Shown here piece after piece: positions 1 through 64,000 of a stretch of 64,000 bases of DNA. Made by a program: the position numbers and the translations under genes. Source of the DNA: Candidatus Omnitrophota bacterium (GTDB lineage: Bacteria; Omnitrophota; Gorgyraeia; Zapsychrales; JANLHA01); assembly GCA_022711395.1 (NCBI GenBank), contig JAKLFA010000004.1:70361-134360 (forward strand), given 5' to 3'. The notes under the pieces were generated by a model. It saw only the letters and a program-made list of their open reading frames with translations, did no database searches and was not told where the DNA came from. The stretch's first letter is position 1, and the number at the start of each line of letters is the position of its first letter.

Positions 1-458
1 TCGAATATACCAACGCAGCTCCGTAGAACATCAGGATCAGGGAGGAATACAACGGATGCCGGACCCAGCCGTAAACATCGCCGGTCACCAGCTCATGGTC
101 TTCATAGATTTTAATGTGATTTGACCAATTCTTTCGAAGGATCAAACGCCCGCGGATATTGATCAAGCATCCCGCAACGACCATCAACACGCCGATCCAG
201 ATCATAGCGAGACGCGCAACAACGCTTTCGATCAGGATAACGCCGACCTGGAAGCGGACCATCAAATAAAAGCCGACAAAGAACAATGTCATGGTCCCGG
301 TCGCCACAATGCTCTTCCTGGCGTATTTCGTATCGGCGCGTTTGTCGCATTCAAAAAAATTCATAAAGATCGCGGCAAACAAGGCGACCACACACAGGCC
401 GATCGTATTACTTGCAATAGCTCTTGCCCAAACAACGCCCTCCCCCATACTAGCCGCC
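1..458 (-). CDS. Isoprenylcysteine carboxyl methyltransferase (ICMT)/phospholipid methyltransferase family protein. The gene is partial: its 3' end runs off the window start.
   Basis: I translated the minus strand myself in a frame the ORF track does not list (there is no stop inside the window). It reads MGEGVVWARAIASNTIGLCVVALFAAIFMNFFECDKRADTKYARKSIVATGTMTLFFVGFYLMVRFQ...NWSNHIKIYEDHELVTGDVYGWVRHPLYSSLILMFYGAALVYS. The HELVTxGxYxxVRHPxY block is the ICMT/PEMT family signature. ATG lies at 456-458, 3 bp after the stop of the upstream radical SAM gene. Confidence 0.6.
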
Positions 459-1877
459 CTTCCCTGTTCGATAAAACATATTATACGATGAAAATGGGAC
501 TCGCTTTAGGTCCGGCGTGATCATATGCACGCACTCTTTTTTCAAAGCGTTCAGATCACAGTTATAGAGGTCCACAAAAGACGTAACGCTCATCCGGAAC
601 GTGTTCTCATCCACGTACCGGATCCGCTCTTCGCGACTTTTGGACATAAGGTCGGGAGGAACGATCGGCATGAAATCCTTCAAAAATGCCATGCACTGAC
701 AAAGCTGCCCGTTTGAAAAAGCCGCCTCAGCTTCAGCCAGAATATCCTCCAGATTAAAGGCGAATGTGTTTTTGATCATCGGCAAGTAATCTCTGACCCT
801 GGCATTGCGCGTCACGGGAACAAATTTTCCGTCCTGTTTATAAAAATAAATCACCGCTACCCGCTCGACATTGCACGGAAGCGGAATAAAATCGCTCATG
901 CGGGTCTCACCCCGAGTTTGTTTTTCAATGCGCTTTAAAATCCCCGTCAAACTCATGGCATTCCCGCTCAAATTCCGATCATACAGTCCAAAACGCGCAA
1001 CAGGCTGAAAATTGATCCCGCGCACATAAGGCGCCTGCATCCCGAATTCAATGATCCGGCCCAGATCTTCATCGTTAATTCCTTTCTGGATCGTTGGAAC
1101 CAATGTGATGGGGATCTGATATTTCGCAAGCTGTTCGACTGCCTTGAGCTTGATGCTTTTGAATTCAGGGCTTCGCAATGATGAATAGATCGCATCCGAA
1201 AAACCATCAAACTGCAGATAGACCTCAAACCTTCCTCTAAACTGCGACAACCCTTTCACAAATTCCTCATCCTCAGCGATCCTCCGGCCATTGGTATTAA
1301 GCATCACATATTTTGCTTTTTGCCGGGCCATCTGGATGATTTTCAGAATATCCGGATGAAGTGTGGGCTCGCCTCCGCTGATCTGAACAACTTCCACTTG
1401 CCCGCCTTCGGCCTCCTGATAAAAATCCAGCATGCGGCCAATGGTCTGGATGTCCAAGTCCCCCTTTTCGCGGTCTGCATGCGCGTAACACATCGGGCAA
1501 TGGGTATTGCACCGCTGCGTGACCTCGATCACGCCGATACAGGTGTGCTGCCTATGCGAGGGGCATAGCCCGCAATCGAACGGACACCCCTTGGCCTGAA
1601 CGGTTTGACGGTTTGAATCAGTCCCGGGCTTATCAAATGAGTATCGCTCACGGTAATAACCCGCGTCCTCTTCCAGAAAATCATAGAATTCTCCATGCTC
1701 AGAGCAGGCTCTCTTCAAAAAAACCTGTCCATTGTCTTCAAAAACTTCCGCCTCGATTTGAGTTTTACACACAGGACAGACCGAATGAGTTTGATTTAAA
1801 ATATTAAGCTTCCTGTAAAGAAACCTGCTCGGGGATAACATCATGGATTGCTTCATCGCAAGGGCACCCTGTCTCAA
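450..1877 (-). CDS. Radical SAM protein with an N-terminal zinc ribbon and an extra Cys cluster; specific function unknown (possibly lipid-modifying).
   Basis: The canonical CxxxCxxC radical SAM motif is CNTHCPMCY. An upstream CPFDCGLCPSHRQHTC cluster and an N-terminal CPVCKTQ...ACSEHGEF Cys4/His-like ribbon are also present. The protein is 475 aa. Confidence 0.75.
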   Translation of the reverse strand: MRQGALAMKQSMMLSPSRFLYRKLNILNQTHSVCPVCKTQIEAEVFEDNGQVFLKRACSEHGEFYDFLEEDAGYYRERYSFDKPGTDSNRQTVQAKGCPFDCGLCPSHRQHTCIGVIEVTQRCNTHCPMCYAHADREKGDLDIQTIGRMLDFYQEAEGGQVEVVQISGGEPTLHPDILKIIQMARQKAKYVMLNTNGRRIAEDEEFVKGLSQFRGRFEVYLQFDGFSDAIYSSLRSPEFKSIKLKAVEQLAKYQIPITLVPTIQKGINDEDLGRIIEFGMQAPYVRGINFQPVARFGLYDRNLSGNAMSLTGILKRIEKQTRGETRMSDFIPLPCNVERVAVIYFYKQDGKFVPVTRNARVRDYLPMIKNTFAFNLEDILAEAEAAFSNGQLCQCMAFLKDFMPIVPPDLMSKSREERIRYVDENTFRMSVTSFVDLYNCDLNALKKECVHMITPDLKRVPFSSYNMFYRTGKGG

Positions 1878-1878
1878 G

Positions 1879-2253
1879 TTAGAAGTTGATCATAAACATG
1901 CAGAATCCAAACAACAAAAACGGCGCTACAATACCAGTGATCAGACCAGCGAGAATATAGTTCTTTTTTATGCGCTTTAAATACACACCGACAAGAATGA
2001 TCCACACAACAAAACAAAGGCTCATGGCCGCGAACCAGAATCCAGATGAAGTAAAAAAATTGGAAGACACCAAAGACACAAAGCCCCCGAACCACAGAAC
2101 GTTGCAGATAAAAAGCAAAATCCCTGTAAAAAAATCAACGGCCTTCTGGCGCCTTGTTTTTTCTGTTGAAGGAGGCTCAGGTAAACGCAGACGGTCCACG
2201 ACCGCCATGCTTGTCACAAACAGGACCACAAAAAAAACTAAAAATGGAAACAT
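1879..2253 (-). CDS. Small integral membrane protein (3-4 predicted TM helices), unknown function.
   Basis: 124 aa with very hydrophobic segments (LVFFVVLFVTSMAVV, LLFICNVLWFGGFVSLV). It overlaps the weaker ORF 1874..2095. Confidence 0.35.
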   Translation of the reverse strand: MFPFLVFFVVLFVTSMAVVDRLRLPEPPSTEKTRRQKAVDFFTGILLFICNVLWFGGFVSLVSSNFFTSSGFWFAAMSLCFVVWIILVGVYLKRIKKNYILAGLITGIVAPFLLFGFCMFMINF

Positions 2254-2282
2254 ACGCCCTCCCTTGTTTCATTCATAAGCGT

Positions 2283-4577
2283 TCATTGAATGCGCCCTGA
2301 TTCATTTTTTCCGATAGACAAACGGTTATATAAGAACGAGACACCCAAAAACACGCATCCTAAAACAATAAATGTCACGATCTTAAAAATAATATTGAGC
2401 TGCGCCATATCAACGACGATCAGCCTCAAGATCACCAACCCAAAAAAACAGATCCCCGCAATGCGGCAATACGCGTCTTTTAAAAGAATGCCAAGCACTG
2501 CAAGCACCATTCCGCAAATACCCCATCCCAAGGTGGCCCACTGATCCGGGATCGCCTGGTATGTTTTAAGCCCAATAAGGACCGCGCCCAAAGAAAACAA
2601 CAGGATCTTTTCAAAGTCGGCATCATCCCGGTCAGCATCGGACCATTTCAATATGGAATACAGTGCGAAAACCACCAGAATAAAACCCACAGTCAAAACA
2701 CCCTCCTTGACACGAACAGGCGAAAAAAGCTCATGACGAAAAAGAAGGTCCATCGCCGGAACACTCATGGCCAAATAACCGTGAAAGCGAAACCGTTTGA
2801 GCTTAAAAACAAAAGACAAAAACCACCAGCCAGCTGAAAACAGGACAAAGGCCAATGAAATATCCAGCCCCTGAAGCGCCGTCGCCAGCACAAGTCCGAA
2901 TAAAACAGCCGATGCCAGCGAAAACCCATGACCCATCATGTCCACCACGCCATAAGGATCCTCCTCCGGCCGCCTCAAAAGATGATAAACACAAAAGCAC
3001 AAAAACATCGAAACCGCAGAAACCAGGCACAGCGTTGTCATCGCGGACCACGAACCCGCGGCCGATGTCCAGTCCGACCAATCTTCGATCATCCGCAGAA
3101 ACAACCATAGCAGAGAAACCGCGGCAACGGCATCCCCGAGCAAACGATAAACCTTTTCCTGGCTGAGTTTGCCGAAAAACAGCAAAAGCGGCGCTTCGAC
3201 AAACCAGACCAAAAGCGTCTCTTGAGAAGAGAAGCGCAGCGGGATCGCCAGCGTGATCGCTGAAATTCCGATGACCAAGTCGCTCAATGCCATTCTCGAG
3301 GATTTCAAAGTGCGCATCACAAATGAAATAAAAACATAAACGATCCCCAGGCAAGCGATCCCTTCAAACCTGTGGACTTCAAAAATATCCATAAAAACCG
3401 GAAACCCCATCATCAAATACAAAGCCGCTGAAGCGCCATTGATCCCGAGAGCAATTCTTTCGGTTTGCGGGTCCTTCGACCGCAGAGCAACCATGTGCGA
3501 CCCGAGCATAAACACGATCCAATAACCTGTCAAAAACAAAAGGCTCAGCACATCCCCTTCCCTTCCCAATGGAAGGTGCGGATCGACCCAGGCATAATGA
3601 ACGCCGAATGTCAATATTCCACCCAGGATCAACAGCCTGTACCAATTAAACCAATACACAAAGATCAAAAGAACTCCAGCAAGAACAATGGTGCTCAAAA
3701 ACGTAAACTGATTGACATGGATGATCGTCGTGGTCAAATACGCAAAAAAGATGGCCCCGGCCATCACAGATTCTTCTTTATAAAAAAATGCGTGGCGAAC
3801 CATAAAACCGGCGATCAGGCACAAAAGTCCGATCTCAATCGTGCTGTTATGGATAAGTTTGACCGCCGGAAAATGATAAATGGCAAACGTTATGAAATAC
3901 ACCAATGCCCATCCGCCGATTAAAAGGACCCTGCCATGCTGTTTCCAGGACTCGTTCTTTTCCAGCCGTGCTCCGAAGAAAAACATCAATCCGCTCAGGC
4001 CGTAACCGAACAGGACTTTGGCAACCGCCCCCATGTACTGAAAAGAATATGTGATCAAAAAACCGATCCCCAAAAGGAGAATGCCCATCCCGATCTTGTT
4101 CAGCCAAAACCTTATAAAATCCACATCGCCTTCTGACGACGCAGGCGCATGAACAGCCACCGCCGGTTGAATAATCCTTACGCTCCTCTGTCGCGGCGCT
4201 TGTTCAAGCCTGGGCGTTATCTTTGGTAAAGACTCTAAAAATGAATCTGTTGAAACCGGCGCGGGCTTCTGGCTGCTTGCTTCGGCGCTGTTAATCGCCG
4301 CTTCCAGTCTTTGAATGCGCCCTTCCAAAACGGTTGATGAATATCGGATCGACTGCAGTTCTCTTTTGATATCATCTATCGAGCGTATCCCAGCGCCGGC
4401 GTTGGTCGGTTCAATAAGATTTCCATGCTTGTCTTCCGCGACCCAAACTGCCAGAAGCGAGAACGGGCCGACGATCACTCCCAGCAGAAAATACCTCCAT
4501 CCCTGCAGGCCCTTGGAATCCGCCCATAAAAATGAAATCAATGCCGGCAACAGCCACCATAAAAAATATGTCATCAC
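2283..4577 (-). CDS. Large polytopic membrane protein with an N-terminal coiled-coil region (DUF2339-like architecture).
   Basis: 764 aa. An N-terminal TM segment is followed by a coiled coil (IDDIKRELQSIRYSSTVLEGRIQRLEAAINSAE) and then about 18-20 hydrophobic helices. The DUF2339 assignment is from memory of that family's architecture. Confidence 0.5.
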   Translation of the reverse strand: MMTYFLWWLLPALISFLWADSKGLQGWRYFLLGVIVGPFSLLAVWVAEDKHGNLIEPTNAGAGIRSIDDIKRELQSIRYSSTVLEGRIQRLEAAINSAEASSQKPAPVSTDSFLESLPKITPRLEQAPRQRSVRIIQPAVAVHAPASSEGDVDFIRFWLNKIGMGILLLGIGFLITYSFQYMGAVAKVLFGYGLSGLMFFFGARLEKNESWKQHGRVLLIGGWALVYFITFAIYHFPAVKLIHNSTIEIGLLCLIAGFMVRHAFFYKEESVMAGAIFFAYLTTTIIHVNQFTFLSTIVLAGVLLIFVYWFNWYRLLILGGILTFGVHYAWVDPHLPLGREGDVLSLLFLTGYWIVFMLGSHMVALRSKDPQTERIALGINGASAALYLMMGFPVFMDIFEVHRFEGIACLGIVYVFISFVMRTLKSSRMALSDLVIGISAITLAIPLRFSSQETLLVWFVEAPLLLFFGKLSQEKVYRLLGDAVAAVSLLWLFLRMIEDWSDWTSAAGSWSAMTTLCLVSAVSMFLCFCVYHLLRRPEEDPYGVVDMMGHGFSLASAVLFGLVLATALQGLDISLAFVLFSAGWWFLSFVFKLKRFRFHGYLAMSVPAMDLLFRHELFSPVRVKEGVLTVGFILVVFALYSILKWSDADRDDADFEKILLFSLGAVLIGLKTYQAIPDQWATLGWGICGMVLAVLGILLKDAYCRIAGICFFGLVILRLIVVDMAQLNIIFKIVTFIVLGCVFLGVSFLYNRLSIGKNESGRIQ

Positions 4578-5323
4578 TCAACCTCCTGTTGATGTGTTTC
4601 TTTACGTTCTCTCATCTTTTCCCGCATGGATTCAGCAGGAATACCGAACCACACATCACGCGGTTCAACTTTAGTATCCTTCAATAAAACCGCACTGGCC
4701 CCGATCATCGCTTTATCTCCGATCTCGCAACCCGGCATGATCGTGCAGTGTGAACCTAAAGTCACATTCTTGCCAATTTTAACTTTCTTTAATTTCAACC
4801 GGCCATGTTCGACCATATGGCAGTCAATGATCGCTCCCCCGCCAACCACGGTATTATCCCCAATCTCCAGCAGGCTGGCATCAAAGACATATTTGGAATT
4901 AAATTGCACATTCTTTCCCAACTTGGCCCCCAAAAGACGGAATAGCAAATTTGAAAACGGCGTGACCAGAATAAAATCAATGAACGTGTATTGGATCATG
5001 TTATACAGCGAACTCAAAAAAGCCCACTTGATCGACTCCCAGGAAAACAGCGCATACGTCCCTTCCTTAAGCCGCAACCGAAATATCAGACGGAACAACC
5101 CGACAAGCAAGACAAGCGTCAAACCAAACAAAAAATATCCTAGTGCCAGCGTTGTTCCCAACAAAAATAATCTTAGAAAAAACTGGGTTGTGGTGGTCAC
5201 CTGCCAAACACTGAACAGAAGCGAAAGCCCCGGCACCATGGCCGCGCCAAAAAAGACCGCGCCCATCGCATACATGAACAATGCAAATAAAATCTGCGCT
5301 ATCGTGATCCATAACCACTTCAT
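4574..5323 (-). CDS. Membrane-anchored hexapeptide-repeat (left-handed beta-helix) acyl/acetyltransferase.
   Basis: The N-terminal ~140 aa contain 4 TM helices. The C-terminal part carries hexapeptide repeats (GDNTVVGGGAIIDCHMV...IGKNVTLGSHCTIMPGCEIGDKAMIGASAVL). There is a 4-nt overlap (ATGA) with the upstream hydrolase gene. Confidence 0.6.
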   Translation of the reverse strand: MKWLWITIAQILFALFMYAMGAVFFGAAMVPGLSLLFSVWQVTTTTQFFLRLFLLGTTLALGYFLFGLTLVLLVGLFRLIFRLRLKEGTYALFSWESIKWAFLSSLYNMIQYTFIDFILVTPFSNLLFRLLGAKLGKNVQFNSKYVFDASLLEIGDNTVVGGGAIIDCHMVEHGRLKLKKVKIGKNVTLGSHCTIMPGCEIGDKAMIGASAVLLKDTKVEPRDVWFGIPAESMREKMRERKETHQQEVE

Positions 5324-6075
5324 GCCCCGCCCTCCTGCTCAAATGTTTGCTCAAGCCAGACCTTGATCTCTCCCACAAATTGCTGTTTATGCTTGCGCAT
5401 CAAGTATTCCGCATGCGGCCCGCCTTCAAGGATCCGTAAATGCTTTCGTGTGGGTGTCTTTTCATACAAGGCTTCGGCATGCCACGGCTTGATCGTCCAA
5501 TCACGATCTCCATGGATATAGCAAATCGGGATGCGCACGTTTTTCACAATATCGATCGGCTGCAGTTTTGGATACCAGAAAGGGCCGGGCCGGACACCTT
5601 TCCCCTTGCCACCAGGGCCAAAGTTAAAAAGAATATCATTATCAACATCCAGCTCCCACCAGCGAAAATCGATCCTTTTGAATTCTGACGGTCCGCTCAC
5701 AAAGATCAAATTATCAATCAAGCCTGTCGTTCCAGCCACGATCATGCCGATCCCAGCCCCGAACGAAAAACCGATCACCGCAATTTTTTGATAACCCGGC
5801 CGCAGACACCCCAGAACCGCTTCCAGATCCATGGGCTCTTTCGACGCCCAATGAAAAAGCCCTCCGCTTTTTCCGTGTCCACGAAAATCCATAATGGCAA
5901 CATCATAACGATCCAAAAGGTCCCTCCCCAAATCTTGAAGCAAGATCGACTCCTTACTATTATAAAACCCATGCGCGATCACAACGATACGTTCATGGTT
6001 AGCTTTATAGTGGTCAAATTCGATCCTGAGTCCGTCTTCCGCTTGCACCGTCTTGGTGTCCTTCACCCAATTCAT
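5320..6075 (-). CDS. Alpha/beta-fold hydrolase (possible lysophospholipase/esterase).
   Basis: The GxSxG nucleophile elbow is GFSFGAG, and the HGF..N motif (VIAHGFYNS) follows. It overlaps the LplT-Aas gene by 4 nt, so the two are probably co-transcribed. Confidence 0.65.
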   Translation of the reverse strand: MNWVKDTKTVQAEDGLRIEFDHYKANHERIVVIAHGFYNSKESILLQDLGRDLLDRYDVAIMDFRGHGKSGGLFHWASKEPMDLEAVLGCLRPGYQKIAVIGFSFGAGIGMIVAGTTGLIDNLIFVSGPSEFKRIDFRWWELDVDNDILFNFGPGGKGKGVRPGPFWYPKLQPIDIVKNVRIPICYIHGDRDWTIKPWHAEALYEKTPTRKHLRILEGGPHAEYLMRKHKQQFVGEIKVWLEQTFEQEGGA

Positions 6076-6077
6076 GA

Positions 6078-9000
6078 TCAGCTTCTTTCCTGTGACTGGC
6101 CGGCAAGTTCCTGTGCCAGCTGTTTAACACGCTTCAGATCCGTTTTACCGGAACCCAACAGCGGAATTGCTTCAATTTTAAAAAAACTTTCCTTCTTGGG
6201 AATCCAGAGATTCGGCAATCCCCGCTCGGCGAGTTTTGCTATTAACCCCTCCACATCCCTGTCACCCACATATAAAACAACCAAGCGCTCGCCCTTTTTT
6301 TCATCAGGAACCGACGTCACCGAACAAACCGGATCCGAAGTCCCAAGCGCAGATAAGATCTCTTCTTCGATCTTCACATGAGGAACCATTTCTCCGCCGA
6401 TCTTACTGAATCGGCTCAGGCGGTCGGTGATCTTGATAAACCCATCCTTGTCGATCGAGGCGATATCGCCAGTCACATACCAGCCGTCCTTAAGGACCTC
6501 CGCGGTCTTTTCAGGATTCTTCAAATAGCCCTTCATCACATTGGCCCCCTTGATCAAAAGCAAACCTTCCTCATCATAACCGAGCAACTGCCCGGAATCC
6601 GCATGAATCACCTTGGCCGCGACCCCGGGGATCGGATGCCCGACTTTGCCGAACTCGTGCCCCTTCTGACGAATGTGTCCTTCTTCGCTGATATAATCCG
6701 GCACCCCCATGGAAACGATCGGCGACAACTCCGTCGCCCCATACCCTTCAAACAGCGTGATCCCGAATTTCTCAATGAATTCGCGGGCCATTGTTTCTTT
6801 CACCTTTTCGGCGCCGGCAGCGGCGTATCGAAGGCTTTTGAACTGTTCCGGCGTGCATTTACGCATATACGCCGAAAAAAACGTCGGCGTCCCGATCAGG
6901 ATCGTTGCCTTATAACGTTCAACCAGTTTTCCGACGGTAGCCGCGTCCAATGGATTATGATGATAGACCACTGAAAGCCCCACCCCCACAGGAAAACACA
7001 AACACGCCGTGAAACCGAACGAATGAAAAAACGGCAGGACCCCCATCACCACATCATCGCGCCGGATCTGACCGACCTGATAAAATCCTTCGATATTCGA
7101 AAAAATATTGGAATGCGTCAACATCACGCCCTTGGGCTCACCGGTACTTCCGCTGGAAAAGATCACAGTCGCCAGCTCATGAACGCCTGTTTGATGGCCT
7201 TGAACATACAATTTCTCAAGAACCCATCCCGGCAACAGCAACGCTTTTAAAAAACATCTCACCTTTTCGCCCTTCTCGATCTTTCCGTCTAAATCCTCTA
7301 AAAAGATCATGCGTTCATCATACGGCATATTCAGCTTTTCCAAAAACTTTCGCGATGTGACGATCCGTTTCATCTCACATTGACGGATCGCTGACTGCAA
7401 ACTTTCCTGCGACGCCGTAAAATTCAGATTCACCGGAATTTTATCAGCCATAAAGCAGGCGCCATTCACCAAAGAGGCCATGCAGCTTGAAGGCAACAAC
7501 ACCCCGACCATTTCTCTTTCAGATGTTTTCTTTTCAGAAAACAATTTTTGCGACAACAAAAGCGCCATGGCCAGCGCCTGGGCATAGTTGAGTTTTAGCC
7601 CGGTCGAATCCGCCATGCAGAATTTGAACGGCCGTTTTTTCGCTTCATGGAGAAAAGCCAAATGCAGAGGCCTCTGTTCATTCCCTCGGTGTTGAAAGGC
7701 CTCAGCCGAAAGTTCCTGAACAGCAAGGCGCACCTCATGCGAAGCGGATGTGGCTGACATGGGCTTTCCGAAACTCACCGTGACCGGATGAAGAAAATCC
7801 TTCGGCCATTTCCAGAAATATGTTCCTTCATCAAACGTGAAAATGCTCCCCCAGATGGAATCGATATTCACAGGAATGATCGGTGCTTCAACCCCCTTCA
7901 TAATAAATTCAAACCCCCGGCTAAACGGAAGCATATTTCCCGTGCGCGTCAACCCGCCTTCCGCAAAAATGCAGACCACATGACCCTCCTCAACCGCCCG
8001 TCGGGCCTCCTGCAGGGATGCGGCAATTTTTTTAGGAGAGTCTTCCATAGCCACCGGAATCGCCTGCATCACGCGGCACAACGGCCCGTAGATAGGATGC
8101 TCATAAAAACGGCGATGCATCAAAAACCGTACATGGCGTTTCGTCGCTGCCATGATGAGCGCCCAATCCACGAAAGAGACATGATTGCAGACCAAAAGCG
8201 CCCCTCCGGTCTCCGGAATATTCTCGGCGCCAACAGTCCTGATCTTATAAAGGGTATGAGAAAACACCCAATTGAAAAACCTTAAAAAAGCATCCGGCAG
8301 AGTTCTCAAAATATAGATCGTACCAAACAATGAAACGACGCCCATAATAAAAAAGATCTGCCGCGCATTAAATTCCATCGCATCCCCCAGGAGCCACATC
8401 ACGCCAGCTCCCATTAGGACAGCAAATGCGTTCGAAGCATTCAAAACAGCAAGATATTTACCACGCTCTTCCTGCGGGCTGTTTTTCTGAAAGAATGAGT
8501 TTAAAGGGACCGTGTAAAAACCGGCGGAAATCCCCAGCACAAAAATCCTAAACAACGCATCCGAAAACCCAAGGGCCGGAGCCCCTAAAAAAAGCGAAAA
8601 TACAGTTAATCCGATCGCCCCTACCGGAACAAGGCCGAACTCAATTTTCCCCTCGGACAATTTCCCCGCTAGAAGGCTGCCGATACCGATACCGAAAGAA
8701 ACCGCCACCAAAAGCAGGCTTGTTTGGATATCCGTTAAGGCAAGAATATTTTTCCCATAAAGAAGGACATTGGTCTGAAAGACCGCGCCCAGAAACCAAA
8801 AATAATTAACAGCAAGCAATGTTAAGAACATCACCTTCTGTGCCTTGACCCGTTTAAAGTATTCCCAAAAATCCGCGGCGAAATTCGCCTGAAAACGTCT
8901 TCGCGACGGAACAACCTCTGTTTTTTGGATGAACAAGCTGGACATCGTGCCCAGCATCGAGATCATCACGAAGGCCCAGGCGATCCGCTTGATATCGCCA

Positions 9001-9503
9001 TCGACCCATTGCATCAGGACCCCCCCAAAAGCCGTACCCAGGATGATCGCTAAAAATGTCCACATGCCCACATAACCGTTGCCCTGGGAGAGTTCTTTCT
9101 CCTCCAGCATTTCCGGAAGGATCCCGTATTTAGCCGGACCGAAAAATGCGCTCTGCACGGTCATCAAAAAAAGGACTGCGATCATCCAAAACAGCTTCCC
9201 CGACATAAATGCCCAAAGGCCCAACAGCATCACAACGATCTCAAACGCCTTCAATACAACAATAATATTCCGTTTTGAAAAACGGTCAGCGATCTGCCCG
9301 GCATAAGGCGAACACACCAAAAAAGGGATAATAAATAATGCTGAGATCAAGCTCATATAACGGGCATGCATCTGCGGATCTACAAAGATACGGAGCGCAA
9401 ATAATGAAATGACGATCTTAAAAGCATTATCATTAAACGCTCCGAGGAACTGCGTTGCCAGGTAGGACTTAAAAGAACGGCTTTTGCAGCCATGAGACGT
9501 CAT
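6078..9503 (-). CDS. aas: Triple-domain fusion of an MFS lysophospholipid transporter (LplT-like), a PlsC-type acyltransferase and an AMP-binding acyl-ACP synthetase (Aas-like).
   Basis: The N-terminal ~400 aa form a 12-TM MFS region. The middle holds a PlsC HxxxxD acyltransferase motif (CNHVSFVDWALI) and an FAEGGLTRTG block. The C-terminal ~520 aa form an adenylate-forming domain (SSGSTGEPKGVMLTHSNI, GYGATELSP, GWYVTGDIASIDKDGFIKITDR). E. coli Aas has only the last two domains, with LplT as a separate gene. Confidence 0.8.
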   Translation of the reverse strand: MTSHGCKSRSFKSYLATQFLGAFNDNAFKIVISLFALRIFVDPQMHARYMSLISALFIIPFLVCSPYAGQIADRFSKRNIIVVLKAFEIVVMLLGLWAFMSGKLFWMIAVLFLMTVQSAFFGPAKYGILPEMLEEKELSQGNGYVGMWTFLAIILGTAFGGVLMQWVDGDIKRIAWAFVMISMLGTMSSLFIQKTEVVPSRRRFQANFAADFWEYFKRVKAQKVMFLTLLAVNYFWFLGAVFQTNVLLYGKNILALTDIQTSLLLVAVSFGIGIGSLLAGKLSEGKIEFGLVPVGAIGLTVFSLFLGAPALGFSDALFRIFVLGISAGFYTVPLNSFFQKNSPQEERGKYLAVLNASNAFAVLMGAGVMWLLGDAMEFNARQIFFIMGVVSLFGTIYILRTLPDAFLRFFNWVFSHTLYKIRTVGAENIPETGGALLVCNHVSFVDWALIMAATKRHVRFLMHRRFYEHPIYGPLCRVMQAIPVAMEDSPKKIAASLQEARRAVEEGHVVCIFAEGGLTRTGNMLPFSRGFEFIMKGVEAPIIPVNIDSIWGSIFTFDEGTYFWKWPKDFLHPVTVSFGKPMSATSASHEVRLAVQELSAEAFQHRGNEQRPLHLAFLHEAKKRPFKFCMADSTGLKLNYAQALAMALLLSQKLFSEKKTSEREMVGVLLPSSCMASLVNGACFMADKIPVNLNFTASQESLQSAIRQCEMKRIVTSRKFLEKLNMPYDERMIFLEDLDGKIEKGEKVRCFLKALLLPGWVLEKLYVQGHQTGVHELATVIFSSGSTGEPKGVMLTHSNIFSNIEGFYQVGQIRRDDVVMGVLPFFHSFGFTACLCFPVGVGLSVVYHHNPLDAATVGKLVERYKATILIGTPTFFSAYMRKCTPEQFKSLRYAAAGAEKVKETMAREFIEKFGITLFEGYGATELSPIVSMGVPDYISEEGHIRQKGHEFGKVGHPIPGVAAKVIHADSGQLLGYDEEGLLLIKGANVMKGYLKNPEKTAEVLKDGWYVTGDIASIDKDGFIKITDRLSRFSKIGGEMVPHVKIEEEILSALGTSDPVCSVTSVPDEKKGERLVVLYVGDRDVEGLIAKLAERGLPNLWIPKKESFFKIEAIPLLGSGKTDLKRVKQLAQELAGQSQERS

Positions 9504-9552
9504 ATTCTCTCCTGAAGTATAAGTAGTTATATTATAAAGTTGCCCTTCGACT

Positions 9553-10290
9553 TTAAAAATAGATTTTCATCTTTTCTACGAATTGGGCGGCCAGTTTCTC
9601 CACCGCGATCCTTTTTTGATCCAACAGGAAAACATCCTGACCGCTTCCATAATATTCCGGAGATTGAATCGCCGCTACACGGCTGCGCGCTTGCTGGTTC
9701 GCGTTCACTAAAATGATCGGCCGTCTATCTTTGACATCAACCAAAACCCCGACGGAACTGATATCAAGCTGGATCTTGCGGCTCGGGACCAGGTAAGCCC
9801 CCACGATCGTAATGTCCAATATAGACCATGCCGTAGGCTGACTGGCCAGTTCCGCGGTTCCGCCATAAAGAAGGACATAATCCAAACCCATATCCTCCGC
9901 CATATTACATAACTGGATGATACGTCCTGAAACATCGATTTCATTCTGGTTCTGCGCATAATACACATTTCCATTGCCTTGTAACCCTCCCAGCGGCAGA
10001 CCTAAAACCTGGGAAAACATCCCCGTTTCTTTTTTAAGCGCCTCCAGCATGGCCAAGTGCGGAACATCTTCTCCAACCTGAGCAACTCCCAGCTTCATCG
10101 GCTCCTGCGGATCAAAGACACGGGCCGCTGGTTTTTCAATTTTTTCCTTTTCGCTGTAAAGACCATAAACAATATTAGAATAGTTATAAATCCCAAGCTC
10201 TTTTGAAGAAAGGCCTGTGGTGTAGCAACCAGATACAGAGAAAACCAACATAAAAATCATCATGAATTTAAGACCCGTTGTTTTTTTCAT
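9553..10290 (-). CDS. Lipoprotein of unknown function.
   Basis: A signal peptide with lipobox (MKKTTGLKFMMIFMLVFSVSGC) is present. I could not assign a family (CsgG or LpoB resemblance is uncertain). A perfect TTAAC-N2-GTTAA inverted repeat lies upstream. Confidence 0.5.
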   Translation of the reverse strand: MKKTTGLKFMMIFMLVFSVSGCYTTGLSSKELGIYNYSNIVYGLYSEKEKIEKPAARVFDPQEPMKLGVAQVGEDVPHLAMLEALKKETGMFSQVLGLPLGGLQGNGNVYYAQNQNEIDVSGRIIQLCNMAEDMGLDYVLLYGGTAELASQPTAWSILDITIVGAYLVPSRKIQLDISSVGVLVDVKDRRPIILVNANQQARSRVAAIQSPEYYGSGQDVFLLDQKRIAVEKLAAQFVEKMKIYF

Positions 10291-10323
10291 CGTCCTCTCC
10301 TTGCTTTAATTTAATTAATATAT

Positions 10324-10335
10324 CAAATATTAACT
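10324..10335. promoter_or_regulatory. Perfect inverted repeat TTAAC-tt-GTTAA upstream of the lipoprotein gene; candidate MarR operator.
   Basis: The same core as the half-site overlapping the marR -35 box. It lies 34-45 bp upstream of the lipoprotein ATG. Confidence 0.35.
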
Positions 10336-10359
10336 TGTTAAATATATTGGTAAAAATTT

Positions 10360-10830
10360 TTAAGGGATGATAATCCCCAACCACTTAACCAGAATGCCGG
10401 CCACAATCTTTTGGTCCTCAACTGGCAATCCCTGCAAACAATAAATCAATTCTTGATTATATCTAGGCCAGATCTCATCCAGCAATTGCGACCCTTTTTC
10501 GGTAACATGGACCTTTTTGATCCTGCGGTCATCTGGCTCCGCCCGGCGGACCGCCAGCCCCTCGTCTTCAAGTTTATCAATAAGGCGTGTAAGATTCGAC
10601 GCTGTAGCGATCAGCTTCTTCCCTATATCCACTTGGCTGATCCCGGCTCCTTTCCCCTGATGCTGTATCACTAACAACACATTTAATTGCGCCGGCGTTA
10701 AATGATAATGTTTTAAATACGATGACATCCGATTATTCCAGTGATTATAGAGAAGCGCCACGGAATAGATAATTTCTTCGTGGTATTTGCCCTGCCCTGT
10801 TTCAACTCCAAAATTCTCAAGCACACTCAT
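10360..10830 (-). CDS. MarR-family transcriptional regulator.
   Basis: 156 aa with winged-helix core LTPAQLNVLLVIQHQGKGAGISQVDIGKKLIATASNLTRLIDKLEDEGLAVRR. A GAGGAG RBS lies 7 nt before the ATG. Confidence 0.8.
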   Translation of the reverse strand: MSVLENFGVETGQGKYHEEIIYSVALLYNHWNNRMSSYLKHYHLTPAQLNVLLVIQHQGKGAGISQVDIGKKLIATASNLTRLIDKLEDEGLAVRRAEPDDRRIKKVHVTEKGSQLLDEIWPRYNQELIYCLQGLPVEDQKIVAGILVKWLGIIIP

Positions 10831-10851
10831 TGTTTTATCTCCTCAGTTATA

Positions 10852-10880
10852 AGTGTACATTGCAATTATTAACTTGTCAA
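10852..10880 (-). promoter_or_regulatory. Sigma70-type promoter of the MarR gene (-35 TTGACA, 17-bp spacer, -10 TACACT), overlapping a TTAAC-tt-GTcAA half-palindrome.
   Basis: The minus-strand read is TTGACAAGTTAATAATTGCAATGTACACTTATAACTGAGGAGATAAAACAATG, with a GAGGAG RBS. Confidence 0.4.
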
Positions 10881-10929
10881 CTAATTTTTTAAAATTTTTG
10901 GGGAGCCGGACATCTCTCCCCAAAAACTG

Positions 10930-11715
10930 TTATCTTCTTCGCATCTTTGCCAAAAGGCGTAAAATTTCCAAATACAGCCAAATCAAAGTCACCATAAGCC
11001 CAAAAGCTCCATACCACTCCATATGTTTTTTGGCACCCATGCGCGACCCCTGCTCGATCATATAAAAATCCGCTAATAAATTGAACGCGGCAATGCCAAC
11101 CACAATGACGCTGAACCCTATCCCCATGGGAGTGCTGCTATAGATAAAGGGAAGCGAACGGCCGAAAAAGCTGAAAATCCAGCTGCAAAGGTAGACCAAA
11201 AAGATGGCACCTGTTGCCATAGTCAACCCCATCATGAACTTCTGATTGATTGGAATAATACCTGTTTTATAAATCAATAGCATAATTAACAAAACAGCAA
11301 CCGTCAACATGACCGCCTGGGCCACAATGCCCTCATACATGACCTGATACATCGCTGAAACTCCCCCCAAGACCATCCCCTCTAAAAGCGCATAAATCGG
11401 AGCGGTGACCGGAGACCATTCACGTTTAAAAATTGTCACCAACGCGGCGATAAACCCAGCAATCGCGCCGAACATCACATAACCACCTGCGGCAGCGTTG
11501 ATCTGAGAAGCTGAAATCTCCCGAGCATAGCCCGCGATAACCGGACCGGTTGACAGCGCCTGATTCCAGACCCAGACGGCCGATAAGATCACCAATAATA
11601 AGAGAAAAAAACATTTGTTGACCGTTCCCTGGATCGTCATGGCATCCGCCTGGGTATACGCGCGGGATTGCTCAAAAGTCGCAGGATTTAAAGTTGGATT
11701 ACTCGTGCGAAACAT
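10930..11715 (-). CDS. Bax-inhibitor-1/YccA-like 7-TM membrane protein (tentative).
   Basis: 261 aa. The N-terminus (MFRTSNPTL...FEQSRAY...TIQGTVNKCFFLLLLVILSAVWVW) is followed by about 7 hydrophobic helices, which is typical of the BI-1/YccA family. The assignment rests on pattern recall only. Confidence 0.45.
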   Translation of the reverse strand: MFRTSNPTLNPATFEQSRAYTQADAMTIQGTVNKCFFLLLLVILSAVWVWNQALSTGPVIAGYAREISASQINAAAGGYVMFGAIAGFIAALVTIFKREWSPVTAPIYALLEGMVLGGVSAMYQVMYEGIVAQAVMLTVAVLLIMLLIYKTGIIPINQKFMMGLTMATGAIFLVYLCSWIFSFFGRSLPFIYSSTPMGIGFSVIVVGIAAFNLLADFYMIEQGSRMGAKKHMEWYGAFGLMVTLIWLYLEILRLLAKMRRR

Positions 11716-11748
11716 GTATCATCCCTCCTTTTTTAAAAATCAAAAGCT

Positions 11749-12204
11749 CTACACAATGCCTACTATCCGTACAGCAATATGCATTATAACACCGGTATAG
11801 ATTCCTGCAATAATGTCATCCATCATAATTCCCAGCCCGCCGCCCAGCTGCTCGAATTTACAAACCGGATAGATCTTGAACATATCAAAAGCCCGAAACA
11901 GGAAATATGCGGTCCAGATCACAGCGGGAGTCATAGGCAAAAGAAAAAACGCGATCATGATCCCGGAAACCTCATCGATCACTACACAGCCCGGGTCTTT
12001 TTTTTCGGTGATCTTTTCCATCGCGCCCCCCACCTTAAAGCCAATGGCTGTGATCGCAACAAAAACCAGCACATACAAAACGGTCGACTGATGCAACAGC
12101 ACTGCCAAAACAGCCCCGGCTAGGCTCGCCATGCTCCCTGGAGCGAACGGTGAATATCCAATATAAAAGAATGTTGACCAAATTTTGACCCAGCGCTCTG
12201 ACAT
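11749..12204 (-). CDS. pgpA: Phosphatidylglycerophosphatase A.
   Basis: The PgpA signature GYSPFAPGSMASLAG is present; the protein is 151 aa and hydrophobic. Confidence 0.75.
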   Translation of the reverse strand: MSERWVKIWSTFFYIGYSPFAPGSMASLAGAVLAVLLHQSTVLYVLVFVAITAIGFKVGGAMEKITEKKDPGCVVIDEVSGIMIAFFLLPMTPAVIWTAYFLFRAFDMFKIYPVCKFEQLGGGLGIMMDDIIAGIYTGVIMHIAVRIVGIV

Positions 12205-12214
12205 GAAGCCTCCT

Positions 12215-12787
12215 TCATCTCAATTTAAAAACAGTTCGATTATTCCAAAGGGCCGATATTCCGGAAACCAACGTGACAAGGACGGTCAGATATAATAAAA
12301 ACGGCATCATGTCTATACACGCTTCCACAACCGGCCAAGCGACCCGAAAGGGGCCGAACAGGATATCCATGCAAAACAAAATAACAAGGGCTGTTGTCAT
12401 TTGAAGGACTGTCTTCAATTTCCCTGCCCGTTCAGCGGCCAGCACCTTGCCCTTCGCCACTGCCACAAGCCGAAATGCCGTCAAACCGATTTCGCGCGCC
12501 GAGATCACCCAGAACATCCACCAGGGCATGATCCCTTCCCAAGAAAACAGGCCAAAGGCAGAGAGCATCAAGAATTTGTCCGCGATCGGGTCCATGATCT
12601 TCCCAAAAGAACTGACCACATTGTATTTTCTCGCAAGATACCCGTCCAGCCAATCACTGAGCGCAGCCAGAAGAAAACACACGGTCGCAAAAACAAAACC
12701 GATCCCGTCGCCCTCCAGAAAAAAACATATAAAAAATCCGGTCAAAATAAACCGCAGGATCGTTAGAATATTGGGTATCTGCTTCAT
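12215..12787 (-). CDS. pgsA: CDP-diacylglycerol--glycerol-3-phosphate 3-phosphatidyltransferase.
   Basis: CDP-alcohol phosphatidyltransferase motif (NILTILRFIL...DWLDGYLARK...FGKIMDPIADK) is present. The ORF is collinear with E. coli PgsA. Confidence 0.85.
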   Translation of the reverse strand: MKQIPNILTILRFILTGFFICFFLEGDGIGFVFATVCFLLAALSDWLDGYLARKYNVVSSFGKIMDPIADKFLMLSAFGLFSWEGIMPWWMFWVISAREIGLTAFRLVAVAKGKVLAAERAGKLKTVLQMTTALVILFCMDILFGPFRVAWPVVEACIDMMPFLLYLTVLVTLVSGISALWNNRTVFKLR

Positions 12788-14043
12788 AAGATCACCTCGC
12801 TGACCAAGTCATATTCATAACTATCAACAACCTTGGCCTGAACGAACTGGCCGATCTGCAATTTGCGTGCTGAACGCACATACACGACCCCATCCACATC
12901 CGGGGCATCGTATTGCGTCCGCCCCGCGTAAAGGCCCCTTTCCTGGCAAGCTTCGATCAAAACCTCAGATGTACGCCCGATCCATTCCTTCTGCAGCTCG
13001 GAAGAGACCTTTTGCTGAATCTTCATCAATGTATTCCGCCGGGCCCTTTTTACCTTGTGCGGGACCTGGCCCGGCATATCAAATGCCGGGGTCCCCTCTT
13101 CCGCTGAGTATTCAAAGACCCCTACTTTATCAAAACGCATTTCTTTCACAAAGTCACATAATTCCTTAAACTCTGCCCCCGTCTCTCCGGGCAGTCCCGT
13201 TATGAAGGCGGTCCGGATACGGACCTCCGGGACGATCTTGCGGATCTTTTTGATCAAAGCCCGAGTCCCCGCCGCTGTTATGTTACGTTTCATCGATTTC
13301 AGGATCCGGTCACTAATATGCTGAAGCGGAATATCCACATATTTGCATATCCGTTTTTCCTCGGCCATCACATGAAGCAATTCGTCGGTCATATGCGCTG
13401 GATACATATAAAGAAGGCGTATCCAATGCACATTATTCAAACTGGAACACAAATCCTTAACTAAATCGGCCAGCCTGGCTTTGCGGTAAAGGTCCATTCC
13501 ATAAGCGGTAATATCCTGGCCTACGATGTTCAATTCCTTCACACCCTGGCGGTCAAGCCGCTCCGCCTCCTTTAAGACAGAAATCATTTCGCGGGAAGAA
13601 AACCGGCCCTTGATCTTTGGAATAACACAAAACGCACAATGATTAAAACAGCTTTCACAGATCTTTAAATAGGCTAAATGCTCCGGTGTCAAACGCACTT
13701 GTTTTTGAACCTTATCTTTCAAGAGCTGTCTCACTCCCCGGAACTCATCGACTTCCGGAAATTCTTTTTTCAACTCTTGGGCATAACGTTCTGAAAGACA
13801 GCCCGCCACAACGATCCGTTTGATCTTGCCCTGAGCCTTAAGAGCGATCACATCCAAAATCGTGTCGATCGATTCCTTTTTGGCTGCTTCAATGAAGCCA
13901 CAGGTGTTAATAATGACCGTATCCGCCTGATCTAGGCGGCTGACGACATCAAAACCCTGCCCCTTAGCCTCTCCCAGCAGTGCTTGCGAATCAACGGTGT
14001 TGCGCACACACCCCAGACTGATAATTGAAATTTTCTTAGCCAT
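12784..14043 (-). CDS. rimO: Ribosomal protein S12 methylthiotransferase RimO (MiaB-like radical SAM with TRAM domain).
   Basis: The N-terminal MTTase domain (ISLGCVRNTVDSQ...VIINTCGFI) aligns well with E. coli RimO. The radical SAM motif CESCFNHCAFC and a C-terminal TRAM domain (GQFVQAKVVDSYEYDLVSEV) are present. Confidence 0.85.
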   Translation of the reverse strand: MAKKISIISLGCVRNTVDSQALLGEAKGQGFDVVSRLDQADTVIINTCGFIEAAKKESIDTILDVIALKAQGKIKRIVVAGCLSERYAQELKKEFPEVDEFRGVRQLLKDKVQKQVRLTPEHLAYLKICESCFNHCAFCVIPKIKGRFSSREMISVLKEAERLDRQGVKELNIVGQDITAYGMDLYRKARLADLVKDLCSSLNNVHWIRLLYMYPAHMTDELLHVMAEEKRICKYVDIPLQHISDRILKSMKRNITAAGTRALIKKIRKIVPEVRIRTAFITGLPGETGAEFKELCDFVKEMRFDKVGVFEYSAEEGTPAFDMPGQVPHKVKRARRNTLMKIQQKVSSELQKEWIGRTSEVLIEACQERGLYAGRTQYDAPDVDGVVYVRSARKLQIGQFVQAKVVDSYEYDLVSEVIL

Positions 14044-14143
14044 AAAGAAAAACGCATCTTGTCATCCGTATGATCACGCCCCAAAATCCTGTCATGGTCA
14101 TACAAAGAAGAAAGATGCGACGACTTTCATCTCCTGAACCCAT

Positions 14144-15058
14144 TTACTCTTTAACCGATAATCCATCCTTGGTGATGATAACACGCCGAGCCGTCCTATC
14201 CGCGCGGCCTAAAGCCCCCAAAACTTTCCCATTAAGCTCAAACTCCAACTCATGGATAATGCGGCCCGAGACCTCGATCTGTTTTTCCGCCGTCCAACTT
14301 TCCACCGCGCCTTCCCGGATCGTGGATTGCAAAACAAGCATACCGTCGACTTTGACCTGAAGCCATCCTTTTTTACGGGCCCGTATCGTCACCCGCACCT
14401 TGTTTTCCGGCGGTTCCGGATCGATCACTTGGGGGGCCGCTTCCGGCTCCTTCACTTTCTGAGCAGCGACAGGCGTGACAGCTGTTGTTTTTGCTTCTGA
14501 AACCGCCGCCATGTTCTGGGATGCAGGAATGGACGTAGCTTTCTGCGCTTTGGGCTTAGGAACCGGAACAACGTCTGCGGACGGCGGGATATCAACAACC
14601 GCTGAAGTTCCACCCGAAGGCCTTGCCGCCTTGGCCTTTGCCAAGATACAACCTCCCACGCGCAGACACAGAACAAACAACAGAACAGCACCGGTGATCA
14701 GAACGATCCACCGCTGACGCTCTTTATTCAAAAAAGAATCGAACTGATCATCGGCCTTCACTGCCACTTGAACCGGCGGCCTACGTTCAACCCGCGCCTC
14801 TTTCACCTCTTCCGCTTTTGGCTCAATCATCTCCGGCTTCATCTCAACATCAAGATACTGAGCATACATCTTAATGAAGCCTTTTAAATAGAACGAAGAT
14901 AAGCTGTGCACGGTATAGCCTTCCTCGATCGCCTTTAAAACATCCATCGGGATCTTCGTGACTTCATGGATCGTGCTTAAAGAAATACCCTTGGCTTCAC
15001 GAGTTTCTTTCAAAAGCCCTCCCATGGACTTCTTTTGAGATCCGCTCGAATGTGCCAT
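14144..15058 (-). CDS. rodZ: Cytoskeleton protein RodZ (N-terminal HTH, TM segment, Pro/Ala-rich linker, C-terminal DUF4115-like domain).
   Basis: An N-terminal XRE-like HTH (LLKETREAKGISLSTIHEVTKIPMDVLKAIEEG) is followed by a single TM (WIVLITGAVLLFVLCL) and a low-complexity P/A/V linker. The C-terminal beta domain reads VRVTIRARKKGWLQVKVDG. Confidence 0.7.
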   Translation of the reverse strand: MAHSSGSQKKSMGGLLKETREAKGISLSTIHEVTKIPMDVLKAIEEGYTVHSLSSFYLKGFIKMYAQYLDVEMKPEMIEPKAEEVKEARVERRPPVQVAVKADDQFDSFLNKERQRWIVLITGAVLLFVLCLRVGGCILAKAKAARPSGGTSAVVDIPPSADVVPVPKPKAQKATSIPASQNMAAVSEAKTTAVTPVAAQKVKEPEAAPQVIDPEPPENKVRVTIRARKKGWLQVKVDGMLVLQSTIREGAVESWTAEKQIEVSGRIIHELEFELNGKVLGALGRADRTARRVIITKDGLSVKE

Positions 15059-15088
15059 CCTGTCCCCCTTATTGAAATCCTCTACCTC

Positions 15089-17365
15089 TTAAGTTTCTTC
15101 AGCCGGAGAATTGTTCATGTTCTTAACAAGCCATTCTTCCCTGTCCACTAAAAGCTCCCGCGCCTTACTGCCACAATAAGGCCCAACGATTCCGTTCTGT
15201 TCCATCATGTCGATCAACCGGGCTGCCCGCGTGTATCCCAAACGCATCCTTCGCTGTAAAATAGACACCGAAGCCTGATTGGTTTCGATCACCACTCGCA
15301 CCGCTTCGTCATAAAGCTCATCCTGCTGTTCAGATCCCCCTCCAGCGCCGGAGGTTTGCTGATTGAGGATCGTGTCATCGTACTCGGGCGTTTGCTGATT
15401 CTTGATAAAATCAATGACGCGAAAAACTTCTTTGTCAGAAACAAAACTGCATTGCCCGCGCGTCGGCTTGGCGTCTCCCGGCTGAATAAACAAAAGGTCA
15501 CCCTTACCCAAAAGAGTTTCAGCGCCGTTCATATCCAGGACCGTCCTTGAATCCACCTTGGATGCGACTTTAAAAGAAACCCGGGCTGGAAAATTCGCTT
15601 TAATAACACCTGTAATAACATCCACTGACGGACGTTGTGTGGCAAGGATCAAATGGATCCCTACCGCGCGGGACAACTGCGCCAAACGGGTGATGGAGCT
15701 TTCGATCGTCTTGGCAGACACCTGCATCAGATCGGCAAGCTCATCAATGATAACGACAATATAGGGCATCGGAAGACCCCTTTCACGATACCCTTTAATG
15801 TTGCGCACACGCTCCTTGGACAAAAGTTTATAACGGTGTTCCATTTCAGCAACGATCCAATTCAAAGCAGCCGACACCTTTTTAGCATCGGTCACCGCCG
15901 GAGAAAGCATGTGCGGAAGGTCATTATAACACGCCAATTCCACCATCTTAGGATCGACCATCAAAAATTTCAGGTCTTCCGGCGAAGAATTGTAAAGCAT
16001 GGACATAATGATCGTGTTCACACAGACCGTCTTACCAGCGCCTGTCGTCCCTGCGATCAAAAGGTGTGGCATGTCCGCCAAATCCGCGATCAGCGGCCGG
16101 CCGGAGATGTCTTTTCCCAACGCTAAAGTCAGCTTGGATTTTGCGTTCTGGAACTGTGATGTCGCAAGGACATCTTTTAAATAAACCGCCGCCTTGGAAC
16201 TGTTGGGGACCTCAATCCCCACCCGGTTTTTACCTGGAATAGGCGCCACGATACGGACCGCAGCCGCGCGCATAGCCAGCGCGATATCGTCTGAAAGGGT
16301 TGTGATCTGCTGGACCTTCACACCCGGAGCGGGCTCAAGTTCATAGCGGGTGATCACCGGTCCACGTTCAATATCGGCGACCCTTACCTTCACATTAAAA
16401 TCCTTTAATGTCGTTTCAAGGATCTGTGCACCGTTCTCCAAATCCGACTGTAAAGCGCTCTCGGAGATCTCAGGCGGATCCTCCAAAAGGTCCAAACCCG
16501 GCAAATGATATTCCCCTACGATCTTAGGCTTCATTTCCTTTGCTTTATCCGTAACCGGGTTTGCGATACGGATCGTGGGCTTTACAGATAATGGTTCTTC
16601 TTCACCCTCACCTTCTTCTACATCAGCATCGGCATCTTCTTCATAACTGTCCTCTTCCTCGTCGTCTTCCTCTTCCTCCTCATCGTCAATTTCAGACTCA
16701 TAGTCGTCTTCATCTTCTTCAGGGTCCGAATGGCGAAGACGAGCCTTCGGAGGCTGTTTCTTAACGGCAGTCTTTGCGGGAACCATCGTCTGCTTGATAT
16801 TCTTGATCGGATTTTTAAACGAAGCAAGCACGTCCCGGCAGACTTCTAAGAGTTTCATCAAAAAGGGCGAAACTAAAAATTCACCGGTAATGATCAAAGT
16901 CAGGGTGCCCAAAGTGAACAGCACAATATAGGCCCCCGTCCAACCGAGATATTTGACAAGAAAATCCGCTGACAAAAATCCTACCAATCCCCCCCTGGCG
17001 AAACGGAACGCTTCAATCTGGGACCCGGTCATTCCGAACAACGTGCTTACGGAACAAAAAAGGATCAGGGCAGAAACGAGCTTTGAGAATGTAAATTCAA
17101 GTTGACGACCGGCGAATTTATTCCAGCTCCAGAACAATAGAAACCCGGCAAGACAATATGCGCTGTGGCCGAACACGAACAAAACACTGCCGGCCAAATA
17201 CGCGCCGACAATACGGACCAGATTTTTCGCGGGAACGTTAGGATTGGATGTATACCAGGACAGATCGTCCGGGACAAAAGAAATCAAACTGGCCAGCAGG
17301 ATCAATCCTGCGGCAAAAATAAGGACACCTTTTATTTCATCAATGTGTTCTTGTTTCATGATCAC
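15089..17365 (-). CDS. ftsK: DNA translocase FtsK.
   Basis: N-terminal TM helices are followed by an acidic D/E linker. The motor domain carries Walker A (GTTGAGKTVCVNTII) and DELADLM. The C-terminal gamma winged helix reads LYDEAVRVV...ASVSILQRRMRLGYTRAARLIDMMEQNGIVG. Confidence 0.9.
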   Translation of the reverse strand: MIMKQEHIDEIKGVLIFAAGLILLASLISFVPDDLSWYTSNPNVPAKNLVRIVGAYLAGSVLFVFGHSAYCLAGFLLFWSWNKFAGRQLEFTFSKLVSALILFCSVSTLFGMTGSQIEAFRFARGGLVGFLSADFLVKYLGWTGAYIVLFTLGTLTLIITGEFLVSPFLMKLLEVCRDVLASFKNPIKNIKQTMVPAKTAVKKQPPKARLRHSDPEEDEDDYESEIDDEEEEEDDEEEDSYEEDADADVEEGEGEEEPLSVKPTIRIANPVTDKAKEMKPKIVGEYHLPGLDLLEDPPEISESALQSDLENGAQILETTLKDFNVKVRVADIERGPVITRYELEPAPGVKVQQITTLSDDIALAMRAAAVRIVAPIPGKNRVGIEVPNSSKAAVYLKDVLATSQFQNAKSKLTLALGKDISGRPLIADLADMPHLLIAGTTGAGKTVCVNTIIMSMLYNSSPEDLKFLMVDPKMVELACYNDLPHMLSPAVTDAKKVSAALNWIVAEMEHRYKLLSKERVRNIKGYRERGLPMPYIVVIIDELADLMQVSAKTIESSITRLAQLSRAVGIHLILATQRPSVDVITGVIKANFPARVSFKVASKVDSRTVLDMNGAETLLGKGDLLFIQPGDAKPTRGQCSFVSDKEVFRVIDFIKNQQTPEYDDTILNQQTSGAGGGSEQQDELYDEAVRVVIETNQASVSILQRRMRLGYTRAARLIDMMEQNGIVGPYCGSKARELLVDREEWLVKNMNNSPAEET

Positions 17366-17415
17366 AACGAGTATAAGGTGGTTAGATCTTTATTAAGAAC
17401 CCGACTATAAATAAA

Positions 17416-17486
17416 AAGCGTTCGCATTTCTTGATTGTTAATATTAATACTAATTTTTATATTAACATTAAAGAAGCGCGAACGCC
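17416..17486. terminator. Long AT-rich stem-loop between pnp (3' end) and ftsK (5' end); probable pnp terminator/processing hairpin.
   Basis: The outer arms GCGTTCGC (17418..17425) and GCGAACGC (17478..17485) are exact complements. Inner arms TGTTAATAT and ATATTAACA sit within the 52-nt spacer. Confidence 0.35.
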
Positions 17487-17489
17487 ACA

Positions 17490-19595
17490 TTATTCAGCTT
17501 GTTTTTTACTTAAGTTGCAACGTTTGAGTTTGTCGATCTCGATCAGCTTGACCTTGATCTTATCACCGACCTTCACAACTTCATTGCAATCTTTCACATA
17601 TCCTTCAGATAATTCAGAAATATGGACCATTCCTTCGCGGCCCGGCAAAAATTCGCAAAAAGCCCCAAAATTCATGATGCGCTTGACTTCCGCGTCATAG
17701 ACCTTTCCGACTTCAGGCTCTTCCGCGAACCCTTGCAGATACTTAACGGCTCCGCGGGCGTTTTCCATATTGATCGCCGCGACGACGACCTTACCGTCAT
17801 CATCGATATCGATCGATTCGCATTGAAAATCCTCAATGATCTTTTTAATATTTTTCCCGCTCGGGCCGATCACAGCACCGATCTTATCGACCGGAATCTG
17901 ACACTGCAAGATCTTTGGAGCATACTCGGAAACTTCCTTGCGCGGCTGGGCCAAGACCTTATCCATAACAGATAAAATGTGCAGCCTTGCCTGTTTAGCC
18001 TGCTCCAAAGCCTTTTCCAAAAGCCGGAGATCCACATTCTGGATCTTGAGGTCCATCTGAATGGCGTTAACGCCATGACGCGTCCCCGCCACTTTAAAGT
18101 CCATATCACCGAAATGATCTTCCAAACCCATGATATCCGTCAACAAAACCGGAGCCTTACCTTCCTTGGTCACAAGGCCGATCGAAATACCGGCTACGGC
18201 AGCTTTAACCGGAACACCGGCATCCATCAAAGCCAAAGACCCTGAACAGACAGAAGCCATACTTGATGAACCGTTAGATTCCAAAATTTCAGAAACGATA
18301 CGGATCGTATACGGAAAATCTTCTTTATTTGGTAAAACAGCTTTCAATGCTTTGGCAGCCAACGCCCCATGACCGATATCCCGACGGGATGGCCCACGCA
18401 AAGGTTTGACCTCTCCGACACTGAAAGGAGGAAAATTATAATGCAGCATAAAATTCTCATAAAATGTACCTTCCAGCGCTTCAATCAGCTGTTCATCCTT
18501 CTTGGTCCCCAGGGTCACGACACCCAGACTCTGTGTTTGTCCGCGAGTAAATAAACTGGAGCCGTGGGTGCGCGGAAGAACGCCGGTTTCACATGCCAAA
18601 GGACGAACCTCAGCCAAAGAACGACCATCTGCGCGACGCCCCTCTTCAAAAATCAACCGGCGAACCTCATCATATTCGATCTGATCAAAAAATTTCAATA
18701 CAGATGAGGCCGTGATCTCTTCATCTTCGCAGCGCTTGCAAGCATCGTAAACGCTTAAATCTTCCGTCAATTCTTTCAGAAGACCGTCACGGGCCTTATC
18801 GCGCTCAATTTTATCCGCAATTTTATAGATCGCCGTCAACTTCTGCGCTGAACGCTTTTTAATTTCATCACACAAGGCCTGATTCACCTCAACGATCTCG
18901 ATATCTGCTTTAGGCTTTCCAAGCGAAGCTTTGATGCGTGCCTGGGCTTCCAATATCGGACGCATCTTTTCATTAGCAAAAGCCAGCGCTTCAACAATCT
19001 TGTTCTCAGGCGCTTCCTTTGCTTCACCTTCGATCATGACCAAACCATCGCCCTTGGCAACGACCGTAAAATCAAGCTGCGCCTGTTCACGCTGTGCATA
19101 GCTTGGGTTCAGCACTAATTGATCATCGACCAGAGCCACACGAGCTCCAGCGATCGGACCCTGAAATGGAATATCAGAAATTTCCAGGGCCACAGAAGCT
19201 CCATTGATCGCCAAAACATCCGGGTCATAAGCGCCATCGCTGCTTAAAACCGTGGCGACAACCTGTACTTCATTAAAAAATCCCTCCGGAAACAGCGGAC
19301 GGATAGGCCGGTCGATCACGCGAGATGTTAAGATCTCTTTCTGAGTCGGCCGTCCTTCCCGCTTAAAAAAACCGCCGGGAATCATCCCAGCGGAATATGT
19401 TTTCTCTTGATATTCGACCAAAAGCGGAAAAAAGTCGATCCCCTCGCGCGGCGTCTTGGACATACATACCGTCACCAAAACAGTTGTCCCCCCGTAGGTT
19501 ACGGTTACTGCCGCATTGGCCTGCTTGGCCAACTTACCCGTTTCAAAAATAATGCTCTGATCACCGAATGGAATCTCAATGCGTTCTTGCGTCAT
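17490..19595 (-). CDS. pnp: Polyribonucleotide nucleotidyltransferase (PNPase).
   Basis: 701 aa with two RNase PH domains, a KH domain and an S1 domain. The C-terminal S1 domain reads VGKVYDAEVKRIMNFGAFCEFLPGREGMVHISEL. It sits immediately downstream of rpsO, as in most bacteria. Confidence 0.95.
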   Translation of the reverse strand: MTQERIEIPFGDQSIIFETGKLAKQANAAVTVTYGGTTVLVTVCMSKTPREGIDFFPLLVEYQEKTYSAGMIPGGFFKREGRPTQKEILTSRVIDRPIRPLFPEGFFNEVQVVATVLSSDGAYDPDVLAINGASVALEISDIPFQGPIAGARVALVDDQLVLNPSYAQREQAQLDFTVVAKGDGLVMIEGEAKEAPENKIVEALAFANEKMRPILEAQARIKASLGKPKADIEIVEVNQALCDEIKKRSAQKLTAIYKIADKIERDKARDGLLKELTEDLSVYDACKRCEDEEITASSVLKFFDQIEYDEVRRLIFEEGRRADGRSLAEVRPLACETGVLPRTHGSSLFTRGQTQSLGVVTLGTKKDEQLIEALEGTFYENFMLHYNFPPFSVGEVKPLRGPSRRDIGHGALAAKALKAVLPNKEDFPYTIRIVSEILESNGSSSMASVCSGSLALMDAGVPVKAAVAGISIGLVTKEGKAPVLLTDIMGLEDHFGDMDFKVAGTRHGVNAIQMDLKIQNVDLRLLEKALEQAKQARLHILSVMDKVLAQPRKEVSEYAPKILQCQIPVDKIGAVIGPSGKNIKKIIEDFQCESIDIDDDGKVVVAAINMENARGAVKYLQGFAEEPEVGKVYDAEVKRIMNFGAFCEFLPGREGMVHISELSEGYVKDCNEVVKVGDKIKVKLIEIDKLKRCNLSKKQAE

Positions 19596-19614
19596 AACAC
19601 TCCCAACATGGTTT

Positions 19615-19890
19615 TTATTTACGTAAATTCAATTTTTGAAGGGTTTCTTCGTATTTTTCGGATTTATGCTTTTTCAGATAATCCAAAAGACGGCGGCGCT
19701 TGCCAATCATCATCAGCAGGCCTCGGCGGGAATGAAAATCCTTCTTGTGGGTTTTTAAATGCTCTGCAAGCTCATCGATCTTTCCTGAAAGAATCGCGAT
19801 TTGCACCTCAGGTGAACCTGTATCCTTTGCATGCACTTTGAAATTATCAATAATTTCTAATTTTTTCTCTTTAACTAATACCAATTTCAA
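19615..19890 (-). CDS. rpsO: 30S ribosomal protein S15.
   Basis: 91 aa, with [52 protein letters not shown] matching the S15 consensus. Confidence 0.95.
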
Positions 19891-20078
19891 CCTCCATGTA
19901 TATTAAACGTGTATTCTAGTTCTCTGAAAAGTTTGGTTATTATACTATCCAACAATCATTTAGTCAAGCGAAAAGGCCTGAGCGCCGCTTAAGTTTTATT
20001 TTAAAGATATATATTTATAAATATTTGTTTTTTCAATATTTTACAATTTTTATGATCAAAATTTACGCAATCCAGCCA

Positions 20079-20432
20079 TTAACCCTTGCGGCAAGATCTC
20101 GCTGGTTCACACTTATCAGAAACCTTTTTTATCTGAGATTTAATCATCCGCTCGGTTTTTTCCAGCTGTGACAGCTCCTGCAACAGCCTTTTCATCTGTT
20201 CCGTTTGTTTGCCGGTTTTCAAATCCTTCACATAGGTCTTTCCAATACGGGCGAACACTCGATCTTTTTTCAAGCTTAACGCTGTCGAATCAAGATGCAA
20301 TTTCCCTTGTTTGGAAAAAACAACCAGCTGCTGCTCCCCCTTTTTAGCCAAAGCTAAGGCCTCTTTGCTCATCAGCATTAGCTTTTCCTTGATCTTGGGC
20401 CAGTCCTTCTTAAGGTCATATTGGTCAGGCAT
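20079..20432 (-). CDS. Hypothetical Lys-rich coiled-coil protein (weak phasin-like flavour).
   Basis: 117 aa, highly charged (K/E-rich) and helical. I recognised no catalytic motif. Confidence 0.35.
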   Translation of the reverse strand: MPDQYDLKKDWPKIKEKLMLMSKEALALAKKGEQQLVVFSKQGKLHLDSTALSLKKDRVFARIGKTYVKDLKTGKQTEQMKRLLQELSQLEKTERMIKSQIKKVSDKCEPARSCRKG

Positions 20433-20542
20433 GCTCGCTCCTCCTCATTTAAGGAATTCATTATACTGAATTTTTTGCCTGATCGCCAGATGAAAATTTA
20501 ACCATATATTGCAAAAGAACAAAAATATTGTAAACTAAAACT

Positions 20543-20800
20543 ATGAAACAGTTAGCCATCCTATGCATAATCCTGGCCGTTCTAACCGTCGGCTTCTACA
20601 CTTTTATAGACATCATCGGCAAAACCATGAATGAGCCTCAGCCCGAGAGCGAAATTCCGGAAATCGAACAACTGCTAACCGATCAGCGGTCCCAGATGGA
20701 ACAGACCCAGCGGGATCAGCAACGAATGCTGGAGGAAAACCGTCGCAGAATGGATGAACAACGCCGCCAAATGCAGGATCTGCGTCGGCGCGGGTACTGA
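20543..20800 (+). CDS. Small membrane-anchored/secreted Gln/Arg-rich coiled-coil protein.
   Basis: 85 aa. An N-terminal hydrophobic segment (LAILCIILAVLTVGFYTFI) is followed by QRDQQRMLEENRRRMDEQRRQMQDLRRR. A strong rho-independent terminator follows the gene. Confidence 0.4.
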   Translation: MKQLAILCIILAVLTVGFYTFIDIIGKTMNEPQPESEIPEIEQLLTDQRSQMEQTQRDQQRMLEENRRRMDEQRRQMQDLRRRGY

Positions 20801-20821
20801 TTTTTCTAAAAACTAAAAGCC

Positions 20822-20855
20822 AAAAGCCCTCTTCAGAACGAAGAGGGCTTTTTGA
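20822..20855. terminator. Bidirectional rho-independent terminator between convergent genes.
   Basis: AAAAGCCCTCTTC-agaac-GAAGAGGGCTTTTT: a 9-bp GC-rich stem with a 5-nt loop, flanked by an A-run on one side and a T-run on the other. It serves both the plus-strand small gene and the minus-strand giant gene ending at 20888. Confidence 0.6.
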
Positions 20856-20887
20856 TTTCCCCGACATCACCATGCACCAACAAAAAC

Positions 20888-23800
20888 TTATAACATCAAT
20901 GCTTCCTGCTCCTCACGGATCATTTGGCTCAATTCACGACCCGGGGCTTCCCCAGAACCCTCATCCGACCCAAGCAAAAACGGCAACGTCTGCACCGGAG
21001 TCGTATTGATAAGGATCGGGACAAATCCTTCAATGCGCATCTCTTTGATGGGCTGTTCCGGCAAAGGCAGCGGGATCCCGCGGTCATCACGGCGGATCTG
21101 CAGGTCCAGAAATTTAGGGTTCAAATCGATACCACCGACCGGAACCCTATCACTTTCACCGGAAGCCCTTCCCAAAACAGCAGAATTGACCATTTCCTGC
21201 TCGCGCATTTCCCGTCGGTCTGCCAAAGACTGCCAGGCCGAGGCCAGTTCCTGGCGCACGGCGCGTTCATAATCGGCACTGACACTCTTTCCGCTGGCAC
21301 GATCAGCATCGATCTGGCGCAATTCTGTTTCTTTAGCAAACACCCTCCTTAAATCCGCCTGATCGGACATCAACCGTTCCCGATTCAATAAAGACAATTT
21401 TTCAGAGAATCTCCCCGGCCCTTCCTGTTTTAAAAACTCCCTGACCTCACTAAAAGTCGCCCCGCCATTAAGATCATACGCCGCCATCACCCAGGCAATA
21501 CTTACAGCATCTTCAGCGGCTTCCCGTGACATTTTAGAAGCTTCCTGCGCCGCAGAAACAACGTCAAACGCGTTTCCAGTCCCCTCAAACAAGCGCTTGA
21601 CCTTTTCTTTATCAGAGGCCTGTATCCCCAGCTCCGTGGCGAACGCTTCAACAGCATGGTCAATGATCGTCGGATTACCATTGGCGGCGACCTGACGGGA
21701 TTCAAAACCTGAAGCCCCGGTCCCATTCAAAACAGCTTCAAAAAGCCGGCCATATTCACGGACCATCGTATGAATATTGACCCTTTCATGGGCGGAGCGA
21801 AACGACCTCTCCATTCCCTTTAAAAGCTCGTCAGAGCCCCGTTCTACGTAATCATAGTATTGCTGCGCCGCCTCGGTCATGTAATCGCCGAGCTGCCGCT
21901 GCGCTTCCCGATGAAAGGTCTCGAGCACTCTCGGATCTTTATTTTCAAATCCTCGAATGACATCATCCAAAGACCACTCCTTAAAAACATCGATCAGCCA
22001 GCCATTCTGACCATGGACCACCCAATCCAACGGCCCACCCGTCGCCGTGGCAATGACCTTACGCCCATTGAACCCAGCGCGCTGATCGCTCGTACCCGAA
22101 GCCTCTCGGGTGTGGCGCGGTAAAACCAGCCAAAAGTCGCTGGCCGAGACTGCCAGCCGCATGATCTCCACACCGGTATCCGGAACAAAAACGATCTTTC
22201 CTTTCAGTTCAGGACGGTTCTGCAGTTCACGAAAACGCCTGGCCCAATCCTTTCCGACATCATCACGCCCAGGCCCGCCGATAAAAAGATTAGACCCTAA
22301 GCCCTTACGCCTCCCCCAAGGCGTGTCATATTCCTGTTCCCGATCTCCCGTGATCCAACGGACCAATTCAAGCAAAAGCCCCTGTTCCTTATATTCCACC
22401 AAGCGGCGTAACGCACCGAATATCGGACGGTTCAGATCAGTGAACTGATTATAACCTTTGCTTCCCAGCCACTGATTGAGGTCTTCCTTGGCCTGCTGCC
22501 CAGACTCAAAAAGGTCCTGTCCGGTGATCTGTTCCATACCCTTTTGATGAATGCGGGACGCCAACTGCGGTGAATACCACTGCTTTGGATCAGAGCCGTT
22601 CTGAACACCGGTCGTCTTCCAGCGTTGATTGGGAAGAACCAGCCTCTTTGTAACTTCAGCGTGTTCTAACGAAACCCCATTAACGACAGATGACATGTGT
22701 GCCAAAGCTTCCGCCGCGTTAACGACCCGATGGTCGCCATCCTGAATGACGATCGAATCAGGGACCAGGTCATTGCCCAGGGCACCTCGAAGCCAGTTCA
22801 CATCATAAAAGACCGGCAGCGCCGCCCGTTCCGGAGTATGCGTTGTCATGACCACACGGGAAGCATCAAAGACGCTCTTTGATCCATTATTCATACTTTT
22901 GAAAAAATCCCGGTCATTCTGCATGGCCACTGCCACAAACAGCATCTGCGGCTCGCTCAAACGGACGATATCCGGGGAGATCCCGACTCTTTTCACCAAT
23001 TCAACAAAAGCCCTTCCGATAAAACCGTATTGCACGATCTGTTTTGTCCCATCGGGATAAATATTCTCAAAGATCTTCGGCTGACGAAGCAAGAACACAG
23101 GCGTGCCGTTGCGGTTAACCCAATACACGTCGACCGGATAATCTTTAGTGTGATTGAACTCCACATTAAACGATAAAGGAACAAGCTCTCCGCGCTCATT
23201 GCGGACCATGACCCTCTTGATCCCCTGTTCGTTATCCCAGTCGATCCTTTGACGATCCTGTCCCTCCTGATAATATTCATACAACGGCATCACGCCGATC
23301 GAAGAAAACTTCCGAAGGTCCCGGTAAGCCCCCCAGGTCTCACCGGTCAAAAACCCAAGGCCGCCTTTCCCCTGAGCGTTTTGCGCTAATCCCTGGAGTT
23401 CAGGCAAAAACGCTTCCAGCGACACATCCGCCACGACTTTTTTTCCGCCGGAGCGCTGAAAAAAATCATCCAACGGTGTTTCCTGAAAGCGCAAAACAGC
23501 CGCATTGGTCGGACGCGAAACATCTTCAACAGCTTCAGGAGTGGCATTTTCCACCAAACCCACATCCCGCCAGGCGCGCGTGGATCCGGGCACGCCCTGC
23601 AAACCCTTGCGCACAAGCCGCGCACTGTTGCGTCCAAGATCTTCCAAACGGCCTCTCAAGCGCCCCGCCTCAACTTCTTTTGTCAAACCTTCAGGGTCAA
23701 ACCCGCCGGAAAAATACCGGCGAGGGATGACCTGCTGAACAGACGGATCGTACTCTTCCTTAATATAGTCGTAGACCCCTTTGCGGAACGCATCCAAATA

Positions 23801-24769
23801 CTGTTCATAGATCTTGTTCTTTATCTCCCGGTCATCGATATCGATCCCCTTGATCTTGTTCTGATCAACATAGACCGTCGACAAAAGACTTTCCTTTAAC
23901 GCGACCTTATACCACGTCGCCAGGACCATCGCATTGTAGATCTGACGCAAGCGGGCGAAATTCTGCCCTTCATTCACTTCTTTTTCGATCTCAGGGATCA
24001 AGACCTCCCGGATGACCTGCGAAGACACATCATTGGCGATCTTCGCATTCTCCTCCTTAAGGTCCTGAAGACCAAACGCTTGATCATTCAACCCTTCTTT
24101 TAAAGCTAAATAATCCTCTTCCAGCATGACCTTAAGGCTGCTTTGGACCACGTAGGCCGCCCCGTCATACTCATAAACAACAGCTTCTTTGGGGACGATC
24201 CATATCTTGTTAAAGGTCGCCATCGGGATCTCGGTCGTCCCAAAGGCCTCTTTAGCTTTTTTATGCACACGCTGCCAAAAATCTTTTCCCAGGCCCTCTT
24301 CGGGATACATCAGGCTTGCTGTCAATTGTTTCAAAAGGTAATCCTGCGCCAAAAGGTCCGTACCCATTTCAGTCACTCCAAAGGACGGCGGAATGATGCG
24401 GTCCCCTTCATATGGAGAAAGGTTAACCCACATCTCCTCTTCAGGAACGGTCAAGGCCGCCAAAAAATAGCGGACCATCTTCAGCGTTTCCTGATCAAGC
24501 GCTTCATCCTTAAGATCGGAATTGCCGGTATCAATAAGAAATGAGAACTGAAGCGGATTGACCGGGTCAGGACGAATACCGGTAATAACAGCAGGAACAT
24601 ACCCGGGGCTGGTGGAAACCATGGTTCCCGGAAGAGGTAAAGATGGTAAAATTTGTGCGGAGGAATTCAGCGGAGGAATTACAAGGGTGAAACAAAAGAT
24701 GAAAACAGTAACTAAACTAATGACGCGTTTAAAATAATGGGCTTGTTCTTTTTTACAAATGCAATTCAT
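20888..24769 (-). CDS. Giant exported multidomain protein: signal peptide, a conserved N-terminal module shared with the next gene, a GT35 alpha-glucan phosphorylase-like core (PLP Lys apparently replaced by Arg), a helical region, and a shared C-terminal PLPLP module.
   Basis: 1293 aa. A Sec-type signal peptide (MNCICKKEQAHYFKRVISLVTVFIFCFTLVIPPLNSSAQ) is present. Residues ~40-360 are about 70% identical to the N-terminal module of the 1570-aa neighbour. GT35 motifs are GGLGFLTGETWG, MTTHTPERAALP, VNGVSLEHAEV and EASGTSDQRAGFNG (consensus EASGT[SG]NMK). The C-terminal GGIDLNPKFLDLQIRRDDRGIPLPLPEQP...GFVPILINTTPV segment matches the neighbour's C-terminus. Confidence 0.8.
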   Translation of the reverse strand: MNCICKKEQAHYFKRVISLVTVFIFCFTLVIPPLNSSAQILPSLPLPGTMVSTSPGYVPAVITGIRPDPVNPLQFSFLIDTGNSDLKDEALDQETLKMVRYFLAALTVPEEEMWVNLSPYEGDRIIPPSFGVTEMGTDLLAQDYLLKQLTASLMYPEEGLGKDFWQRVHKKAKEAFGTTEIPMATFNKIWIVPKEAVVYEYDGAAYVVQSSLKVMLEEDYLALKEGLNDQAFGLQDLKEENAKIANDVSSQVIREVLIPEIEKEVNEGQNFARLRQIYNAMVLATWYKVALKESLLSTVYVDQNKIKGIDIDDREIKNKIYEQYLDAFRKGVYDYIKEEYDPSVQQVIPRRYFSGGFDPEGLTKEVEAGRLRGRLEDLGRNSARLVRKGLQGVPGSTRAWRDVGLVENATPEAVEDVSRPTNAAVLRFQETPLDDFFQRSGGKKVVADVSLEAFLPELQGLAQNAQGKGGLGFLTGETWGAYRDLRKFSSIGVMPLYEYYQEGQDRQRIDWDNEQGIKRVMVRNERGELVPLSFNVEFNHTKDYPVDVYWVNRNGTPVFLLRQPKIFENIYPDGTKQIVQYGFIGRAFVELVKRVGISPDIVRLSEPQMLFVAVAMQNDRDFFKSMNNGSKSVFDASRVVMTTHTPERAALPVFYDVNWLRGALGNDLVPDSIVIQDGDHRVVNAAEALAHMSSVVNGVSLEHAEVTKRLVLPNQRWKTTGVQNGSDPKQWYSPQLASRIHQKGMEQITGQDLFESGQQAKEDLNQWLGSKGYNQFTDLNRPIFGALRRLVEYKEQGLLLELVRWITGDREQEYDTPWGRRKGLGSNLFIGGPGRDDVGKDWARRFRELQNRPELKGKIVFVPDTGVEIMRLAVSASDFWLVLPRHTREASGTSDQRAGFNGRKVIATATGGPLDWVVHGQNGWLIDVFKEWSLDDVIRGFENKDPRVLETFHREAQRQLGDYMTEAAQQYYDYVERGSDELLKGMERSFRSAHERVNIHTMVREYGRLFEAVLNGTGASGFESRQVAANGNPTIIDHAVEAFATELGIQASDKEKVKRLFEGTGNAFDVVSAAQEASKMSREAAEDAVSIAWVMAAYDLNGGATFSEVREFLKQEGPGRFSEKLSLLNRERLMSDQADLRRVFAKETELRQIDADRASGKSVSADYERAVRQELASAWQSLADRREMREQEMVNSAVLGRASGESDRVPVGGIDLNPKFLDLQIRRDDRGIPLPLPEQPIKEMRIEGFVPILINTTPVQTLPFLLGSDEGSGEAPGRELSQMIREEQEALML

Positions 24770-24890
24770 TACACATTCTCCCCTTTAAATCGTTGTGATG
24801 AGATTTAGATGTGTACTATCATTGCCGCCATGGCACCCGCGTCAACCAGATGCCATGACGGTCAATAAACTTTGCAAAGAACAGATTTTT

Positions 24891-27800
24891 TTAATTCAGC
24901 AAAAAGGAAAGATCTCCCTGAGGGCCCGAAGCCCTTTTTTCCCTTTGCTGTGGAGAATCCGCCACCCCCAAAATAAGCGGGAGATTGCGCACCGGTGTCA
25001 TCTCAATGATCACCGGATAGAACCCGTCGATCTTCAATGTCTCAAGCGGCTGCTGCGGCAACGGCAGCGGAACCCCATTCGCATCACGCTCGATGGTCAA
25101 ATTCAAAAATGCCGGATTGAAGTCGATACCACCTTTTTTCCATCTGGCCTGTTCGGCCATCTGAGCAGGGTTCAAAACAGCGGCATTGGTCTCTTGCATA
25201 AACCCTTCCCATTTAGCAATAAAATCCAAACCTTCAGGGATGTCTTTTAAGCTCTTCAGGTCATGGATCAATTCCTGCGGACTATGCCTAAACGCAGCAA
25301 CTTTTCCCGCTGCCGCTAATTGAGTCACATCGCCGGTAACCATTTCGGTGTAAAGGCTGTCACCTTTCACGCGCAGATACCGCGGCAGATTGACCTCCGC
25401 AACGACTTCTTTTAATCCTTTAATGGAATACCAATTACGGAACGCGTTATAGGGCCATTTTTCTTTTCCGGAGCGATCCAAAACCTGCTGAAGATCCGAT
25501 GTTTTTAGCGCTAATGTTTCTGCCAAAAACGTCTTTCCCGTCGGCTTATGGTGCAAATAACTTCCGCCTTTCTGTCCCTTGGGGTTCCCAACAAGCTCGA
25601 TCCCGATAGCGACACCTTTATCCATCTGGTCCATAAAGTAGGCCAAACGGTGAACGCTCCCGACGTCTTCTGTCCACATGGTGAGGTCATTAACACGCTG
25701 CGTGCGGATGACATCAACTCCGCGGGACTCCAAGACATCTAAAAGATTCTGTTCAACTTTGACAAACACCCCCTGTGCATCCATCGTATAAACCTGGCCC
25801 TGCACTTTGAATTGTTCAAGCGCATAGCCATGGCCCGGAGGCAGCTGTTGGCTATTGCCATTAAAGTGCATTTCACCCTGTTCATCGGGAGAAAACCCTT
25901 TAAAAACCCGGTCGGTCAAAATATAAACATTCTCGCGGTTAAAACCATAAAAATCATTGGCAAACAGATCTTTGGCCGCCTCCTCAAAGATCATGTCATT
26001 AAAATGCACAACGATCTTTGTTTTGGCAATGACATCGTTGATGTCCTTTCCTTGCTCCTGGGCCAGTTTTTCAAGGAATTGACGATACGCGATGATCTGG
26101 CGGGGGCCCATTCCCTGATCAGACTCTGCCAATTTGAGTTCTTGATCATATTTTTGGGCTAGATCCTCTAAATACTTCTTCATTCCAGCCTCATCAAAGA
26201 CCTTGGTCTTCTCATTGGTAAATGTCTCCACCAATTTCTTTTGAAGGCTCGCGCGCTGCTTCTCTGTCAGTTTATTGGGACGGCCTAAAAGCGCCGCTAC
26301 AACATCTTTAATTTCGATGCTGTACATGGACCCTAATCCTAACCGGGTCGCAGCCCCGCCGAAATTGAAATGCGGGGTGATCTTGCCTTCTAGATAGGCG
26401 TTACGGGCCTCGGGCAATCGTGCCTCAACAGCCTTGTATTCAGAAACAACGTCCACCTGGCCAGCCTCGAGGTCTTCAGATTTCACAACCTCACCGTTGA
26501 TCCGAAGCGCGTTGACTTCATTCACCACGCGCTCAAGTTCTTCATCCTGCTTCTCTCGAAGGGCCTTGAAAAAGTCCATTTTTCCTTCAGCGCTCATTCG
26601 GGCGAGCAGATCTACGACGTCCTGCCCCATCTTAGCCTGTTCTTCATCGCCTGACAGAACCGCCGCGTTGGTCGGATCTGCCTCCTTGGGAACAAACTCA
26701 TTGTATTGTGCAATATGCTGCATGGCCCGTCCGAGATCCTGCGGGGCCTTCATATCCCGGATCACTTCCGGTTTTTCCTGATCGCTTTTCATATCCTTTT
26801 GATCATTCAACTGAAAAGCGATTACATCATTCGGAGTAAGGGCGAGCTGCGTGATATCTCCCGTCACCATTTCCGTATAAAAATAAAATTTTCCATCTTT
26901 TTCAACGACCCTCAAATACTTTCTCAATCGGGCGTTTGTCAGCATTTGCTTTAAGCCTGTAACTGTATAAAGATTCCGGAATGCATTGTAGGGCCATTCT
27001 TCTTCTCCGCTGTTATTATACAGTCCCGCGTATTCAGGTGATCTCATGGCAAGCGTTTCAACCAGAAAACTCATTCCTGCCCCACCACCTATATTCTCAG
27101 TGACCCATGTCCCACCTTTTTGTTTTCCCGGATTGGCCACAAGTTCAATTCCAACCTTGGCGCCGTCATTTGCAACTTTATCCAGGAAAAACGCAACTCG
27201 TTTAACACTACCGACATCTTCTGTCCATAAAGAAACATCATTCACGCGTTGAGTACGAATCACTTCAGCCGGTGTTTCCCGACCACTTAACAACTGAAGC
27301 AGGGTTTTATCGATCACCAAAGAAAGAACTCCTTTGGAATCCAGCTTCCAAACCTGCTGAACACGGTTGAACTGCTCCAACGCAAACCCGTGCCCAGGAG
27401 GAAGTTTTCCGCTTTTATCTTCAAATTTTGTACCACCATTATCTGTCAGCGAAAATCCCTGAAACACATCATCAACCAAAACATAAACATTTTCGGCATT
27501 AAACCCATAAAATGAATGCGCCTTCAGATCCTCAATGACATCACTGAAAATCTCTCCGTTCAAATGAACAATGATCGGTGCCTGGTTGACAACTTTCTTA
27601 GCCTTCTCGGGATTTGTCCCATCAGGATCGGCTAGTTTCTCAAGAAAGACCCTGTAAGCGATGATCTGACGTGGGCCCATGGGAATATCTTCACGGCCAC
27701 TCTTATTAAATAAATCGAGCTCTTTTGTTAAAGTCGCTTTAAAACTGTCTAAAGCCTGTTGCCGTTGCTCCGCCGTCCACTCTTTCGCATTTTCTTTTTT

Positions 27801-29603
27801 ATATTTATCCGCCAAATCATCCAAGTATTTCTCAACATTGTTTCTCAATCTTTTCTTTTGTTCATCTGTCAAGCCATTCTCTTGCCCAAGGATATCCTTC
27901 ACCGCATCCGTGATCTTGACTCCATACATCGACCCCACAAAACGTGTTGCCCCGCCGCCAAAGTTGAAATGCGGGACCACTTTTCCTTCTAAATAGCCCT
28001 CTTCGGCTTCGGCCAATCTTTCCGCAGATAACGGATAGCGAGCCAAACTATCAACGCCTTTTCCTCTCCCCAAAGACGTTGGATCAATAACTTTTCCTCG
28101 AATACTCACTTTATTAATACGATCAACTATCGTTTCAATCCTTTTCTTCCAAGATTTTACCTCTTCTTCACTATCTCCTGCCGGTCCCTTCTTTATCTCC
28201 TCAGTCAACGCTTCCCAAGCAACAACAGTTTTCCCATTAATCTGCACTCTTTGCTGGACCAACCCCTCAATATCCCGCCCCATATCATCCTGCAACCGAT
28301 GGCGTTCATCATCTAATATGGAAGAATTAACTTCAGCCGCAGTCGCATTCTCAACCAGGGCTGTGGTCAGATCCACATCCATGGACCCTTCCGGTCCCTG
28401 CAAACCTTCGGCGACTAACGCAAGCTGTTCTTGAGAAAGAACTGCTCCATTGGTCCCATCACCGTTGATGCGGCTTGCGCGGATATTGTCCTGCAGCGTC
28501 CGGCCTTGCGCGTCACGCTGCGCGTCAAACCCGCCGGAAAAATACCGTCGGGGCATGAATTGGCCGGTCAAAGGATCTTCTTCCTCACGGATATATTCAT
28601 AAACACCTTTGCGGAAGGCCTCAACATACTGATCATAAATCGCGGTCCGGGTGGCTTCTGAATCTTCCAGATCCACGCCTTTGACCTTGTTCTGATCCGC
28701 GTAAGCCTGACCCAGCAGCGTTTCTTTCAAACTCATCTTGTACCACGTTGCCAAAACCATGGACTGATAGATCTGGCGGAGCTTGGCGAAATTTTCGCCC
28801 TCGTTCACTTCCTTTTCAATTTCAGGGATCAGGACCTCACGGATCACCTCAGAAGAAACACCACTGATCTCCTCAGCGGCATCATTGGTCTTTACGTTCA
28901 TCCCATACTGCGCATTGCCGATATTTTCACGCAAAGCCACATAATCCTCTTCGAGCATCACCTTCATGGAACTTTTCACAAGATAGGCTGCCCCATCTTT
29001 TTCGTAAACGACCGCTTCATTGGGAACGATCCAGATCTTCGTAAAGGTGCTGAGCGGAATATGCGTCGTGCCGAATTCTTTCTGCGCCCGGGCATACACC
29101 CTGTCCCAAAAGGCCTTGCCCAGATCTTTTTCCGGATACATCAAACTGGCCGAAAGCTGCTTTAACAGATAATCCTGGGCCAAGAGGTCCATGGCCATTT
29201 CGGTCTGGCCGAACGATGCCGGGACCACACGATTGCCTTCATAGGGAGACAAGTTGACCCACAGATCCTCTTCCGGAACGGTCAGCGACGCCAAAAAATA
29301 TTTGATCAATCGGACAGATTCTTCCCGAAGGGCCAAAGGATCAGCCTCCTCGTTTCCGGTATTAACAATAAAATGGAACTGCAACGGATTTTCCGGATCA
29401 GGACGGATGCCTTTGATCAAGACCGGAACATAGGTCGGACTGGTTGTGACCATTGTTCCAACGGCCGGCAATGTGGGCAAAATTTGCGCCTGAAGCGCAG
29501 ATGGCGGAATAATAAATGAGTTTAAGAACGTCAGGACAAGCAGGATCCTAAAGGCTTTAGTAAAAACGGTCTTTTCGGCAGAGTGATTCCGGTGCAGAAA
29601 CAT
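24891..29603 (-). CDS. Giant exported multidomain protein: signal peptide, shared N-terminal module, two tandem UDP-glucose-pyrophosphorylase-family (UDPGP-like) nucleotidyltransferase domains, and shared C-terminal PLPLP module.
   Basis: 1570 aa with signal peptide MFLHRNHSAEKTVFTKAFRILLVLTFLNSFIIPPSALQAQ. The two internal repeats (aa ~520-930 and ~1055-1450) each carry PHFNFGG(G/A)ATR, PPGHG, RTQRVND and KGG(T/S) motifs. These resemble the eukaryotic-type UGPase/UAP motifs LNGGLGT, PPGHGD and VKGGTL. The N- and C-terminal modules are paralogous to the 1293-aa protein. The UDPGP family assignment is from motif recall only, hence moderate confidence. Confidence 0.75.
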   Translation of the reverse strand: MFLHRNHSAEKTVFTKAFRILLVLTFLNSFIIPPSALQAQILPTLPAVGTMVTTSPTYVPVLIKGIRPDPENPLQFHFIVNTGNEEADPLALREESVRLIKYFLASLTVPEEDLWVNLSPYEGNRVVPASFGQTEMAMDLLAQDYLLKQLSASLMYPEKDLGKAFWDRVYARAQKEFGTTHIPLSTFTKIWIVPNEAVVYEKDGAAYLVKSSMKVMLEEDYVALRENIGNAQYGMNVKTNDAAEEISGVSSEVIREVLIPEIEKEVNEGENFAKLRQIYQSMVLATWYKMSLKETLLGQAYADQNKVKGVDLEDSEATRTAIYDQYVEAFRKGVYEYIREEEDPLTGQFMPRRYFSGGFDAQRDAQGRTLQDNIRASRINGDGTNGAVLSQEQLALVAEGLQGPEGSMDVDLTTALVENATAAEVNSSILDDERHRLQDDMGRDIEGLVQQRVQINGKTVVAWEALTEEIKKGPAGDSEEEVKSWKKRIETIVDRINKVSIRGKVIDPTSLGRGKGVDSLARYPLSAERLAEAEEGYLEGKVVPHFNFGGGATRFVGSMYGVKITDAVKDILGQENGLTDEQKKRLRNNVEKYLDDLADKYKKENAKEWTAEQRQQALDSFKATLTKELDLFNKSGREDIPMGPRQIIAYRVFLEKLADPDGTNPEKAKKVVNQAPIIVHLNGEIFSDVIEDLKAHSFYGFNAENVYVLVDDVFQGFSLTDNGGTKFEDKSGKLPPGHGFALEQFNRVQQVWKLDSKGVLSLVIDKTLLQLLSGRETPAEVIRTQRVNDVSLWTEDVGSVKRVAFFLDKVANDGAKVGIELVANPGKQKGGTWVTENIGGGAGMSFLVETLAMRSPEYAGLYNNSGEEEWPYNAFRNLYTVTGLKQMLTNARLRKYLRVVEKDGKFYFYTEMVTGDITQLALTPNDVIAFQLNDQKDMKSDQEKPEVIRDMKAPQDLGRAMQHIAQYNEFVPKEADPTNAAVLSGDEEQAKMGQDVVDLLARMSAEGKMDFFKALREKQDEELERVVNEVNALRINGEVVKSEDLEAGQVDVVSEYKAVEARLPEARNAYLEGKITPHFNFGGAATRLGLGSMYSIEIKDVVAALLGRPNKLTEKQRASLQKKLVETFTNEKTKVFDEAGMKKYLEDLAQKYDQELKLAESDQGMGPRQIIAYRQFLEKLAQEQGKDINDVIAKTKIVVHFNDMIFEEAAKDLFANDFYGFNRENVYILTDRVFKGFSPDEQGEMHFNGNSQQLPPGHGYALEQFKVQGQVYTMDAQGVFVKVEQNLLDVLESRGVDVIRTQRVNDLTMWTEDVGSVHRLAYFMDQMDKGVAIGIELVGNPKGQKGGSYLHHKPTGKTFLAETLALKTSDLQQVLDRSGKEKWPYNAFRNWYSIKGLKEVVAEVNLPRYLRVKGDSLYTEMVTGDVTQLAAAGKVAAFRHSPQELIHDLKSLKDIPEGLDFIAKWEGFMQETNAAVLNPAQMAEQARWKKGGIDFNPAFLNLTIERDANGVPLPLPQQPLETLKIDGFYPVIIEMTPVRNLPLILGVADSPQQREKRASGPQGDLSFLLN

Positions 29604-29643
29604 ATTCCCTCCTCAGATTGTGAAAGATAGATGGACTGCTAGA

Positions 29644-29664
29644 TAGAATATTTACTATATTCTA
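29644..29664. promoter_or_regulatory. Perfect inverted repeat TAGAATAT-ttact-ATATTCTA, 41-61 bp upstream of the giant-gene operon start; candidate operator.
   Basis: Exact 8-bp arms, read directly from the sequence. It lies in the 208-bp promoter region of the 1570-aa gene. Confidence 0.3.
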
Positions 29665-29811
29665 AAAGGGGCGTATTAAAAGTATATATTATAGAAAAAC
29701 GGATGGCAACCTTATTTAAAAAAAATAACATGTTGCGGATAAAGAACTTAAGGCGTTTTCGGGCCCGAATAATTAAATATTGCCGCAAGCGCTTCCCTGA
29801 AAATACTCCAA

Positions 29812-31248
29812 TTATTCACAAAAACTTTGCCCGCGACGACACAATTCCTTGGCATATTCGGTCCAAAGTCCTGACCCCCAATAGCGGAAACAGCTGGTTT
29901 GTGACAACAGCAGATACAAAAACGCATTCTGATACGCGCTGGATTGAACTTCTTTTTGGGTTGTGCCCTTAAATTTTCGATGGAATGCCGCACTCAGCTG
30001 ATTAATAGGGTCCATGACGTCCCCATAGCCGGCGACCCAATCCCGGTCATTGGTCCAGGAAGCCCTGTCCAGATTAAAACCCCGGTCTTTCTGTTTGATG
30101 CGGTCAATGGCTTGATCAGCCGCACCGGGGCCGTAGTTGCCGTTCATTTCAGACCAGATCCTGTGTTGATTGATCGGTTGGACAGGCAAAAAGTCCTTCT
30201 CCAAAACCCCTTCTTTTTTCAAAAGATCCAAGTATTCCGAACCGTTCAAACCCACGACACCGGTTGTGCCGACCCCATCAAACCCGATATTATAATCTCT
30301 CGGAAATTCATTCATCATGACCCCGCCGTTTTCCCCATCGCCGATCTGTAAAACATACAAAGGAATATTCTTGCCGGCATAATCTTCACGCCCGCGGCCA
30401 CGGGCCTCGGCCAACGGCTGCATTTGCGCGACAAGCTTAGTGTCCGATCCCTGGGTCTTGACCAGCACCGTGATCTCCAGTGTTTCGCCCAGCGAATTTT
30501 TAGCGATCAAACGATGCGGAAGATGCGGGCGGCGGATGCCTGAACCGTCGGGATTCTGGATCGTATGCTCCTGGACCATCAGCCATTCATATCCGCATTC
30601 TTTGAGCGCCTTGACATATTCATAACATTGATCCGGATGGATCGGAAGATGCATCTCCGGCGGAGAAAAGCCCTTGACCCGGCGGACAGCCTCTTCACCA
30701 AAAACAGCCGCGAAATGTTTGCGCCATGCCATGATATGCAGTTTCAGATCAGGAATAGGTGTCGAGGTCGCCACCGCATGAGACCACGTGGTTCCCAGCC
30801 ACTCGGCGTGCGTGAAATATTTCGGGTCACAAACGATCCCGCGTAATGTTTCGATCGTGTCCGAGGCCCCCATTTGAGGGATCCCCCACAAAAGATTGCC
30901 TGAATAATCGAGCATGATCCGCGGATTTTTTCCCCGGCCGACCAGATCCGGAATGAACTGCCCCATGCGCGTGTAGCACTGCAGAAAGACCGGCGCATTG
31001 TGATTATCGCCGACGCCCTGATTATCCATCATGTGTTTCAGATTCGAGATCAATGAGGCATTGCGCAAGTCACCGGCCCCCGCGGGGATCGTCGGCTGAT
31101 GCATATGCAGCGCGATACCGAAGGATGCCTGCAGATCCTTTAGGCGGACATTCGAAACTTTCGCGTAATCAAAATTCGGCCTTAACGCCTCAACATCTTT
31201 GGGAGTAAAAAAAATATCAGGAAGCCCATTGGAAAGGATACCGTTCAT
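29812..31248 (-). CDS. Glycoside hydrolase family 57 protein (alpha-glucan-active; exact specificity unknown).
   Basis: 478 aa with the GH57 HxHQP signature (ALHMHQPTIP). It sits in a block with the GH57 branching enzyme and the glucan synthase. Confidence 0.6.
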   Translation of the reverse strand: MNGILSNGLPDIFFTPKDVEALRPNFDYAKVSNVRLKDLQASFGIALHMHQPTIPAGAGDLRNASLISNLKHMMDNQGVGDNHNAPVFLQCYTRMGQFIPDLVGRGKNPRIMLDYSGNLLWGIPQMGASDTIETLRGIVCDPKYFTHAEWLGTTWSHAVATSTPIPDLKLHIMAWRKHFAAVFGEEAVRRVKGFSPPEMHLPIHPDQCYEYVKALKECGYEWLMVQEHTIQNPDGSGIRRPHLPHRLIAKNSLGETLEITVLVKTQGSDTKLVAQMQPLAEARGRGREDYAGKNIPLYVLQIGDGENGGVMMNEFPRDYNIGFDGVGTTGVVGLNGSEYLDLLKKEGVLEKDFLPVQPINQHRIWSEMNGNYGPGAADQAIDRIKQKDRGFNLDRASWTNDRDWVAGYGDVMDPINQLSAAFHRKFKGTTQKEVQSSAYQNAFLYLLLSQTSCFRYWGSGLWTEYAKELCRRGQSFCE

Positions 31249-31269
31249 AATAGCCCTCGCGGTAGAATG

Positions 31270-32877
31270 TTACTGAATATAATGTTTGGCGCAATCCATG
31301 TCCGAAAATATATTATCACGCCATTCGACTTCCGCCAACCAATCTTCATCGATCTGGTCTTGCAGAATGTCCTCGTAAAGTTTGGTGAAACGGGCAATGT
31401 GCAACCGCACCCGGCGGTTGGCATACGGGACCATGGTCCCTGATTTCATGATGAACGGCCAATCGCTGGCCTCGGCTAGAAGGAGCTCGCGGGCCGCTTG
31501 GTTCAAAGCACGGCGGACCAAGGTCGGCTGGGGGGTCTTGCGGGCAAATTTGGATTTATATTTAGTAGCGATCTCCACCATGCGTTCCCCGGCCTTATGG
31601 ATATGCCGATAGATCCAGTCATTGCCGCCTTCAAGCCAATATTCACTGTAACCTTTATATCCCCAGCTAGATGTCGAAGGAACAGCCATCTGGTTCGTGG
31701 AATATTCCGCCAGATACTCCGACGGAGTAATGGGCTTCACCGTATCCTGGTCAAAATGCATTTTCCGGAAAAGAAAATCCAGGAACATCGGACCTTCATA
31801 CCACCAATGGCCGTAAAGCTCAGCGTCATACGGCGCAACGATCATGGGTTTGCGGTCCATGTAGCGGGTCAGATGCTCGACCTGCTTCTCACGGTTAAAA
31901 AGAAAGTTTCCCGCGTGCTGCGCGGCCTTCTCCCTGGCCCAATCGGGGCGGTAAGCCTCCTTATATTCGCTCTTGCCTGTGATGCGCCAATATTTAATGC
32001 CGGTATTGACCCGGATCCCCGACGGATGAATGTAGGGCTTGATATAATCGTATTCCAGCTCATGGCCGATATCCCGGTAATATTCACGGTAATCCACGTC
32101 CCCCGGATAGCCTTCCTGAGCGCTCCAGACCTGTTTAGAAGATTCCCAATCACGTCCAAAAGCCGCCACACCTGCCGGCGTATAGATCGGCGCGTAAACA
32201 CTGTAACGTGGCCTCGGGTCAGCATTGATGATCCCGTGCGAATCCACGAAAAAATATCTTAAGCCCGCCTCCTTTAAGATCTCCTCCACGCCCGGCACAA
32301 ACCCGCATTCCGGAAGCCATATCCCTCGGGGTTTACGGTCAAAGACTTTTGTGTAATGCTCGACCGCGACCTGGACCTGCGCCTTGGCGACCTGCGGGTT
32401 CACGCCCAAGATCGGCAAAAACCCATGCGTGGCGCAGCAGGTGATGATCTCAAGGGCCCCGATATCCTGAAAATACTTGAACGCGCTGACAATGTCGCGG
32501 TTCAAATCCTCGGCGAAGAGCTTGCGGAATTCACGGAACCGGTGATTATACATGAGCGCCAGCCCATGATAATGCGGCTCGTAACCCGTGCGATGGATCT
32601 CCTGCTCGGAGAGTTGAATAAGCTTGTCCAGATGGCGAATGTACCGTTCCTGCAGAAGCGGGTCCTGAAGCATATTGATCAACGGCGGCGTCAAAGACAT
32701 CGTGATGCGGAACTTGACCTTGTCCCTCACAAGCCCGTCAAACACCTTTAAAAGGGGAATGTAGGTCTCTGTAATGGCTTCATACAACCAGTTTTCTTCG
32801 AGAAAATATTCTTCTTCAGGGTGGCGGACAAAAGGCAGATGCGCATGTAAAACTAGAGCGAGATATCCTTTGGGCAT
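31270..32877 (-). CDS. GH57-type 1,4-alpha-glucan branching enzyme.
   Basis: The N-terminus LALVLHAHLPFVRHPEEEYFLEENWLYEAITETYIPLL is near-identical in pattern to the Thermus/Thermococcus GH57 branching enzymes. The downstream blocks HGFLPILG, YDAELYGHWWYEGPMFLDFL and LLLAEASDWPFIM also match. Confidence 0.85.
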   Translation of the reverse strand: MPKGYLALVLHAHLPFVRHPEEEYFLEENWLYEAITETYIPLLKVFDGLVRDKVKFRITMSLTPPLINMLQDPLLQERYIRHLDKLIQLSEQEIHRTGYEPHYHGLALMYNHRFREFRKLFAEDLNRDIVSAFKYFQDIGALEIITCCATHGFLPILGVNPQVAKAQVQVAVEHYTKVFDRKPRGIWLPECGFVPGVEEILKEAGLRYFFVDSHGIINADPRPRYSVYAPIYTPAGVAAFGRDWESSKQVWSAQEGYPGDVDYREYYRDIGHELEYDYIKPYIHPSGIRVNTGIKYWRITGKSEYKEAYRPDWAREKAAQHAGNFLFNREKQVEHLTRYMDRKPMIVAPYDAELYGHWWYEGPMFLDFLFRKMHFDQDTVKPITPSEYLAEYSTNQMAVPSTSSWGYKGYSEYWLEGGNDWIYRHIHKAGERMVEIATKYKSKFARKTPQPTLVRRALNQAARELLLAEASDWPFIMKSGTMVPYANRRVRLHIARFTKLYEDILQDQIDEDWLAEVEWRDNIFSDMDCAKHYIQ

Positions 32878-32943
32878 GCTTTATGAATTCCTATAGAACA
32901 ACGGCCGCACCCAGAAACGCCAACAATACGTCCCTTCGGCGTC

Positions 32944-34398
32944 TCACGCGGCGGCGTCTTCACATTCAACATTTGAAATTTCGCCGTACTCGGTCTTATC
33001 CCGACCGGCAGCCGTGATGATCGAACGTTCGTGTTTCTTATTAAAAGACACAGCCTTAAAATCCAACGGAATATGGGTATCCGTCGGAAGGGCCATCCGT
33101 AATGTAAACGTCCCGTCTTCGCGCAACGGAATGACCTTATCTCCCCAAGTAACTGTCGCGTTAGGTTCCGTCCGGCCGTAAACGATCAATTCCGTTCCAA
33201 GCTCAAAGAAGAATCCCTCTTGGGGTTTCTGACGCTCCGAAGCGCCCCATGAAGAAACCAGCTCGCTGGCTCCTCCTAAGATCTCAACCGTGGGCCGGAT
33301 CTTTCGCCCGCGCATCCATGTTTCTTCTGATGCGCCTAAAAGCATCTTTTTGAAATAATCATATCCGGGAAGGTCCATATCTTCCAGATATTCCAGCATG
33401 ACATCACCTTCCATATCCGTTGCGATCGGTTGCTGGCCACGGCTTTTGCGGCGCTTCAAGATCTTTCTCAAAAGCGGGAACAAGCGGGAATAATACGCCC
33501 TGATGTCCGCTTCGGTCAAAAAGACCTTGAAACGGCGACCATGCGCCGGAACGGATGCCGGAAGCAAACCTTCTTCTTTCTCTCCGGGTTCAAACGCATA
33601 AACATACGGTTGAACCCCGGGAGCCCCTTCCGCTCCTCCTTCAGCTGCCGCATGTTGAACATCCATCCAGACCAGTTCTGAACGCGGAGAAATATATTCC
33701 CTGGGAGTTGTGACACAATTAGACCGCGCCAACGTGAAGAATCTCCCGTCCGGAGCGCGCAGACCGATATCCGCGCAATATGTCACATTATCGCTCCAAA
33801 GGTTGACGTACCAATTATTGGCATCCCTTCCAACAACCACATCAAACCAATGATTGGCGTTAGTGCCGTTGAAATCCACGAACGTCACATCATAAAGCCG
33901 CAGAACATGCACGCAGCGGCCCACTTCATCGCCGATCATAGCCCGCACGTCATCAACCGAAGAAGAGGCGATCTCCCAATACGCATGCACCCAATGCGGA
34001 TCACGCGCCAGAAGAGTGATGCTCGTAGACCCATAATTCTCCGGCATGATCTCGCTGTCCACAAAAACAGCTTTTTTAACACGGCTGACATGATCTAAAT
34101 TGTTCTGGATCATCCCCTGGATCTTAGGATGGTTCATACTCCTGGCAAGGGCGGATTCGACCCTGGCAGACGGCTCCTTGGGCAATGATGCTTTTTTGGT
34201 TGAGCGGGATTTTGCAACCGTAGACTTGACCCTCGGCTTCTTAATCGTTTCCTTTTTAACCGCTGCGGTCTTTGATGATGCCTTTTTCACAGCAGGCTTC
34301 TTGGCAGTTGCTTTTTTTAAAACTTTTTTTATGACTTTTTTGACTGTATCATCCGCCACCATTGACTCCTTAGGTTCCGTAAATTGACAAGACCTCAT
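32944..34398 (-). CDS. Protein with a Lys-rich histone-H1-like N-terminal tail, a DUF4912-like domain and a C-terminal beta-sandwich.
   Basis: The N-terminal tail is KKVIKKVLKKATAKKPAVKKASSKTAAVKKETIKKPRVKSTVAKSRSTKK. DPHWVHAYWEIASSSVDD resembles DUF4912, which I recall as frequently adjacent to GH57 genes. The C-terminal region reads FFFELGTELIVYGRTEPNATVTWGDKVIPLREDGTFTLRMALP. Confidence 0.45.
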   Translation of the reverse strand: MRSCQFTEPKESMVADDTVKKVIKKVLKKATAKKPAVKKASSKTAAVKKETIKKPRVKSTVAKSRSTKKASLPKEPSARVESALARSMNHPKIQGMIQNNLDHVSRVKKAVFVDSEIMPENYGSTSITLLARDPHWVHAYWEIASSSVDDVRAMIGDEVGRCVHVLRLYDVTFVDFNGTNANHWFDVVVGRDANNWYVNLWSDNVTYCADIGLRAPDGRFFTLARSNCVTTPREYISPRSELVWMDVQHAAAEGGAEGAPGVQPYVYAFEPGEKEEGLLPASVPAHGRRFKVFLTEADIRAYYSRLFPLLRKILKRRKSRGQQPIATDMEGDVMLEYLEDMDLPGYDYFKKMLLGASEETWMRGRKIRPTVEILGGASELVSSWGASERQKPQEGFFFELGTELIVYGRTEPNATVTWGDKVIPLREDGTFTLRMALPTDTHIPLDFKAVSFNKKHERSIITAAGRDKTEYGEISNVECEDAAA

Positions 34399-35530
34399 CC
34401 GCTATAATGTCCCATGAAAACACGGACTCAGCTGCGATGCGGCCATTACGGCCCATCCAACGGGCATCATCAAAATCTTCGAACAGCGTCCCGATCCCCC
34501 AGGCGATCGATTCCGGATTATCAGAAATCTTCAGTCCATTGACCTCATGCCAGACGATCTCTGAAGGACCGCCTTTGTCGCTTGCCACAACAGGCTTACC
34601 AGCGCTCCAGGCCTCCAGGATCACGATCCCGAACGGCTCGTTGCGGCTGGGAACGCAAACACAATCCGTCGCCTTAAAGAGATCCTTCAGCTTCCATCCA
34701 TTGACATGGCCCAAGAACCGGCAGGCATGCTTAACGCCCATGTGAAGGGCCTGCTCCTCAACCTGCCGCCTCATTTCGCCATCCCCGGCAAAAACAAATT
34801 TTGTGTTGGGATAATAATTCAAAACATACGGGATCGCGCTTACCAAAAGGTCCACACCCTTTTGATAGACCATGCGCCCCACGAACAAAACCATCGGGTC
34901 CATCGGCCCAATATCATACATCCTCTTAACGCCGGCCGGCTCGATCCAGCCGTCAAACTGGCGATAATCAATCCCGTTATAGACCACATCCACCTTCTCA
35001 TTCGGCGTGCTGTAGATCCATTGCACTTCATTTTTTAAGGCATGCGAAACAGCGATCACATGGTCTGCTTCATAACAAGCTTCCCATTCAATATGGCGAA
35101 TTCGCTCAGAATTGCCTCCAAAGAAATTGTTTCCGCAACGCCCATACTCTGTTGAATGGATCGTAAAAACCGTATGATGCGCCCTTCCCTTTTTAATCCA
35201 ATACATTGCAGGGGCCGCAAGCCAGTCATGCGCATGGATCACGTCAAAACGCCCGACATGGTCTTCTGTTTCAAAAAATGAATTGCAAAAAGACCGGCAC
35301 ATATTATGGATCTCTTCAATAAAATTTTGATTGGAATCAAAAGGGCAGCGGTGATAATGAACACCGTGTATGCATTCATGACGCGCGTGATTAGGGCGTC
35401 CCATCCGGGTAAAAACATGAACTTCATGTCCCTTACGCTGAAGGGCGCAAGCGAGTTCTGTCACATGAAAGGCCACCCCTCCAATATAGATCGAATGAAC
35501 AGCCTCCCAAGACAAAAGTGCAATACGCAT
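34370..35530 (-). CDS. GT4-family retaining glycosyltransferase, probable alpha-glucan (glycogen) synthase.
   Basis: The N-terminus MRIALLSWEAVHSIYIGGVAFHVTELACALQRKGHEVHVFT is typical of the GT-B glycogen/glucan synthases found next to GH57 branching enzymes. The C-terminal GT-B half carries E..G motifs (LEAWSAGKPVVASDKGG). Confidence 0.6.
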   Translation of the reverse strand: MRIALLSWEAVHSIYIGGVAFHVTELACALQRKGHEVHVFTRMGRPNHARHECIHGVHYHRCPFDSNQNFIEEIHNMCRSFCNSFFETEDHVGRFDVIHAHDWLAAPAMYWIKKGRAHHTVFTIHSTEYGRCGNNFFGGNSERIRHIEWEACYEADHVIAVSHALKNEVQWIYSTPNEKVDVVYNGIDYRQFDGWIEPAGVKRMYDIGPMDPMVLFVGRMVYQKGVDLLVSAIPYVLNYYPNTKFVFAGDGEMRRQVEEQALHMGVKHACRFLGHVNGWKLKDLFKATDCVCVPSRNEPFGIVILEAWSAGKPVVASDKGGPSEIVWHEVNGLKISDNPESIAWGIGTLFEDFDDARWMGRNGRIAAESVFSWDIIADEVLSIYGT

Positions 35531-35532
35531 CT

Positions 35533-35995
35533 CTAAACAAGCTCCTTTACCGAATTTAAGGTGCCATGCGGGTTGAATACCGTGGCCTTGTTATGAGGAT
35601 CAATCTGCCATTCTCCATCCACAAAAAATTTATACTCATAACGTCCAGGCCCGGGCAGGGTAACCTTTCGGCGCCAGACACCATCTTTAAACCGTTTGAG
35701 CGGGATCTTGCGGTTCCATCCCGTAAAATCACCAATAACCGCAACTTCAGAAGCGTTCGGGCATGGCCAGATAAAATCAATGGCCTTCTCTTCTTTGGAA
35801 GAATCCCCTTTCATCAGTTCATCAGCCTTAACACCAAGAACTTTCGCAATATCTTTAAGCACAGACGCTTTCAGCTCTCGTTTGTTTGATTCCCACAAGC
35901 AAATCGCCTGACGTGATACGCCAAGCTCTTCAGCTAATTTTTTTTGAGTGAATTTTCGCTTTTGTCTGACTCGTTTGAGATTTTCACCGAACATA
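35533..35995 (-). CDS. XRE-family HTH transcriptional regulator fused to a CBM48/AMPK-beta-type glycogen-binding domain.
   Basis: The HTH is LKRVRQKRKFTQKKLAEELGVSRQAICLWESNKRELKASVLKDIAKVLGVKADELM. The C-terminal domain (WPCPNASEVAVIGDFTGWNRKIPLKRFKDGVWRRKVTLPGPGRYEYKFFVDGEWQIDPHN) matches the early-set glycogen-binding fold (CBM48 / isoamylase N-terminal domain) of AMPK beta and GlgB N-termini. The track ORF starts at 36030. I prefer Met13 (ATG at 35995), which has a GAGGA RBS 6 nt upstream. Confidence 0.7.
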
Positions 35996-36021
35996 GATGT
36001 CCTCACATGATGAACAGAAAA

Positions 36022-36042
36022 TGTTAACAAGGCGTTAACATC
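36022..36042. promoter_or_regulatory. Perfect inverted repeat ATGTTAAC-aaggc-GTTAACAT in the 5' leader of the XRE-CBM48 regulator gene; candidate autoregulatory operator.
   Basis: Exact 8-bp arms, located 27-47 bp upstream of the preferred start codon and downstream of the putative promoter. Confidence 0.4.
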
Positions 36043-36089
36043 GTGAAAATTTTCAAGAAATAAAAATTAAAAACAAACCGCACTATCAA

Positions 36090-36117
36090 ATTGTATACAT
36101 TTTGTTGACTTTGTCAA
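36090..36117 (-). promoter_or_regulatory. Putative sigma70-type promoter for the XRE-CBM48 gene (-35 TTGACA, 16-bp spacer, -10 TACAAT). The -35 lies within a TTGAC-ttt-GTCAA palindrome that also gives a TTGACT hexamer facing the divergent GT-C gene.
   Basis: Read on the minus strand: TTGACAAAGTCAACAAAATGTATACAAT. The palindrome spans 36105..36117 on the plus strand. Confidence 0.3.
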
Positions 36118-36231
36118 TAAATTTAAAATGACCTGTCTGCTATAACCTTCAAAATTTAAAATGTTTAAGAGAAATGTTGATTTTCTTTTTAATACATGTT
36201 ATCTTCATGAAAGTTTAAAAAATCCCGACCA

Positions 36232-37668
36232 ATGAAAAAAGATCTCTTTCAAAAAATTCTGACAATTCTGATCTTATCCCTCTTATGCGTATCCGCTTTT
36301 TGGATCCGGTTTGAAAATTTTCAACGCTCCCCGAATGTGACCATTGATGAAATGGTTTATGCGCGAATGGGCGCTCAAATGGCTGAAAACCCGTTCGATT
36401 ATAATACATTAGATTATGGACAAGATCTCGCTCAAGGAGGCCGGGACCTTCCTGATTACTTTTTTGAACCGCTTTTCAAGCACCCGCCTCTTTTTTCTGC
36501 ACTGATCGCCATTTCCTTCAAAATCAAAGGAAGCGAATTCAAAAACTCCATTTATCCAGCTCTTTGGGCAGGAGTTTTATCCATCCTCGTCATTTATTTT
36601 CTTGGCAGCATCCTCTATTCAAGGGCCACAGGACTATTGGCCGCCCTCCTGCTGTGGCTGGACCCTATCAGCGTGGTTTGTTCACAAAAGGTCTGGATGG
36701 ATCCTCTAATCGCTTTTTTTGTCCTTTTAGCCGTCACCTGCCTGGCCTACGCCGTTAAAAACGAAAAACCATGGTTTTTTGTTTGGGCCGGCCTTGCCGC
36801 AGGAAGCGCAATGAACACAAAATATACAGGGATTTTGGTCATCTTCATTGGGCTGGCTTACGCCTTGCTCTATGAACGCTCCCTTTTTAAAATACGGCGT
36901 TTCCGCATCGGAATGATCCTGCCCGTGCTAATGCTAACCCCTTGGTTTTTGTGGAACGGGGCCGTGTATGGAACGGACCACCTTTTCGACATTCTCCGAA
37001 ACCATTTAGAACTTCAAACGATCGTTCAAATCATCCTGCAAAATATGTTCTTGTTCACATTCCTACTATCCCTGCTGCTGGCAGCTCAGATCTTGTTAAA
37101 AAATTTTTACAGGCCATCCCGGCCCCAGGCCCCGCAACAATCATTATTAAAAAACACCGGCTCCTGGCTAGAATCTTTTAGCTGCGTTTTGATCATCATA
37201 ATCCTGGCGGGCTGGTTCAAGGAATATATCCTCCGCAGCCTGAATTTTTTTGATATTCCCATGGGCACATGGTACCAGGGTGTTTTTTCTCAGGAACCAC
37301 CCAAATTTTATATCGGAAGGCTCATAGAATTCTGCGCGCTTTATACATTCGGCATCGTCTCCTTACTGACCTTTCATCAAAAAACGCCCAAAGAAGAAGC
37401 GCTTGTCCGGTTATCAGCAGGGATCATTCTGGTATTTTTTATCTTGTGGGGAAACTTCCAATCCCGCTACATCCTCTCAGCGGTCCCGTTCGTAGTCCTT
37501 TTAACATCGGATTTCCTGATCAAAGCGCTCCGCTGGATGGAAACACAGCCGTTCATCCTAAGGGTCTTTGAAAAGCCGCTGTTCATCGTTTTCATTCTTT
37601 ACGCGATCTCTAAAACCGCCATGATCAATATACATTTCGCTTTTCCAAATGACATGTGCTATTTTTAA
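36232..37668 (+). CDS. GT-C superfamily membrane glycosyltransferase (ArnT/PMT/GT39/GT83-like; polyprenyl-phosphate-sugar dependent).
   Basis: 478 aa with about 11-13 TM helices. An N-terminal periplasmic-loop D-E motif (TIDEMVYARMG) is present, and the size and architecture fit the dolichyl/undecaprenyl-phosphate-sugar transferases. Confidence 0.65.
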   Translation: MKKDLFQKILTILILSLLCVSAFWIRFENFQRSPNVTIDEMVYARMGAQMAENPFDYNTLDYGQDLAQGGRDLPDYFFEPLFKHPPLFSALIAISFKIKGSEFKNSIYPALWAGVLSILVIYFLGSILYSRATGLLAALLLWLDPISVVCSQKVWMDPLIAFFVLLAVTCLAYAVKNEKPWFFVWAGLAAGSAMNTKYTGILVIFIGLAYALLYERSLFKIRRFRIGMILPVLMLTPWFLWNGAVYGTDHLFDILRNHLELQTIVQIILQNMFLFTFLLSLLLAAQILLKNFYRPSRPQAPQQSLLKNTGSWLESFSCVLIIIILAGWFKEYILRSLNFFDIPMGTWYQGVFSQEPPKFYIGRLIEFCALYTFGIVSLLTFHQKTPKEEALVRLSAGIILVFFILWGNFQSRYILSAVPFVVLLTSDFLIKALRWMETQPFILRVFEKPLFIVFILYAISKTAMINIHFAFPNDMCYF

Positions 37669-37671
37669 TCT

Positions 37672-38628
37672 ATGAAGCGCCATAAACACCTCCGTTTTTT
37701 ATTGATCATTCTTGTTTTTCTCCTGGCATTCATTTGGATCAATGAACTTTATGCTCTCTATGCAAAGACCATTATTTACAGCCGCACTCTAAACTATCCT
37801 TCCAAGGGAACACAAGAATTCTCCGTCATCGTCCTTCCGGACACACAAAATTATGTGAAAAACCCGGAAAATGAGCATGTTTTTGAACGGCAGGCCAAGT
37901 GGATCATCCAAAACAAGGAACCGCTGAATATAAAATTTGTTATTCATGTAGGAGATATCGTCAGCACATGGGACTCGGAGACCCAATGGCAGGCCGCAGA
38001 CAGGGTCCTATCCCTTCTCGATGCCCATCAGATCCCTTATAGCGTCGCAGCCGGAAATCATGAACATCAAACGACCGACACTCACAGCGAAACAACAGGG
38101 TTTGACCGATATTTCGGCGTGGAACGTTTTAAAGAGAAACCCTGGTGGGGCGGCAATTACAATCGGAGCACCAACAGCTATTTTTTATTGACCATCAATG
38201 AGGAAGGCTACATCTTTTTGAATCTGGATTGGTGCCCATCAGCAGATGAGATCCAGTGGGCCAGGGATGTGTTGATCAATCAATACCCTGACCGCAAAGC
38301 GATCCTGACCACACACGGCTATCTCAATGACCTCGCCGCGAGCAGACAAGGAATCTCGCGCTGCGGGTCCACAGAGTACATTTTTGATAACTTGATCCGC
38401 CATGTCCCGAACCTGCAGATCGTCTTAAGCGGGCATGAGCACTCCGAGGATGGAGAAGCTTTCCGGATCGATAAAACCATCTCAGGCGATCCGGTATACC
38501 AGATCATGATCGATTATCAAAGTGAACCCAACGGAGGCAACGGCTGGCTGAAGATCCTGAGATTTGTGCCCCGTAAAGACAAGATCTATCTTAAAACCTA
38601 TTCGCCGTTTTTAAACAAAGCCCGCTGA
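37672..38628 (+). CDS. Calcineurin-like metallophosphoesterase with N-terminal membrane anchor/signal.
   Basis: Metallophosphoesterase motifs are present: GDIV (VIHVGDIVSTWD), GNHE (AAGNHEHQ) and GHEH (VLSGHEHSEDGEAFR). A 3-nt gap separates it from the GT-C gene. Confidence 0.7.
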   Translation: MKRHKHLRFLLIILVFLLAFIWINELYALYAKTIIYSRTLNYPSKGTQEFSVIVLPDTQNYVKNPENEHVFERQAKWIIQNKEPLNIKFVIHVGDIVSTWDSETQWQAADRVLSLLDAHQIPYSVAAGNHEHQTTDTHSETTGFDRYFGVERFKEKPWWGGNYNRSTNSYFLLTINEEGYIFLNLDWCPSADEIQWARDVLINQYPDRKAILTTHGYLNDLAASRQGISRCGSTEYIFDNLIRHVPNLQIVLSGHEHSEDGEAFRIDKTISGDPVYQIMIDYQSEPNGGNGWLKILRFVPRKDKIYLKTYSPFLNKAR

Positions 38629-38744
38629 GAAGCGTGCTGAAATAAAAAATCCGGAAACCCACTTACTTCTTCCGATACAGCCCCATACGCGCTATTGCGA
38701 ACACCAAAAAACAAAGGCCATGAACTCTCCGTCCGTCCCAAGTT

Positions 38745-39503
38745 CTAAAAACCCTTCTTTTTTTCAAACATGATCAAAGTCGCGCCGCCGCCACCGGGGC
38801 TCCAAACGGACGTTGAAACTTCCTCAACGCGAATGCATTCTTTTTCAATTCCCAAATCACCCAACAACCTCACGTAATCACGCTTCCAATTCCCGGGAGG
38901 GCAAAAGATCCCCGTCCCCCGCGGATCGTTCTTCAGATCCTCCCCCTGCATTTCCATTAAGATCACATGCTTTTTCGCGACACGGACGATCTCCTTTAAA
39001 ACCGGAACGATCTTTTTAGGAGAAATATAGATGAGTGTGGCCCTGGAAAAAATCACATCAAAAGAGTCTGACGGGAAATCTTCCAACGATTCAATCCGCT
39101 TCTGGACAAACTCCACGTTCTCTATCCCTGAACTTTTGAAAAAATCATTCCCGATCTTAATTGCCCTTGAACTAACATCGATCCCCGTAATTTTTATCTG
39201 AGGATATAGTTTGGCGATATTAAACAACCGGTTACCGCAGCCGCAGCCCAATTCAAGAAAGTTTTCGAATTGGATCGCCTCCAGGACCCCGGCGATATAA
39301 CGGTCCGCATCATCACCGATGGTCCCAAAGTATTCCTCAATTTGCTTCCCGCTTTTCATGGACCAGCAATGCTCCAAAAAACCAAAATGCCTGTCAGCCC
39401 AAGCCATCATGGGATACAAAAGACTTTTGATTTTTGCTTTCCCTCCATCAACCATATCGCCATTCCTCCTGAATGCGATACACCACGACCCGCTGCTATG
39501 CAC
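38745..39503 (-). CDS. Class I SAM-dependent methyltransferase.
   Basis: Motif I is LELGCGCGNRL, with an acidic post-I residue (ITGIDVS) and motif II (DVIFSRATLIYI). The true start may be an internal Met. Confidence 0.65.
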   Translation of the reverse strand: MHSSGSWCIAFRRNGDMVDGGKAKIKSLLYPMMAWADRHFGFLEHCWSMKSGKQIEEYFGTIGDDADRYIAGVLEAIQFENFLELGCGCGNRLFNIAKLYPQIKITGIDVSSRAIKIGNDFFKSSGIENVEFVQKRIESLEDFPSDSFDVIFSRATLIYISPKKIVPVLKEIVRVAKKHVILMEMQGEDLKNDPRGTGIFCPPGNWKRDYVRLLGDLGIEKECIRVEEVSTSVWSPGGGGATLIMFEKKKGF

Positions 39504-40983
39504 AAGGTCTTTTTTGAATCTTAAACCGTTCTCTCAATAAATTTTTATACTGCTCGGGCACCGCCCCCTTTATGTACCAAGCAAAAACACTATAACATAC
39601 CAGCCCAAGAAATGACCTTGCCACCAAAGACACAAACTCATTGCGAAATGTCAGCCATCGGCAAACAGTAAAAATTACCGATGCGCCCATGATTAGAACA
39701 CAAACAGCTTTAAAATCGTAGTTGATCCTATGACGTCTCTGGACCACCCAATAAAGAAGAGCCGTCAAAAACACGTTCGAAAGCGCCGTCGCGAATGCGG
39801 CCCCGCGCACGCCAAATTTGAAGATCAAAAAATAATTCAAAACAACGTTTATAAACGCCGCGTAAACGGAACAGATCGCCATGATCCCTGTTTTTTTTAA
39901 CATCAAAATCACATAAAGAACCGGCAAGGTTAAATAATAAAAAAAATTGGAAAGGGTCAAATAGAAGATCGAATGAACTGATTCGATGTATTCCGGCTGG
40001 CTGCCGAAATAGCGGATCAATATGCGAAGAATGTCTTCCGAGGCCAGCGATATAATGATCAAAAAGGCGCATCCCGCCACAACGAGAAGGCTCAGTAAAT
40101 TCTTAAACATCTCGTCGGTTTGCTCGCGGGTTTTTTGGGCAATGTAAGCGAAGATCACGGGTGGCAAAAGCAAGTTCACGGGACGAAAAACGAACATATT
40201 GAATATCTTTGAGAACATTTCCGCCGTTGAATAAATGCCGACATAAAACCGGCCCAACATAAAATTAATCATCAATTTATCTGTGGATTGCAACGACCAA
40301 ACCGTAAAACTTGTAATGATGAACGGCGCTCCAAGTTTTAGCAGCATCGCCATCTGAGAAATTTTCAGTTCAAAAGACATATAGCGCAGGGTCATCATGT
40401 ATAAGACCGCGTTGACCACGATCATTGCAATAACGGACGATTCGAAATATCCCACGATCCCCCGCCTTAGAACAACTATAAATAAATATTTTAACGCGAA
40501 ATCCACGGCCAGCCTGACAATTGACAAAAGGACGTATGCGTTGGCCCTCTTTTCCATGCGAAGAATGTTAAAAGGAATATCAACGATCAAAAGAAGCGGA
40601 ATGAGGAGCCCAACCATCTGGACTTCACGGACATAAACATCTGAGGAAAAAAATGTCGCAGAGATCTCGCCCGCGTAAAACAAAACCGGGGCCGCACAAA
40701 CAACAGAGCTGATGCAGTACCAAAAAAAGACATTGCCAGACAGCGCCCCCCTGTCTCGTCCCTCCGCCTCATTAAAATACTGGCTTTGGATCGAATTGAT
40801 CAACCCGCAGCTGATGAAGGTAGAGACCAGCGTCACGCCGACCAGAAGGACATTGATGACCCCGTAATCCGCCGGAGAAAACTGGTTTAAGAATAACGGA
40901 AGAAAAAGAAAGTTAATGGCCGATTGGACAACATTCCCAAAGCCGTATACCAAAAAACGCCTGAATTCTTTTATGATCAGCAT
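39496..40983 (-). CDS. Polysaccharide biosynthesis protein / oligosaccharide flippase (Wzx-like, MOP superfamily).
   Basis: 495 aa with about 12-14 TM helices and the typical flippase N-terminus (MLIIKEFRRFLVYGFGNVVQSAINFLFLPLF). It sits inside the glycan gene cluster. Confidence 0.7.
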   Translation of the reverse strand: MLIIKEFRRFLVYGFGNVVQSAINFLFLPLFLNQFSPADYGVINVLLVGVTLVSTFISCGLINSIQSQYFNEAEGRDRGALSGNVFFWYCISSVVCAAPVLFYAGEISATFFSSDVYVREVQMVGLLIPLLLIVDIPFNILRMEKRANAYVLLSIVRLAVDFALKYLFIVVLRRGIVGYFESSVIAMIVVNAVLYMMTLRYMSFELKISQMAMLLKLGAPFIITSFTVWSLQSTDKLMINFMLGRFYVGIYSTAEMFSKIFNMFVFRPVNLLLPPVIFAYIAQKTREQTDEMFKNLLSLLVVAGCAFLIIISLASEDILRILIRYFGSQPEYIESVHSIFYLTLSNFFYYLTLPVLYVILMLKKTGIMAICSVYAAFINVVLNYFLIFKFGVRGAAFATALSNVFLTALLYWVVQRRHRINYDFKAVCVLIMGASVIFTVCRWLTFRNEFVSLVARSFLGLVCYSVFAWYIKGAVPEQYKNLLRERFKIQKRPCA

Positions 40984-41066
40984 AACTGTTTTGGCCGCCC
41001 CACCGAAAATCCGGCCTATGGCCCTTTAATACAACCGTTGAAAAATTATCCCGCTCTTTCAACACG

Positions 41067-42077
41067 CTATAACTTGAAATTGACGATCTGCTCATAACGA
41101 GCGTTGCCTCTCTTTAAAAGAAGCAAATTGATGTGATACATTTTTTTCTCTCGATACTTCGCCAAAATTTCATCCGCGCTGTTTATTTTCTTGAGAAAAT
41201 TTTCTGTGCTTTTCTCAGAATCATAGTCATCCGAGATTTCAAACATTTCAAACCCAAACTCCGCAGTGAGCTGAACTAAAAGCCGCTCAGGAGAATTCCC
41301 CATTTTTTCAATCAAAAGAGGAAAGAACTCCATGATGATCTTGGTATTCCGGCATCCTTTTAAAGTTTCTTTCATGCCGTTGATCGCCAAAAATTCCGCC
41401 CCCTCCACGTCAATCTTTATTAAATCAACCTCCGAAATGTTCTGCTCCCTTAAAAACGCATCAATTGATATTGTCGGGACGTCAACTGCAGTGATCCGCT
41501 CTTTGTCAAATTTTGCATTGGTCTCATAGGAAGTGATCCCTTCGGACTGCCTAATCGTGTGATGGCCGGTATCATAAGGACAAATATACAAGGTCGTTTT
41601 TCCATCCTTGTCCGAAGCTGCTTTCTGAAAAGGGTTCATCTGCGTGTATCCATTAAGCTCTTTATTCTTTACAAGACAGGAAAAGTTTCTCGGTTCCGGC
41701 TCAAAAGAAAAGACTTTACCGCTCGGCCCGACGATCTTGGCGGCGAGCAAGCTGAAATAGCCGATGTTCGCCCCCAGATCAAGATAAGTCTGGCCCCGCT
41801 GAAGAAGCTCTCGTTCGATCATCCATGTCGTATGCTGTTCATGGATCCGGTTGGCCGCGTAAATCCGAAAAGTTTTTCTCAGGTCACGGTCTGGTTCGTT
41901 CACGTTCAGATACATCTTGCTGCCATTGATCTCCAGAACTTTCGGCTTAAAATAAAAGATCCAGGGAAAAACGTATTTAAAATAATGATAACTCTCCACA
42001 AGATACGGCACTTTTTCCAAAAACATTCTTAATTTTGATTTGGTCTCCATTATCCCTCCTTCAACAAAAAAGTTCAT
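41067..42077 (-). CDS. FkbM-family methyltransferase.
   Basis: The FkbM-type SAM motif is YLDLGANIGYFSLLAAKIVGPSGKVFSFEPEP. The protein is 336 aa. Confidence 0.65.
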   Translation of the reverse strand: MNFFVEGGIMETKSKLRMFLEKVPYLVESYHYFKYVFPWIFYFKPKVLEINGSKMYLNVNEPDRDLRKTFRIYAANRIHEQHTTWMIERELLQRGQTYLDLGANIGYFSLLAAKIVGPSGKVFSFEPEPRNFSCLVKNKELNGYTQMNPFQKAASDKDGKTTLYICPYDTGHHTIRQSEGITSYETNAKFDKERITAVDVPTISIDAFLREQNISEVDLIKIDVEGAEFLAINGMKETLKGCRNTKIIMEFFPLLIEKMGNSPERLLVQLTAEFGFEMFEISDDYDSEKSTENFLKKINSADEILAKYREKKMYHINLLLLKRGNARYEQIVNFKL

Positions 42078-42092
42078 TCCGGCATTCTGGTA

Positions 42093-43208
42093 TCATCCCT
42101 GTATGATTTTTTCATAAAGGGCCTCTGTTTTTTCCATCTCTTTGTAATAATTGTTACGCTCTTCGATGACCCTCCTTCCGGCTCTGGCAATGTCCTTTGC
42201 ATAAGCCGGGTCCTTAAGCAAATCAACCACTTTTTGGGCCAATTCACGATGATCGCTCAAAGGAAACAAAAATCCACTGACCCCATTCTCAACCCACTTC
42301 CCATTCTCTCCAAAATCTGTTACAACGACAGGAACCTCACAGGCCATTGCCTCAGCCGTGCTGGCGGCCAAACCCCCATCCGAGAGGGACGTTGATACGT
42401 ATACATCCGCAGAAGCCACGACCTTTTGCATTGCTTCATCGGAAAGGCCTTCCAAGAACCTTACCTTTTCTGTTATTCCGAGCTCTTGCACGAGTTGAAC
42501 AAGTTTTGGCTTTTCTTCGCCTCTCCCTACGGCAACAAAACGCGCACTTCCATATTCACGTAAAATTTCAGGAATGGATAAAATAAACGTTCGAACATCA
42601 TAGATGGGCTTCAGTGCCCGCAAACTCAACACAATGGAAACACCCTCTTCAAATCCCAGTTCTTTCCAGATGGAACGGTCTTTCCGGTCCGGGTGAAATT
42701 TACGCACATCCGTTCCAAAATAAATAAGCTGAACTTTCGCCTGATCCGCCCCCAGCTCAATAAGCTTATCCTTCAAATGACGGGCGTCACAAATAAACAA
42801 GGATCCTTGCGGCAAAAATTTACGAATAAAGCATGAAATGAAAAACTTCTTCGTATTAATGAGAATATCCGAACCCCAGGGCGTAATGACAAGCGGAAAA
42901 GAAAGCCCCCAAAAAAGAAAATAATGCGCAAAACTAACCCAATGAACATGGATAAAATCGGGATTGGTTTTACGAATAAAGCTCCGGGCCCTGCTGATGA
43001 TCGGAACAAAAAACAGACATTTCTTCCAAAACCCCCCAGGCAGTCGTATTGTCATCACATTAACATTCGTAAGCTCAACAGTCTGCTCCTCAAAATTGAG
43101 CACATAAACTTCGTTCGTTCCCTTATCCGCAAAGTATTGGATCCACCGCCTCGAATGAACGCTGTTTAATGGGGCAACAAATAAAATCTTCATCCTCTGA
43201 CCACACAC
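42093..43208 (-). CDS. Glycosyltransferase family 4 (GT-B, retaining).
   Basis: The N-terminal block is MKILFVAPLNSVHSRRWIQY. The C-terminal GT4 E..E region reads STSLSDGGLAASTAEAMACEVPVVVTDFGEN. Confidence 0.75.
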   Translation of the reverse strand: MCGQRMKILFVAPLNSVHSRRWIQYFADKGTNEVYVLNFEEQTVELTNVNVMTIRLPGGFWKKCLFFVPIISRARSFIRKTNPDFIHVHWVSFAHYFLFWGLSFPLVITPWGSDILINTKKFFISCFIRKFLPQGSLFICDARHLKDKLIELGADQAKVQLIYFGTDVRKFHPDRKDRSIWKELGFEEGVSIVLSLRALKPIYDVRTFILSIPEILREYGSARFVAVGRGEEKPKLVQLVQELGITEKVRFLEGLSDEAMQKVVASADVYVSTSLSDGGLAASTAEAMACEVPVVVTDFGENGKWVENGVSGFLFPLSDHRELAQKVVDLLKDPAYAKDIARAGRRVIEERNNYYKEMEKTEALYEKIIQG

Positions 43209-43222
43209 TTTCTAATTCACCG

Positions 43223-43942
43223 TTATGATTTCAAAAACTCGTTCCTTCTCTTCTCAAACTCCTGGTTCGCACTTTCAAAATCAGCATGCTGGCCAATATC
43301 AATCCAAAAATACGGATCTTCTGACCTGTAGGCAAAGATATCTTCACCGTCCTGGATCATCTTTTCCACTAGAATGTTAAAATCCAAACGCTCATTTTGC
43401 GGAATATACTGAAGCGCCCTTCGGTTGTATATATAAACACCCATATTATCCTGAAATGTATAGGTCGGCTTCTCAATGAATTCCTTCACGCGATCTTGCC
43501 CGTCAATTTCGAGGATCCCCAGGCTCATCTTGATTTTTTTCTGACCGGCGGCAATGCTCAAAGAAGATTTTTTCTGCTTGTGGAACAAAAAGAAATCCTG
43601 AAAATTCAGCGTCGTAAGAATGTCTCCGTTAATAACAAGAAAATCATCTTCCAATCCATCAATCAATGAGAGCGCCCCGGCGGTGCCGAGCGGCTTGCTT
43701 TCGAGCACATAACGGATGTTCACATCTTTTGGGACCCTCGAATCATTCTTCAGATACACTTCGATCAAATTCCCTAAATACCCAAGGCAAATGACCACGT
43801 CTTTAAAATTGTAATACGCCAACTGCTGAATGATCGTTTCAATGATCGGCTGCCCTCCGACAGGCAACATCGGCTTGGGGAACACCAGCGTGTACGGCGC
43901 CAATCGCGTTCCCTGGCCTCCGGCTAATATAACGGCTTGCAT
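43223..43942 (-). CDS. Sugar-phosphate nucleotidyltransferase (NDP-sugar pyrophosphorylase).
   Basis: The N-terminal MQAVILAGGQGTRLAPYT (GxGxRL) signature is present. The protein is 239 aa with no hexapeptide tail. Confidence 0.75.
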   Translation of the reverse strand: MQAVILAGGQGTRLAPYTLVFPKPMLPVGGQPIIETIIQQLAYYNFKDVVICLGYLGNLIEVYLKNDSRVPKDVNIRYVLESKPLGTAGALSLIDGLEDDFLVINGDILTTLNFQDFFLFHKQKKSSLSIAAGQKKIKMSLGILEIDGQDRVKEFIEKPTYTFQDNMGVYIYNRRALQYIPQNERLDFNILVEKMIQDGEDIFAYRSEDPYFWIDIGQHADFESANQEFEKRRNEFLKS

Positions 43943-43956
43943 CGTCTACCTCACTT

Positions 43957-45060
43957 TCAATGAAAAAATTTCGTTAATGCATCAATCACGTACCCCACCT
44001 CATCTTCTGACAAGGCAGGATGCATTGGGAGCGAAAGCACTTCGCGGGAAATCGCCTCAGTGTTCGGCAAACTGAAATGTGTCAACCCCAAAGCCCGATG
44101 GTGATGTGTCGGTTTTGGCCATGAGATCAGGGTTCCGATCTGTTTATCATTAAGATATTTGACCAATTCATCCCGCCGTTGAGTTCGTATGACATAATTC
44201 TGGTAGACGTCATAATGCCCCTCCTCCACCGGCGGCGGAGGCAGCACCAAGCCGGGCAGGGAAGAAAGCCCATGATGATACGTAGCGGCAATCTTTCTTC
44301 GGTTCGCAACGATCTCCGGCAGATGCTTCATCATGACGGTTAAAACAGCTGCCTGAAGATTATCCAGACGGCTGTTCCATCCCCAAAAAAGGATCTCTCC
44401 TTTCGCCCTATCCTGGCCATTATCTCGCATGCACTTTAATCGGTAATTCAATTCTGGATCGCTTGTCGTTATGGCCCCACCATCTCCAAAACACCCGATA
44501 ACCTTAAACGGATAAAAACTGTTCGTTGAAAGTGCGCCCATTGATCCTGATTTCTTCCCGTTAAACATCGCGCCGATCGCTTGAGCAGAGTCTTCAATAA
44601 TGAACAATCGATGCTTTGCAGCCAACTCCTGCACCCGATCCATCCGGCATACACGGCCGTTAAGATGCACGACAATGATCGCCTTGGTTTTTCGGCTAAT
44701 CGCACGCTCCAAACAATCAACATCCATATTGTAATCATCCGCAACATCCACAAGGACCGGCGTCGCGCCAGCATGAACGATCGAGGCGACCGTCGCAACA
44801 AACGTATGGGAAACCGTAATGACTTCATCCCCGGGACCGATCCCAAGGACCTTTAAAGCCATATTAAGCGCGTCACTCCCATTGGCTACACCGATCGCGT
44901 GTGGAACCCCCGTAAATTCAGCGAACGCATTCTCAAAATCGATCAAATCCTGACGCATAATAAAATCAGCCCGCTGGAAAATGACGCCCTCCAGGACCCC
45001 TCTGATCTCTTGTTCATAACCACTGATCTGCCTTGGCAGATCGACAAAAGGAACCTTCAT
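43957..45060 (-). CDS. DegT/DnrJ/EryC1/StrS-family PLP-dependent sugar aminotransferase (copy 1).
   Basis: The family fold is clear (GVANGSDALNMALK, GDEVITVSHTFVATV, AIIVVHLNGRVC, IIEDSAQAIGA). The PLP Lys lies in FYPFKVIGCFGDGG. Confidence 0.85.
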   Translation of the reverse strand: MKVPFVDLPRQISGYEQEIRGVLEGVIFQRADFIMRQDLIDFENAFAEFTGVPHAIGVANGSDALNMALKVLGIGPGDEVITVSHTFVATVASIVHAGATPVLVDVADDYNMDVDCLERAISRKTKAIIVVHLNGRVCRMDRVQELAAKHRLFIIEDSAQAIGAMFNGKKSGSMGALSTNSFYPFKVIGCFGDGGAITTSDPELNYRLKCMRDNGQDRAKGEILFWGWNSRLDNLQAAVLTVMMKHLPEIVANRRKIAATYHHGLSSLPGLVLPPPPVEEGHYDVYQNYVIRTQRRDELVKYLNDKQIGTLISWPKPTHHHRALGLTHFSLPNTEAISREVLSLPMHPALSEDEVGYVIDALTKFFH

Positions 45061-45073
45061 AGAATCACCTTTC

Positions 45074-46054
45074 TCAATGATTGGATATCAACTGAAGAAC
45101 TTTTTCCACGATCGTCTGGCTCGTTGGATAATACGCTTTCTCCAACAAACACGAAGCCGGCGCCGGTGAATCCGGCAAAGCGATCCGCTCAATGGGCGCT
45201 TTTAAATCCTGAAATCCGAGATTCGCCACTAAAAAACCCACCTCGGCAGCAATCCCACCGGTCTCCCATCCGCCATCAACAACCAATAACCGTCCGGTCT
45301 TCCTGACCGACGCCAAGACCGTCCCATGATCGATCGGTTTAACGGCCCGCAGATCGATCAGTTCCACCTGAACCTGTCTCTCCCGTAAAGACTCAACAGC
45401 CTTTTTGGCTTCTTCCACCATATAAGAAGACGCGACGATGGTGGCATCTTTTCCCTCAGACACCACTTTCGCCCCCGTAAGCGGCACAGTATAGCCCTGC
45501 TGCGGAACATCAGACTCTTGCTCATACAACCACCTGTCCTCAATAAAAATAAGCGGGTCGTCCTGTTTCACCGCGGCCATCAGCATGCCTTTGGCATCAT
45601 AAGCGTTAGAGGGCATTACGACTTTAAACCCCGGAGCATGCATGAAAAACGCCTGCAAAGCCTGGGAATGCTGAGCGGCCTGTTCTCCGCCCCGATTAAT
45701 AATTGCCCGGATCACCAATGGAACAGGCGCATGACCCCCCAAAGAAAAATTATAAATCGCAGCATGATTAAAGATCTGATCCATGGCGTAATACATAAAA
45801 TCCATCCTCGGAAAAGTCAAAATCGGACGCAGGCCGGTCAATGCAGCCCCGATGGAAATCCCAGTGATCCCGCACTCTGACACGGGCGTATCGATCATCC
45901 TGCGTTCACCAAACCGGTCAAGCAGCCCCGTCAACGTGTTACCTACATACCAAGGCGTATTGACGCCGACCCCAATCTGAAAAACACGCTCGTCACTTTC
46001 CATGATCTGATGGAAAGCCTCATTGATCGCGCATGAATAGGATAACATTCTCAT
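45074..46054 (-). CDS. Thiamine-diphosphate-dependent 2-oxoacid dehydrogenase/transketolase-like E1 beta subunit.
   Basis: The sequence has E1-beta/Tkt C-terminal organisation (MLSYSCAINEAFHQIMESDERVFQIGVGV...GITGISIGAALTGLRPI...RAVKPIDHGTV). The track start at 46108 would overlap the alpha gene by 53 nt, so I chose the internal Met. Confidence 0.7.
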   Translation of the reverse strand: MRMLSYSCAINEAFHQIMESDERVFQIGVGVNTPWYVGNTLTGLLDRFGERRMIDTPVSECGITGISIGAALTGLRPILTFPRMDFMYYAMDQIFNHAAIYNFSLGGHAPVPLVIRAIINRGGEQAAQHSQALQAFFMHAPGFKVVMPSNAYDAKGMLMAAVKQDDPLIFIEDRWLYEQESDVPQQGYTVPLTGAKVVSEGKDATIVASSYMVEEAKKAVESLRERQVQVELIDLRAVKPIDHGTVLASVRKTGRLLVVDGGWETGGIAAEVGFLVANLGFQDLKAPIERIALPDSPAPASCLLEKAYYPTSQTIVEKVLQLISNH

Positions 46055-46055
46055 T

Positions 46056-47033
46056 TTAAAACGCCGCCTTTTCAGTTTTAGCCAAAGGGAGCGGACTCTG
46101 CTGAGCAAAGGACACCGCCCTCTCGATCTCAGCCTCCACTCCTTTTTTCATATCCTCATACTGACGTTCCGAAATCTTCCCCCGCCTGAACAAAACACGC
46201 TTAAGAAACTTTATGGGGCACTTTTTCTTCCAGAACTCCACATCCTCTTTTTTTCGATGCCCGACGTCCAGATCTTCCATATGGCCGACATGCGCCAGCC
46301 AACGGTATGTCATGCATTCCAACAGCGCAGGGCCCTCGCCCCGTTTGATTCTTTCAATAAGCCATTTTGAAGCGTTATAAATTTTTATGGGATCATTCCC
46401 GTTAATACGCCTGGTCCTTATCTTAAAATTCTTTACCCTTTCATAGACCTTCGTATTTGACTGCCGCTTAAAATCCGGAAGATGCGTAGAAAACAGATTG
46501 TTCTCGCAAACGAATAATATCGGCAATTTATACAGAGCCGCGAAGTTGACCGTTTCATAGAACACGCCCTCATCCGTGGCTCCATCGCCAAAAAAGGCCA
46601 CCGAAACAACGCTATTGTTTTTTGTAAGAAAACTTGTAAGCGCCGCACCGGCCGCGATCGGGATCGTTCCGGCAACGATTGCCGAGCTCCCCATAAAACC
46701 CGCGTTAACATCAACCACATGCATGGACCCACCGTAACCTTTAGAACAACCCGCTTCCTTCCCATGTATTTCCGCCATCAAGCTGTTAAGGTCCCCTTGT
46801 TTAGCAATGTAGTGTCCATGGCTGCGGTGTGTGCTGAAAACATAATCCTCCCTGTTTAAATTTGCGCATACGGCAGAAGCGATCGCCTCTTGGCCGACAT
46901 ACAAATGGACCGGGCAACGGACTTCTTTCCGGGCGGCCATTTCCGCCACCCTTTCCTCGAATAAACGAATGGTCAACATTGTTTTCAAAATGCCTTCCAG
47001 CACTTTATCATCGGCCCTGCCCATAATATTCAT
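46056..47033 (-). CDS. Thiamine-diphosphate-dependent E1 alpha subunit (dehydrogenase E1 component).
   Basis: The ThDP-binding region is GSSAIVAGTIPIAAGAAL....VSVAFFGDGATDEGVFYETVNFAALYKLPILFVCENN (GDG-X(n)-NN fold). A YLYVGQEA block is also present. Confidence 0.75.
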   Translation of the reverse strand: MNIMGRADDKVLEGILKTMLTIRLFEERVAEMAARKEVRCPVHLYVGQEAIASAVCANLNREDYVFSTHRSHGHYIAKQGDLNSLMAEIHGKEAGCSKGYGGSMHVVDVNAGFMGSSAIVAGTIPIAAGAALTSFLTKNNSVVSVAFFGDGATDEGVFYETVNFAALYKLPILFVCENNLFSTHLPDFKRQSNTKVYERVKNFKIRTRRINGNDPIKIYNASKWLIERIKRGEGPALLECMTYRWLAHVGHMEDLDVGHRKKEDVEFWKKKCPIKFLKRVLFRRGKISERQYEDMKKGVEAEIERAVSFAQQSPLPLAKTEKAAF

Positions 47034-47056
47034 AAAAAACCACCCTCTTAAAAATA

Positions 47057-48049
47057 TTAAATGTTAAAAATCTCTGTTTTATACCGTTCCAGGACCCCTT
47101 CCGTTCGAAACCATTTGATCGTAGCTTCCAGTCCCCGCTCCAAAGAATACTTCGGCCGCCAATCCGTCAGTTCAAAAATCTTTTTATTACAACCAAGCAA
47201 ACGTTCCACTTCACTCCTGGCCGGCCTTTTCCGTTCGGCTTCAGCTACAATTTTAACCTTAGATCCCGTCATGGCAACGATCTTCTGCACAAGTTCGCCC
47301 ATTGAAATCTCTTTTTGAGAAGCAATATTGATTTCTTCTCCTATCGTTCTCTTCGATTCCGCGATCTTGATGAAACCATCAACCACGTCCGCCACATAGT
47401 TCAGATCCCTCGTCGGGTGTAAACTTCCCAAAGAAATCGTTTTTTTGCCCGATAAGATCTGTGTCATGATCGTTGGTATGATCGCCCGGGCGGATTGCCG
47501 GGGCCCATACGTATTAAACGGCCTTACAATCGTGACCGGCATGTCAAAACTCCGCAAAAATGATTCCGCAATACGATCAGCCCCGATCTTGGAAGCTGAG
47601 TACGGTGATTGTCCTTGAAACGGATGCCGTTCATCAATGGGAACATACTGGGCCGTGCCATAGACCTCAGAGGTCGATGTAACGAGCACCCTGCGGCAAC
47701 CTTCATCCAAGGCCGCCTGCAGGATATTTAAAGTCCCTTTAATATTCGTATCAACATAACTGTCCGGCGAGTGGTAACTGAACGGGATCCCTATAAGGGC
47801 CGCCAGATGAAAGACCGTATCAACACCTTTAATTGCTTTTCGAACGCCGTTGGGGTCACGGATATCCCCCGGGACGACATCGATCTTCTTTAAAATATTC
47901 TTCGGAAACGTGTCCAGCCAGCCCCAACTGTTAAAAGAATTGTAATACGCAAACGCCCTCACATCATGGCCGGAGGCCGCAAGCATCTCGACCAAATGGC
48001 TTCCAATAAAACCATCCGCCCCGGTTACCAGTATTTTCTTAAGTTTCAT
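47057..48049 (-). CDS. NAD-dependent sugar epimerase/dehydratase (extended SDR).
   Basis: The Rossmann motif is ILVTGADGFIGSHLVE and the catalytic YxxxK is YSASK. The track start at 48130 overlaps the acetyltransferase gene, so I prefer the internal Met in MKLKKILVTG. Confidence 0.75.
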   Translation of the reverse strand: MKLKKILVTGADGFIGSHLVEMLAASGHDVRAFAYYNSFNSWGWLDTFPKNILKKIDVVPGDIRDPNGVRKAIKGVDTVFHLAALIGIPFSYHSPDSYVDTNIKGTLNILQAALDEGCRRVLVTSTSEVYGTAQYVPIDERHPFQGQSPYSASKIGADRIAESFLRSFDMPVTIVRPFNTYGPRQSARAIIPTIMTQILSGKKTISLGSLHPTRDLNYVADVVDGFIKIAESKRTIGEEINIASQKEISMGELVQKIVAMTGSKVKIVAEAERKRPARSEVERLLGCNKKIFELTDWRPKYSLERGLEATIKWFRTEGVLERYKTEIFNI

Positions 48050-48092
48050 GATTCCCCACCTGTTTGCAATTTTTTCCGACCAAAGGGTCCCC

Positions 48093-48644
48093 CTACTCCA
48101 TCCCCCGGCAACGATCACAACAGCGATCATCCGACTTGCCGCCTTTCAAAGGAACACCGCACTTGCAGGCCCAGCCGACCTGGCGCGCAGGCACGCCGAC
48201 CACCACCGCATGATCAGGGACATCAGCCTTGACGACCGCCCCGGCACCGACAAAGGCGTAGCGACCGATCGTCACACCGCATACGATCGTGGCGTTCGCT
48301 CCGATCGAGGCCCCTTTTTTGACGGTCGTCGGCAAAAATTCATCTTTCCGTTCAACAAAAGCCCTCGGCGTATAAACATTGGTAAAAACACACGACGGCC
48401 CGCAAAAAACATCATCTTCCAGCGTCACGCCCTTATAAACCGACACGTTATTCTGGATCTTGCACCCGTTACCGATCGAAACCTCAGGCCCGATGGAAAC
48501 GTTCTGGCCGATCACACAATTTTTCCCGATCCTGGAATTCTTAAGAATGTGGGAAAAATGCCAGATCTTCGTCCCCTCCCCGATCTGGCAGGGCTCATCC
48601 ACATATGATGATTCATGCACAAAATATGTCTTGTTCTGATCCAT
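48093..48644 (-). CDS. Hexapeptide-repeat sugar N-acetyltransferase (WbpD/WlbB-like) with a C-terminal Cys-rich tail.
   Basis: Left-handed beta-helix repeats are present ([31 protein letters not shown]...[28 protein letters not shown]). The sequence is collinear with the UDP-2-acetamido-3-amino-2,3-dideoxyglucuronate N-acetyltransferases. The tail [25 protein letters not shown] is unusual. Confidence 0.7.
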
Positions 48645-48657
48645 AACCTTGTCCTTT

Positions 48658-49623
48658 TTATAACATGCTCTGCTCAGCGGCTTCCAGCACCTTTAAGACC
48701 TTCAGGCCCTCTCGGCCGTCGGTCAAAGGCGCTTGCCGGCTCTCACAGCATGAACAAAAATGTTTCAGCTCCTCTTTGAGCGGTTCCGCTTTCTCGATAG
48801 GCACGACCTGGTATTCCGCTTTGCGAGCGACGGGGATCTTGCCGTCCTTCCAGTCGATCTTATGCGGATATAAAACAAGCTTCTCCTCTTTTTGGTCATC
48901 AAACACGGCCATGGCCCCAGAACCCACAATGACCAGCTTTTGCTCTTTGAACGGATGAAGCCAGCTGACAAACACGTGCGCTTTGACCCTGTTTTTGAAT
49001 TCCAGATGCGTCAAAGTGACATCCGTGATCGGCGCGTTCAAGTAACTTCCGCCAAAACACGAAACACTGACCGGTTCTTCATTAATGAGCGAAAGGATGA
49101 CCGAAATATCGTGCGGAGCGAAGCTCCATAAAATATTTTCTTCCACGCGCAGTTTCCCGATGTTCAGGCGGTTCGAATAAATATACTGGATCTTCCCCAG
49201 CTCTCCCCCTTTGATCATGTCCTTGAGCTTGCGCACAGCCGGATGGTATTGCAGGATGTGCCCGACCATGAGGATGCGCTTATGTTCTTCCGCCAAAAAG
49301 ACGATCTCCTCTCCCTGCGCGACGGTTAACGACAGCGGTTTTTCGACAAACACATCCTTACCGGCCAGGATCGCTTGCTTCGCCAGCTCATAATGGGTCA
49401 CCGCCGGAGCTGAGATCACGACCGCCGAAACCGCCGGATCCTGAATGACCTCATCAGGCGAGGTCGTAAAACCGACCTGCGGATATTCTTTTTTCCTCGT
49501 TTCGATCAGCCCTGCGTCGCGGTCACAGGCCACCAGCAGAACACCGAGTTCATTGAGATTCCGCAATACATTATTTCCCCAATACCCCAGGCCGATCATT
49601 CCGATATTCTTTGCCTGACCCAT
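48658..49623 (-). CDS. Gfo/Idh/MocA-family NAD(P)-dependent oxidoreductase (WbpB-like sugar 3-dehydrogenase candidate).
   Basis: The N-terminal Rossmann segment is [17 protein letters not shown], with the motif EKPLSLT. It is adjacent to the WbpD-like acetyltransferase and to DegT aminotransferases. Confidence 0.75.
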
Positions 49624-49657
49624 TCCAACACCGTCCTTGATAAAATTAAGACCGCGC

Positions 49658-50791
49658 TTAAAGGTCTACCCATTTCTTAACAACTTGACCTACTTCAAAC
49701 TCCCGGGCCAATTGCTTAGCCTTTAGGGCAAAGGCCGCATGGCCTTCATCACAGGCTCTTTCGATAGCGTGGACTATTCCGTCCGCTGAAACGTCCTCCG
49801 CCAGAATCCCGCAGCCATGTTTCTCGATCAAACTTTTCAGATCGCCGACAGGCGTAGAAATCACCGGGACACCGCTTTGAAGGGCGTCCGAAAAAACAAC
49901 CGGTATACTTTCAATGCGTGACGGAATGATCAAGTATCCTACCTTACGAAACACATCGGCCAAATTTTGCGCATCAATAGCGCCGTTGAATTCAACAATA
50001 TCCCGGAGGCCATGTTCGTCGATAAACGACTCCAGCGATTCTTTCAATGGCCCTAATCCATACATATGAACCAGCAGCCTTTTTCGATAAGGTTCCCGCA
50101 ACTTCAATAAGGCCTCCAGCAACAGATCCGGCCCCTTATTGACATGATACCGGCCAACGAACACCATGTGCAAACGCCCTGCGCCATAACGTCCGTCCTC
50201 AATCTCTCTCGGTTTAGGAAGGACCCGCGAAGACGGAAGAAAACCGCACGGGCGTCCTGTGATCTCTTCCACCGAGCGGCAGAGCTCAAGCCCGTCCGCG
50301 AAAACACGATCAGCATGACCGATGATCTTTTTTAAGAACCACTTCCCAAAGAACGGGATCTTTTTTATCCTCCAGATATCCGACCCCAAAGCCCACACAT
50401 CATACGGCTTATTCAATTCCTTCTTCATCCAACAGCCGAGCAGCCCCGAAGGCACCGCCCACATGCACAGCGTTCGATCGATCTGATATTTCTGGTGATC
50501 CTCAATAACTTTTTTTCTGGCCAGCCTGAAAAAATTAAAAATGATCCGCAGATTCCGGATCGAAAAAAACTTTAAGGACGCCAGCTCCTGGTCCCCGCCA
50601 TCCCACGGCAAGGGATCAATGACCAGCCCTTCATCCGGTTCATACGACGGCTTTCTGCCCACCGGCTGCACAATGACCTTATGACCCTGGTCCCGCAGTT
50701 CCAAGGCGAATGACCTCACAAACAGGCCCGCTGTTCCTGACGGGTCCTCCGGATAAGCTGGATACGAACTTGTAATGATCTGAACGTTCAT
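49658..50791 (-). CDS. Glycosyltransferase family 4.
   Basis: The GT-B fold has a C-terminal motif ESIPVVFSDALQSGVPVISTPVGD. The protein is 377 aa. Confidence 0.75.
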   Translation of the reverse strand: MNVQIITSSYPAYPEDPSGTAGLFVRSFALELRDQGHKVIVQPVGRKPSYEPDEGLVIDPLPWDGGDQELASLKFFSIRNLRIIFNFFRLARKKVIEDHQKYQIDRTLCMWAVPSGLLGCWMKKELNKPYDVWALGSDIWRIKKIPFFGKWFLKKIIGHADRVFADGLELCRSVEEITGRPCGFLPSSRVLPKPREIEDGRYGAGRLHMVFVGRYHVNKGPDLLLEALLKLREPYRKRLLVHMYGLGPLKESLESFIDEHGLRDIVEFNGAIDAQNLADVFRKVGYLIIPSRIESIPVVFSDALQSGVPVISTPVGDLKSLIEKHGCGILAEDVSADGIVHAIERACDEGHAAFALKAKQLAREFEVGQVVKKWVDL

Positions 50792-51939
50792 GAACTTAAA
50801 ATATCAGAAACAGCTTCCACCACATCTTCCAGGTCCCGGTCTGTGAGCTTGGGAGAAATGGGGATACTGACTGTCTGCGATCCATAACGGGCGGCGTGAA
50901 CAAAATCCTCAGACCTCCACCCGAACCTTTTTTGATAATACGGATGCTCGGGGATCGCGCAATAATGCACACCGACCCCGATCTTCCGCTTTGTCATTTC
51001 TTCCAGGAACCGGTCCCGGCTCACCCCCGCCTTGGAAGGATCGATCTCGATCGTGAACAAATGATAAGCATGCTTGCTCCCCGGATCCACCGGTGCCGGC
51101 AGACCGACAGGCAAACTCTTCAAACGGTCCATATAGAACTGCCAGATCTGGGAACGCCTTTGCCAGAAGAGGTCGATCTTCTTGATCTGATGGATCCCCA
51201 TCGCCGCCTGCAGGTCCATCATGTTATATTTGAACCCAAGCTCGGTCATAAAATAATGTTTATATCCCTTATCAGAAAACCTTTGCCACGCGTCCGCGCT
51301 GAGCCCGTGAAGCGCCATGATCTTGATCGCCTGGATCCATTCGCTCTTATGGGTTATCGCCATGCCGCCTTCCCCTGTGCTGATATTCTTGGTCGCGTAA
51401 AAACTGAAACATCCAATATCCCCCAGTGTGCCGGCTTTCTGCCCATGGTACTCCGTTTCCAGCGCGTGGGCGCAATCTTCAATAACATAAAGATGATGCC
51501 GCGATGCGACCGCCAGGATCTCATCCATCTTGCAAGGGCGTCCGGCAAAATGCACGATCAGGACCGCCCTGGTCCTGGGCGTGACCTTTCGTTCAATATC
51601 CTCAGGATCAATGTTCAATGTTACCGGGTCAATATCCGCCAGGACCGGCGTTGCCCCAGCATGAATGATCGCGTTGACCGTGGCACAGAACGTCATTGCC
51701 GTCGTGATGACCTCATCCCCCGGTTTCAAGCCCAACGCCAGGCAGGACAAATGCAAAGCCGCCGTGCAGGAATGGACCGCGGCTGAATAAGGAATGTTTT
51801 TATATTGGGCAAACGCCGTTTCAAAAAGTTTGACCTTAGGGCCGGTCCCGATCCAGGACCTGCGCATCGAATCCAGCACTTCCTCCTCTTCCTCCGGCCC
51901 AAAATACGGGCTTCCAAAAACAAGAAACTCCGTTCTCAT
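50788..51939 (-). CDS. DegT/DnrJ/EryC1/StrS-family sugar aminotransferase (copy 2).
   Basis: Blocks matching the family include GDEVITTAMTFCATVNAI, LIVHFAGRPC and VIEDCAHALE. The PLP Lys lies in FSFYATKNISTGEGG. Confidence 0.85.
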   Translation of the reverse strand: MRTEFLVFGSPYFGPEEEEEVLDSMRRSWIGTGPKVKLFETAFAQYKNIPYSAAVHSCTAALHLSCLALGLKPGDEVITTAMTFCATVNAIIHAGATPVLADIDPVTLNIDPEDIERKVTPRTRAVLIVHFAGRPCKMDEILAVASRHHLYVIEDCAHALETEYHGQKAGTLGDIGCFSFYATKNISTGEGGMAITHKSEWIQAIKIMALHGLSADAWQRFSDKGYKHYFMTELGFKYNMMDLQAAMGIHQIKKIDLFWQRRSQIWQFYMDRLKSLPVGLPAPVDPGSKHAYHLFTIEIDPSKAGVSRDRFLEEMTKRKIGVGVHYCAIPEHPYYQKRFGWRSEDFVHAARYGSQTVSIPISPKLTDRDLEDVVEAVSDILSS

Positions 51940-51949
51940 CAGATTCCTT

Positions 51950-52831
51950 TCATAACGAATTCAAGGTCCTGTCCTGAACAATGCGGAGAAGATATTCACC
52001 ATACGATGTTTTAATCTGATGTGCCATTTTTGTCAGCTGTTCAGCGCTAATATACTTCATACGATAAGCGATCTCCTCCACGCATCCGATCTTCAATCCC
52101 TGGCGGTCCTCGATGGTCTTAATAAAAAGAGACGCATTGATCAGCGATTCATACGTGCCTGTATCAAGCCAGGCATACCCCCGTCCCAGCAGTTCCACAT
52201 GCAACGCGCCTTTCTCCAGATACAATTTGTTCAAGTCTGTAATTTCAAGTTCTCCCCGCTGAGATGGCTTGACCTGCTTGGCGTATTCCACGACATTCTG
52301 ATCATAAAAATATAGGCCTGTGACAGCCCAGTTGGACTGAGGCTGGGCCGGTTTTTCTTCAAGCGAGATCACCTTGTTGGAAGAATCAAACTGAACCACT
52401 CCGTAACGTTCAGGGTCCTTCACATAATATCCAAAAATCGTAGCCCCCTTATTATTGGCCGCCGCTGTTTGAAGGATGGCCCTTAAACGGTCTCCATAAA
52501 AGATATTGTCCCCTAAAATAAGCGCGACCGGACTTCCTTTAATGAAATCTTCTGCGATCAAAAACGCCTCGGCAATCCCCTTAGGCTCATCCTGCACAGC
52601 ATAGGACAGCGTCAGCCCAAGATCCCGGCCATCGCCAAAGATCGCGCGGAAATTCTCAACATATTCCGCCGATGCAATAATAAGAATGTCTCTGACCTTG
52701 GCAAGCATCAGCGCCGACAACGGATAATAGATCATCGGCTTATCATAGATAGGCAGAAGTTGTTTGCATATCCCTTTTGTGATCGGATGAAGGCGGGTTG
52801 CCTTTCCTCCGGCGAGAATGATCCCTTTCAT
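51950..52831 (-). CDS. rfbA: Glucose-1-phosphate thymidylyltransferase.
   Basis: MKGIILAGGKATRLHPITKGICKQLLPIYDKPMIYYPLS is the canonical RmlA N-terminus. The protein is 293 aa. Confidence 0.9.
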   Translation of the reverse strand: MKGIILAGGKATRLHPITKGICKQLLPIYDKPMIYYPLSALMLAKVRDILIIASAEYVENFRAIFGDGRDLGLTLSYAVQDEPKGIAEAFLIAEDFIKGSPVALILGDNIFYGDRLRAILQTAAANNKGATIFGYYVKDPERYGVVQFDSSNKVISLEEKPAQPQSNWAVTGLYFYDQNVVEYAKQVKPSQRGELEITDLNKLYLEKGALHVELLGRGYAWLDTGTYESLINASLFIKTIEDRQGLKIGCVEEIAYRMKYISAEQLTKMAHQIKTSYGEYLLRIVQDRTLNSL

Positions 52832-53859
52832 ACGCGTTCCTTTGTCTTCTGAACTTTATACACCTTGCTCCAATGGTCTTTCAATGAGCGGGCCTTCCTG
52901 AGCAGCCAACCCTGATGGTCCAGGCACCAGTCCACCGTCAGCTCCAGCCCCTCTTCAAAAGGCACTTGCGGCTGCCAGCCCAACTTTTTGATCCGGGCGA
53001 TATCCACAGAATAACGGAAATCGTGGCCGGGCCGGTCCTTGACATATTGGATCAACCGCTCAGGCTTGTTCAAACATGCCAGGATCATCTTAACGGTCTT
53101 TATATTCGGCTGTTCAAAACCGCTGCCGATATTATAAATTTCGCCCACACAGCCTTTGCTCATAACGCACTCGATGGCGCGGGCGCAGTCCTCCACATAC
53201 AGCCATTCCCGGACCTGCTCCCCCTTGCCGTAGACCGGGACTCTCTCATCAGAAAGGGCCTTGAGGATCACCACCGGGATCAACTTCTCAGGATATTGCC
53301 ATGGCCCGTAATTGTTCGATGGACGGATGATAATCGCCGGAAATGAGAATGTCCGTATCGCGGCCCGGACCAGCAATTCCGCTCCGGCCTTGGTCGCCGC
53401 ATAAGGATTGTTGGGCTGAAGCGGCGATTCAAATTCTTTAAAATGACCCTGCCGATGGTCTCCATAGACCTCATCGGTCGAAATATGCAGGAATCGCTTG
53501 ACGCCAGAATCCATGCTCAGCTGGACCATCAGCTGTGTCCCGACGACATTGGTCTGTATGAACGGGCGGGCATCCAAGATGCTTCTGTCAACATGAGTTT
53601 CAGCGGCGAAATGAACAACAATATCAGGCCGTTCCTTTTTGAATATCGTCCTCATCCTTTCGGCCTGACAAATATCCGCCCGGTGAAATCCGGCCTGCGG
53701 CAAGACCTCCTTAAGCCGGCCTCGGTCCCCGGCATAGGTCAGACGGTCCACAATGCAGACACGGTAACCTTTTTGCACCAAGAGCCGGCAATAAGCACTG
53801 CCGATAAATCCGGCCCCACCGGTAACAAGAATCTTTTCTTTTCTTTTCAAAGGGGGCAT
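52828..53859 (-). CDS. rfbB: dTDP-glucose 4,6-dehydratase.
   Basis: ILVTGGAGFIGSAY, the YxxxK motif (YAATKAGAEL) and size and collinearity with RmlB all match. A 4-nt overlap with rfbA shows translational coupling. Confidence 0.9.
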   Translation of the reverse strand: MPPLKRKEKILVTGGAGFIGSAYCRLLVQKGYRVCIVDRLTYAGDRGRLKEVLPQAGFHRADICQAERMRTIFKKERPDIVVHFAAETHVDRSILDARPFIQTNVVGTQLMVQLSMDSGVKRFLHISTDEVYGDHRQGHFKEFESPLQPNNPYAATKAGAELLVRAAIRTFSFPAIIIRPSNNYGPWQYPEKLIPVVILKALSDERVPVYGKGEQVREWLYVEDCARAIECVMSKGCVGEIYNIGSGFEQPNIKTVKMILACLNKPERLIQYVKDRPGHDFRYSVDIARIKKLGWQPQVPFEEGLELTVDWCLDHQGWLLRKARSLKDHWSKVYKVQKTKERV

Positions 53860-53866
53860 ATTCTTT

Positions 53867-54970
53867 CTAAACTGTCTTTCGTGTAAATTCTTGGACCGCC
53901 GCGATCACCAGATCTTGTTCTTCTGTGGTCAAAAACGGATGCATCGGCAAGGCCAGGACATGTTCGCACAGCTTTTCCGTGACCGGAAAATCACCTTGTT
54001 TGTACCCGTACTTTCTAAGCGCGGTCTGAAGATGCAGCGGCTTGGGATAATAAACGGCGGTCGGGACCTGCTTTTGCTTCAAATATTCCTGAAGTTCATC
54101 ACGGCGTTGCGCCTGGATCACATACTGGGCGAACACGGAGCGGTTAGACGCATCAATATGTGGCGTCACACAGCATGAAGACAGCCGCTGAGTGTAATAA
54201 TCCGCTTTTTTCTGGCGATCTTCCACCTCCTGCGGAAAATACTTGAGCTTCACCAGAAGGACCGCTGCCTGGATCGTGTCCAGACGGCTGTTAACTCCGA
54301 CACAAGCATGGTCATACTTATGTAAACCCTTTCCATGCAGCCTGATCGATCTCATCACCTGCGCAAAACCATCATCATCGGTAAAAACAGCTCCTCCGTC
54401 GCCAAAACACCCCAAAGGTTTCGCCGGAAAAAACGATGTGCAACTGATATGGCCCAGTGAACATGCCTTGCGCCCTTTATACTCCGCCCCGAATGACTGG
54501 GCCCCGTCTTCGATCACGAACAGATTATAATGCCTTGCGATCGAATGAAGCGCATCATAATCCGCGCACTGCCCAAAAATATCAACAGCAATGATCCCTC
54601 TGGTCTTTCCGGTAATGACCTCCTGTATCCTGGAAGGATCAAGATTATACGTTTTGGGATCGATATCCACAAAGACCGGAACAGCTTTCAAGAACGCAAT
54701 CGTCTCCGCCGCCGCGATAAAGGAAAATGGGGTCGTAATGATCTCGTCCCCTTCCTTTACGCCATAGGCCAGGAGCGCCAGAAGCAAGGCGTCTGTCCCG
54801 GAAGCACAGGTTATGGAATGTTTCACGCCGACAAAATGGGACAGTTCGCTTTCAAGCGTTGCGACCTCCTGCCCCATGATAAAGTTCGCTTTTTGGACGA
54901 CACCAAAAATAGCGGAATCGATCTCCTGCTTATAAATTTCGTATTGCCGCTCCAGATCTATTAACTGCAT
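53867..54970 (-). CDS. DegT/DnrJ/EryC1/StrS-family sugar aminotransferase (copy 3; candidate dTDP-4-keto-6-deoxyglucose transaminase).
   Basis: The family fold is present (GDEIITTPFSFIAAAETI, IIAVDIFGQC, VIEDGAQSFGA). The PLP Lys lies in FFPAKPLGCFGDGG. It is immediately downstream of rfbB. Confidence 0.85.
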   Translation of the reverse strand: MQLIDLERQYEIYKQEIDSAIFGVVQKANFIMGQEVATLESELSHFVGVKHSITCASGTDALLLALLAYGVKEGDEIITTPFSFIAAAETIAFLKAVPVFVDIDPKTYNLDPSRIQEVITGKTRGIIAVDIFGQCADYDALHSIARHYNLFVIEDGAQSFGAEYKGRKACSLGHISCTSFFPAKPLGCFGDGGAVFTDDDGFAQVMRSIRLHGKGLHKYDHACVGVNSRLDTIQAAVLLVKLKYFPQEVEDRQKKADYYTQRLSSCCVTPHIDASNRSVFAQYVIQAQRRDELQEYLKQKQVPTAVYYPKPLHLQTALRKYGYKQGDFPVTEKLCEHVLALPMHPFLTTEEQDLVIAAVQEFTRKTV

Positions 54971-55026
54971 TCTCCCTGCCTCTCATGCCGCGATTGATAA
55001 AAAACACAGCGGGGCCACCCGCTTGC

Positions 55027-55968
55027 TTATTTTTCCATTTCGATCCGCTTGATCCTCAAAAGAACATCTTCCAACAATCTGCGGTTGACGGAGATCAGAT
55101 CCGCCACCAGGCCGATTACCAGAAGCTGGATCCCGGCGATGACGCACACTGAGGCAAACAGCAATGACTGAATGTGTCCTCCTCCCTCTCCAGCCCAATA
55201 GAACAATAAAAACCGCCATCCAATCAAGCCTCCTACGCAAAGCGCGATCACGCCCAAATTCATGAACATCCTCATCGGATTGAACATCGCCCAAACACGG
55301 ACCATGGTCACGATGGAACGGCTGATATATTGCGGAATATTCTTGAAAAGTCTCGACGGACGGTGAACGGGATTGGTCTGAATGGTGATATTTTCAATGG
55401 CAAGGTTCTTATACGCCGCCTGAATAATGGACTCGATCGTGTATGTATAATTGGAAACAATGTTCAGCCGCAGGGCCGCCTCACGGTTATACGCCCTAAA
55501 GCCGGTCGTGGCATCCGGAACATCCGCCCCCGAAAGCTGACGGACCACCGCGCTCCCGATCCGCTGCAGCCTTTTTTTGATCCAGGAGAATTGTTTGACG
55601 TTCTCAATATCACGATTACCGATCACAACATCCGCCCGGCCTTCCACGATCGGCCGCACCAGCCGCGGAATATCCTCTCCCTTATACTGGCCATCCGCGT
55701 CCGTGTTAACAATAATATCCGCGCCTTTTTTTAAACAAGCATCCAGCCCAACCTGAAAGACCGTTGCCAGCCCTTTGGTCTTGGTCAGACGAACAATGTG
55801 GTGAACACCATGCTGCGCGGCCACCTCAGAAGTCCCGTCCGTACTGCCGTCATCGATCACAAGGACTTCGATCATATCAATTCCTGGAATTTGCTTGGGT
55901 AGGGCGGCCAGGGTATGCGGAAGGCTTTCCGCCTCGTTAAGGCATGGGATCTGAATGATCAGCTTCAT
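55027..55968 (-). CDS. GT2-family polyprenyl-phosphate glycosyltransferase (ArnC/GtrB/DPM1-like) with two C-terminal TM helices.
   Basis: The N-terminal GT-A region is MKLIIQIPCLNEAESLPHTL...VLVIDDGSTDGT...IVNTDADGQY (DxD). The C-terminal TM pair is typical of undecaprenyl-phosphate sugar synthases. Confidence 0.8.
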   Translation of the reverse strand: MKLIIQIPCLNEAESLPHTLAALPKQIPGIDMIEVLVIDDGSTDGTSEVAAQHGVHHIVRLTKTKGLATVFQVGLDACLKKGADIIVNTDADGQYKGEDIPRLVRPIVEGRADVVIGNRDIENVKQFSWIKKRLQRIGSAVVRQLSGADVPDATTGFRAYNREAALRLNIVSNYTYTIESIIQAAYKNLAIENITIQTNPVHRPSRLFKNIPQYISRSIVTMVRVWAMFNPMRMFMNLGVIALCVGGLIGWRFLLFYWAGEGGGHIQSLLFASVCVIAGIQLLVIGLVADLISVNRRLLEDVLLRIKRIEMEK

Positions 55969-56050
55969 AAATTCCCCTTTGAATTATATATATAAGTATA
56001 TTTATTTTAAGGATGTTTTGCAAATGCGACAAGACAAAAAAGAGATTTCC

Positions 56051-58066
56051 TTAAACGACAGGAAAGAGGGACGCCCAAAGGTTGGCAGCCTGGAAAACAA
56101 GGACACTCATGATCCAGGCTAATGCGAACATGTAAAAAGCCGCCAAATACGCCCATTTTGTTCCGATTTCCTTGCGAATGGTCGCAAGGGTTGGCAAACA
56201 AGGGATATATAAAGCCACCATCACCAAAAACGCGTAGGCTGAAGCCGGTGTAAAATGCTGGACCAAAACGGCCGGAAGCGCCCCCTCCTGCGCGCCATAG
56301 AGCGTTCCCAGGATCCCGACAACGGTTTCTTTGGCCATGACACCAAAAAACAGCGCAACCCCTGCTTGCCAGAAGCCGTAGCCGGCCGGCGTAAAAACCG
56401 GGGCCACGATCTTTCCGATACGCCCGATGATGCTCGCCTCTGAAGCGTATTCCACGCCCCAGGGCAGCGAAGCCAGGAACCAGGTCAGGACCACAAAGAT
56501 AAAAATGATCGTCCCTGCTTTTTTCACAAACATTAAGGCTTGGACCCACATGTGCATGAGAACATCTTTCAAAAGCGGCAACCGATACGGGGGCAATTCC
56601 ATGATCAAAGGCGCGGTCTCCCCTTTGAACAAAACCTGTCTGAGCAGCTTAGCCATAACGATCGCCATGACAATGCCTAAAAGATACAAAGAAAAAACGA
56701 CCAGGCCCTGATTCTCTTTGAAAAACGCGCCGGCAAACAGCGTGTAAACAGGAAGCCTCGCCGCGCAGCTCATCAAGGGCAAAACCATGATCGTCAAGAC
56801 CCTGTCTTTGCGGGATCCCAGGGTCCGTGCCGCCATGATACCCGGGATGCTGCAGCCGAAACCCAAAAGCATAGGAATAAATGATTTCCCATGAAGGCCC
56901 AGGGCATGCATAAAACGGTCCATGATAAAAGCAGCCCGCGCCAGATATCCCGTGTCCTGCAAAAATGAAATTCCCAGATAAAGGAGCATGATATATGGCA
57001 AGAACGCCACAACGCTGCCCACGCCGGAAAATATGCCGTCTGAGACCAGCGAGGCCAGCCACGCAGGCAGACCAAAAGACACGATCCCCGCCGCGACTTT
57101 TGAACCGAAAAAGGTAAAAACATTTTCAATGATCGAAACGAACGGTTCTCCCACCGTGAAAACGATCCAGAACAGCGCATACATCGCGGACAAAAAGATC
57201 GGCAGGCCGAAAATCCGGTGCGTCAGCACTTTATCGATACGGTCAGAAAACGTGATCAGATCTTCCAGCGTCAATGTCTTGGTGACGCACTCAGCGACCA
57301 ATCCCTTAATAAAGGCGTAGCGTTTTTCCAGGACCTGGGCTTTGATGTTCACCGTGACCGATCCTTTGATCCAGGCAACATCCTGAAGGACCTCCTCCCC
57401 GCGCGGAGCCTTGCGCACGAACTCCGTCGAAGTCGGTCCCTCTTCAAGAAGCTTAACGGCCAGCGCCCGGTCCAGAAAATTGGCTTGAATCTGGGCCTCT
57501 TGCAGCTTTCGCTCCAACTGGGATATGAACGGTTCAAGTTCACCATAATCAATGCGCAACGCCTTTGAAGACTGTTTCTGCGCCTCGAATAAAATGCTCT
57601 GCAGTTCGACGATGCCCTTGTTCTGAGAAGCGACCGCCTCAACTACCGGCACACCGAGAATTTTGCTTAAATCCGCAGAACAGATCTCAAACCCTCGTCG
57701 CTTAGCAAGATCCATTTTATTCAGGCAGATCACGACACGCTGCCCCATTTCCAAAAGCTGACAGGTCAAATACAGATTGCGTTCAAGGTTAGAGGAGTCC
57801 ACGACGCAGAGGACCGCATCCGGCCGCTCCTGCAGCAAAAATTCACTGGCCACCCGCTCATCCATGGAATAGGCGGTCAAGCTATAAATCCCGGGAAGGT
57901 CCACGATCCGAAAGTCCTCCCCGCCGATCCTGCAGGAGGATTCTTTCACTTCAACGGTCGTCCCCGGCCAGTTGCCGATCGTTTCACGGCTGTGGGCCAA
58001 CGCATTAAAAATTGTTGTCTTGCCGCTGTTCGGATTTCCAGCAAGGCATATGGTAGGTTTCATCAT
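56051..58066 (-). CDS. feoB: Ferrous iron transporter FeoB.
   Basis: The N-terminal G-domain is MMKPTICLAGNPNSGKTTIFNALA with a DLPGIYSL block. The polytopic C-terminal permease contains gate motifs. The protein is 671 aa. Confidence 0.9.
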   Translation of the reverse strand: MMKPTICLAGNPNSGKTTIFNALAHSRETIGNWPGTTVEVKESSCRIGGEDFRIVDLPGIYSLTAYSMDERVASEFLLQERPDAVLCVVDSSNLERNLYLTCQLLEMGQRVVICLNKMDLAKRRGFEICSADLSKILGVPVVEAVASQNKGIVELQSILFEAQKQSSKALRIDYGELEPFISQLERKLQEAQIQANFLDRALAVKLLEEGPTSTEFVRKAPRGEEVLQDVAWIKGSVTVNIKAQVLEKRYAFIKGLVAECVTKTLTLEDLITFSDRIDKVLTHRIFGLPIFLSAMYALFWIVFTVGEPFVSIIENVFTFFGSKVAAGIVSFGLPAWLASLVSDGIFSGVGSVVAFLPYIMLLYLGISFLQDTGYLARAAFIMDRFMHALGLHGKSFIPMLLGFGCSIPGIMAARTLGSRKDRVLTIMVLPLMSCAARLPVYTLFAGAFFKENQGLVVFSLYLLGIVMAIVMAKLLRQVLFKGETAPLIMELPPYRLPLLKDVLMHMWVQALMFVKKAGTIIFIFVVLTWFLASLPWGVEYASEASIIGRIGKIVAPVFTPAGYGFWQAGVALFFGVMAKETVVGILGTLYGAQEGALPAVLVQHFTPASAYAFLVMVALYIPCLPTLATIRKEIGTKWAYLAAFYMFALAWIMSVLVFQAANLWASLFPVV

Positions 58067-58075
58067 AAGGATTAT

Positions 58076-58351
58076 TTAAACGCGTTCACGCGCAGGTTTG
58101 GCAACTTTCACATCGTCACGTTTCACACCACTGAGAACTTCCACCCAGATCTTCTGGCTCATTCCCCGTCCCAGGGCCAGGCGCATCGCTTCCTTGGCAA
58201 CAATGATCGGCCCCTTCGTATTCTGTATCACTTTTAAGACCTCTCCCTCCCGGATCCCCATGTGCTGCAATTGGCCTTCCAGCGTCTTTCCGGCGTCGAT
58301 CTTGAGAATTCGGACCGTTTCACCAACCTGGATTTTATGGAGAAGAACCAT
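58076..58351 (-). CDS. feoA: Ferrous iron transport protein FeoA.
   Basis: A 91-aa SH3-like protein (GETVRILKIDAGKTLEGQLQHMGIREGEVLKVIQN) immediately upstream of feoB. Confidence 0.8.
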   Translation of the reverse strand: MVLLHKIQVGETVRILKIDAGKTLEGQLQHMGIREGEVLKVIQNTKGPIIVAKEAMRLALGRGMSQKIWVEVLSGVKRDDVKVAKPARERV

Positions 58352-58355
58352 GATG

Positions 58356-58781
58356 TTATCCCTTAAGACCGTTTAAAAAATCAGGGTCATGCTTTTTATA
58401 GTCCTCAAGGAGCTTGACCAGCTTATGCAGCTTGCGGACCGTTGCCCGCCCCAAAAGATGCTCCGTCCGGCAGGCATCCTCTTCAGCCTGCTTTTCCTCC
58501 ACCCCCAGGACTTCATGAAAAAATTTGGTCAGCATACAATGGCGGTCATAGACTTCCCTGGCTATCTTAAGCCCCTCTTCGGTCAAATGGACGCCCTGAT
58601 ACTTTTCCTGAGAGACCAGGCCCCGTGTTTTCAAATGTGTTAACGCTTCCGTGACCGAAGGGGCCTTCACTCCCAGATCCTCTGCCAGGTCCTTCACGCG
58701 CACCCCCTCGCCCTCTTTTTGGAGCATATAAATACGCTCCAAATAATCCTCAAGAGCCGCCGAAACCTCATCGAATACCAT
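58356..58781 (-). CDS. DtxR/MntR-family metal-dependent transcriptional repressor.
   Basis: The N-terminal HTH is EDYLERIYMLQKEGEGVRVKDLAEDLGVKAPSVTEALTHLKTRGLV. The metal-site and dimerisation region is LTEEGLKIAREVYDRHCMLTKFFHEVLGV. It heads the feoA-feoB operon. Confidence 0.85.
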   Translation of the reverse strand: MVFDEVSAALEDYLERIYMLQKEGEGVRVKDLAEDLGVKAPSVTEALTHLKTRGLVSQEKYQGVHLTEEGLKIAREVYDRHCMLTKFFHEVLGVEEKQAEEDACRTEHLLGRATVRKLHKLVKLLEDYKKHDPDFLNGLKG

Positions 58782-58812
58782 TTTGCCCCCCTTGGTGGTC
58801 CAATTATATTAT

Positions 58813-58826
58813 TAGGGCTACCTAAT
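58813..58826. promoter_or_regulatory. Imperfect palindrome TTAGGgctaCCTAA resembling a DtxR/IdeR iron box; candidate operator for the dtxR-feoAB operon.
   Basis: The TTAGG/CCTAA arms, read from the sequence, match the ends of the 19-bp DtxR consensus TTAGGTTAGCCTAACCTAA (from memory). The site lies 32-45 bp upstream of the dtxR start. Confidence 0.35.
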
Positions 58827-58850
58827 CTTGTCAACTAAAACTCTTAAACA

Positions 58851-58882
58851 AAAAAACGGCAGTTTCCTGCCGTTTTTAAAAA
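58851..58882 (-). terminator. Rho-independent terminator downstream of the PhoU-fragment ORF and upstream of the dtxR promoter.
   Basis: AAAAAAACGGCAG-tttc-CTGCCGTTTTTAAAA: a 7-bp stem and 4-nt loop, with a U-run on the minus-strand transcript. Confidence 0.55.
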
Positions 58883-58903
58883 CCATCCCCTCATGAACAT
58901 TTT

Positions 58904-59095
58904 TCAATTATTGTTTTCCAAACGCTCCCGATGATGCCGAACCACTTTAGCCTCGACCATATAGATCACATCCTCAGCGATCGCTGACGCATTATCACAG
59001 ATCCTCTCCAGATCCCGCGCGGCCAAGATCAAAGGAACCGCCCGCGGGGCCACAGAACCGTCTTTCACTATTTGTGAATCTTCTACGCGCGGCAA
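58904..59095 (-). pseudogene. PhoU-domain remnant: a single C-terminal PhoU repeat, 63 aa. Either a truncated phoU relic or a mini PhoU-like protein.
   Basis: AARDLERICDNASAIAEDVIYMVEAKVVRH matches the conserved PhoU repeat motif (R.LERIGDHATNIAEDVIY). Full PhoU proteins are about 210-230 aa with two such repeats. The ORF is followed by a terminator. Confidence 0.4.
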
Positions 59096-59110
59096 CCACC
59101 GCGCCTGGCA

Positions 59111-59668
59111 TTAAAAGAAACCCTTGATCTTAAGTTCGCTCTTAAAATCATAAAATTTCTGCAGATACGCACTATGATATTCCGGCTTTGCCAAATACTG
59201 CAGCTTCGTCAAACGGTTGAATTCATCGATAATATAGATCGTTAGGATCACATAGGTCGGATCCTTGGTCTCAAAAAGCGTATATTTTCCGTTAACGCCT
59301 TCCGCGATACCTATGTCACCGCTGTCGATCAGCTTGCCCGGCGTATTGGCGAGCTCATCAAGGACCTCCGGGAAGAAATCCTCTTCAAAAAGCGCCCCTT
59401 TTGATTTATACCCATAGATCGAAAAGATCGCTTGAGGAGCGCCGGTATATTCCTCTTTCTCAGGGCTGAGGAACATGACCTCCTCCCCCTTTTCCTTCTT
59501 TTCCCACCCTTCAGGCACCTTAATCTTATAATACGGTCCGCTATAGACGCTCGGGTTATAAAAATGAGCGAACAGAACGCGCGCGAAAAACAGGATCACA
59601 ATAATGATCAGAAGTTTTGTCGCCAAACCCATATCAAGAAAACCGGCTCTTTTGAATCGTCGCATCAT
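59111..59668 (-). CDS. Hypothetical membrane-anchored protein.
   Basis: 185 aa with an N-terminal TM segment (LLIIIVILFFARVLFAHF). I recognised no motifs. Confidence 0.4.
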   Translation of the reverse strand: MMRRFKRAGFLDMGLATKLLIIIVILFFARVLFAHFYNPSVYSGPYYKIKVPEGWEKKEKGEEVMFLSPEKEEYTGAPQAIFSIYGYKSKGALFEEDFFPEVLDELANTPGKLIDSGDIGIAEGVNGKYTLFETKDPTYVILTIYIIDEFNRLTKLQYLAKPEYHSAYLQKFYDFKSELKIKGFF

Positions 59669-59670
59669 CT

Positions 59671-60087
59671 TTACTCCACAGGTAAAAGTTTAACCCCTGT
59701 TTCCGGATCATATTCTAGGTCCGCACTGTAACGCTTTCCTGTCGCCGGAGAATATTTCACGCGGACCTGGTCCTTCTTAAAAGAGGTTGAAATAGCTTCG
59801 ATCGCGGACTTGGCTTCCGTATCATTCTGAAGGCGCTTGGCCGCCTCCCGCATTTCAGCCTCTGTCATCTCGCCACCGGTCCAGGCCCCAGCCACAGAGC
59901 CAAGCGCTGTCGCGGCATCATAAAGGTCCTCGTCCTTGCTCGTGTTAAGAAGATTCCCTCCTTCGACCGCCAAGGATGAAGGCCTGCGGGCCGAAGCGCA
60001 TCCAGCCCCTAAAAAAACAACCGCTATGATCAAAAACGTCCGGCAATTCATATCATGCTCAGTATAAAAGACATCCTTAAGAAACAA
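59671..60087 (-). CDS. Putative lipoprotein, unknown function.
   Basis: The lipobox is FLGAGCAS; the likely start is the internal Met (MNCRTFLIIAVVFLGAGC). The protein is small and acidic. Confidence 0.4.
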   Translation of the reverse strand: MFLKDVFYTEHDMNCRTFLIIAVVFLGAGCASARRPSSLAVEGGNLLNTSKDEDLYDAATALGSVAGAWTGGEMTEAEMREAAKRLQNDTEAKSAIEAISTSFKKDQVRVKYSPATGKRYSADLEYDPETGVKLLPVE

Positions 60088-60113
60088 AAGCTTTTTCCCG
60101 AAATATTCCCTGT

Positions 60114-61034
60114 TCAGCGGTTGGGACGATAAAGAACCGGATTTCCAGCGAACGAATATCCGCTTTCCGCCATCCGTCGCTCCGCGCGCTTCAGCTCATC
60201 AACAAATTTTTGTTTGCCGGTTTCCGCGCCAGGGACATCCAGATCTTTGGGTTTTAATCCACAAACCTTTCGATAGTGTTTATAATGTTTTTGCAAATTC
60301 CCCTGGATGCGTTTTAACGTTGTCGGTTGACGCAAGAACCGTAATGTCTTACTCCGCCATTCTTCAATATGCGTCTGATCGATCGACTTGGGAAGATCGG
60401 CGATATCCGTTCCCAATTGCCGGGCTGACGGCATATCGACCTCCTGACACAAAAATTTCAGCATGTGCCAAACATCATAAAGGTCTTTTTTTGTTTTGAT
60501 CTCTTTATGCTTCAACCAGACAAAGGCGTGCAGCCGCCGGCTCCAATCCCACCACTTCCACGGGCTTTGCATGTCCAAAGCGGGCACCAAAAAGAGATCC
60601 TCTTTTAACAGCAAAGAGCCGAACACCCCCGGCGGCTTGCCCAGTCTTCTCTCTTTTAGGGTCGTCCGGTAAACGCCGCACGTCGGGCTTCCTTCCATAA
60701 AAATGAACGCGTCCAGCTTGGAACGCTCCATGATGGACAGGGCCTCTTGGCAGGCCTCCTTCAGTTGAAAAGACACATCCATCCCTTTACGGTTCTTGAC
60801 TTTTGCCTTCCCCTGCCAAAAATCCTCGCCGTTGCCGCTGACCAGCCGCACCGGATCCCTTGGAACGCCTAAGCCAGCCATCACTTCGGGGCAGACCGGG
60901 ACCCATGTGTAATCATGTCCTTGCCGGCCCAGGTCAGAAACATAATCCCAACCCCGATAATTCCAGCGGGTCTTCGCGCCAAACGTGCAGGCGCTGATGC
61001 CGATCCGTATTTTTTCCTTAAGAATGAATTCCAT
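60114..61034 (-). CDS. DUF523 (TudS-like Fe-S) / DUF1722 fusion protein.
   Basis: The N-terminus is IGISACTFGAKTRWNYRG...VPVCPEVMAGLGVPRDP...GSPTCG (the DUF523 Cys ligands). A YbgA-like helical DUF1722 tail follows. Confidence 0.65.
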   Translation of the reverse strand: MEFILKEKIRIGISACTFGAKTRWNYRGWDYVSDLGRQGHDYTWVPVCPEVMAGLGVPRDPVRLVSGNGEDFWQGKAKVKNRKGMDVSFQLKEACQEALSIMERSKLDAFIFMEGSPTCGVYRTTLKERRLGKPPGVFGSLLLKEDLFLVPALDMQSPWKWWDWSRRLHAFVWLKHKEIKTKKDLYDVWHMLKFLCQEVDMPSARQLGTDIADLPKSIDQTHIEEWRSKTLRFLRQPTTLKRIQGNLQKHYKHYRKVCGLKPKDLDVPGAETGKQKFVDELKRAERRMAESGYSFAGNPVLYRPNR

Positions 61035-61070
61035 GCTCGCCTTTTCCGGATTTGTATTTTAAAACGACCG

Positions 61071-61298
61071 TTAAAGTTCCAATTTTTTAGACGGCTTGTC
61101 CTTGTCAATGCCTTTCAGGCGCCAGACGACCGGATTAGGATTGCTGATCATGCGTATGACCGGGGCATCCGGCGGGGTCTGCCCGCTTTCGATCCGCGCG
61201 CGCTGACAGACCTCTCCCCACGTCTTCAACTTCTCCGAGACCCGGTGTTCAACCTCCACCGTTCTTCCGTTGTGCTCGCAAAGATACTGATAGAACAT
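61071..61298 (-). CDS. Small FmdB-like zinc-ribbon-family protein (degenerate).
   Basis: 75 aa. The N-terminus MFYQYLCEHNGRTVEVEH resembles the FmdB YEYxCxxCGxxFE start, but only one Cys pair is evident. Confidence 0.3.
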   Translation of the reverse strand: MFYQYLCEHNGRTVEVEHRVSEKLKTWGEVCQRARIESGQTPPDAPVIRMISNPNPVVWRLKGIDKDKPSKKLEL

Positions 61299-61313
61299 AT
61301 CCGGTGTTTCCTG

Positions 61314-62183
61314 TCACACTTCTAAATTCAACCACTGCTTAGCGGCCAATCCGACAAAAAAGTTCAGCGTGGCCACCCCCAGGCTGATGACGAGCATTTC
61401 CATAAAATGCTTGCGAAAATTCAGGTCCTTGGCAACAGAGATGTAGTAATTAAAAACCGCGATGACGCTGATCGCGGCGACCAAGGCCCATGCCAGGCAA
61501 ATGAACGGATTACTCAGAACAAAATACGGTGAGATCAAAAGGACCACCACCCCCACATACGCGATCCCTGTATAAATGCAGGCCTTTAAAGGATGCCGGC
61601 CTTCCGCTTCTTCTTTGGTCGACAAATATTCAGAGGCCGCCATCGAAAGCGATGCGGCCACCCCAATGATCAATCCCGAGGCCGCGATCAACTTTGTGTT
61701 CTGAAGCGCAAGCGTGAAACCCGCCAAAGCGCCGGTCAATTCCACAAGCGCGTCGTTCAACCCCAGGACAACAGAGCCCATATACTGCATGCGTTCCTCA
61801 TCGATCATGTTCAAAAGCTCCTGCTCATGCTTTTCCTCATCCTCGATGATGGTCTGCACATGTGGGTCGATCGCTTTCAAGGCCTGATATTGTTCCTGGG
61901 CCAGGTCCTCATCCTTCTCAAGCAGCTTGAGCGCAAAGCTCAAGCCGAACAAACGGCTCATCAAAACAAAAATAAAGACCTTAACATAGTTCGGGCTTAT
62001 GTCCTGGCCCGAAAGCTTCTGGTAAAAATGATAATGCGCCAATTCATCCTCGGCGATCTGTTTTAAAATACCGCCGTTCTTTTCGTCCGGAACTGTCTGC
62101 GCCAGCTTCCGGTAGATCACATGTTCGGTGATCTCCGCTTTTTGCGCCTCGACAACCGCCTGTTTTAATTTCGGATCGAGCAT
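61314..62183 (-). CDS. VIT1/CCC1-family iron/manganese transporter with an N-terminal ferritin-like domain.
   Basis: The N-terminal four-helix region has E..H motifs (EHVIYRKLAQ...DELAHYHFY). The C-terminal half has 5 TM helices (VVLGLNDALVELTGALAGF...). The protein is 289 aa. Confidence 0.65.
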   Translation of the reverse strand: MLDPKLKQAVVEAQKAEITEHVIYRKLAQTVPDEKNGGILKQIAEDELAHYHFYQKLSGQDISPNYVKVFIFVLMSRLFGLSFALKLLEKDEDLAQEQYQALKAIDPHVQTIIEDEEKHEQELLNMIDEERMQYMGSVVLGLNDALVELTGALAGFTLALQNTKLIAASGLIIGVAASLSMAASEYLSTKEEAEGRHPLKACIYTGIAYVGVVVLLISPYFVLSNPFICLAWALVAAISVIAVFNYYISVAKDLNFRKHFMEMLVISLGVATLNFFVGLAAKQWLNLEV

Positions 62184-62202
62184 AAGCCCTCTTTCTTTGT
62201 GT

Positions 62203-63348
62203 TCAATTCTGATGGTCTAACGCCTGTCCAAGGTCAGCGATCAGGTCTTCCGCATCCTCCAACCCCACCGAGACCCGGATGGTTTCCGGCGTGATCCCCG
62301 AGGATTTCAAACCTTCCTCTCCCATGGAGGCGTGGCTCATGCTCCAGGGATGCTCGATCAAAGACTCCACGCCGCCCAGTGATTCAGCAAGCAGAAAATA
62401 TTGAAGTTTCGAAAAAAACCGGTCCAGATCGACCTTGGAACGGTCCAGTTCGAAGGCAAGCATGCCGCCGGACCCTTTCATCTGTTTTTGGATGACATCC
62501 TGGCACGGATGCGTTTTCAGCCCCGGATAATACACCTTCTTCACCGAGGGATGCTGATCCAAAAATTCCGCGATCCTGCGGGCATTGGCCTCGTGGGCTT
62601 CCATGCGCTGGCCCAGCGTCTTGATCCCGCGCAGCACGAGCCAGGAGTCGAACGGCGACTGGCTTAAACCCAAAGCGTTCACGATCGCCTTTCCTTTTTC
62701 CGCCAATTCCTTTCGCCCGTAAACAACGGCCCCTCCCACCACATCGCTATGCCCGTTCAGATATTTGGTGGTCGAGTGGACGACCATGTCCACGCCGAGT
62801 TCCAGCGGATTCTGCAAATAAGGCGACAGAAACGTGTTATCCGCGACCGTTAAAATGTTTTTTCCCTTCGCCAGTTCCGTGATCCGGGCGATATCCGTGA
62901 TATTCAAAAGAGGATTGGAAGGCGTTTCGATCCAGATCATGCGTGTTTGCGTCCGTATCGCTTTCTGAACAGCGGAGACGTCCCTCATCGGAACAAAGGA
63001 AAAATCCATCCCCATCGCGCGCAGGGCCTGATTGAACAGTCTATAAGTTCCGCCGTAAATATCATCACCCGTGATGACATGGTCCCCGGGCCTTAAAAAG
63101 AACATGACCGCCGTAATGGCCGCCATCCCCGTGGCGGTGGCGGATGCCGCGACCCCGCCTTCCAACGCGGCAAGGTTCTCTTCCAGCGCGCTGCGGGTCG
63201 GATTGCCGCTGCGGGTATAATCGTAGCCGCGGGTCTTCCCCAGGGCGTCAAAATAAAAATTCGAGGTCGGATAGATCGGCGTCGTGACCGAATTATAACT
63301 GGTGTCTTTATAGACCCCGGTATGGATGGAGCGTGTTTTTTTCTTCAT
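62203..63348 (-). CDS. Cys/Met-metabolism PLP-dependent enzyme (cystathionine beta-lyase / gamma-synthase family).
   Basis: The N-terminal block is TTPIYPTSNFYFD. The PLP Lys lies in VHSTTKYLNGHSDVVGG. The protein is 381 aa. Confidence 0.85.
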   Translation of the reverse strand: MKKKTRSIHTGVYKDTSYNSVTTPIYPTSNFYFDALGKTRGYDYTRSGNPTRSALEENLAALEGGVAASATATGMAAITAVMFFLRPGDHVITGDDIYGGTYRLFNQALRAMGMDFSFVPMRDVSAVQKAIRTQTRMIWIETPSNPLLNITDIARITELAKGKNILTVADNTFLSPYLQNPLELGVDMVVHSTTKYLNGHSDVVGGAVVYGRKELAEKGKAIVNALGLSQSPFDSWLVLRGIKTLGQRMEAHEANARRIAEFLDQHPSVKKVYYPGLKTHPCQDVIQKQMKGSGGMLAFELDRSKVDLDRFFSKLQYFLLAESLGGVESLIEHPWSMSHASMGEEGLKSSGITPETIRVSVGLEDAEDLIADLGQALDHQN

Positions 63349-63359
63349 GAGAATTTCCT

Positions 63360-64000
63360 TTAAGTTTTAAAAAAATCCACCACACGTTTCACGAACGCGC
63401 CAATGGCAGATCCTCGTTCCAAAAGGACCTGGATCTTCACCGGCCGACCCTGAGCGGCACGTTCAAGCACCGCACGCGGGACCGTAACAAAAGATGAGGA
63501 CATGTGGACCTCGGGGGCAACTTCACCATTGACCAAAACACCCTTGATCACATAAGATCCAAAATCATTCTTACCGCGGTTCTGATAGATGAGCTCAACC
63601 TTGCGACCCGCGAACCAGCATGCCGCCTGCGCTAGGCATTCACCAGAAAACTGCTCGGCGACGAGCTTCGGTTCCAATTTCAGATCCCCATTTTCTCCTC
63701 TGATTCCGAAACTCTGTGTCAAAAGCGTCAGGACATACCAACTGGCTGAACCTGTAAGATACGGATACATCCCCCTGCCTTGCGAGTCGAAATACTCCGG
63801 GATATTCGGATAGATCCGGCTCACATCGCTGCACATGGACATTCGGTAGAGAGACTGCAAAGCTTCATACCCCTCCTGGACACACCCGCGATGATAAAGC
63901 GCGTAGGCATACATCACGGCCATATGGCTGAAGACCGCCCCATTTTCCTTCCTGCCGTAAGCAAAACTGAACGCCCGTCCGAAATCAAGTTCATTACGGG
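63360..64000 (-). CDS. C-terminal part of a glycoside hydrolase/phosphorylase-like (alpha/alpha)6-barrel protein. The gene is partial; its 5' end is beyond the window.
   Basis: The reading frame stays open to the window edge. My translation upstream of the annotated Met is ...RNELDFGRAFSFAYGRKENGAVFSHMAVMYAYALYHRG, which resembles the catalytic-region blocks of GH94/GH65-type enzymes. The C-terminal beta-sandwich reads KVELIYQNRGKNDFGSYVIKGVLVNGE. The family assignment is weak. Confidence 0.35.
   Translation of the reverse strand, partial: RNELDFGRAFSFAYGRKENGAVFSHMAVMYAYALYHRGCVQEGYEALQSLYRMSMCSDVSRIYPNIPEYFDSQGRGMYPYLTGSASWYVLTLLTQSFGIRGENGDLKLEPKLVAEQFSGECLAQAACWFAGRKVELIYQNRGKNDFGSYVIKGVLVNGEVAPEVHMSSSFVTVPRAVLERAAQGRPVKIQVLLERGSAIGAFVKRVVDFFKT

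Follow-up and report, generated by a model that had tools for sequence, protein, structure and literature searches.

Bacterial glycogen gene control, as it is known, responds to global signals and small molecules, and we know of no regulator that binds the glycogen polymer itself. For MalT and the LacI-type MalR the ligands are small oligosaccharides, taken up in sensor folds of their own (STAND; periplasmic-binding-protein-like); to our knowledge no regulator of this type carries a carbohydrate-binding module (CBM), and none would be expected to bind polymer. The RsgI proteins, paired with SigI in Clostridium thermocellum, are anti-sigma factors that bear CBMs, span the membrane and respond to plant polysaccharide outside the cell. 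In plants, the CBM48 proteins PTST and FLO6 target starch synthases to the granule, and PTST has coiled coils. Glycogen binding by the CBM of AMPK β is abolished by mutation of W100, K126, W133, L146 or T148, and the affinity of AMPK-type CBMs for oligosaccharides is only 0.3 to >1 mM (PMC2642990).

Here we analyse a Candidatus Omnitrophota protein that joins an XRE-type helix-turn-helix (HTH) to an AMPK-β-type CBM48 and heads an alpha-glucan operon. The window, that is, the whole 64-kb stretch of DNA that was analysed, carries this operon on its minus strand; the coordinates are collected in Table 1. The ORF listing gives a longer call for the regulator (35533..36030, minus strand, TTG start, 165 aa). 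We take the ATG at 35994, giving 153 aa, as the likely start because it is preceded by a GAGGA Shine-Dalgarno sequence; in the family alignment all relatives of the regulator start with M-(F/I/V)-G at the equivalent position. The protein is identical to P0001, annotated in a Candidatus Omnitrophota MAG.

Table 1. Coordinates of the regulator, its domains, the candidate control elements and the operon genes in the window (OP and OL, promoter and leader operator candidates)
Feature	Position	Strand	Basis or remarks
Regulator gene, XRE-HTH + CBM48 fusion	35533..35994	-	153 aa + stop; ORF, start codon, Pfam
HTH_3 / Cro-C1-type DNA-binding domain, aa 1-63, five helices	35806..35994	-	Pfam, PDB sequence matches, AF2
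Short flexible linker, aa 64-72	35779..35805	-	Lowest-pLDDT block (65)
CBM48 / AMPK-beta-type glycogen-binding module, aa 73-153	35536..35778	-	Pfam, Foldseek
Shine-Dalgarno GAGGA, regulator gene	36000..36004	-	Read from sequence
Predicted sigma-70-type promoter	36090..36117	-	-35 TTGACA 36112-36117, 16-nt spacer, -10 TACAAT 36090-36095
Promoter operator candidate OP, GTCAACAAAATGTATAC	36093..36109	-	Fills -35/-10 spacer, overlaps first 3 nt of -10
Leader operator candidate OL, perfect palindrome ATGTTAAC-N5-GTTAACAT	36021..36041	.	27-47 nt upstream of ATG
GT4/GT5-like alpha-glucan synthase	34370..35530	-	Pfam
DUF4912 protein, Lys-rich N-terminal tail	32944..34398	-	Pfam DUF4912 118 bits; kept in operon
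GH57 1,4-alpha-glucan branching enzyme with BE_C domain	31270..32877	-	Pfam
GH57-like protein, 478 aa, fifth operon gene	29812..31248	-	Weak Pfam GH57 match; conserved synteny
Two large paralogous proteins, 1570 and 1293 aa, at locus end	20888..29603	-	

A first-pass annotation of this DNA had the gene closing the alpha-glucan locus. The reverse is the case: it is the first, promoter-proximal gene, followed in order by the GT4 synthase, the DUF4912 protein, the GH57 branching enzyme, the GH57-like protein and the two giant proteins, with PNPase lying beyond these at 17490-19595. Only 2 nt separate the regulator stop codon from the ATG of the GT4 gene, whose AAGGAG Shine-Dalgarno sits inside regulator codons K150-E151 (35542-35547), and the synthase is probably translationally coupled to the regulator. 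The best NCBIfam match of the synthase is TIGR02149 (glgA_Coryne, 170 bits, under its cut-off); the branching enzyme matches the Thermococcales and Thermus branching enzymes with 341 and 301 bits, both below cut-off; and the second giant protein contains GT5-like and alpha-glucan-phosphorylase-like regions.

The link to alpha-glucan genes claimed in the first-pass annotation holds well beyond the window, as these genes accompany the regulator at 23 distinct related HTH loci. The GT4 gene follows the regulator directly in 22 of the 23 (no GT4 was detected at L011), mostly after a gap of 0-10 nt and at most after 94 nt (L012), and the order regulator, GT4, DUF4912, GH57 branching enzyme, GH57-like protein is conserved at 39-90% regulator identity. 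Genes upstream of the regulator vary among the related loci. A CBS-domain gene, recalling the AMPK γ subunit, lies directly upstream in L004, L007 and L089; there is none near the window gene and it is not adjacent in L001, and we read this neighbourhood as coincidental synteny.

The domain architecture, XRE HTH plus CBM48, was correctly called at first pass: both Pfam domains score above their cut-offs, the folds match, and the peptide quoted in its favour is present. Over aa 3-63 the N-terminal domain matches HTH_3 (PF01381) with 55 bits (cut-off 23) and HTH_19 with 55.4 bits (cut-off 30.2), and its PDB sequence matches are the P22 C2 and 434 repressors. The AF2 model shows a bundle of five helices, at residues 2-12, 17-24, 28-35, 43-53 and 57-61, that includes the helix 2-turn-helix 3 unit, with pLDDT of about 90 (85-94). 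In the family alignment S27, R28, Q29, A30, W34 and E35 of the recognition helix are invariant. We see no sign of a type II antitoxin or prophage-repressor context, with no toxin or phage genes adjacent at the window locus or the related loci, and the regulator's NCBIfam matches to the RstR, DicA and HipB families all fall far under the cut-offs.

The C-terminal module matches AMPK1_CBM (PF16561) over aa 73-149 with 57.2 bits (cut-off 26.8) and CBM_48 (PF02922) with 33.2 bits (cut-off 22.4). Its nearest relative in both sequence and fold is the AMPK/SNF1 β CBM (E about 1e-8); Foldseek superimposes its beta-sandwich model on 1z0m_B, the cyclodextrin-bound AMPK CBM, with a target TM of 0.92 and an rmsd of 1.4 Å over 85 columns at 33% identity. 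Residues W93, K122, W129 and N147, which align to AMPK β1 W100, K126, W133 and N150, do not vary among 23 family members whose identity to the window protein is otherwise only 49-85%, and T145, aligned to AMPK T148, is mostly kept. Since these carbohydrate-contact residues of AMPK β are retained, the module should bind alpha-1,4-glucan chains (glycogen, maltodextrin). H143, at the position of AMPK L146, is variable, and the CBM48-like modules of AMPK are in contact with proteins as well; both points would suit a module that no longer binds carbohydrate and instead serves dimerisation or docks onto a protein partner such as the GT4 synthase or the DUF4912 protein. We consider this very unlikely given the invariance of the four sugar-contact positions, the close superposition on a cyclodextrin-bound CBM and the constant linkage of the gene to alpha-glucan enzymes.

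Pfam and AF2 place both domains, each folded, in one predicted soluble polypeptide. Pfam scanning of the regulator returned no domain besides these two, and no hydrophobic segment is visible in the sequence. The α/γ-subunit interaction domain AMPKBI gave no Pfam match (the regulator ends 4 residues past the CBM48 match), and neither Pfam nor AF2 detects a separate dimerisation domain.

The first-pass annotation had pointed to a perfect palindrome upstream of the regulator start, and it is found at exactly the distance claimed (OL; plus-strand reading ATGTTAAC-AAGGC-GTTAACAT). It had further proposed this palindrome as the operator, and here the outcome is mixed: the motif does recur with the HTH at orthologous loci, but OL is a secondary site in the leader, and a better-placed copy, OP, was missed. 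Both are copies of a 17-bp pseudo-dyad resembling GTTAACA-N3-TGTTAAC with the invariant core AAC-N5-GT. OP lies within a predicted promoter whose hexamers match the consensus at 11 of 12 positions and whose -35 TTGACA is kept at all related loci; with transcription predicted to start near 36083, the 17-bp core of OL (36023-36039) falls at about +44 to +60. OP scores 14.7 bits with a leave-one-out matrix built solely from leader sites and is the top match of the whole window at 20.1 bits with a combined matrix to which the window's own two sites contributed. The conservation of OP is owed in part to the promoter, as the right half-site overlaps the -10 element.

Relaxed pattern searches of the window return the known palindrome only: it is the sole match in the 64 kb even with 3 mismatches (0.14 expected). 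With the matrix, too, there is no convincing further operator copy in the 64 kb; the next best match reaches at most 10.8 bits, and shuffled windows contain about 10 hits of at least 10 bits, so the matrix is not specific at genome scale. Nor is the palindrome significant by itself, because a perfect 8-nt inverted repeat (loop of at most 10) turns up in 10.6% of the shuffled versions of the intergenic region, which is AT-rich and 237 bp long; the significance of this putative operator comes from conservation across related loci.

The 17-bp motif is present at 22 of 22 related HTH loci examined and absent at 11 loci where the same operon begins with a CBM48 protein without an HTH. A promoter stretch equivalent to OP can be made out by eye at each of the 22 HTH loci and reaches at least 8 bits at 16, and equivalent leader sites occur at L001, L002, L004, L007, L011-L014, L016, L018, L089 and L094. 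At L011, L012, L013 and L014 the motif is mainly present as a strong leader site, and at L016 and L094 the matrix hits are only near threshold. In held-out scoring, the leader-only matrix gave up to 21.7 bits on promoter sites on which it had not been trained. The best score per locus is 8.1-21.7 bits at HTH loci versus at most 9.2 bits (median about 4.6) at the 11 CBM48-only loci (Mann-Whitney p = 7.5e-6, an optimistic value as the loci are phylogenetically non-independent). Five additional metagenome loci show the same pattern, and the HTH-only locus L038 also has the motif. In an unbootstrapped GT4 tree the fused and unfused loci are interleaved, which argues that the motif goes with the HTH and not with a particular clade. 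The recurrence of this motif at orthologous loci, in step with the HTH, makes the palindrome a credible operator candidate. The OP-OL spacing is 70-77 bp in the window's clade and 35-42 bp elsewhere; it is neither conserved nor phased across loci (35-77 bp) and so lends no support to looping between the operators.

OL is also part of the predicted transcript, where it can form a stem of 8-9 bp, as would a 5' leader RNA hairpin acting on stability or translation in place of a DNA operator. We rejected this reading, which is hardly credible given that there is neither excess folding energy nor covariation across 13 loci. In its folding the leader does not stand out from shuffled sequences (z = -0.85; 44 of 200 shuffles), and 64% of cells pair across the 13 loci versus 62% after shuffling, with 130 of 500 shuffles reaching the observed value. 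No pair other than the two innermost ones is invariant. The sequence of the left half-site is kept, the right half decays with no compensating changes, and the same motif also occurs in the promoter spacer, which is not transcribed.

The HTH-CBM48 fusion family is essentially confined to Candidatus Omnitrophota. A profile search against 1.84 billion representatives, its top matches dominated by multi-CBM48 and multi-HTH repeat proteins, yielded six full-length single-copy fusions among the matches listed (P0017, P0117, P0120, P0124, P0145 and P0182), and Pfam found both domains in five of the five that were submitted. A CBM48-DksA fusion (P0039) was also met, on a 2-kb contig. Linker length across the family ranges from about 10 to about 70 aa. 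Long-linker relatives encode an in-frame Shine-Dalgarno and ATG within the linker in 12 of 14 cases; in the window's clade this internal start is lost and the linker is down to about 10 aa, by which we recognise the window-clade protein as an obligate fusion, maintained across 55-85% identical orthologues.

In other Omnitrophota and in a Nitrospinota MAG the operon is headed by a stand-alone CBM48 protein of about 95-115 aa, and at L038 a 75-aa HTH-only variant sits at the same operon position, which suggests that DNA binding may not need the CBM48. Such CBM48-only and HTH-only relatives in the same place show that either domain can function on its own, and coupling between the two, as proposed in the first-pass annotation, is plausible but not required. 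The CBM48 could instead be an accessory of synthesis, targeting, for example, GT4 to the polymer in the manner of PTST and FLO6, and the HTH a constitutive autorepressor to which it was joined by read-through between neighbouring genes. The stand-alone CBM48 proteins speak for such an arrangement, as do the linker Shine-Dalgarno and ATG, a footprint of two former genes that possibly still yields free CBM48, and the neighbouring two-component system that appears to supply regulation in one clade of CBM48-only loci. We nevertheless think it unlikely: the window's clade has kept an obligate fusion, and a protein with affinity for both polymer and operator couples the two by mass action, except where their pools are never in competition.

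The best explanation overall, on which our confidence is evenly divided, is an autorepressor of the glucan operon with a tethered glucan-binding module, titrated by glucan. The regulator would be an XRE-type repressor in the cytoplasm that controls its own gene together with the rest of the alpha-glucan (glycogen-like) synthesis operon at whose head it stands. Its HTH, presumably dimeric, would recognise the 17-bp pseudo-dyad; protein at OP, between -35 and -10, would exclude RNA polymerase, and OL in the transcribed leader could be an auxiliary site or a roadblock. The CBM48, on its short flexible linker, would bind glucan chains, and glucan-bound repressor molecules would be withdrawn from the operators. 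As the repressor is the operon's first product, the more free glucan binding sites there are, the more strongly the synthase and branching-enzyme genes would be transcribed. Such a circuit would work by titration and not by classical allostery; a tether is favoured over rigid allostery because linker length varies, linker pLDDT is low and the pTM of the whole regulator model is only 0.54.

The direction of coupling is a guess, and dimerisation and repression might just as well be strengthened by a glucan scaffold. Multivalent glucan would then gather monomers via their CBM48 modules, promoting HTH dimerisation and operator occupancy, and glycogen would shut its own operon. Negative feedback is physiologically more intuitive for a synthesis operon; no separate dimerisation domain is detectable in the regulator, and operators 70-77 bp apart, as in the window's clade, could be bridged. 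Inhibition of AMPK by its glycogen-bound CBM is likewise feedback (PMC2642990). This opposite sign is nonetheless improbable in our judgement, as the HTH-only L038 keeps the motif and presumably binds it without a CBM48, and the operator spacing is unphased and not conserved.

Titration by glucan of the tethered autorepressor is the reading we retain. Its more specific form, a transcription factor that directly reads the intracellular storage polymer and is titrated by glycogen chain ends via its CBM48, is a possibility that we hold tentatively and with more doubt than belief. If true, expression of the synthase and branching-enzyme operon would track how much polymer surface is on offer. With a canonical operator-binding domain and a canonical glycogen-binding module combined in 153 aa, direct polymer sensing becomes testable, and the family provides natural controls in its CBM48-only, HTH-only, long-linker and short-linker operon heads. 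The regulator would open a first way into the control of genes in Omnitrophota, an uncultured phylum, and could serve synthetic biology as a compact glucan-responsive switch.

The first-pass annotation knew of no description of this domain combination, in agreement with our literature search on CBM48 + HTH, DUF4912, Omnitrophota + glycogen and GH57 + GT4, in which neither the protein nor the operon is described. In its accessible portion, a 2024 review of prokaryotic alpha-glucan metabolism does not mention XRE, helix-turn-helix or "transcriptional regulator".

Among known systems, the likeness to MalT and MalR lies in the transcriptional control of alpha-glucan metabolism by ligands derived from alpha-glucan. 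PTST and FLO6 offer a small non-catalytic CBM48 beside a glucan synthase, a parallel to the stand-alone CBM48 preceding GT4 in the sister operons; PTST proteins, however, are without a DNA-binding domain, and their role is protein targeting rather than transcription. RsgI shares with the regulator the use of a CBM as a sensor that sets transcription of polysaccharide-related genes. Unlike RsgI, the regulator has no detected membrane segment or anti-sigma domain (Pfam; 153 aa), and it would sense intracellular polymer and bind DNA directly; if it does, it would be the first DNA-binding regulator to use a cytoplasmic CBM as its sensor domain.

For the N-terminal domain, the best structural and sequence relatives are the Cro/C1 XRE proteins P22 C2, 434 repressor and CylR2, and the locus has Cro/C1-like features in its 17-bp pseudo-dyad candidate operators with half-site centres 10 bp apart, one of them over the promoter, and in the proposed autoregulation. 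It differs from the Cro/C1 repressors in that a CBM replaces the dimerisation/peptidase domain and in being chromosomal, fixed at the head of a metabolic operon. The C-terminal module has the same sugar-contact residues and fold as the CBM48 of AMPK/SNF1 β, which also provides the matching concept, a storage-polymer-binding module on a regulator of energy and carbon (PMC2642990). In contrast to AMPK β, the output here is an HTH and not a kinase complex, the C-terminal interaction domain is absent, and everything resides in one bacterial polypeptide; if the proposed sensing is true, this would be a prokaryotic equivalent, made of a single protein, of the glycogen sensor in AMPK.

The gene listed by the ORF finder at 35533..36030 on the minus strand, with a TTG start, encodes a regulator of 153 aa that almost certainly begins at the ATG at 35994, since GAGGA at 36000-36004 precedes this codon and all relatives begin with M-(F/I/V)-G. 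Pfam searches recovered both domains that the first-pass annotation had placed in this one protein. Residues 3-63 match HTH_3 (55 bits, cut-off 23) as well as HTH_19, and the C-terminal half, residues 72-149, matches AMPK1_CBM (57.2 bits, cut-off 26.8) and CBM_48 (33.2 bits, cut-off 22.4); the tested defining features of both families (XRE/Cro-C1 HTH and CBM48/AMPK1_CBM) are present. In the PDB, sequence matches to the N-terminal half are the P22 C2 and 434 repressors, and those to the C-terminal half are the AMPK β1/β2 CBMs, SEX4 and LSF1. An AlphaFold2 model built on 23 family members (mean pLDDT 89.3) consists of an N-terminal five-helix bundle and a C-terminal β-sandwich joined by a low-confidence linker (residues 61-70, pLDDT 65); the pTM is only 0.54, and the model therefore has no fixed inter-domain arrangement. 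Foldseek aligns the C-terminal domain with the glycogen-binding domain of AMPK β1 (1z0m) at a target TM of 0.92, an rmsd of 1.4 Å and 33% identity.

In rat AMPK β1 the carbohydrate is contacted by W100, K126, W133, L146 and T148, and mutating these residues abolishes glycogen binding (McBride et al., PMC2642990). In the HMMER alignment they correspond to W93, K122, W129, H143 and T145 of the regulator, and AMPK β1 N150 corresponds to N147. W93, K122, W129 and N147 are invariant in 23/23 aligned family members, whose identity to the window protein is otherwise only 49-85%; the contact position that varies within the family is the L146 equivalent. Because the AMPK contact residues are kept across the family, the CBM48 module looks like a working α-glucan binder.

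The HTH-CBM48 family is robust. One Candidatus Omnitrophota MAG has an annotated protein identical to the regulator, and about 30 proteins, at 47-97% identity, share the architecture. A search of one genome per GTDB species returned full-length matches at 11 loci (eight labeled Omnitrophota, two "uncultured Planctomycetales" and one unclassified), and a metagenome scan added at least six more, two of them near-identical; the organisms that carry the family are uncultured. The association with α-glucan genes noticed in the first-pass annotation extends to these relatives, with one correction: the regulator does not close the glucan locus but is its first gene, and the glucan genes follow it. 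At all loci with enough flanking DNA, even where regulator identity is as low as 39%, the regulator is followed in the same order by GT4, DUF4912, GH57 branching enzyme and GH57-like protein; the one exception is related locus L011, where no GT4 gene was detected ahead of DUF4912. The gap between regulator and GT4 is 0-10 nt at most loci and reaches 94 nt at locus L012.

Features of the glucan operon and its control region (window coordinates)
Feature	Position	Strand	Remarks
Predicted promoter	-35 TTGACA 36112-36117; -10 TACAAT 36090-36095	minus	16-nt spacer; consensus scan
Promoter site (candidate operator)	36093-36109		GTCAACAAAATGTATAC; in -35/-10 spacer
Leader site (candidate operator)	36023-36039		GTTAACGCCTTGTTAAC; within the palindrome first noticed
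Shine-Dalgarno AAGGAG of GT4 gene	35542-35547	minus	inside regulator codons K150-E151; GT4 ATG at 35530
GT4/GT5-like glucan synthase	34370-35530	minus	directly after regulator, 2-nt gap
DUF4912 protein	32944-34398	minus	
GH57 branching enzyme	31270-32877	minus	with BE_C domain
GH57-like protein	29812-31248	minus	
Large paralogous protein, 1570 aa	24891-29603	minus	without any Pfam match
Large paralogous protein, 1293 aa	20888-24769	minus	weak GT5-, GT1- and α-glucan-phosphorylase-like regions

The two large proteins that end the operon share a homologous N-terminal region of ~430 aa; the homologue in locus L001 is a protein of 1909 aa with AlaDh_PNT domains and Glyco_transf_5. Beyond them lie PNPase and FtsK. 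The regulator ends in a conserved C-terminal motif, NSVKE(L/I), which contains the Shine-Dalgarno sequence of the GT4 gene, so that translational coupling may account for part of the motif's conservation at the protein level. At its N terminus the DUF4912 protein carries a tail of ~80 aa that is rich in Lys and Ala and gives a weak histone-H1-like (HC2) match, and similar Lys-rich tails occur on stand-alone CBM48 proteins of sister loci; a literature search on DUF4912 returned mentions in two unrelated papers only. Upstream of the regulator, a gene for a PMT_2 glycosyltransferase (Pfam) is divergently transcribed. The upstream order in L001 is PhoU, CBS, Fe-repressor, FeoAB, GT2, PMT and then the regulator. 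In the window ~20 kb separate FeoB (56051-58066) from the regulator, and the ORFs checked from 36232 to ~55000, among them the PMT_2 glycosyltransferase, a metallophosphoesterase, two methyltransferases and a polysaccharide flippase, look like an inserted surface-polysaccharide cluster. At three loci (L004:7363-7815, L007:7326-7772 and upstream of L089:1094) the gene next to the regulator on its upstream side encodes a CBS-pair protein of ~150 aa, an arrangement that recalls the pairing of AMPK γ (CBS) with β (CBM48); this gene is not adjacent to the regulator in L001 and was not found in the window.

The perfect inverted repeat reported earlier, ATGTTAAC-N5-GTTAACAT, is indeed present at 36021-36041, 27-47 nt upstream of the regulator ATG. 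It is unique in the 64-kb window with up to three mismatches allowed (0.14 occurrences expected). Taken by itself the palindrome shows little, because some perfect 8-nt inverted repeat arises in 10.6% of shuffles of the AT-rich 237-bp intergenic region. A second and better placed candidate operator lies at the promoter. This promoter site and the leader site are instances of one 17-bp pseudo-dyad, consensus GTTAACA-N3-TGTKKMM, in which all 23 sites have A5, C6, G12 and T13, and 22 of them A4; the two half-sites are centered 10 bp from each other, the spacing seen in lambdoid operators. In an alignment of upstream regions, all HTH-bearing loci share the promoter form TTGACA-AAG-TTAACA-NNN-TGT(G)NCATAAT. 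The window contains no further convincing motif sites.

A weight matrix built from leader sites only and applied leave-one-out to the promoter sites recovered these untrained sites at 21.7 bits (L015), 18.1 (L019), 16.0 (L010), 15.8 (L038) and 14.7 (window), and five metagenome loci obtained later score 9.7-20.1 bits. As a control set we used 11 loci at which the same operon is headed by a CBM48 protein without HTH. Here the best motif scores are at most 9.2 bits (median about 4.6), compared to 8.1-21.7 bits at 17 HTH loci (Mann-Whitney p = 7.5e-6, a value that overstates independence). In an unbootstrapped neighbor-joining tree of GT4 loci of both kinds are intermixed: two without HTH (L020 and L036) fall inside the HTH clade, and two with HTH (L010 and L038) inside the other. 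The motif therefore tracks the HTH, not a single lineage, and the palindrome stands as a candidate operator. Reading it instead as an RNA hairpin was rejected: leader folding is no better than in shuffles (z = -0.85), 64% of cells pair across 13 loci versus 62% in shuffles, and the left half keeps its sequence whereas the right half decays with no compensating changes.

The first gene of the operon occurs in three natural variants. Besides the fusion there is a CBM48 that stands alone and ends in a Lys-rich tail (about 95-115 aa; L020, L021, L028, L030, L032, L036, L055, L061, L062, L066 and L075), found in further Omnitrophota and in one Nitrospinota MAG, and an HTH alone, 75 aa, with the GT4 gene directly after it (L038:6001-6225). 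The interleaving of these variants in the GT4 tree suggests that the HTH was gained or lost repeatedly. At L062:4354-5757 and L066:4405-5792 the operon is immediately preceded by genes for a soluble histidine kinase (HisKA_3) and a response regulator of the NarL type, and a response regulator of the same type, recognized by sequence only, takes that position at L028:5202-5861. A different, likewise conserved palindrome, AAGCA-N4/5-TGCTTATTTAC, is found at the promoters of L028, L030, L032, L061, L062 and L066. The same operon thus seems to have been put under different local regulators, by regulator replacement. In 12/14 long-linker fusions (L005, L010, L012, L013, L015, L017, L018, L019, L090, L091, L092 and L094) the linker encodes an in-frame AGGAG-type Shine-Dalgarno sequence and then an ATG, for example GAT AAG GAG GGG AAA ATG at L005:8166-8240. 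This is either the footprint of two formerly separate genes fused by read-through or, possibly, a live internal start that yields free Lys-tailed CBM48 as a second isoform. The window clade (146-153 aa, linker about 10 aa) lacks it and, having lost the internal start, is an obligate fusion. The two domains might also share one chain without any signal link, an uncoupled bifunctional protein, which we consider unlikely.

The overall best explanation, to which we give about an even chance, is an autorepressor of the glucan operon that is titrated by glucan. The regulator would bind the 17-bp motif as a dimer and repress its own operon, one of the two motif copies lying between -35 and -10, a classic place for a repressor; the CBM48 would bind α-glucan, and polymer binding would compete with operator binding. 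We infer this ligand control of DNA binding, the key mechanistic claim. Under the favored titration, repressor held on glucan would leave the DNA, and expression of the autorepressed operon would be proportional to free glucan sites. Three observations favor this reading. The linker, short and flexible, differs widely in length between family members, which speaks for titration rather than for allostery through a defined interface. To judge from the HTH-only variant, DNA binding can do without the CBM48. Finally, a repressor of its own operon that is also the operon's first product is a natural substrate for a titration circuit. The opposite polarity, in which glucan would scaffold dimerization and so bring about feedback repression of the operon, appears rather improbable.

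In the first-pass annotation this domain combination was not known to have been described, and a literature search found no paper on an HTH-CBM48 protein. In the accessible part of a 2024 Chem Rev review of prokaryotic α-glucan enzymes, the terms XRE, helix-turn-helix and "transcriptional regulator" are absent, and GT4 genes beside GH57 genes are mentioned only as uncharacterized putative synthases. Among database proteins, P0039 (JGI metagenome 3300041967, 2-kb contig; 209 aa), with CBM48 at the N terminus and a DksA/TraR C4 zinc finger at the C terminus, is a second and independent case in which a glycogen-binding module is joined to a domain of the transcription-factor type. The profile search also returned proteins of unusual architecture unrelated to the regulator (P0047, P0054, P0171 and P0178), with 4-11 tandem XRE HTH_3 domains, e.g. 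11 copies in 1002 aa. The regulator is not an AMPK β subunit, as it lacks the α/γ interaction domain; nor is it an antitoxin or prophage repressor, being without partner genes and in conserved metabolic synteny, or an RsgI-type CBM-bearing anti-sigma factor, having neither a membrane nor an anti-sigma domain. We take it for a one-component XRE regulator whose presumptive sensor is a carbohydrate-binding module; it would act like a Cro/C1-type autorepressor and carries a glycogen sensor module of the AMPK β type.

Follow-up and report, generated by a model that had tools for sequence, protein, structure and literature searches.

A PDH-E1-like ThDP enzyme pair, probably E2-independent, with a predicted role in keto-sugar branching for the surface glycan of an uncultured Omnitrophota bacterium

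A 64-kb stretch of DNA (the window) from an uncultured Omnitrophota bacterium was found to carry adjacent E1-alpha and E1-beta genes within a Wzx-type surface-glycan cluster; judged by its context, the pair probably encodes a ThDP carboligase that is heteromeric, works without E2, belongs to the PDH-E1-like alpha-KADH2 ("alpha-keto acid dehydrogenase 2") type and branches a keto-sugar. This kind of enzyme is already known, mainly from antibiotic pathways, and the surface-glycan cluster of an uncultured bacterium is an unusual setting for it. A more specific joint proposal, which we hold only tentatively and at less than even confidence, is that the product is an undescribed 2-acetamido-2,6-dideoxy-hexose which bears a 4-C-(1-aminoethyl) branch and may also be N- or O-methylated, and that a whole clade of E2-less E1-alpha/beta pairs, interchangeable with split transketolases, feeds C2-branched amino sugars into surface polysaccharides.

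The E1-alpha-like gene (positions 46056..47033 of the window, minus strand) is predicted to encode a ThDP/diphosphate-binding subunit of 325 amino acids, which matched the Pfam domain PF00676 (E1_dh) over profile positions 2-297 of 300 (E=5.1e-68). Its ThDP motif is intact (G149-D150-G151...N178-N179) and the catalytic residue His248, the counterpart of His263 of the human alpha subunit, is kept. The E1-beta-like gene (45074..46054, minus strand; 326 amino acids from an ATG) is predicted to encode the pyrimidine-binding/transketolase-C subunit with domains PF02779 and PF02780 (Transket_pyr 6e-31 and Transketolase_C 2e-31 for the longer open reading frame 45074-46108; Pfam), and retains the catalytic Glu and His equivalent to E59 and H128 of the G. 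stearothermophilus beta subunit. The nearest solved structures were human PDH E1 alpha for the one subunit and Pyrobaculum or Geobacillus E1 beta for the other. The original prediction of an E1-alpha-like subunit with a GDG...NN motif beside an E1-beta/transketolase-C-like subunit was thus borne out; it had also described the two genes as overlapping, and here only their adjacency stood, the apparent overlap arising from a TTG at 46108 which starts the longer E1-beta frame. The true E1-beta start is likely the ATG at 46054, one base past the E1-alpha TAA (46058-46056), so that the genes abut with no true overlap. They look translationally coupled.

The E1 components of pyruvate, acetoin and branched-chain 2-oxo acid dehydrogenase complexes have their fold, domains, ThDP motif and catalytic Glu/His in common with the window pair. 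The top family matches of the pair were the PDH E1 alpha and beta models, and the His residues which serve lipoamide acylation are still present, as would suit an ordinary catabolic E1 of one of these complexes with incidental sugar genes around it and with its E2 and E3 genes at some other place in the genome. That reading was nevertheless judged very improbable. Both subunits fell below the curated equivalog cutoffs for PDH-type E1 (E1-alpha 309 bits against TIGR03182, cutoff 394; E1-beta 307 bits against NF006667, cutoff 321; NCBIfam), and no E2 or E3 homologue was detected by tblastn (E<=1e-3) in the entire 64-kb window, either beside the pair or further away, in line with the original report of no such partners. 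The gaps between the pair and the sugar genes measure 1-23 nt, which points to a tight operon, and the same sugar cassette is kept in five independent relatives.

Phylogeny also set the pair apart from dehydrogenase E1. In a tree of 80 pairs, built from concatenated E1-alpha and E1-beta sequences (KbDH, AviB, AlmD and Pau not included), all 47 of the 47 sugar-context pairs were split from every E2-linked pair with a bootstrap of 100/100. The window pair was placed within the sugar-context clade; a grouping with E2/E3-linked enzymes, the outcome that would have told against the original prediction, was not seen. An E2 gene was present at 0 of 46 sugar-context loci compared to 28 of 28 loci of the other clade, and certain residues were fixed in the sugar clade only, such as beta R83 (Phe in the E2 clade) and alpha R190; beta Q125 likewise counts among the residues specific to the clade. 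Carriers of such E2-less pairs were found in Omnitrophota, Nitrospira, Gemmatimonadota, Planctomycetota, Bdellovibrionaceae, Margulisiibacteriota, Spirochaetales, Azospirillum and Solidesulfovibrio, and include two cultured organisms, Azospirillum ramasamyi M2T2B2 (on plasmid NZ_CP029835) and Solidesulfovibrio magneticus RS-1 (on pDMC1).

The pair sits in a minus-strand cassette with the order LegB-like 4,6-dehydratase, E1-alpha, E1-beta, DegT aminotransferase, nucleotidyltransferase and GT4 glycosyltransferase, which is kept in the relatives L001, L003, L004, L089 and L090 at 58-74% identity. The LegB-like, NAD-dependent NDP-HexNAc 4,6-dehydratase (47057..48049), the presumed source of the 4-keto-6-deoxy acceptor, lies 23 nt upstream of E1-alpha and is directly upstream in every cassette relative; it scored 504 bits against TIGR04180, above the cutoff of 475 for legionaminic LegB, and contains TSE and YxxxK motifs. 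Its open reading frame extends to 48130, with M28 (MKLKKILVTG) as the likely start. Downstream of the pair lie DegT_C, a DegT-family PLP aminotransferase (43957..45060; PF01041 at 3e-103) with the catalytic Lys motif SFYPFK which is proposed to aminate the branch ketone, and a sugar-1-phosphate nucleotidyltransferase of 239 amino acids (43223..43942; PF00483 at 4e-40), the putative NDP-sugar supplier, whose top NCBIfam models were guanylyl- and uridylyl-transferases, every score being below cutoff. These are followed by a GT4 glycosyltransferase with a Glyco_trans_4_2 N-domain (42093..43208; Pfam), which presumably transfers the modified sugar; the nucleotidyltransferase is retained in cassette relatives, as is the GT4 in all five.

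The company kept by relatives of DegT_C points to the reaction. They adjoin a two-subunit ThDP enzyme in 16 of 18 well-flanked loci (the E1 pair in 11, a split transketolase in 5), and in sister loci the split transketolase takes the slot of the E1 pair beside a DegT_C-type aminotransferase. In both enzymes a carbonyl accepts a C2 carbanion from ThDP. In the close relative L088 an aldo-keto reductase stands in the DegT position, and DegT and ketoreductase-like genes were seen to alternate across loci (Fisher P=0.007, a value which ignores phylogenetic non-independence). The synteny with the 4,6-dehydratase, the transketolase swap and the exchange of DegT for a reductase together support, from context, the original proposal that a ThDP enzyme transfers a C2 unit to a keto-sugar nucleotide.

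The same loci bear on an N-acylation reading, in which a DegT enzyme would first aminate C4 and the E1 pair would then acylate the amine from a 2-oxo acid, in the role of PglD. A sister class of loci has the order DegT-E1a-E1b-Bac_transf with a PglF-like dehydratase nearby and a PglC-like phosphoglycosyltransferase as terminal gene, which parallels pglE-pglD-pglC, and a hexapeptide acetyltransferase is not common in these loci. On the other hand, no aminotransferase was found within 8 kb at 14 sugar-clade loci (in 6 of the 14, the sequence reaches 6.9 kb or more to either side of the pair), which argues that the pair needs no amine substrate. A PglD-like role was down-weighted because of these DegT-less loci, the aldo-keto reductase of L088 and the filling of the E1 slot by split transketolase, which makes C-C bonds only. 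Formation of acyl-ThDP would also require an oxidant or leaving group, none of which is encoded, and DegT_C is far from the C4 aminotransferases PglE and PseC: its nearest solved structures were DesV, QdtB, WlaRG and WbpE, with PglE and PseC far more distant. N-acylation was accordingly considered improbable. As a separate observation, L147 and L148 held the only DegT_C relatives with no ThDP enzyme; there the DegT gene is frameshifted and the locus contains few long open reading frames.

Under the favoured carboligase reading, the nucleotidyltransferase would supply an NDP-HexNAc, which the LegB-like enzyme, a family member by its score, would convert to NDP-2-acetamido-2,6-dideoxy-4-hexulose. 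The E1 pair would decarboxylate pyruvate to hydroxyethylidene-ThDP and add it to the C4 carbonyl, giving, if the clade, synteny and precedent are a guide, a tertiary alcohol bearing a 4-C-acetyl branch. The adjacent DegT_C would then probably act on the new branch ketone, by analogy with kibdelomycin, turning it into a 1-aminoethyl group, the step in which we have least confidence. Finally, the GT4 may place the sugar, perhaps once it has been methylated, in a surface glycan exported by Wzx. A variant, in which C2 branching is correct while its regiochemistry or order differs (a branch on C3, another 2-oxo acid as donor, or DegT_C acting on a ring carbon), was regarded as unlikely, though appreciably less so than N-acylation. 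DegT_C resembles the ring C3-aminotransferases DesV, QdtB and WbpE, its closest solved relatives, as well as perosamine synthase, and known alpha-KADH2 enzymes branch C3 (aldgamycin, kibdelomycin) or C4 (PMC12247030). Against this, the cassette encodes no 3,4-ketoisomerase or second oxidoreductase to make another ring ketone, and the sole carbonyl remaining after addition at C4 is that on the branch.

PDH-like pairs are known to put pyruvate-derived C2 branches on NDP-4-keto sugars (PMC4802897, PMC4753412), and KbDH-alpha/beta coupled pyruvate to ketone sugar analogues in vitro (PMC12247030). The alpha-KADH2 pairs of actinomycete antibiotic pathways, namely KbDH-alpha/beta, AviB1/AviB2, Pau11/12 (= Plm8/9), AlmDI/DII and EvdU5/EvdS3, are like the window pair heteromeric, PDH-E1-like and without E2/E3, stand alongside an NDP-sugar 4,6-dehydratase, and have a proposed pyruvate-derived acetyl branch on a keto-sugar as their product; the branch ketone is next reduced or, in kibdelomycin, transaminated (PMC12247030, PMC4802897, PMC4753412, PMC10338323), and Steitz et al. 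make the same point on acetyl branches (PMC9306805). The window pair has the corresponding architecture (separate PF00676 and PF02779 + PF02780 subunits, with ThDP motif and catalytic residues intact) and the corresponding context (an NDP-sugar pathway with an adjacent keto-sugar-generating dehydratase), and it is from this shared architecture that we infer a functional kinship with the characterised enzymes. It differs in belonging to a surface-glycan rather than a secondary-metabolite cluster, and in an acceptor which is probably a 2-acetamido sugar from the LegB-like enzyme.

The yersiniose-type precedent that was originally invoked did not hold at the level of the protein. YerE (CDP-4-aceto-3,6-dideoxygalactose synthase), like ErwE and MygE, makes branched sugars of LPS, and the chemistry is similar, with ThDP carboligation of a 2-oxo acid and an NDP-4-keto sugar for a surface glycan, after which the side-chain ketone is modified (PMC9306805). 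YerE is, however, a single-chain flavoprotein of the decarboxylase/acetolactate-synthase type and is not homologous in architecture; Pfam searches of the pair returned only E1_dh and Transket_pyr/Transketolase_C, with none of the TPP_enzyme_N/M/C domains, and AviB1/B2, Pau11/12 and the KbDH group are closer precedents (PMC4753412, PMC12247030). Split-gene transketolases, reported only from Streptomycetes and proposed to perform hydroxyacetyl branching in miharamycin and amipurimycin (PMC12247030), are likewise ThDP enzymes of two subunits with a proposed part in keto-sugar branching, but belong to a different ThDP superfamily and would move a glycolaldehyde rather than an acetaldehyde unit. 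The legionaminic front end (PtmE, LegB, LegC) and the bacillosamine operon (PglF, PglE, PglD, PglC) combine, as the window does, a nucleotidyltransferase, a HexNAc 4,6-dehydratase and a DegT enzyme. In contrast to these, the window has no NeuB, NeuC or NeuA homologues, the cassette has no PglD-type acetyltransferase, the aminotransferase is not of LegC or PglE type (198 bits against the LegC model TIGR04181, cutoff 420), and the E1 pair is an extra step. No mention of an E1 pair in the Coxiella O-antigen region was found in PMC5843353 or PMC3539893. A Tenacibaculum O-antigen paper made no mention of E1, thiamine or transketolase, and a literature search for E1-type thiamine enzymes in an O-antigen or bacillosamine setting gave nothing relevant.

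C-branched sugars create tertiary-alcohol stereocentres and are rare and strongly antigenic in bacterial surfaces and antibiotics. In a 2025 review, heteromeric PDH-like branching enzymes and split transketolases are assigned to secondary metabolism and LPS branching to YerE-like enzymes (PMC12247030). The window and about 47 related loci suggest that heteromeric branching enzymes occur commonly in surface-glycan clusters as well, across many phyla of which most are uncultured; such clusters usually include a dedicated aminotransferase. If true, this would overturn that division and predict an undescribed class of branched amino sugars. The pair and its relatives offer concrete, expressible candidates for new carboligases producing tertiary alcohols, and the present labelling of such genes as "pyruvate/acetoin dehydrogenase E1" calls for caution in annotation.

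The wider cluster was also surveyed. The flanks of the pair contain three DegT genes, two nucleotidyltransferases and several glycosyltransferases, and the domain search confirmed the originally noted DegT aminotransferases, NDP-sugar pyrophosphorylase and glycosyltransferases. NeuB, Epimerase_2 and CMP-transferase domains were absent among the cluster genes. Two other pathways were rejected. One, in which a nonulosonic or Kdo-type 2-oxo sugar acid is decarboxylated, does not suit a cluster that has no NeuB- or KdsA-like synthase. The other, a phosphonate/choline-type head-group pathway (decarboxylase, aminotransferase and cytidylyltransferase), was dismissed because PEP mutase and kinase are both missing, the pair does not belong to the Ppd type of ThDP enzyme and the SDR resembles LegB. 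Downstream of the cassette, and in the same transcription direction, a block at 38745..42077 (minus strand; Pfam) encodes an FkbM methyltransferase (41067-42077), a Wzx-type flippase (39496-40983) and a class I methyltransferase (38745-39503), and is syntenic in L001, L003 and L004. The upstream block (48093..55968, minus strand; Pfam and NCBIfam) comprises a hexapeptide acyltransferase, a GFO/MocA dehydrogenase, a GT4, DegT_B, RmlA, RmlB, DegT_A and a GT2; its genes look like separate amino-sugar pathways, and it is syntenic as a whole in L001.

Two minus-strand genes, encoding E1-alpha-like and E1-beta-like subunits as originally predicted, were confirmed by Pfam and the ThDP motif. E1-alpha (46056-47033) encodes a protein of 325 amino acids which matches Pfam E1_dh (E=5e-68) over nearly the whole profile, and which carries the motif GDG(X)26NN (G149 to N179) and the active-site histidine (His248, aligned with human E1-alpha His263). 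The E1-beta ORF (45074-46108) contains Transket_pyr and Transketolase_C domains and retains the cofactor-activating glutamate (beta E59 in G. stearothermophilus) and the histidine that corresponds to its beta H128. The genes are adjacent, but the overlap first reported was due to a TTG start; as the junction (...GCG TTT TAA A ATG AGA ATG...) reads TAA A ATG, E1-beta most likely starts at 46054, 1 base past the E1-alpha stop. The best NCBIfam match for each subunit was a PDH E1 model, below cutoff in both cases (309 bits against 394 for E1-alpha, 307 against 321 for E1-beta), while E1-alpha is identical to a MAG protein labelled only 'thiamine pyrophosphate-dependent dehydrogenase E1 component subunit alpha [Candidatus ...'. 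The absence of E2 and E3 partners noted at first was borne out, with no match at E<=1e-3 when representative E2 and E3 sequences were searched against the entire 64-kb window by tblastn.

The genes between 55968 and 38745 all lie on the minus strand, some 1-50 nt apart, and are flanked by alpha-glucan genes on one side and by FeoB and a DtxR-like repressor on the other. In order, these encode GT2, DegT_A, RmlB-like, RmlA, DegT_B and GT4 proteins; a GFO/MocA dehydrogenase and a hexapeptide acyltransferase; a LegB-like 4,6-dehydratase (TIGR04180, 504 bits, over the 475 cutoff) before E1-alpha and E1-beta; DegT_C, a 239-aa nucleotidyltransferase and a GT4 protein with a Glyco_trans_4_2 domain; and finally an FkbM methyltransferase, a Wzx flippase and another methyltransferase. 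The GFO/MocA dehydrogenase and acyltransferase (48093-49623, minus), with DegT_A (53867-54970, minus), recall the WbpB/WbpD/WbpE-type synthesis of a 2,3-diacetamido sugar, and RmlA, RmlB and DegT_B (50788-53859, minus) have the appearance of a pathway to a dTDP-4-amino-4,6-dideoxyhexose; three distinct amino sugars are probably produced by the cluster. Converging on the 3' end of the cluster from the plus strand (36232-38628) are genes for a PMT_2/ArnT-like lipid-linked glycosyltransferase and for a metallophosphoesterase.

A scan using one genome per species gave 80 loci with an E1 pair (40-65% identity), whose neighbours were mapped by tblastn and ORF clustering, followed by Pfam searches of cluster representatives. 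Two classes were observed: one in which E1a-E1b is followed by a lipoyl-E2 (present in 28/28 loci), often with E3, and one in which the neighbours are sugar genes and E2 and E3 are absent (E2 in 0/46). A DegT gene lay within 1.5 kb in 31/46 sugar-context and 0/28 E2-linked loci, and an SDR in 18/46 and 0/28, respectively. The sugar-context loci comprised DegT-E1a-E1b-Bac_transf with PglF-like dehydratases, heptose-pathway genes (GmhA-, HldE-, GmhB-like or GHMP kinase) with SDR and E1ab, and the cassette of the window. In a neighbour-joining tree of concatenated E1a and E1b (80 taxa, 625 columns), a version of the phylogenetic check proposed with the original prediction, sugar-context and E2-linked pairs separated completely (bootstrap 100/100); the cassette clade was recovered at 100/100 and grouped with the phosphoglycosyltransferase class at 97/100. 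By alignment, several residues are fixed in the sugar clade and missing from the E2 clade, among them beta R83, where the E2 clade has Phe (aligned with G. stearothermophilus beta F82), beta Q125, alpha R190 and alpha G250. Cultured carriers, with uniformly generic annotations, included Azospirillum ramasamyi (plasmid; SDR-E1a-E1b-DegT) and Solidesulfovibrio magneticus RS-1 (pDMC1; kinase-E1a-E1b-SDR-DegT-SDR-nucleotidyltransferase); on pDMC1 (L087) a 'phospholipid carrier-dependent glycosyltransferase' also lies right behind the E1ab sugar genes. In one MAG (L060:6031-10000), two tandem E1a-E1b pairs beside E3 and E2 are a duplication inside the E2-linked class.

The closest genome loci to the window were from Candidatus Omnitrophota MAGs. 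The six-gene order SDR, E1a, E1b, DegT, nucleotidyltransferase, GT4 was kept at 58-74% identity in five relatives (L001, L003, L004, L089 and L090, the last a Spirochaetales MAG), with small variations such as an extra methyltransferase after E1b in L004. In a further relative (L088:5767-10894, 60% identity), where the nucleotidyltransferase has a CBS domain, an aldo-keto reductase (AKR) occupies the DegT slot after E1b, a natural swap of reduction for amination at the same position. DegT and ketoreductase-like genes tended to alternate among genome loci (31/1 versus 9/5; Fisher p=0.007, uncorrected for relatedness).

DegT_C retains the catalytic lysine (SFYPFK). Its nearest solved structures, among them DesV, QdtB, WlaRG and WbpE, scored 233-289 bits, compared to 210 bits for perosamine synthase and just 115-122 bits for PglE and PseC, and it shares 40% identity with DegT_A and 31% with DegT_B; these scores and identities indicate that DegT_C is not a C4 aminotransferase of the LegC or PglE type. 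Scanning metagenomes for DegT_C relatives yielded 80 loci, 18 of them well flanked (relative of at least 40% identity, at least 3 kb either side). E1ab was within 3.5 kb of the relative in 11/18, while in 5/18 its place was taken by a split transketolase, Transketolase_N (269 aa) plus Transket_pyr/Transketolase_C (303 aa); the remaining two had a frameshifted DegT, and L147, the one of them examined, has few long ORFs. Split transketolase loci numbered 11 in total. The pair (~269 and ~303 aa) has a DegT_C-like aminotransferase on one side and a PglC-like phosphoglycosyltransferase (PGT) on the other, and close by are a TylF-like methyltransferase and a PglF-like dehydratase, as in L114:5001-9293 (DegT, TylF-like methyltransferase, TK-N, TK-C, Bac_transf; PglF-like gene on the opposite strand); it also replaces E1ab in L103, L112, L117, L124, L129, L130, L134, L135 and L150.

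E1 and transketolase both generate a C2 carbanion on ThDP, which they pass to an electrophilic carbonyl, and their interchange in one operon slot points the same way. Together with the keto-sugar-making SDR, a constant neighbour of E1ab, and a next enzyme which processes carbonyls (aminotransferase or reductase), this interchange suggests that E1ab would catalyse C-C branching of an NDP-4-keto sugar and that the new branch ketone would then be modified. The least secure step is the putative action of DegT on that ketone, assigned because the branch carbonyl would be the sole carbonyl remaining after C4 addition. No DegT was found within 8 kb at 14 sugar-clade loci (6/14 with 6.9 kb or more of sequence flanking the pair on each side). 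Such loci, like the transketolase and AKR swaps, are left unexplained by an alternative in which E1ab substitutes for a PglD-type N-acetyltransferase; this also requires an oxidant that the loci do not encode, although it fits the DegT-E1ab-PGT gene order, a class in which hexapeptide transferases are scarce.

Sugar branching by PDH-like pairs is known chemistry. AviB1/B2, Pau11/12 (= Plm8/9) and EvdU5/S3 are proposed, by genetics or analogy, to add a C2 branch from pyruvate at C4 of NDP-4-keto sugars (PMC4802897, PMC4753412, PMC10338323). A 2025 review names such pairs 'alpha-KADH2' and describes how KbDH-alpha/beta, from the pathway to kibdelomycin, carried out carboligation of pyruvate with analogues of ketone sugars in vitro. 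Branch ketones, it states, can be reduced, methylated, oxidised 'or transaminated (kibdelomycin)'; the review assigns alpha-KADH2 and split-gene TKs (for sugar branching, Streptomycetes only) to secondary metabolites and YerE-like enzymes to LPS (PMC12247030). Steitz et al. describe further modification of acetyl branches 'by reductases, transaminases, or oxygenases' (PMC9306805). The window pair would follow the logic of the kibdelomycin pathway, although its setting is a surface-glycan cluster with Wzx-dependent export and its substrate probably of the HexNAc type, and it is filed as a putative alpha-KADH2-type sugar-branching enzyme in an unusual biological setting. The predicted ThDP-dependent C2 transfer onto a keto-sugar nucleotide is thus supported by synteny, the E2-free clade and the TK and AKR swaps. 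Yersiniose, the analogy originally drawn, relies on YerE, an enzyme non-homologous to the E1 pair. Neither the clade's apparent breadth in envelope glycans nor the predicted aminoethyl-branched HexNAc is described in the literature consulted.

Elsewhere in the window, two adjacent minus-strand ORFs of 1293 and 1570 amino acids (20888-24769 and 24891-29603) had no Pfam match at E<=1e-6. MFS transporter, PlsC-type acyltransferase and AMP-binding domains are fused in a single 1141-aa ORF (6078-9503, minus), an arrangement similar to Aas-like fusions that transport and re-acylate lysophospholipids. In a small protein (35533-36030, minus), a DNA-binding domain of the HTH_3/Cro type is joined to a CBM48/AMPK1_CBM domain of the glycogen-binding kind; as its gene adjoins GH57 branching-enzyme and GT4/GT5 glucan-synthase genes, the protein may act as a regulator that senses glucan.
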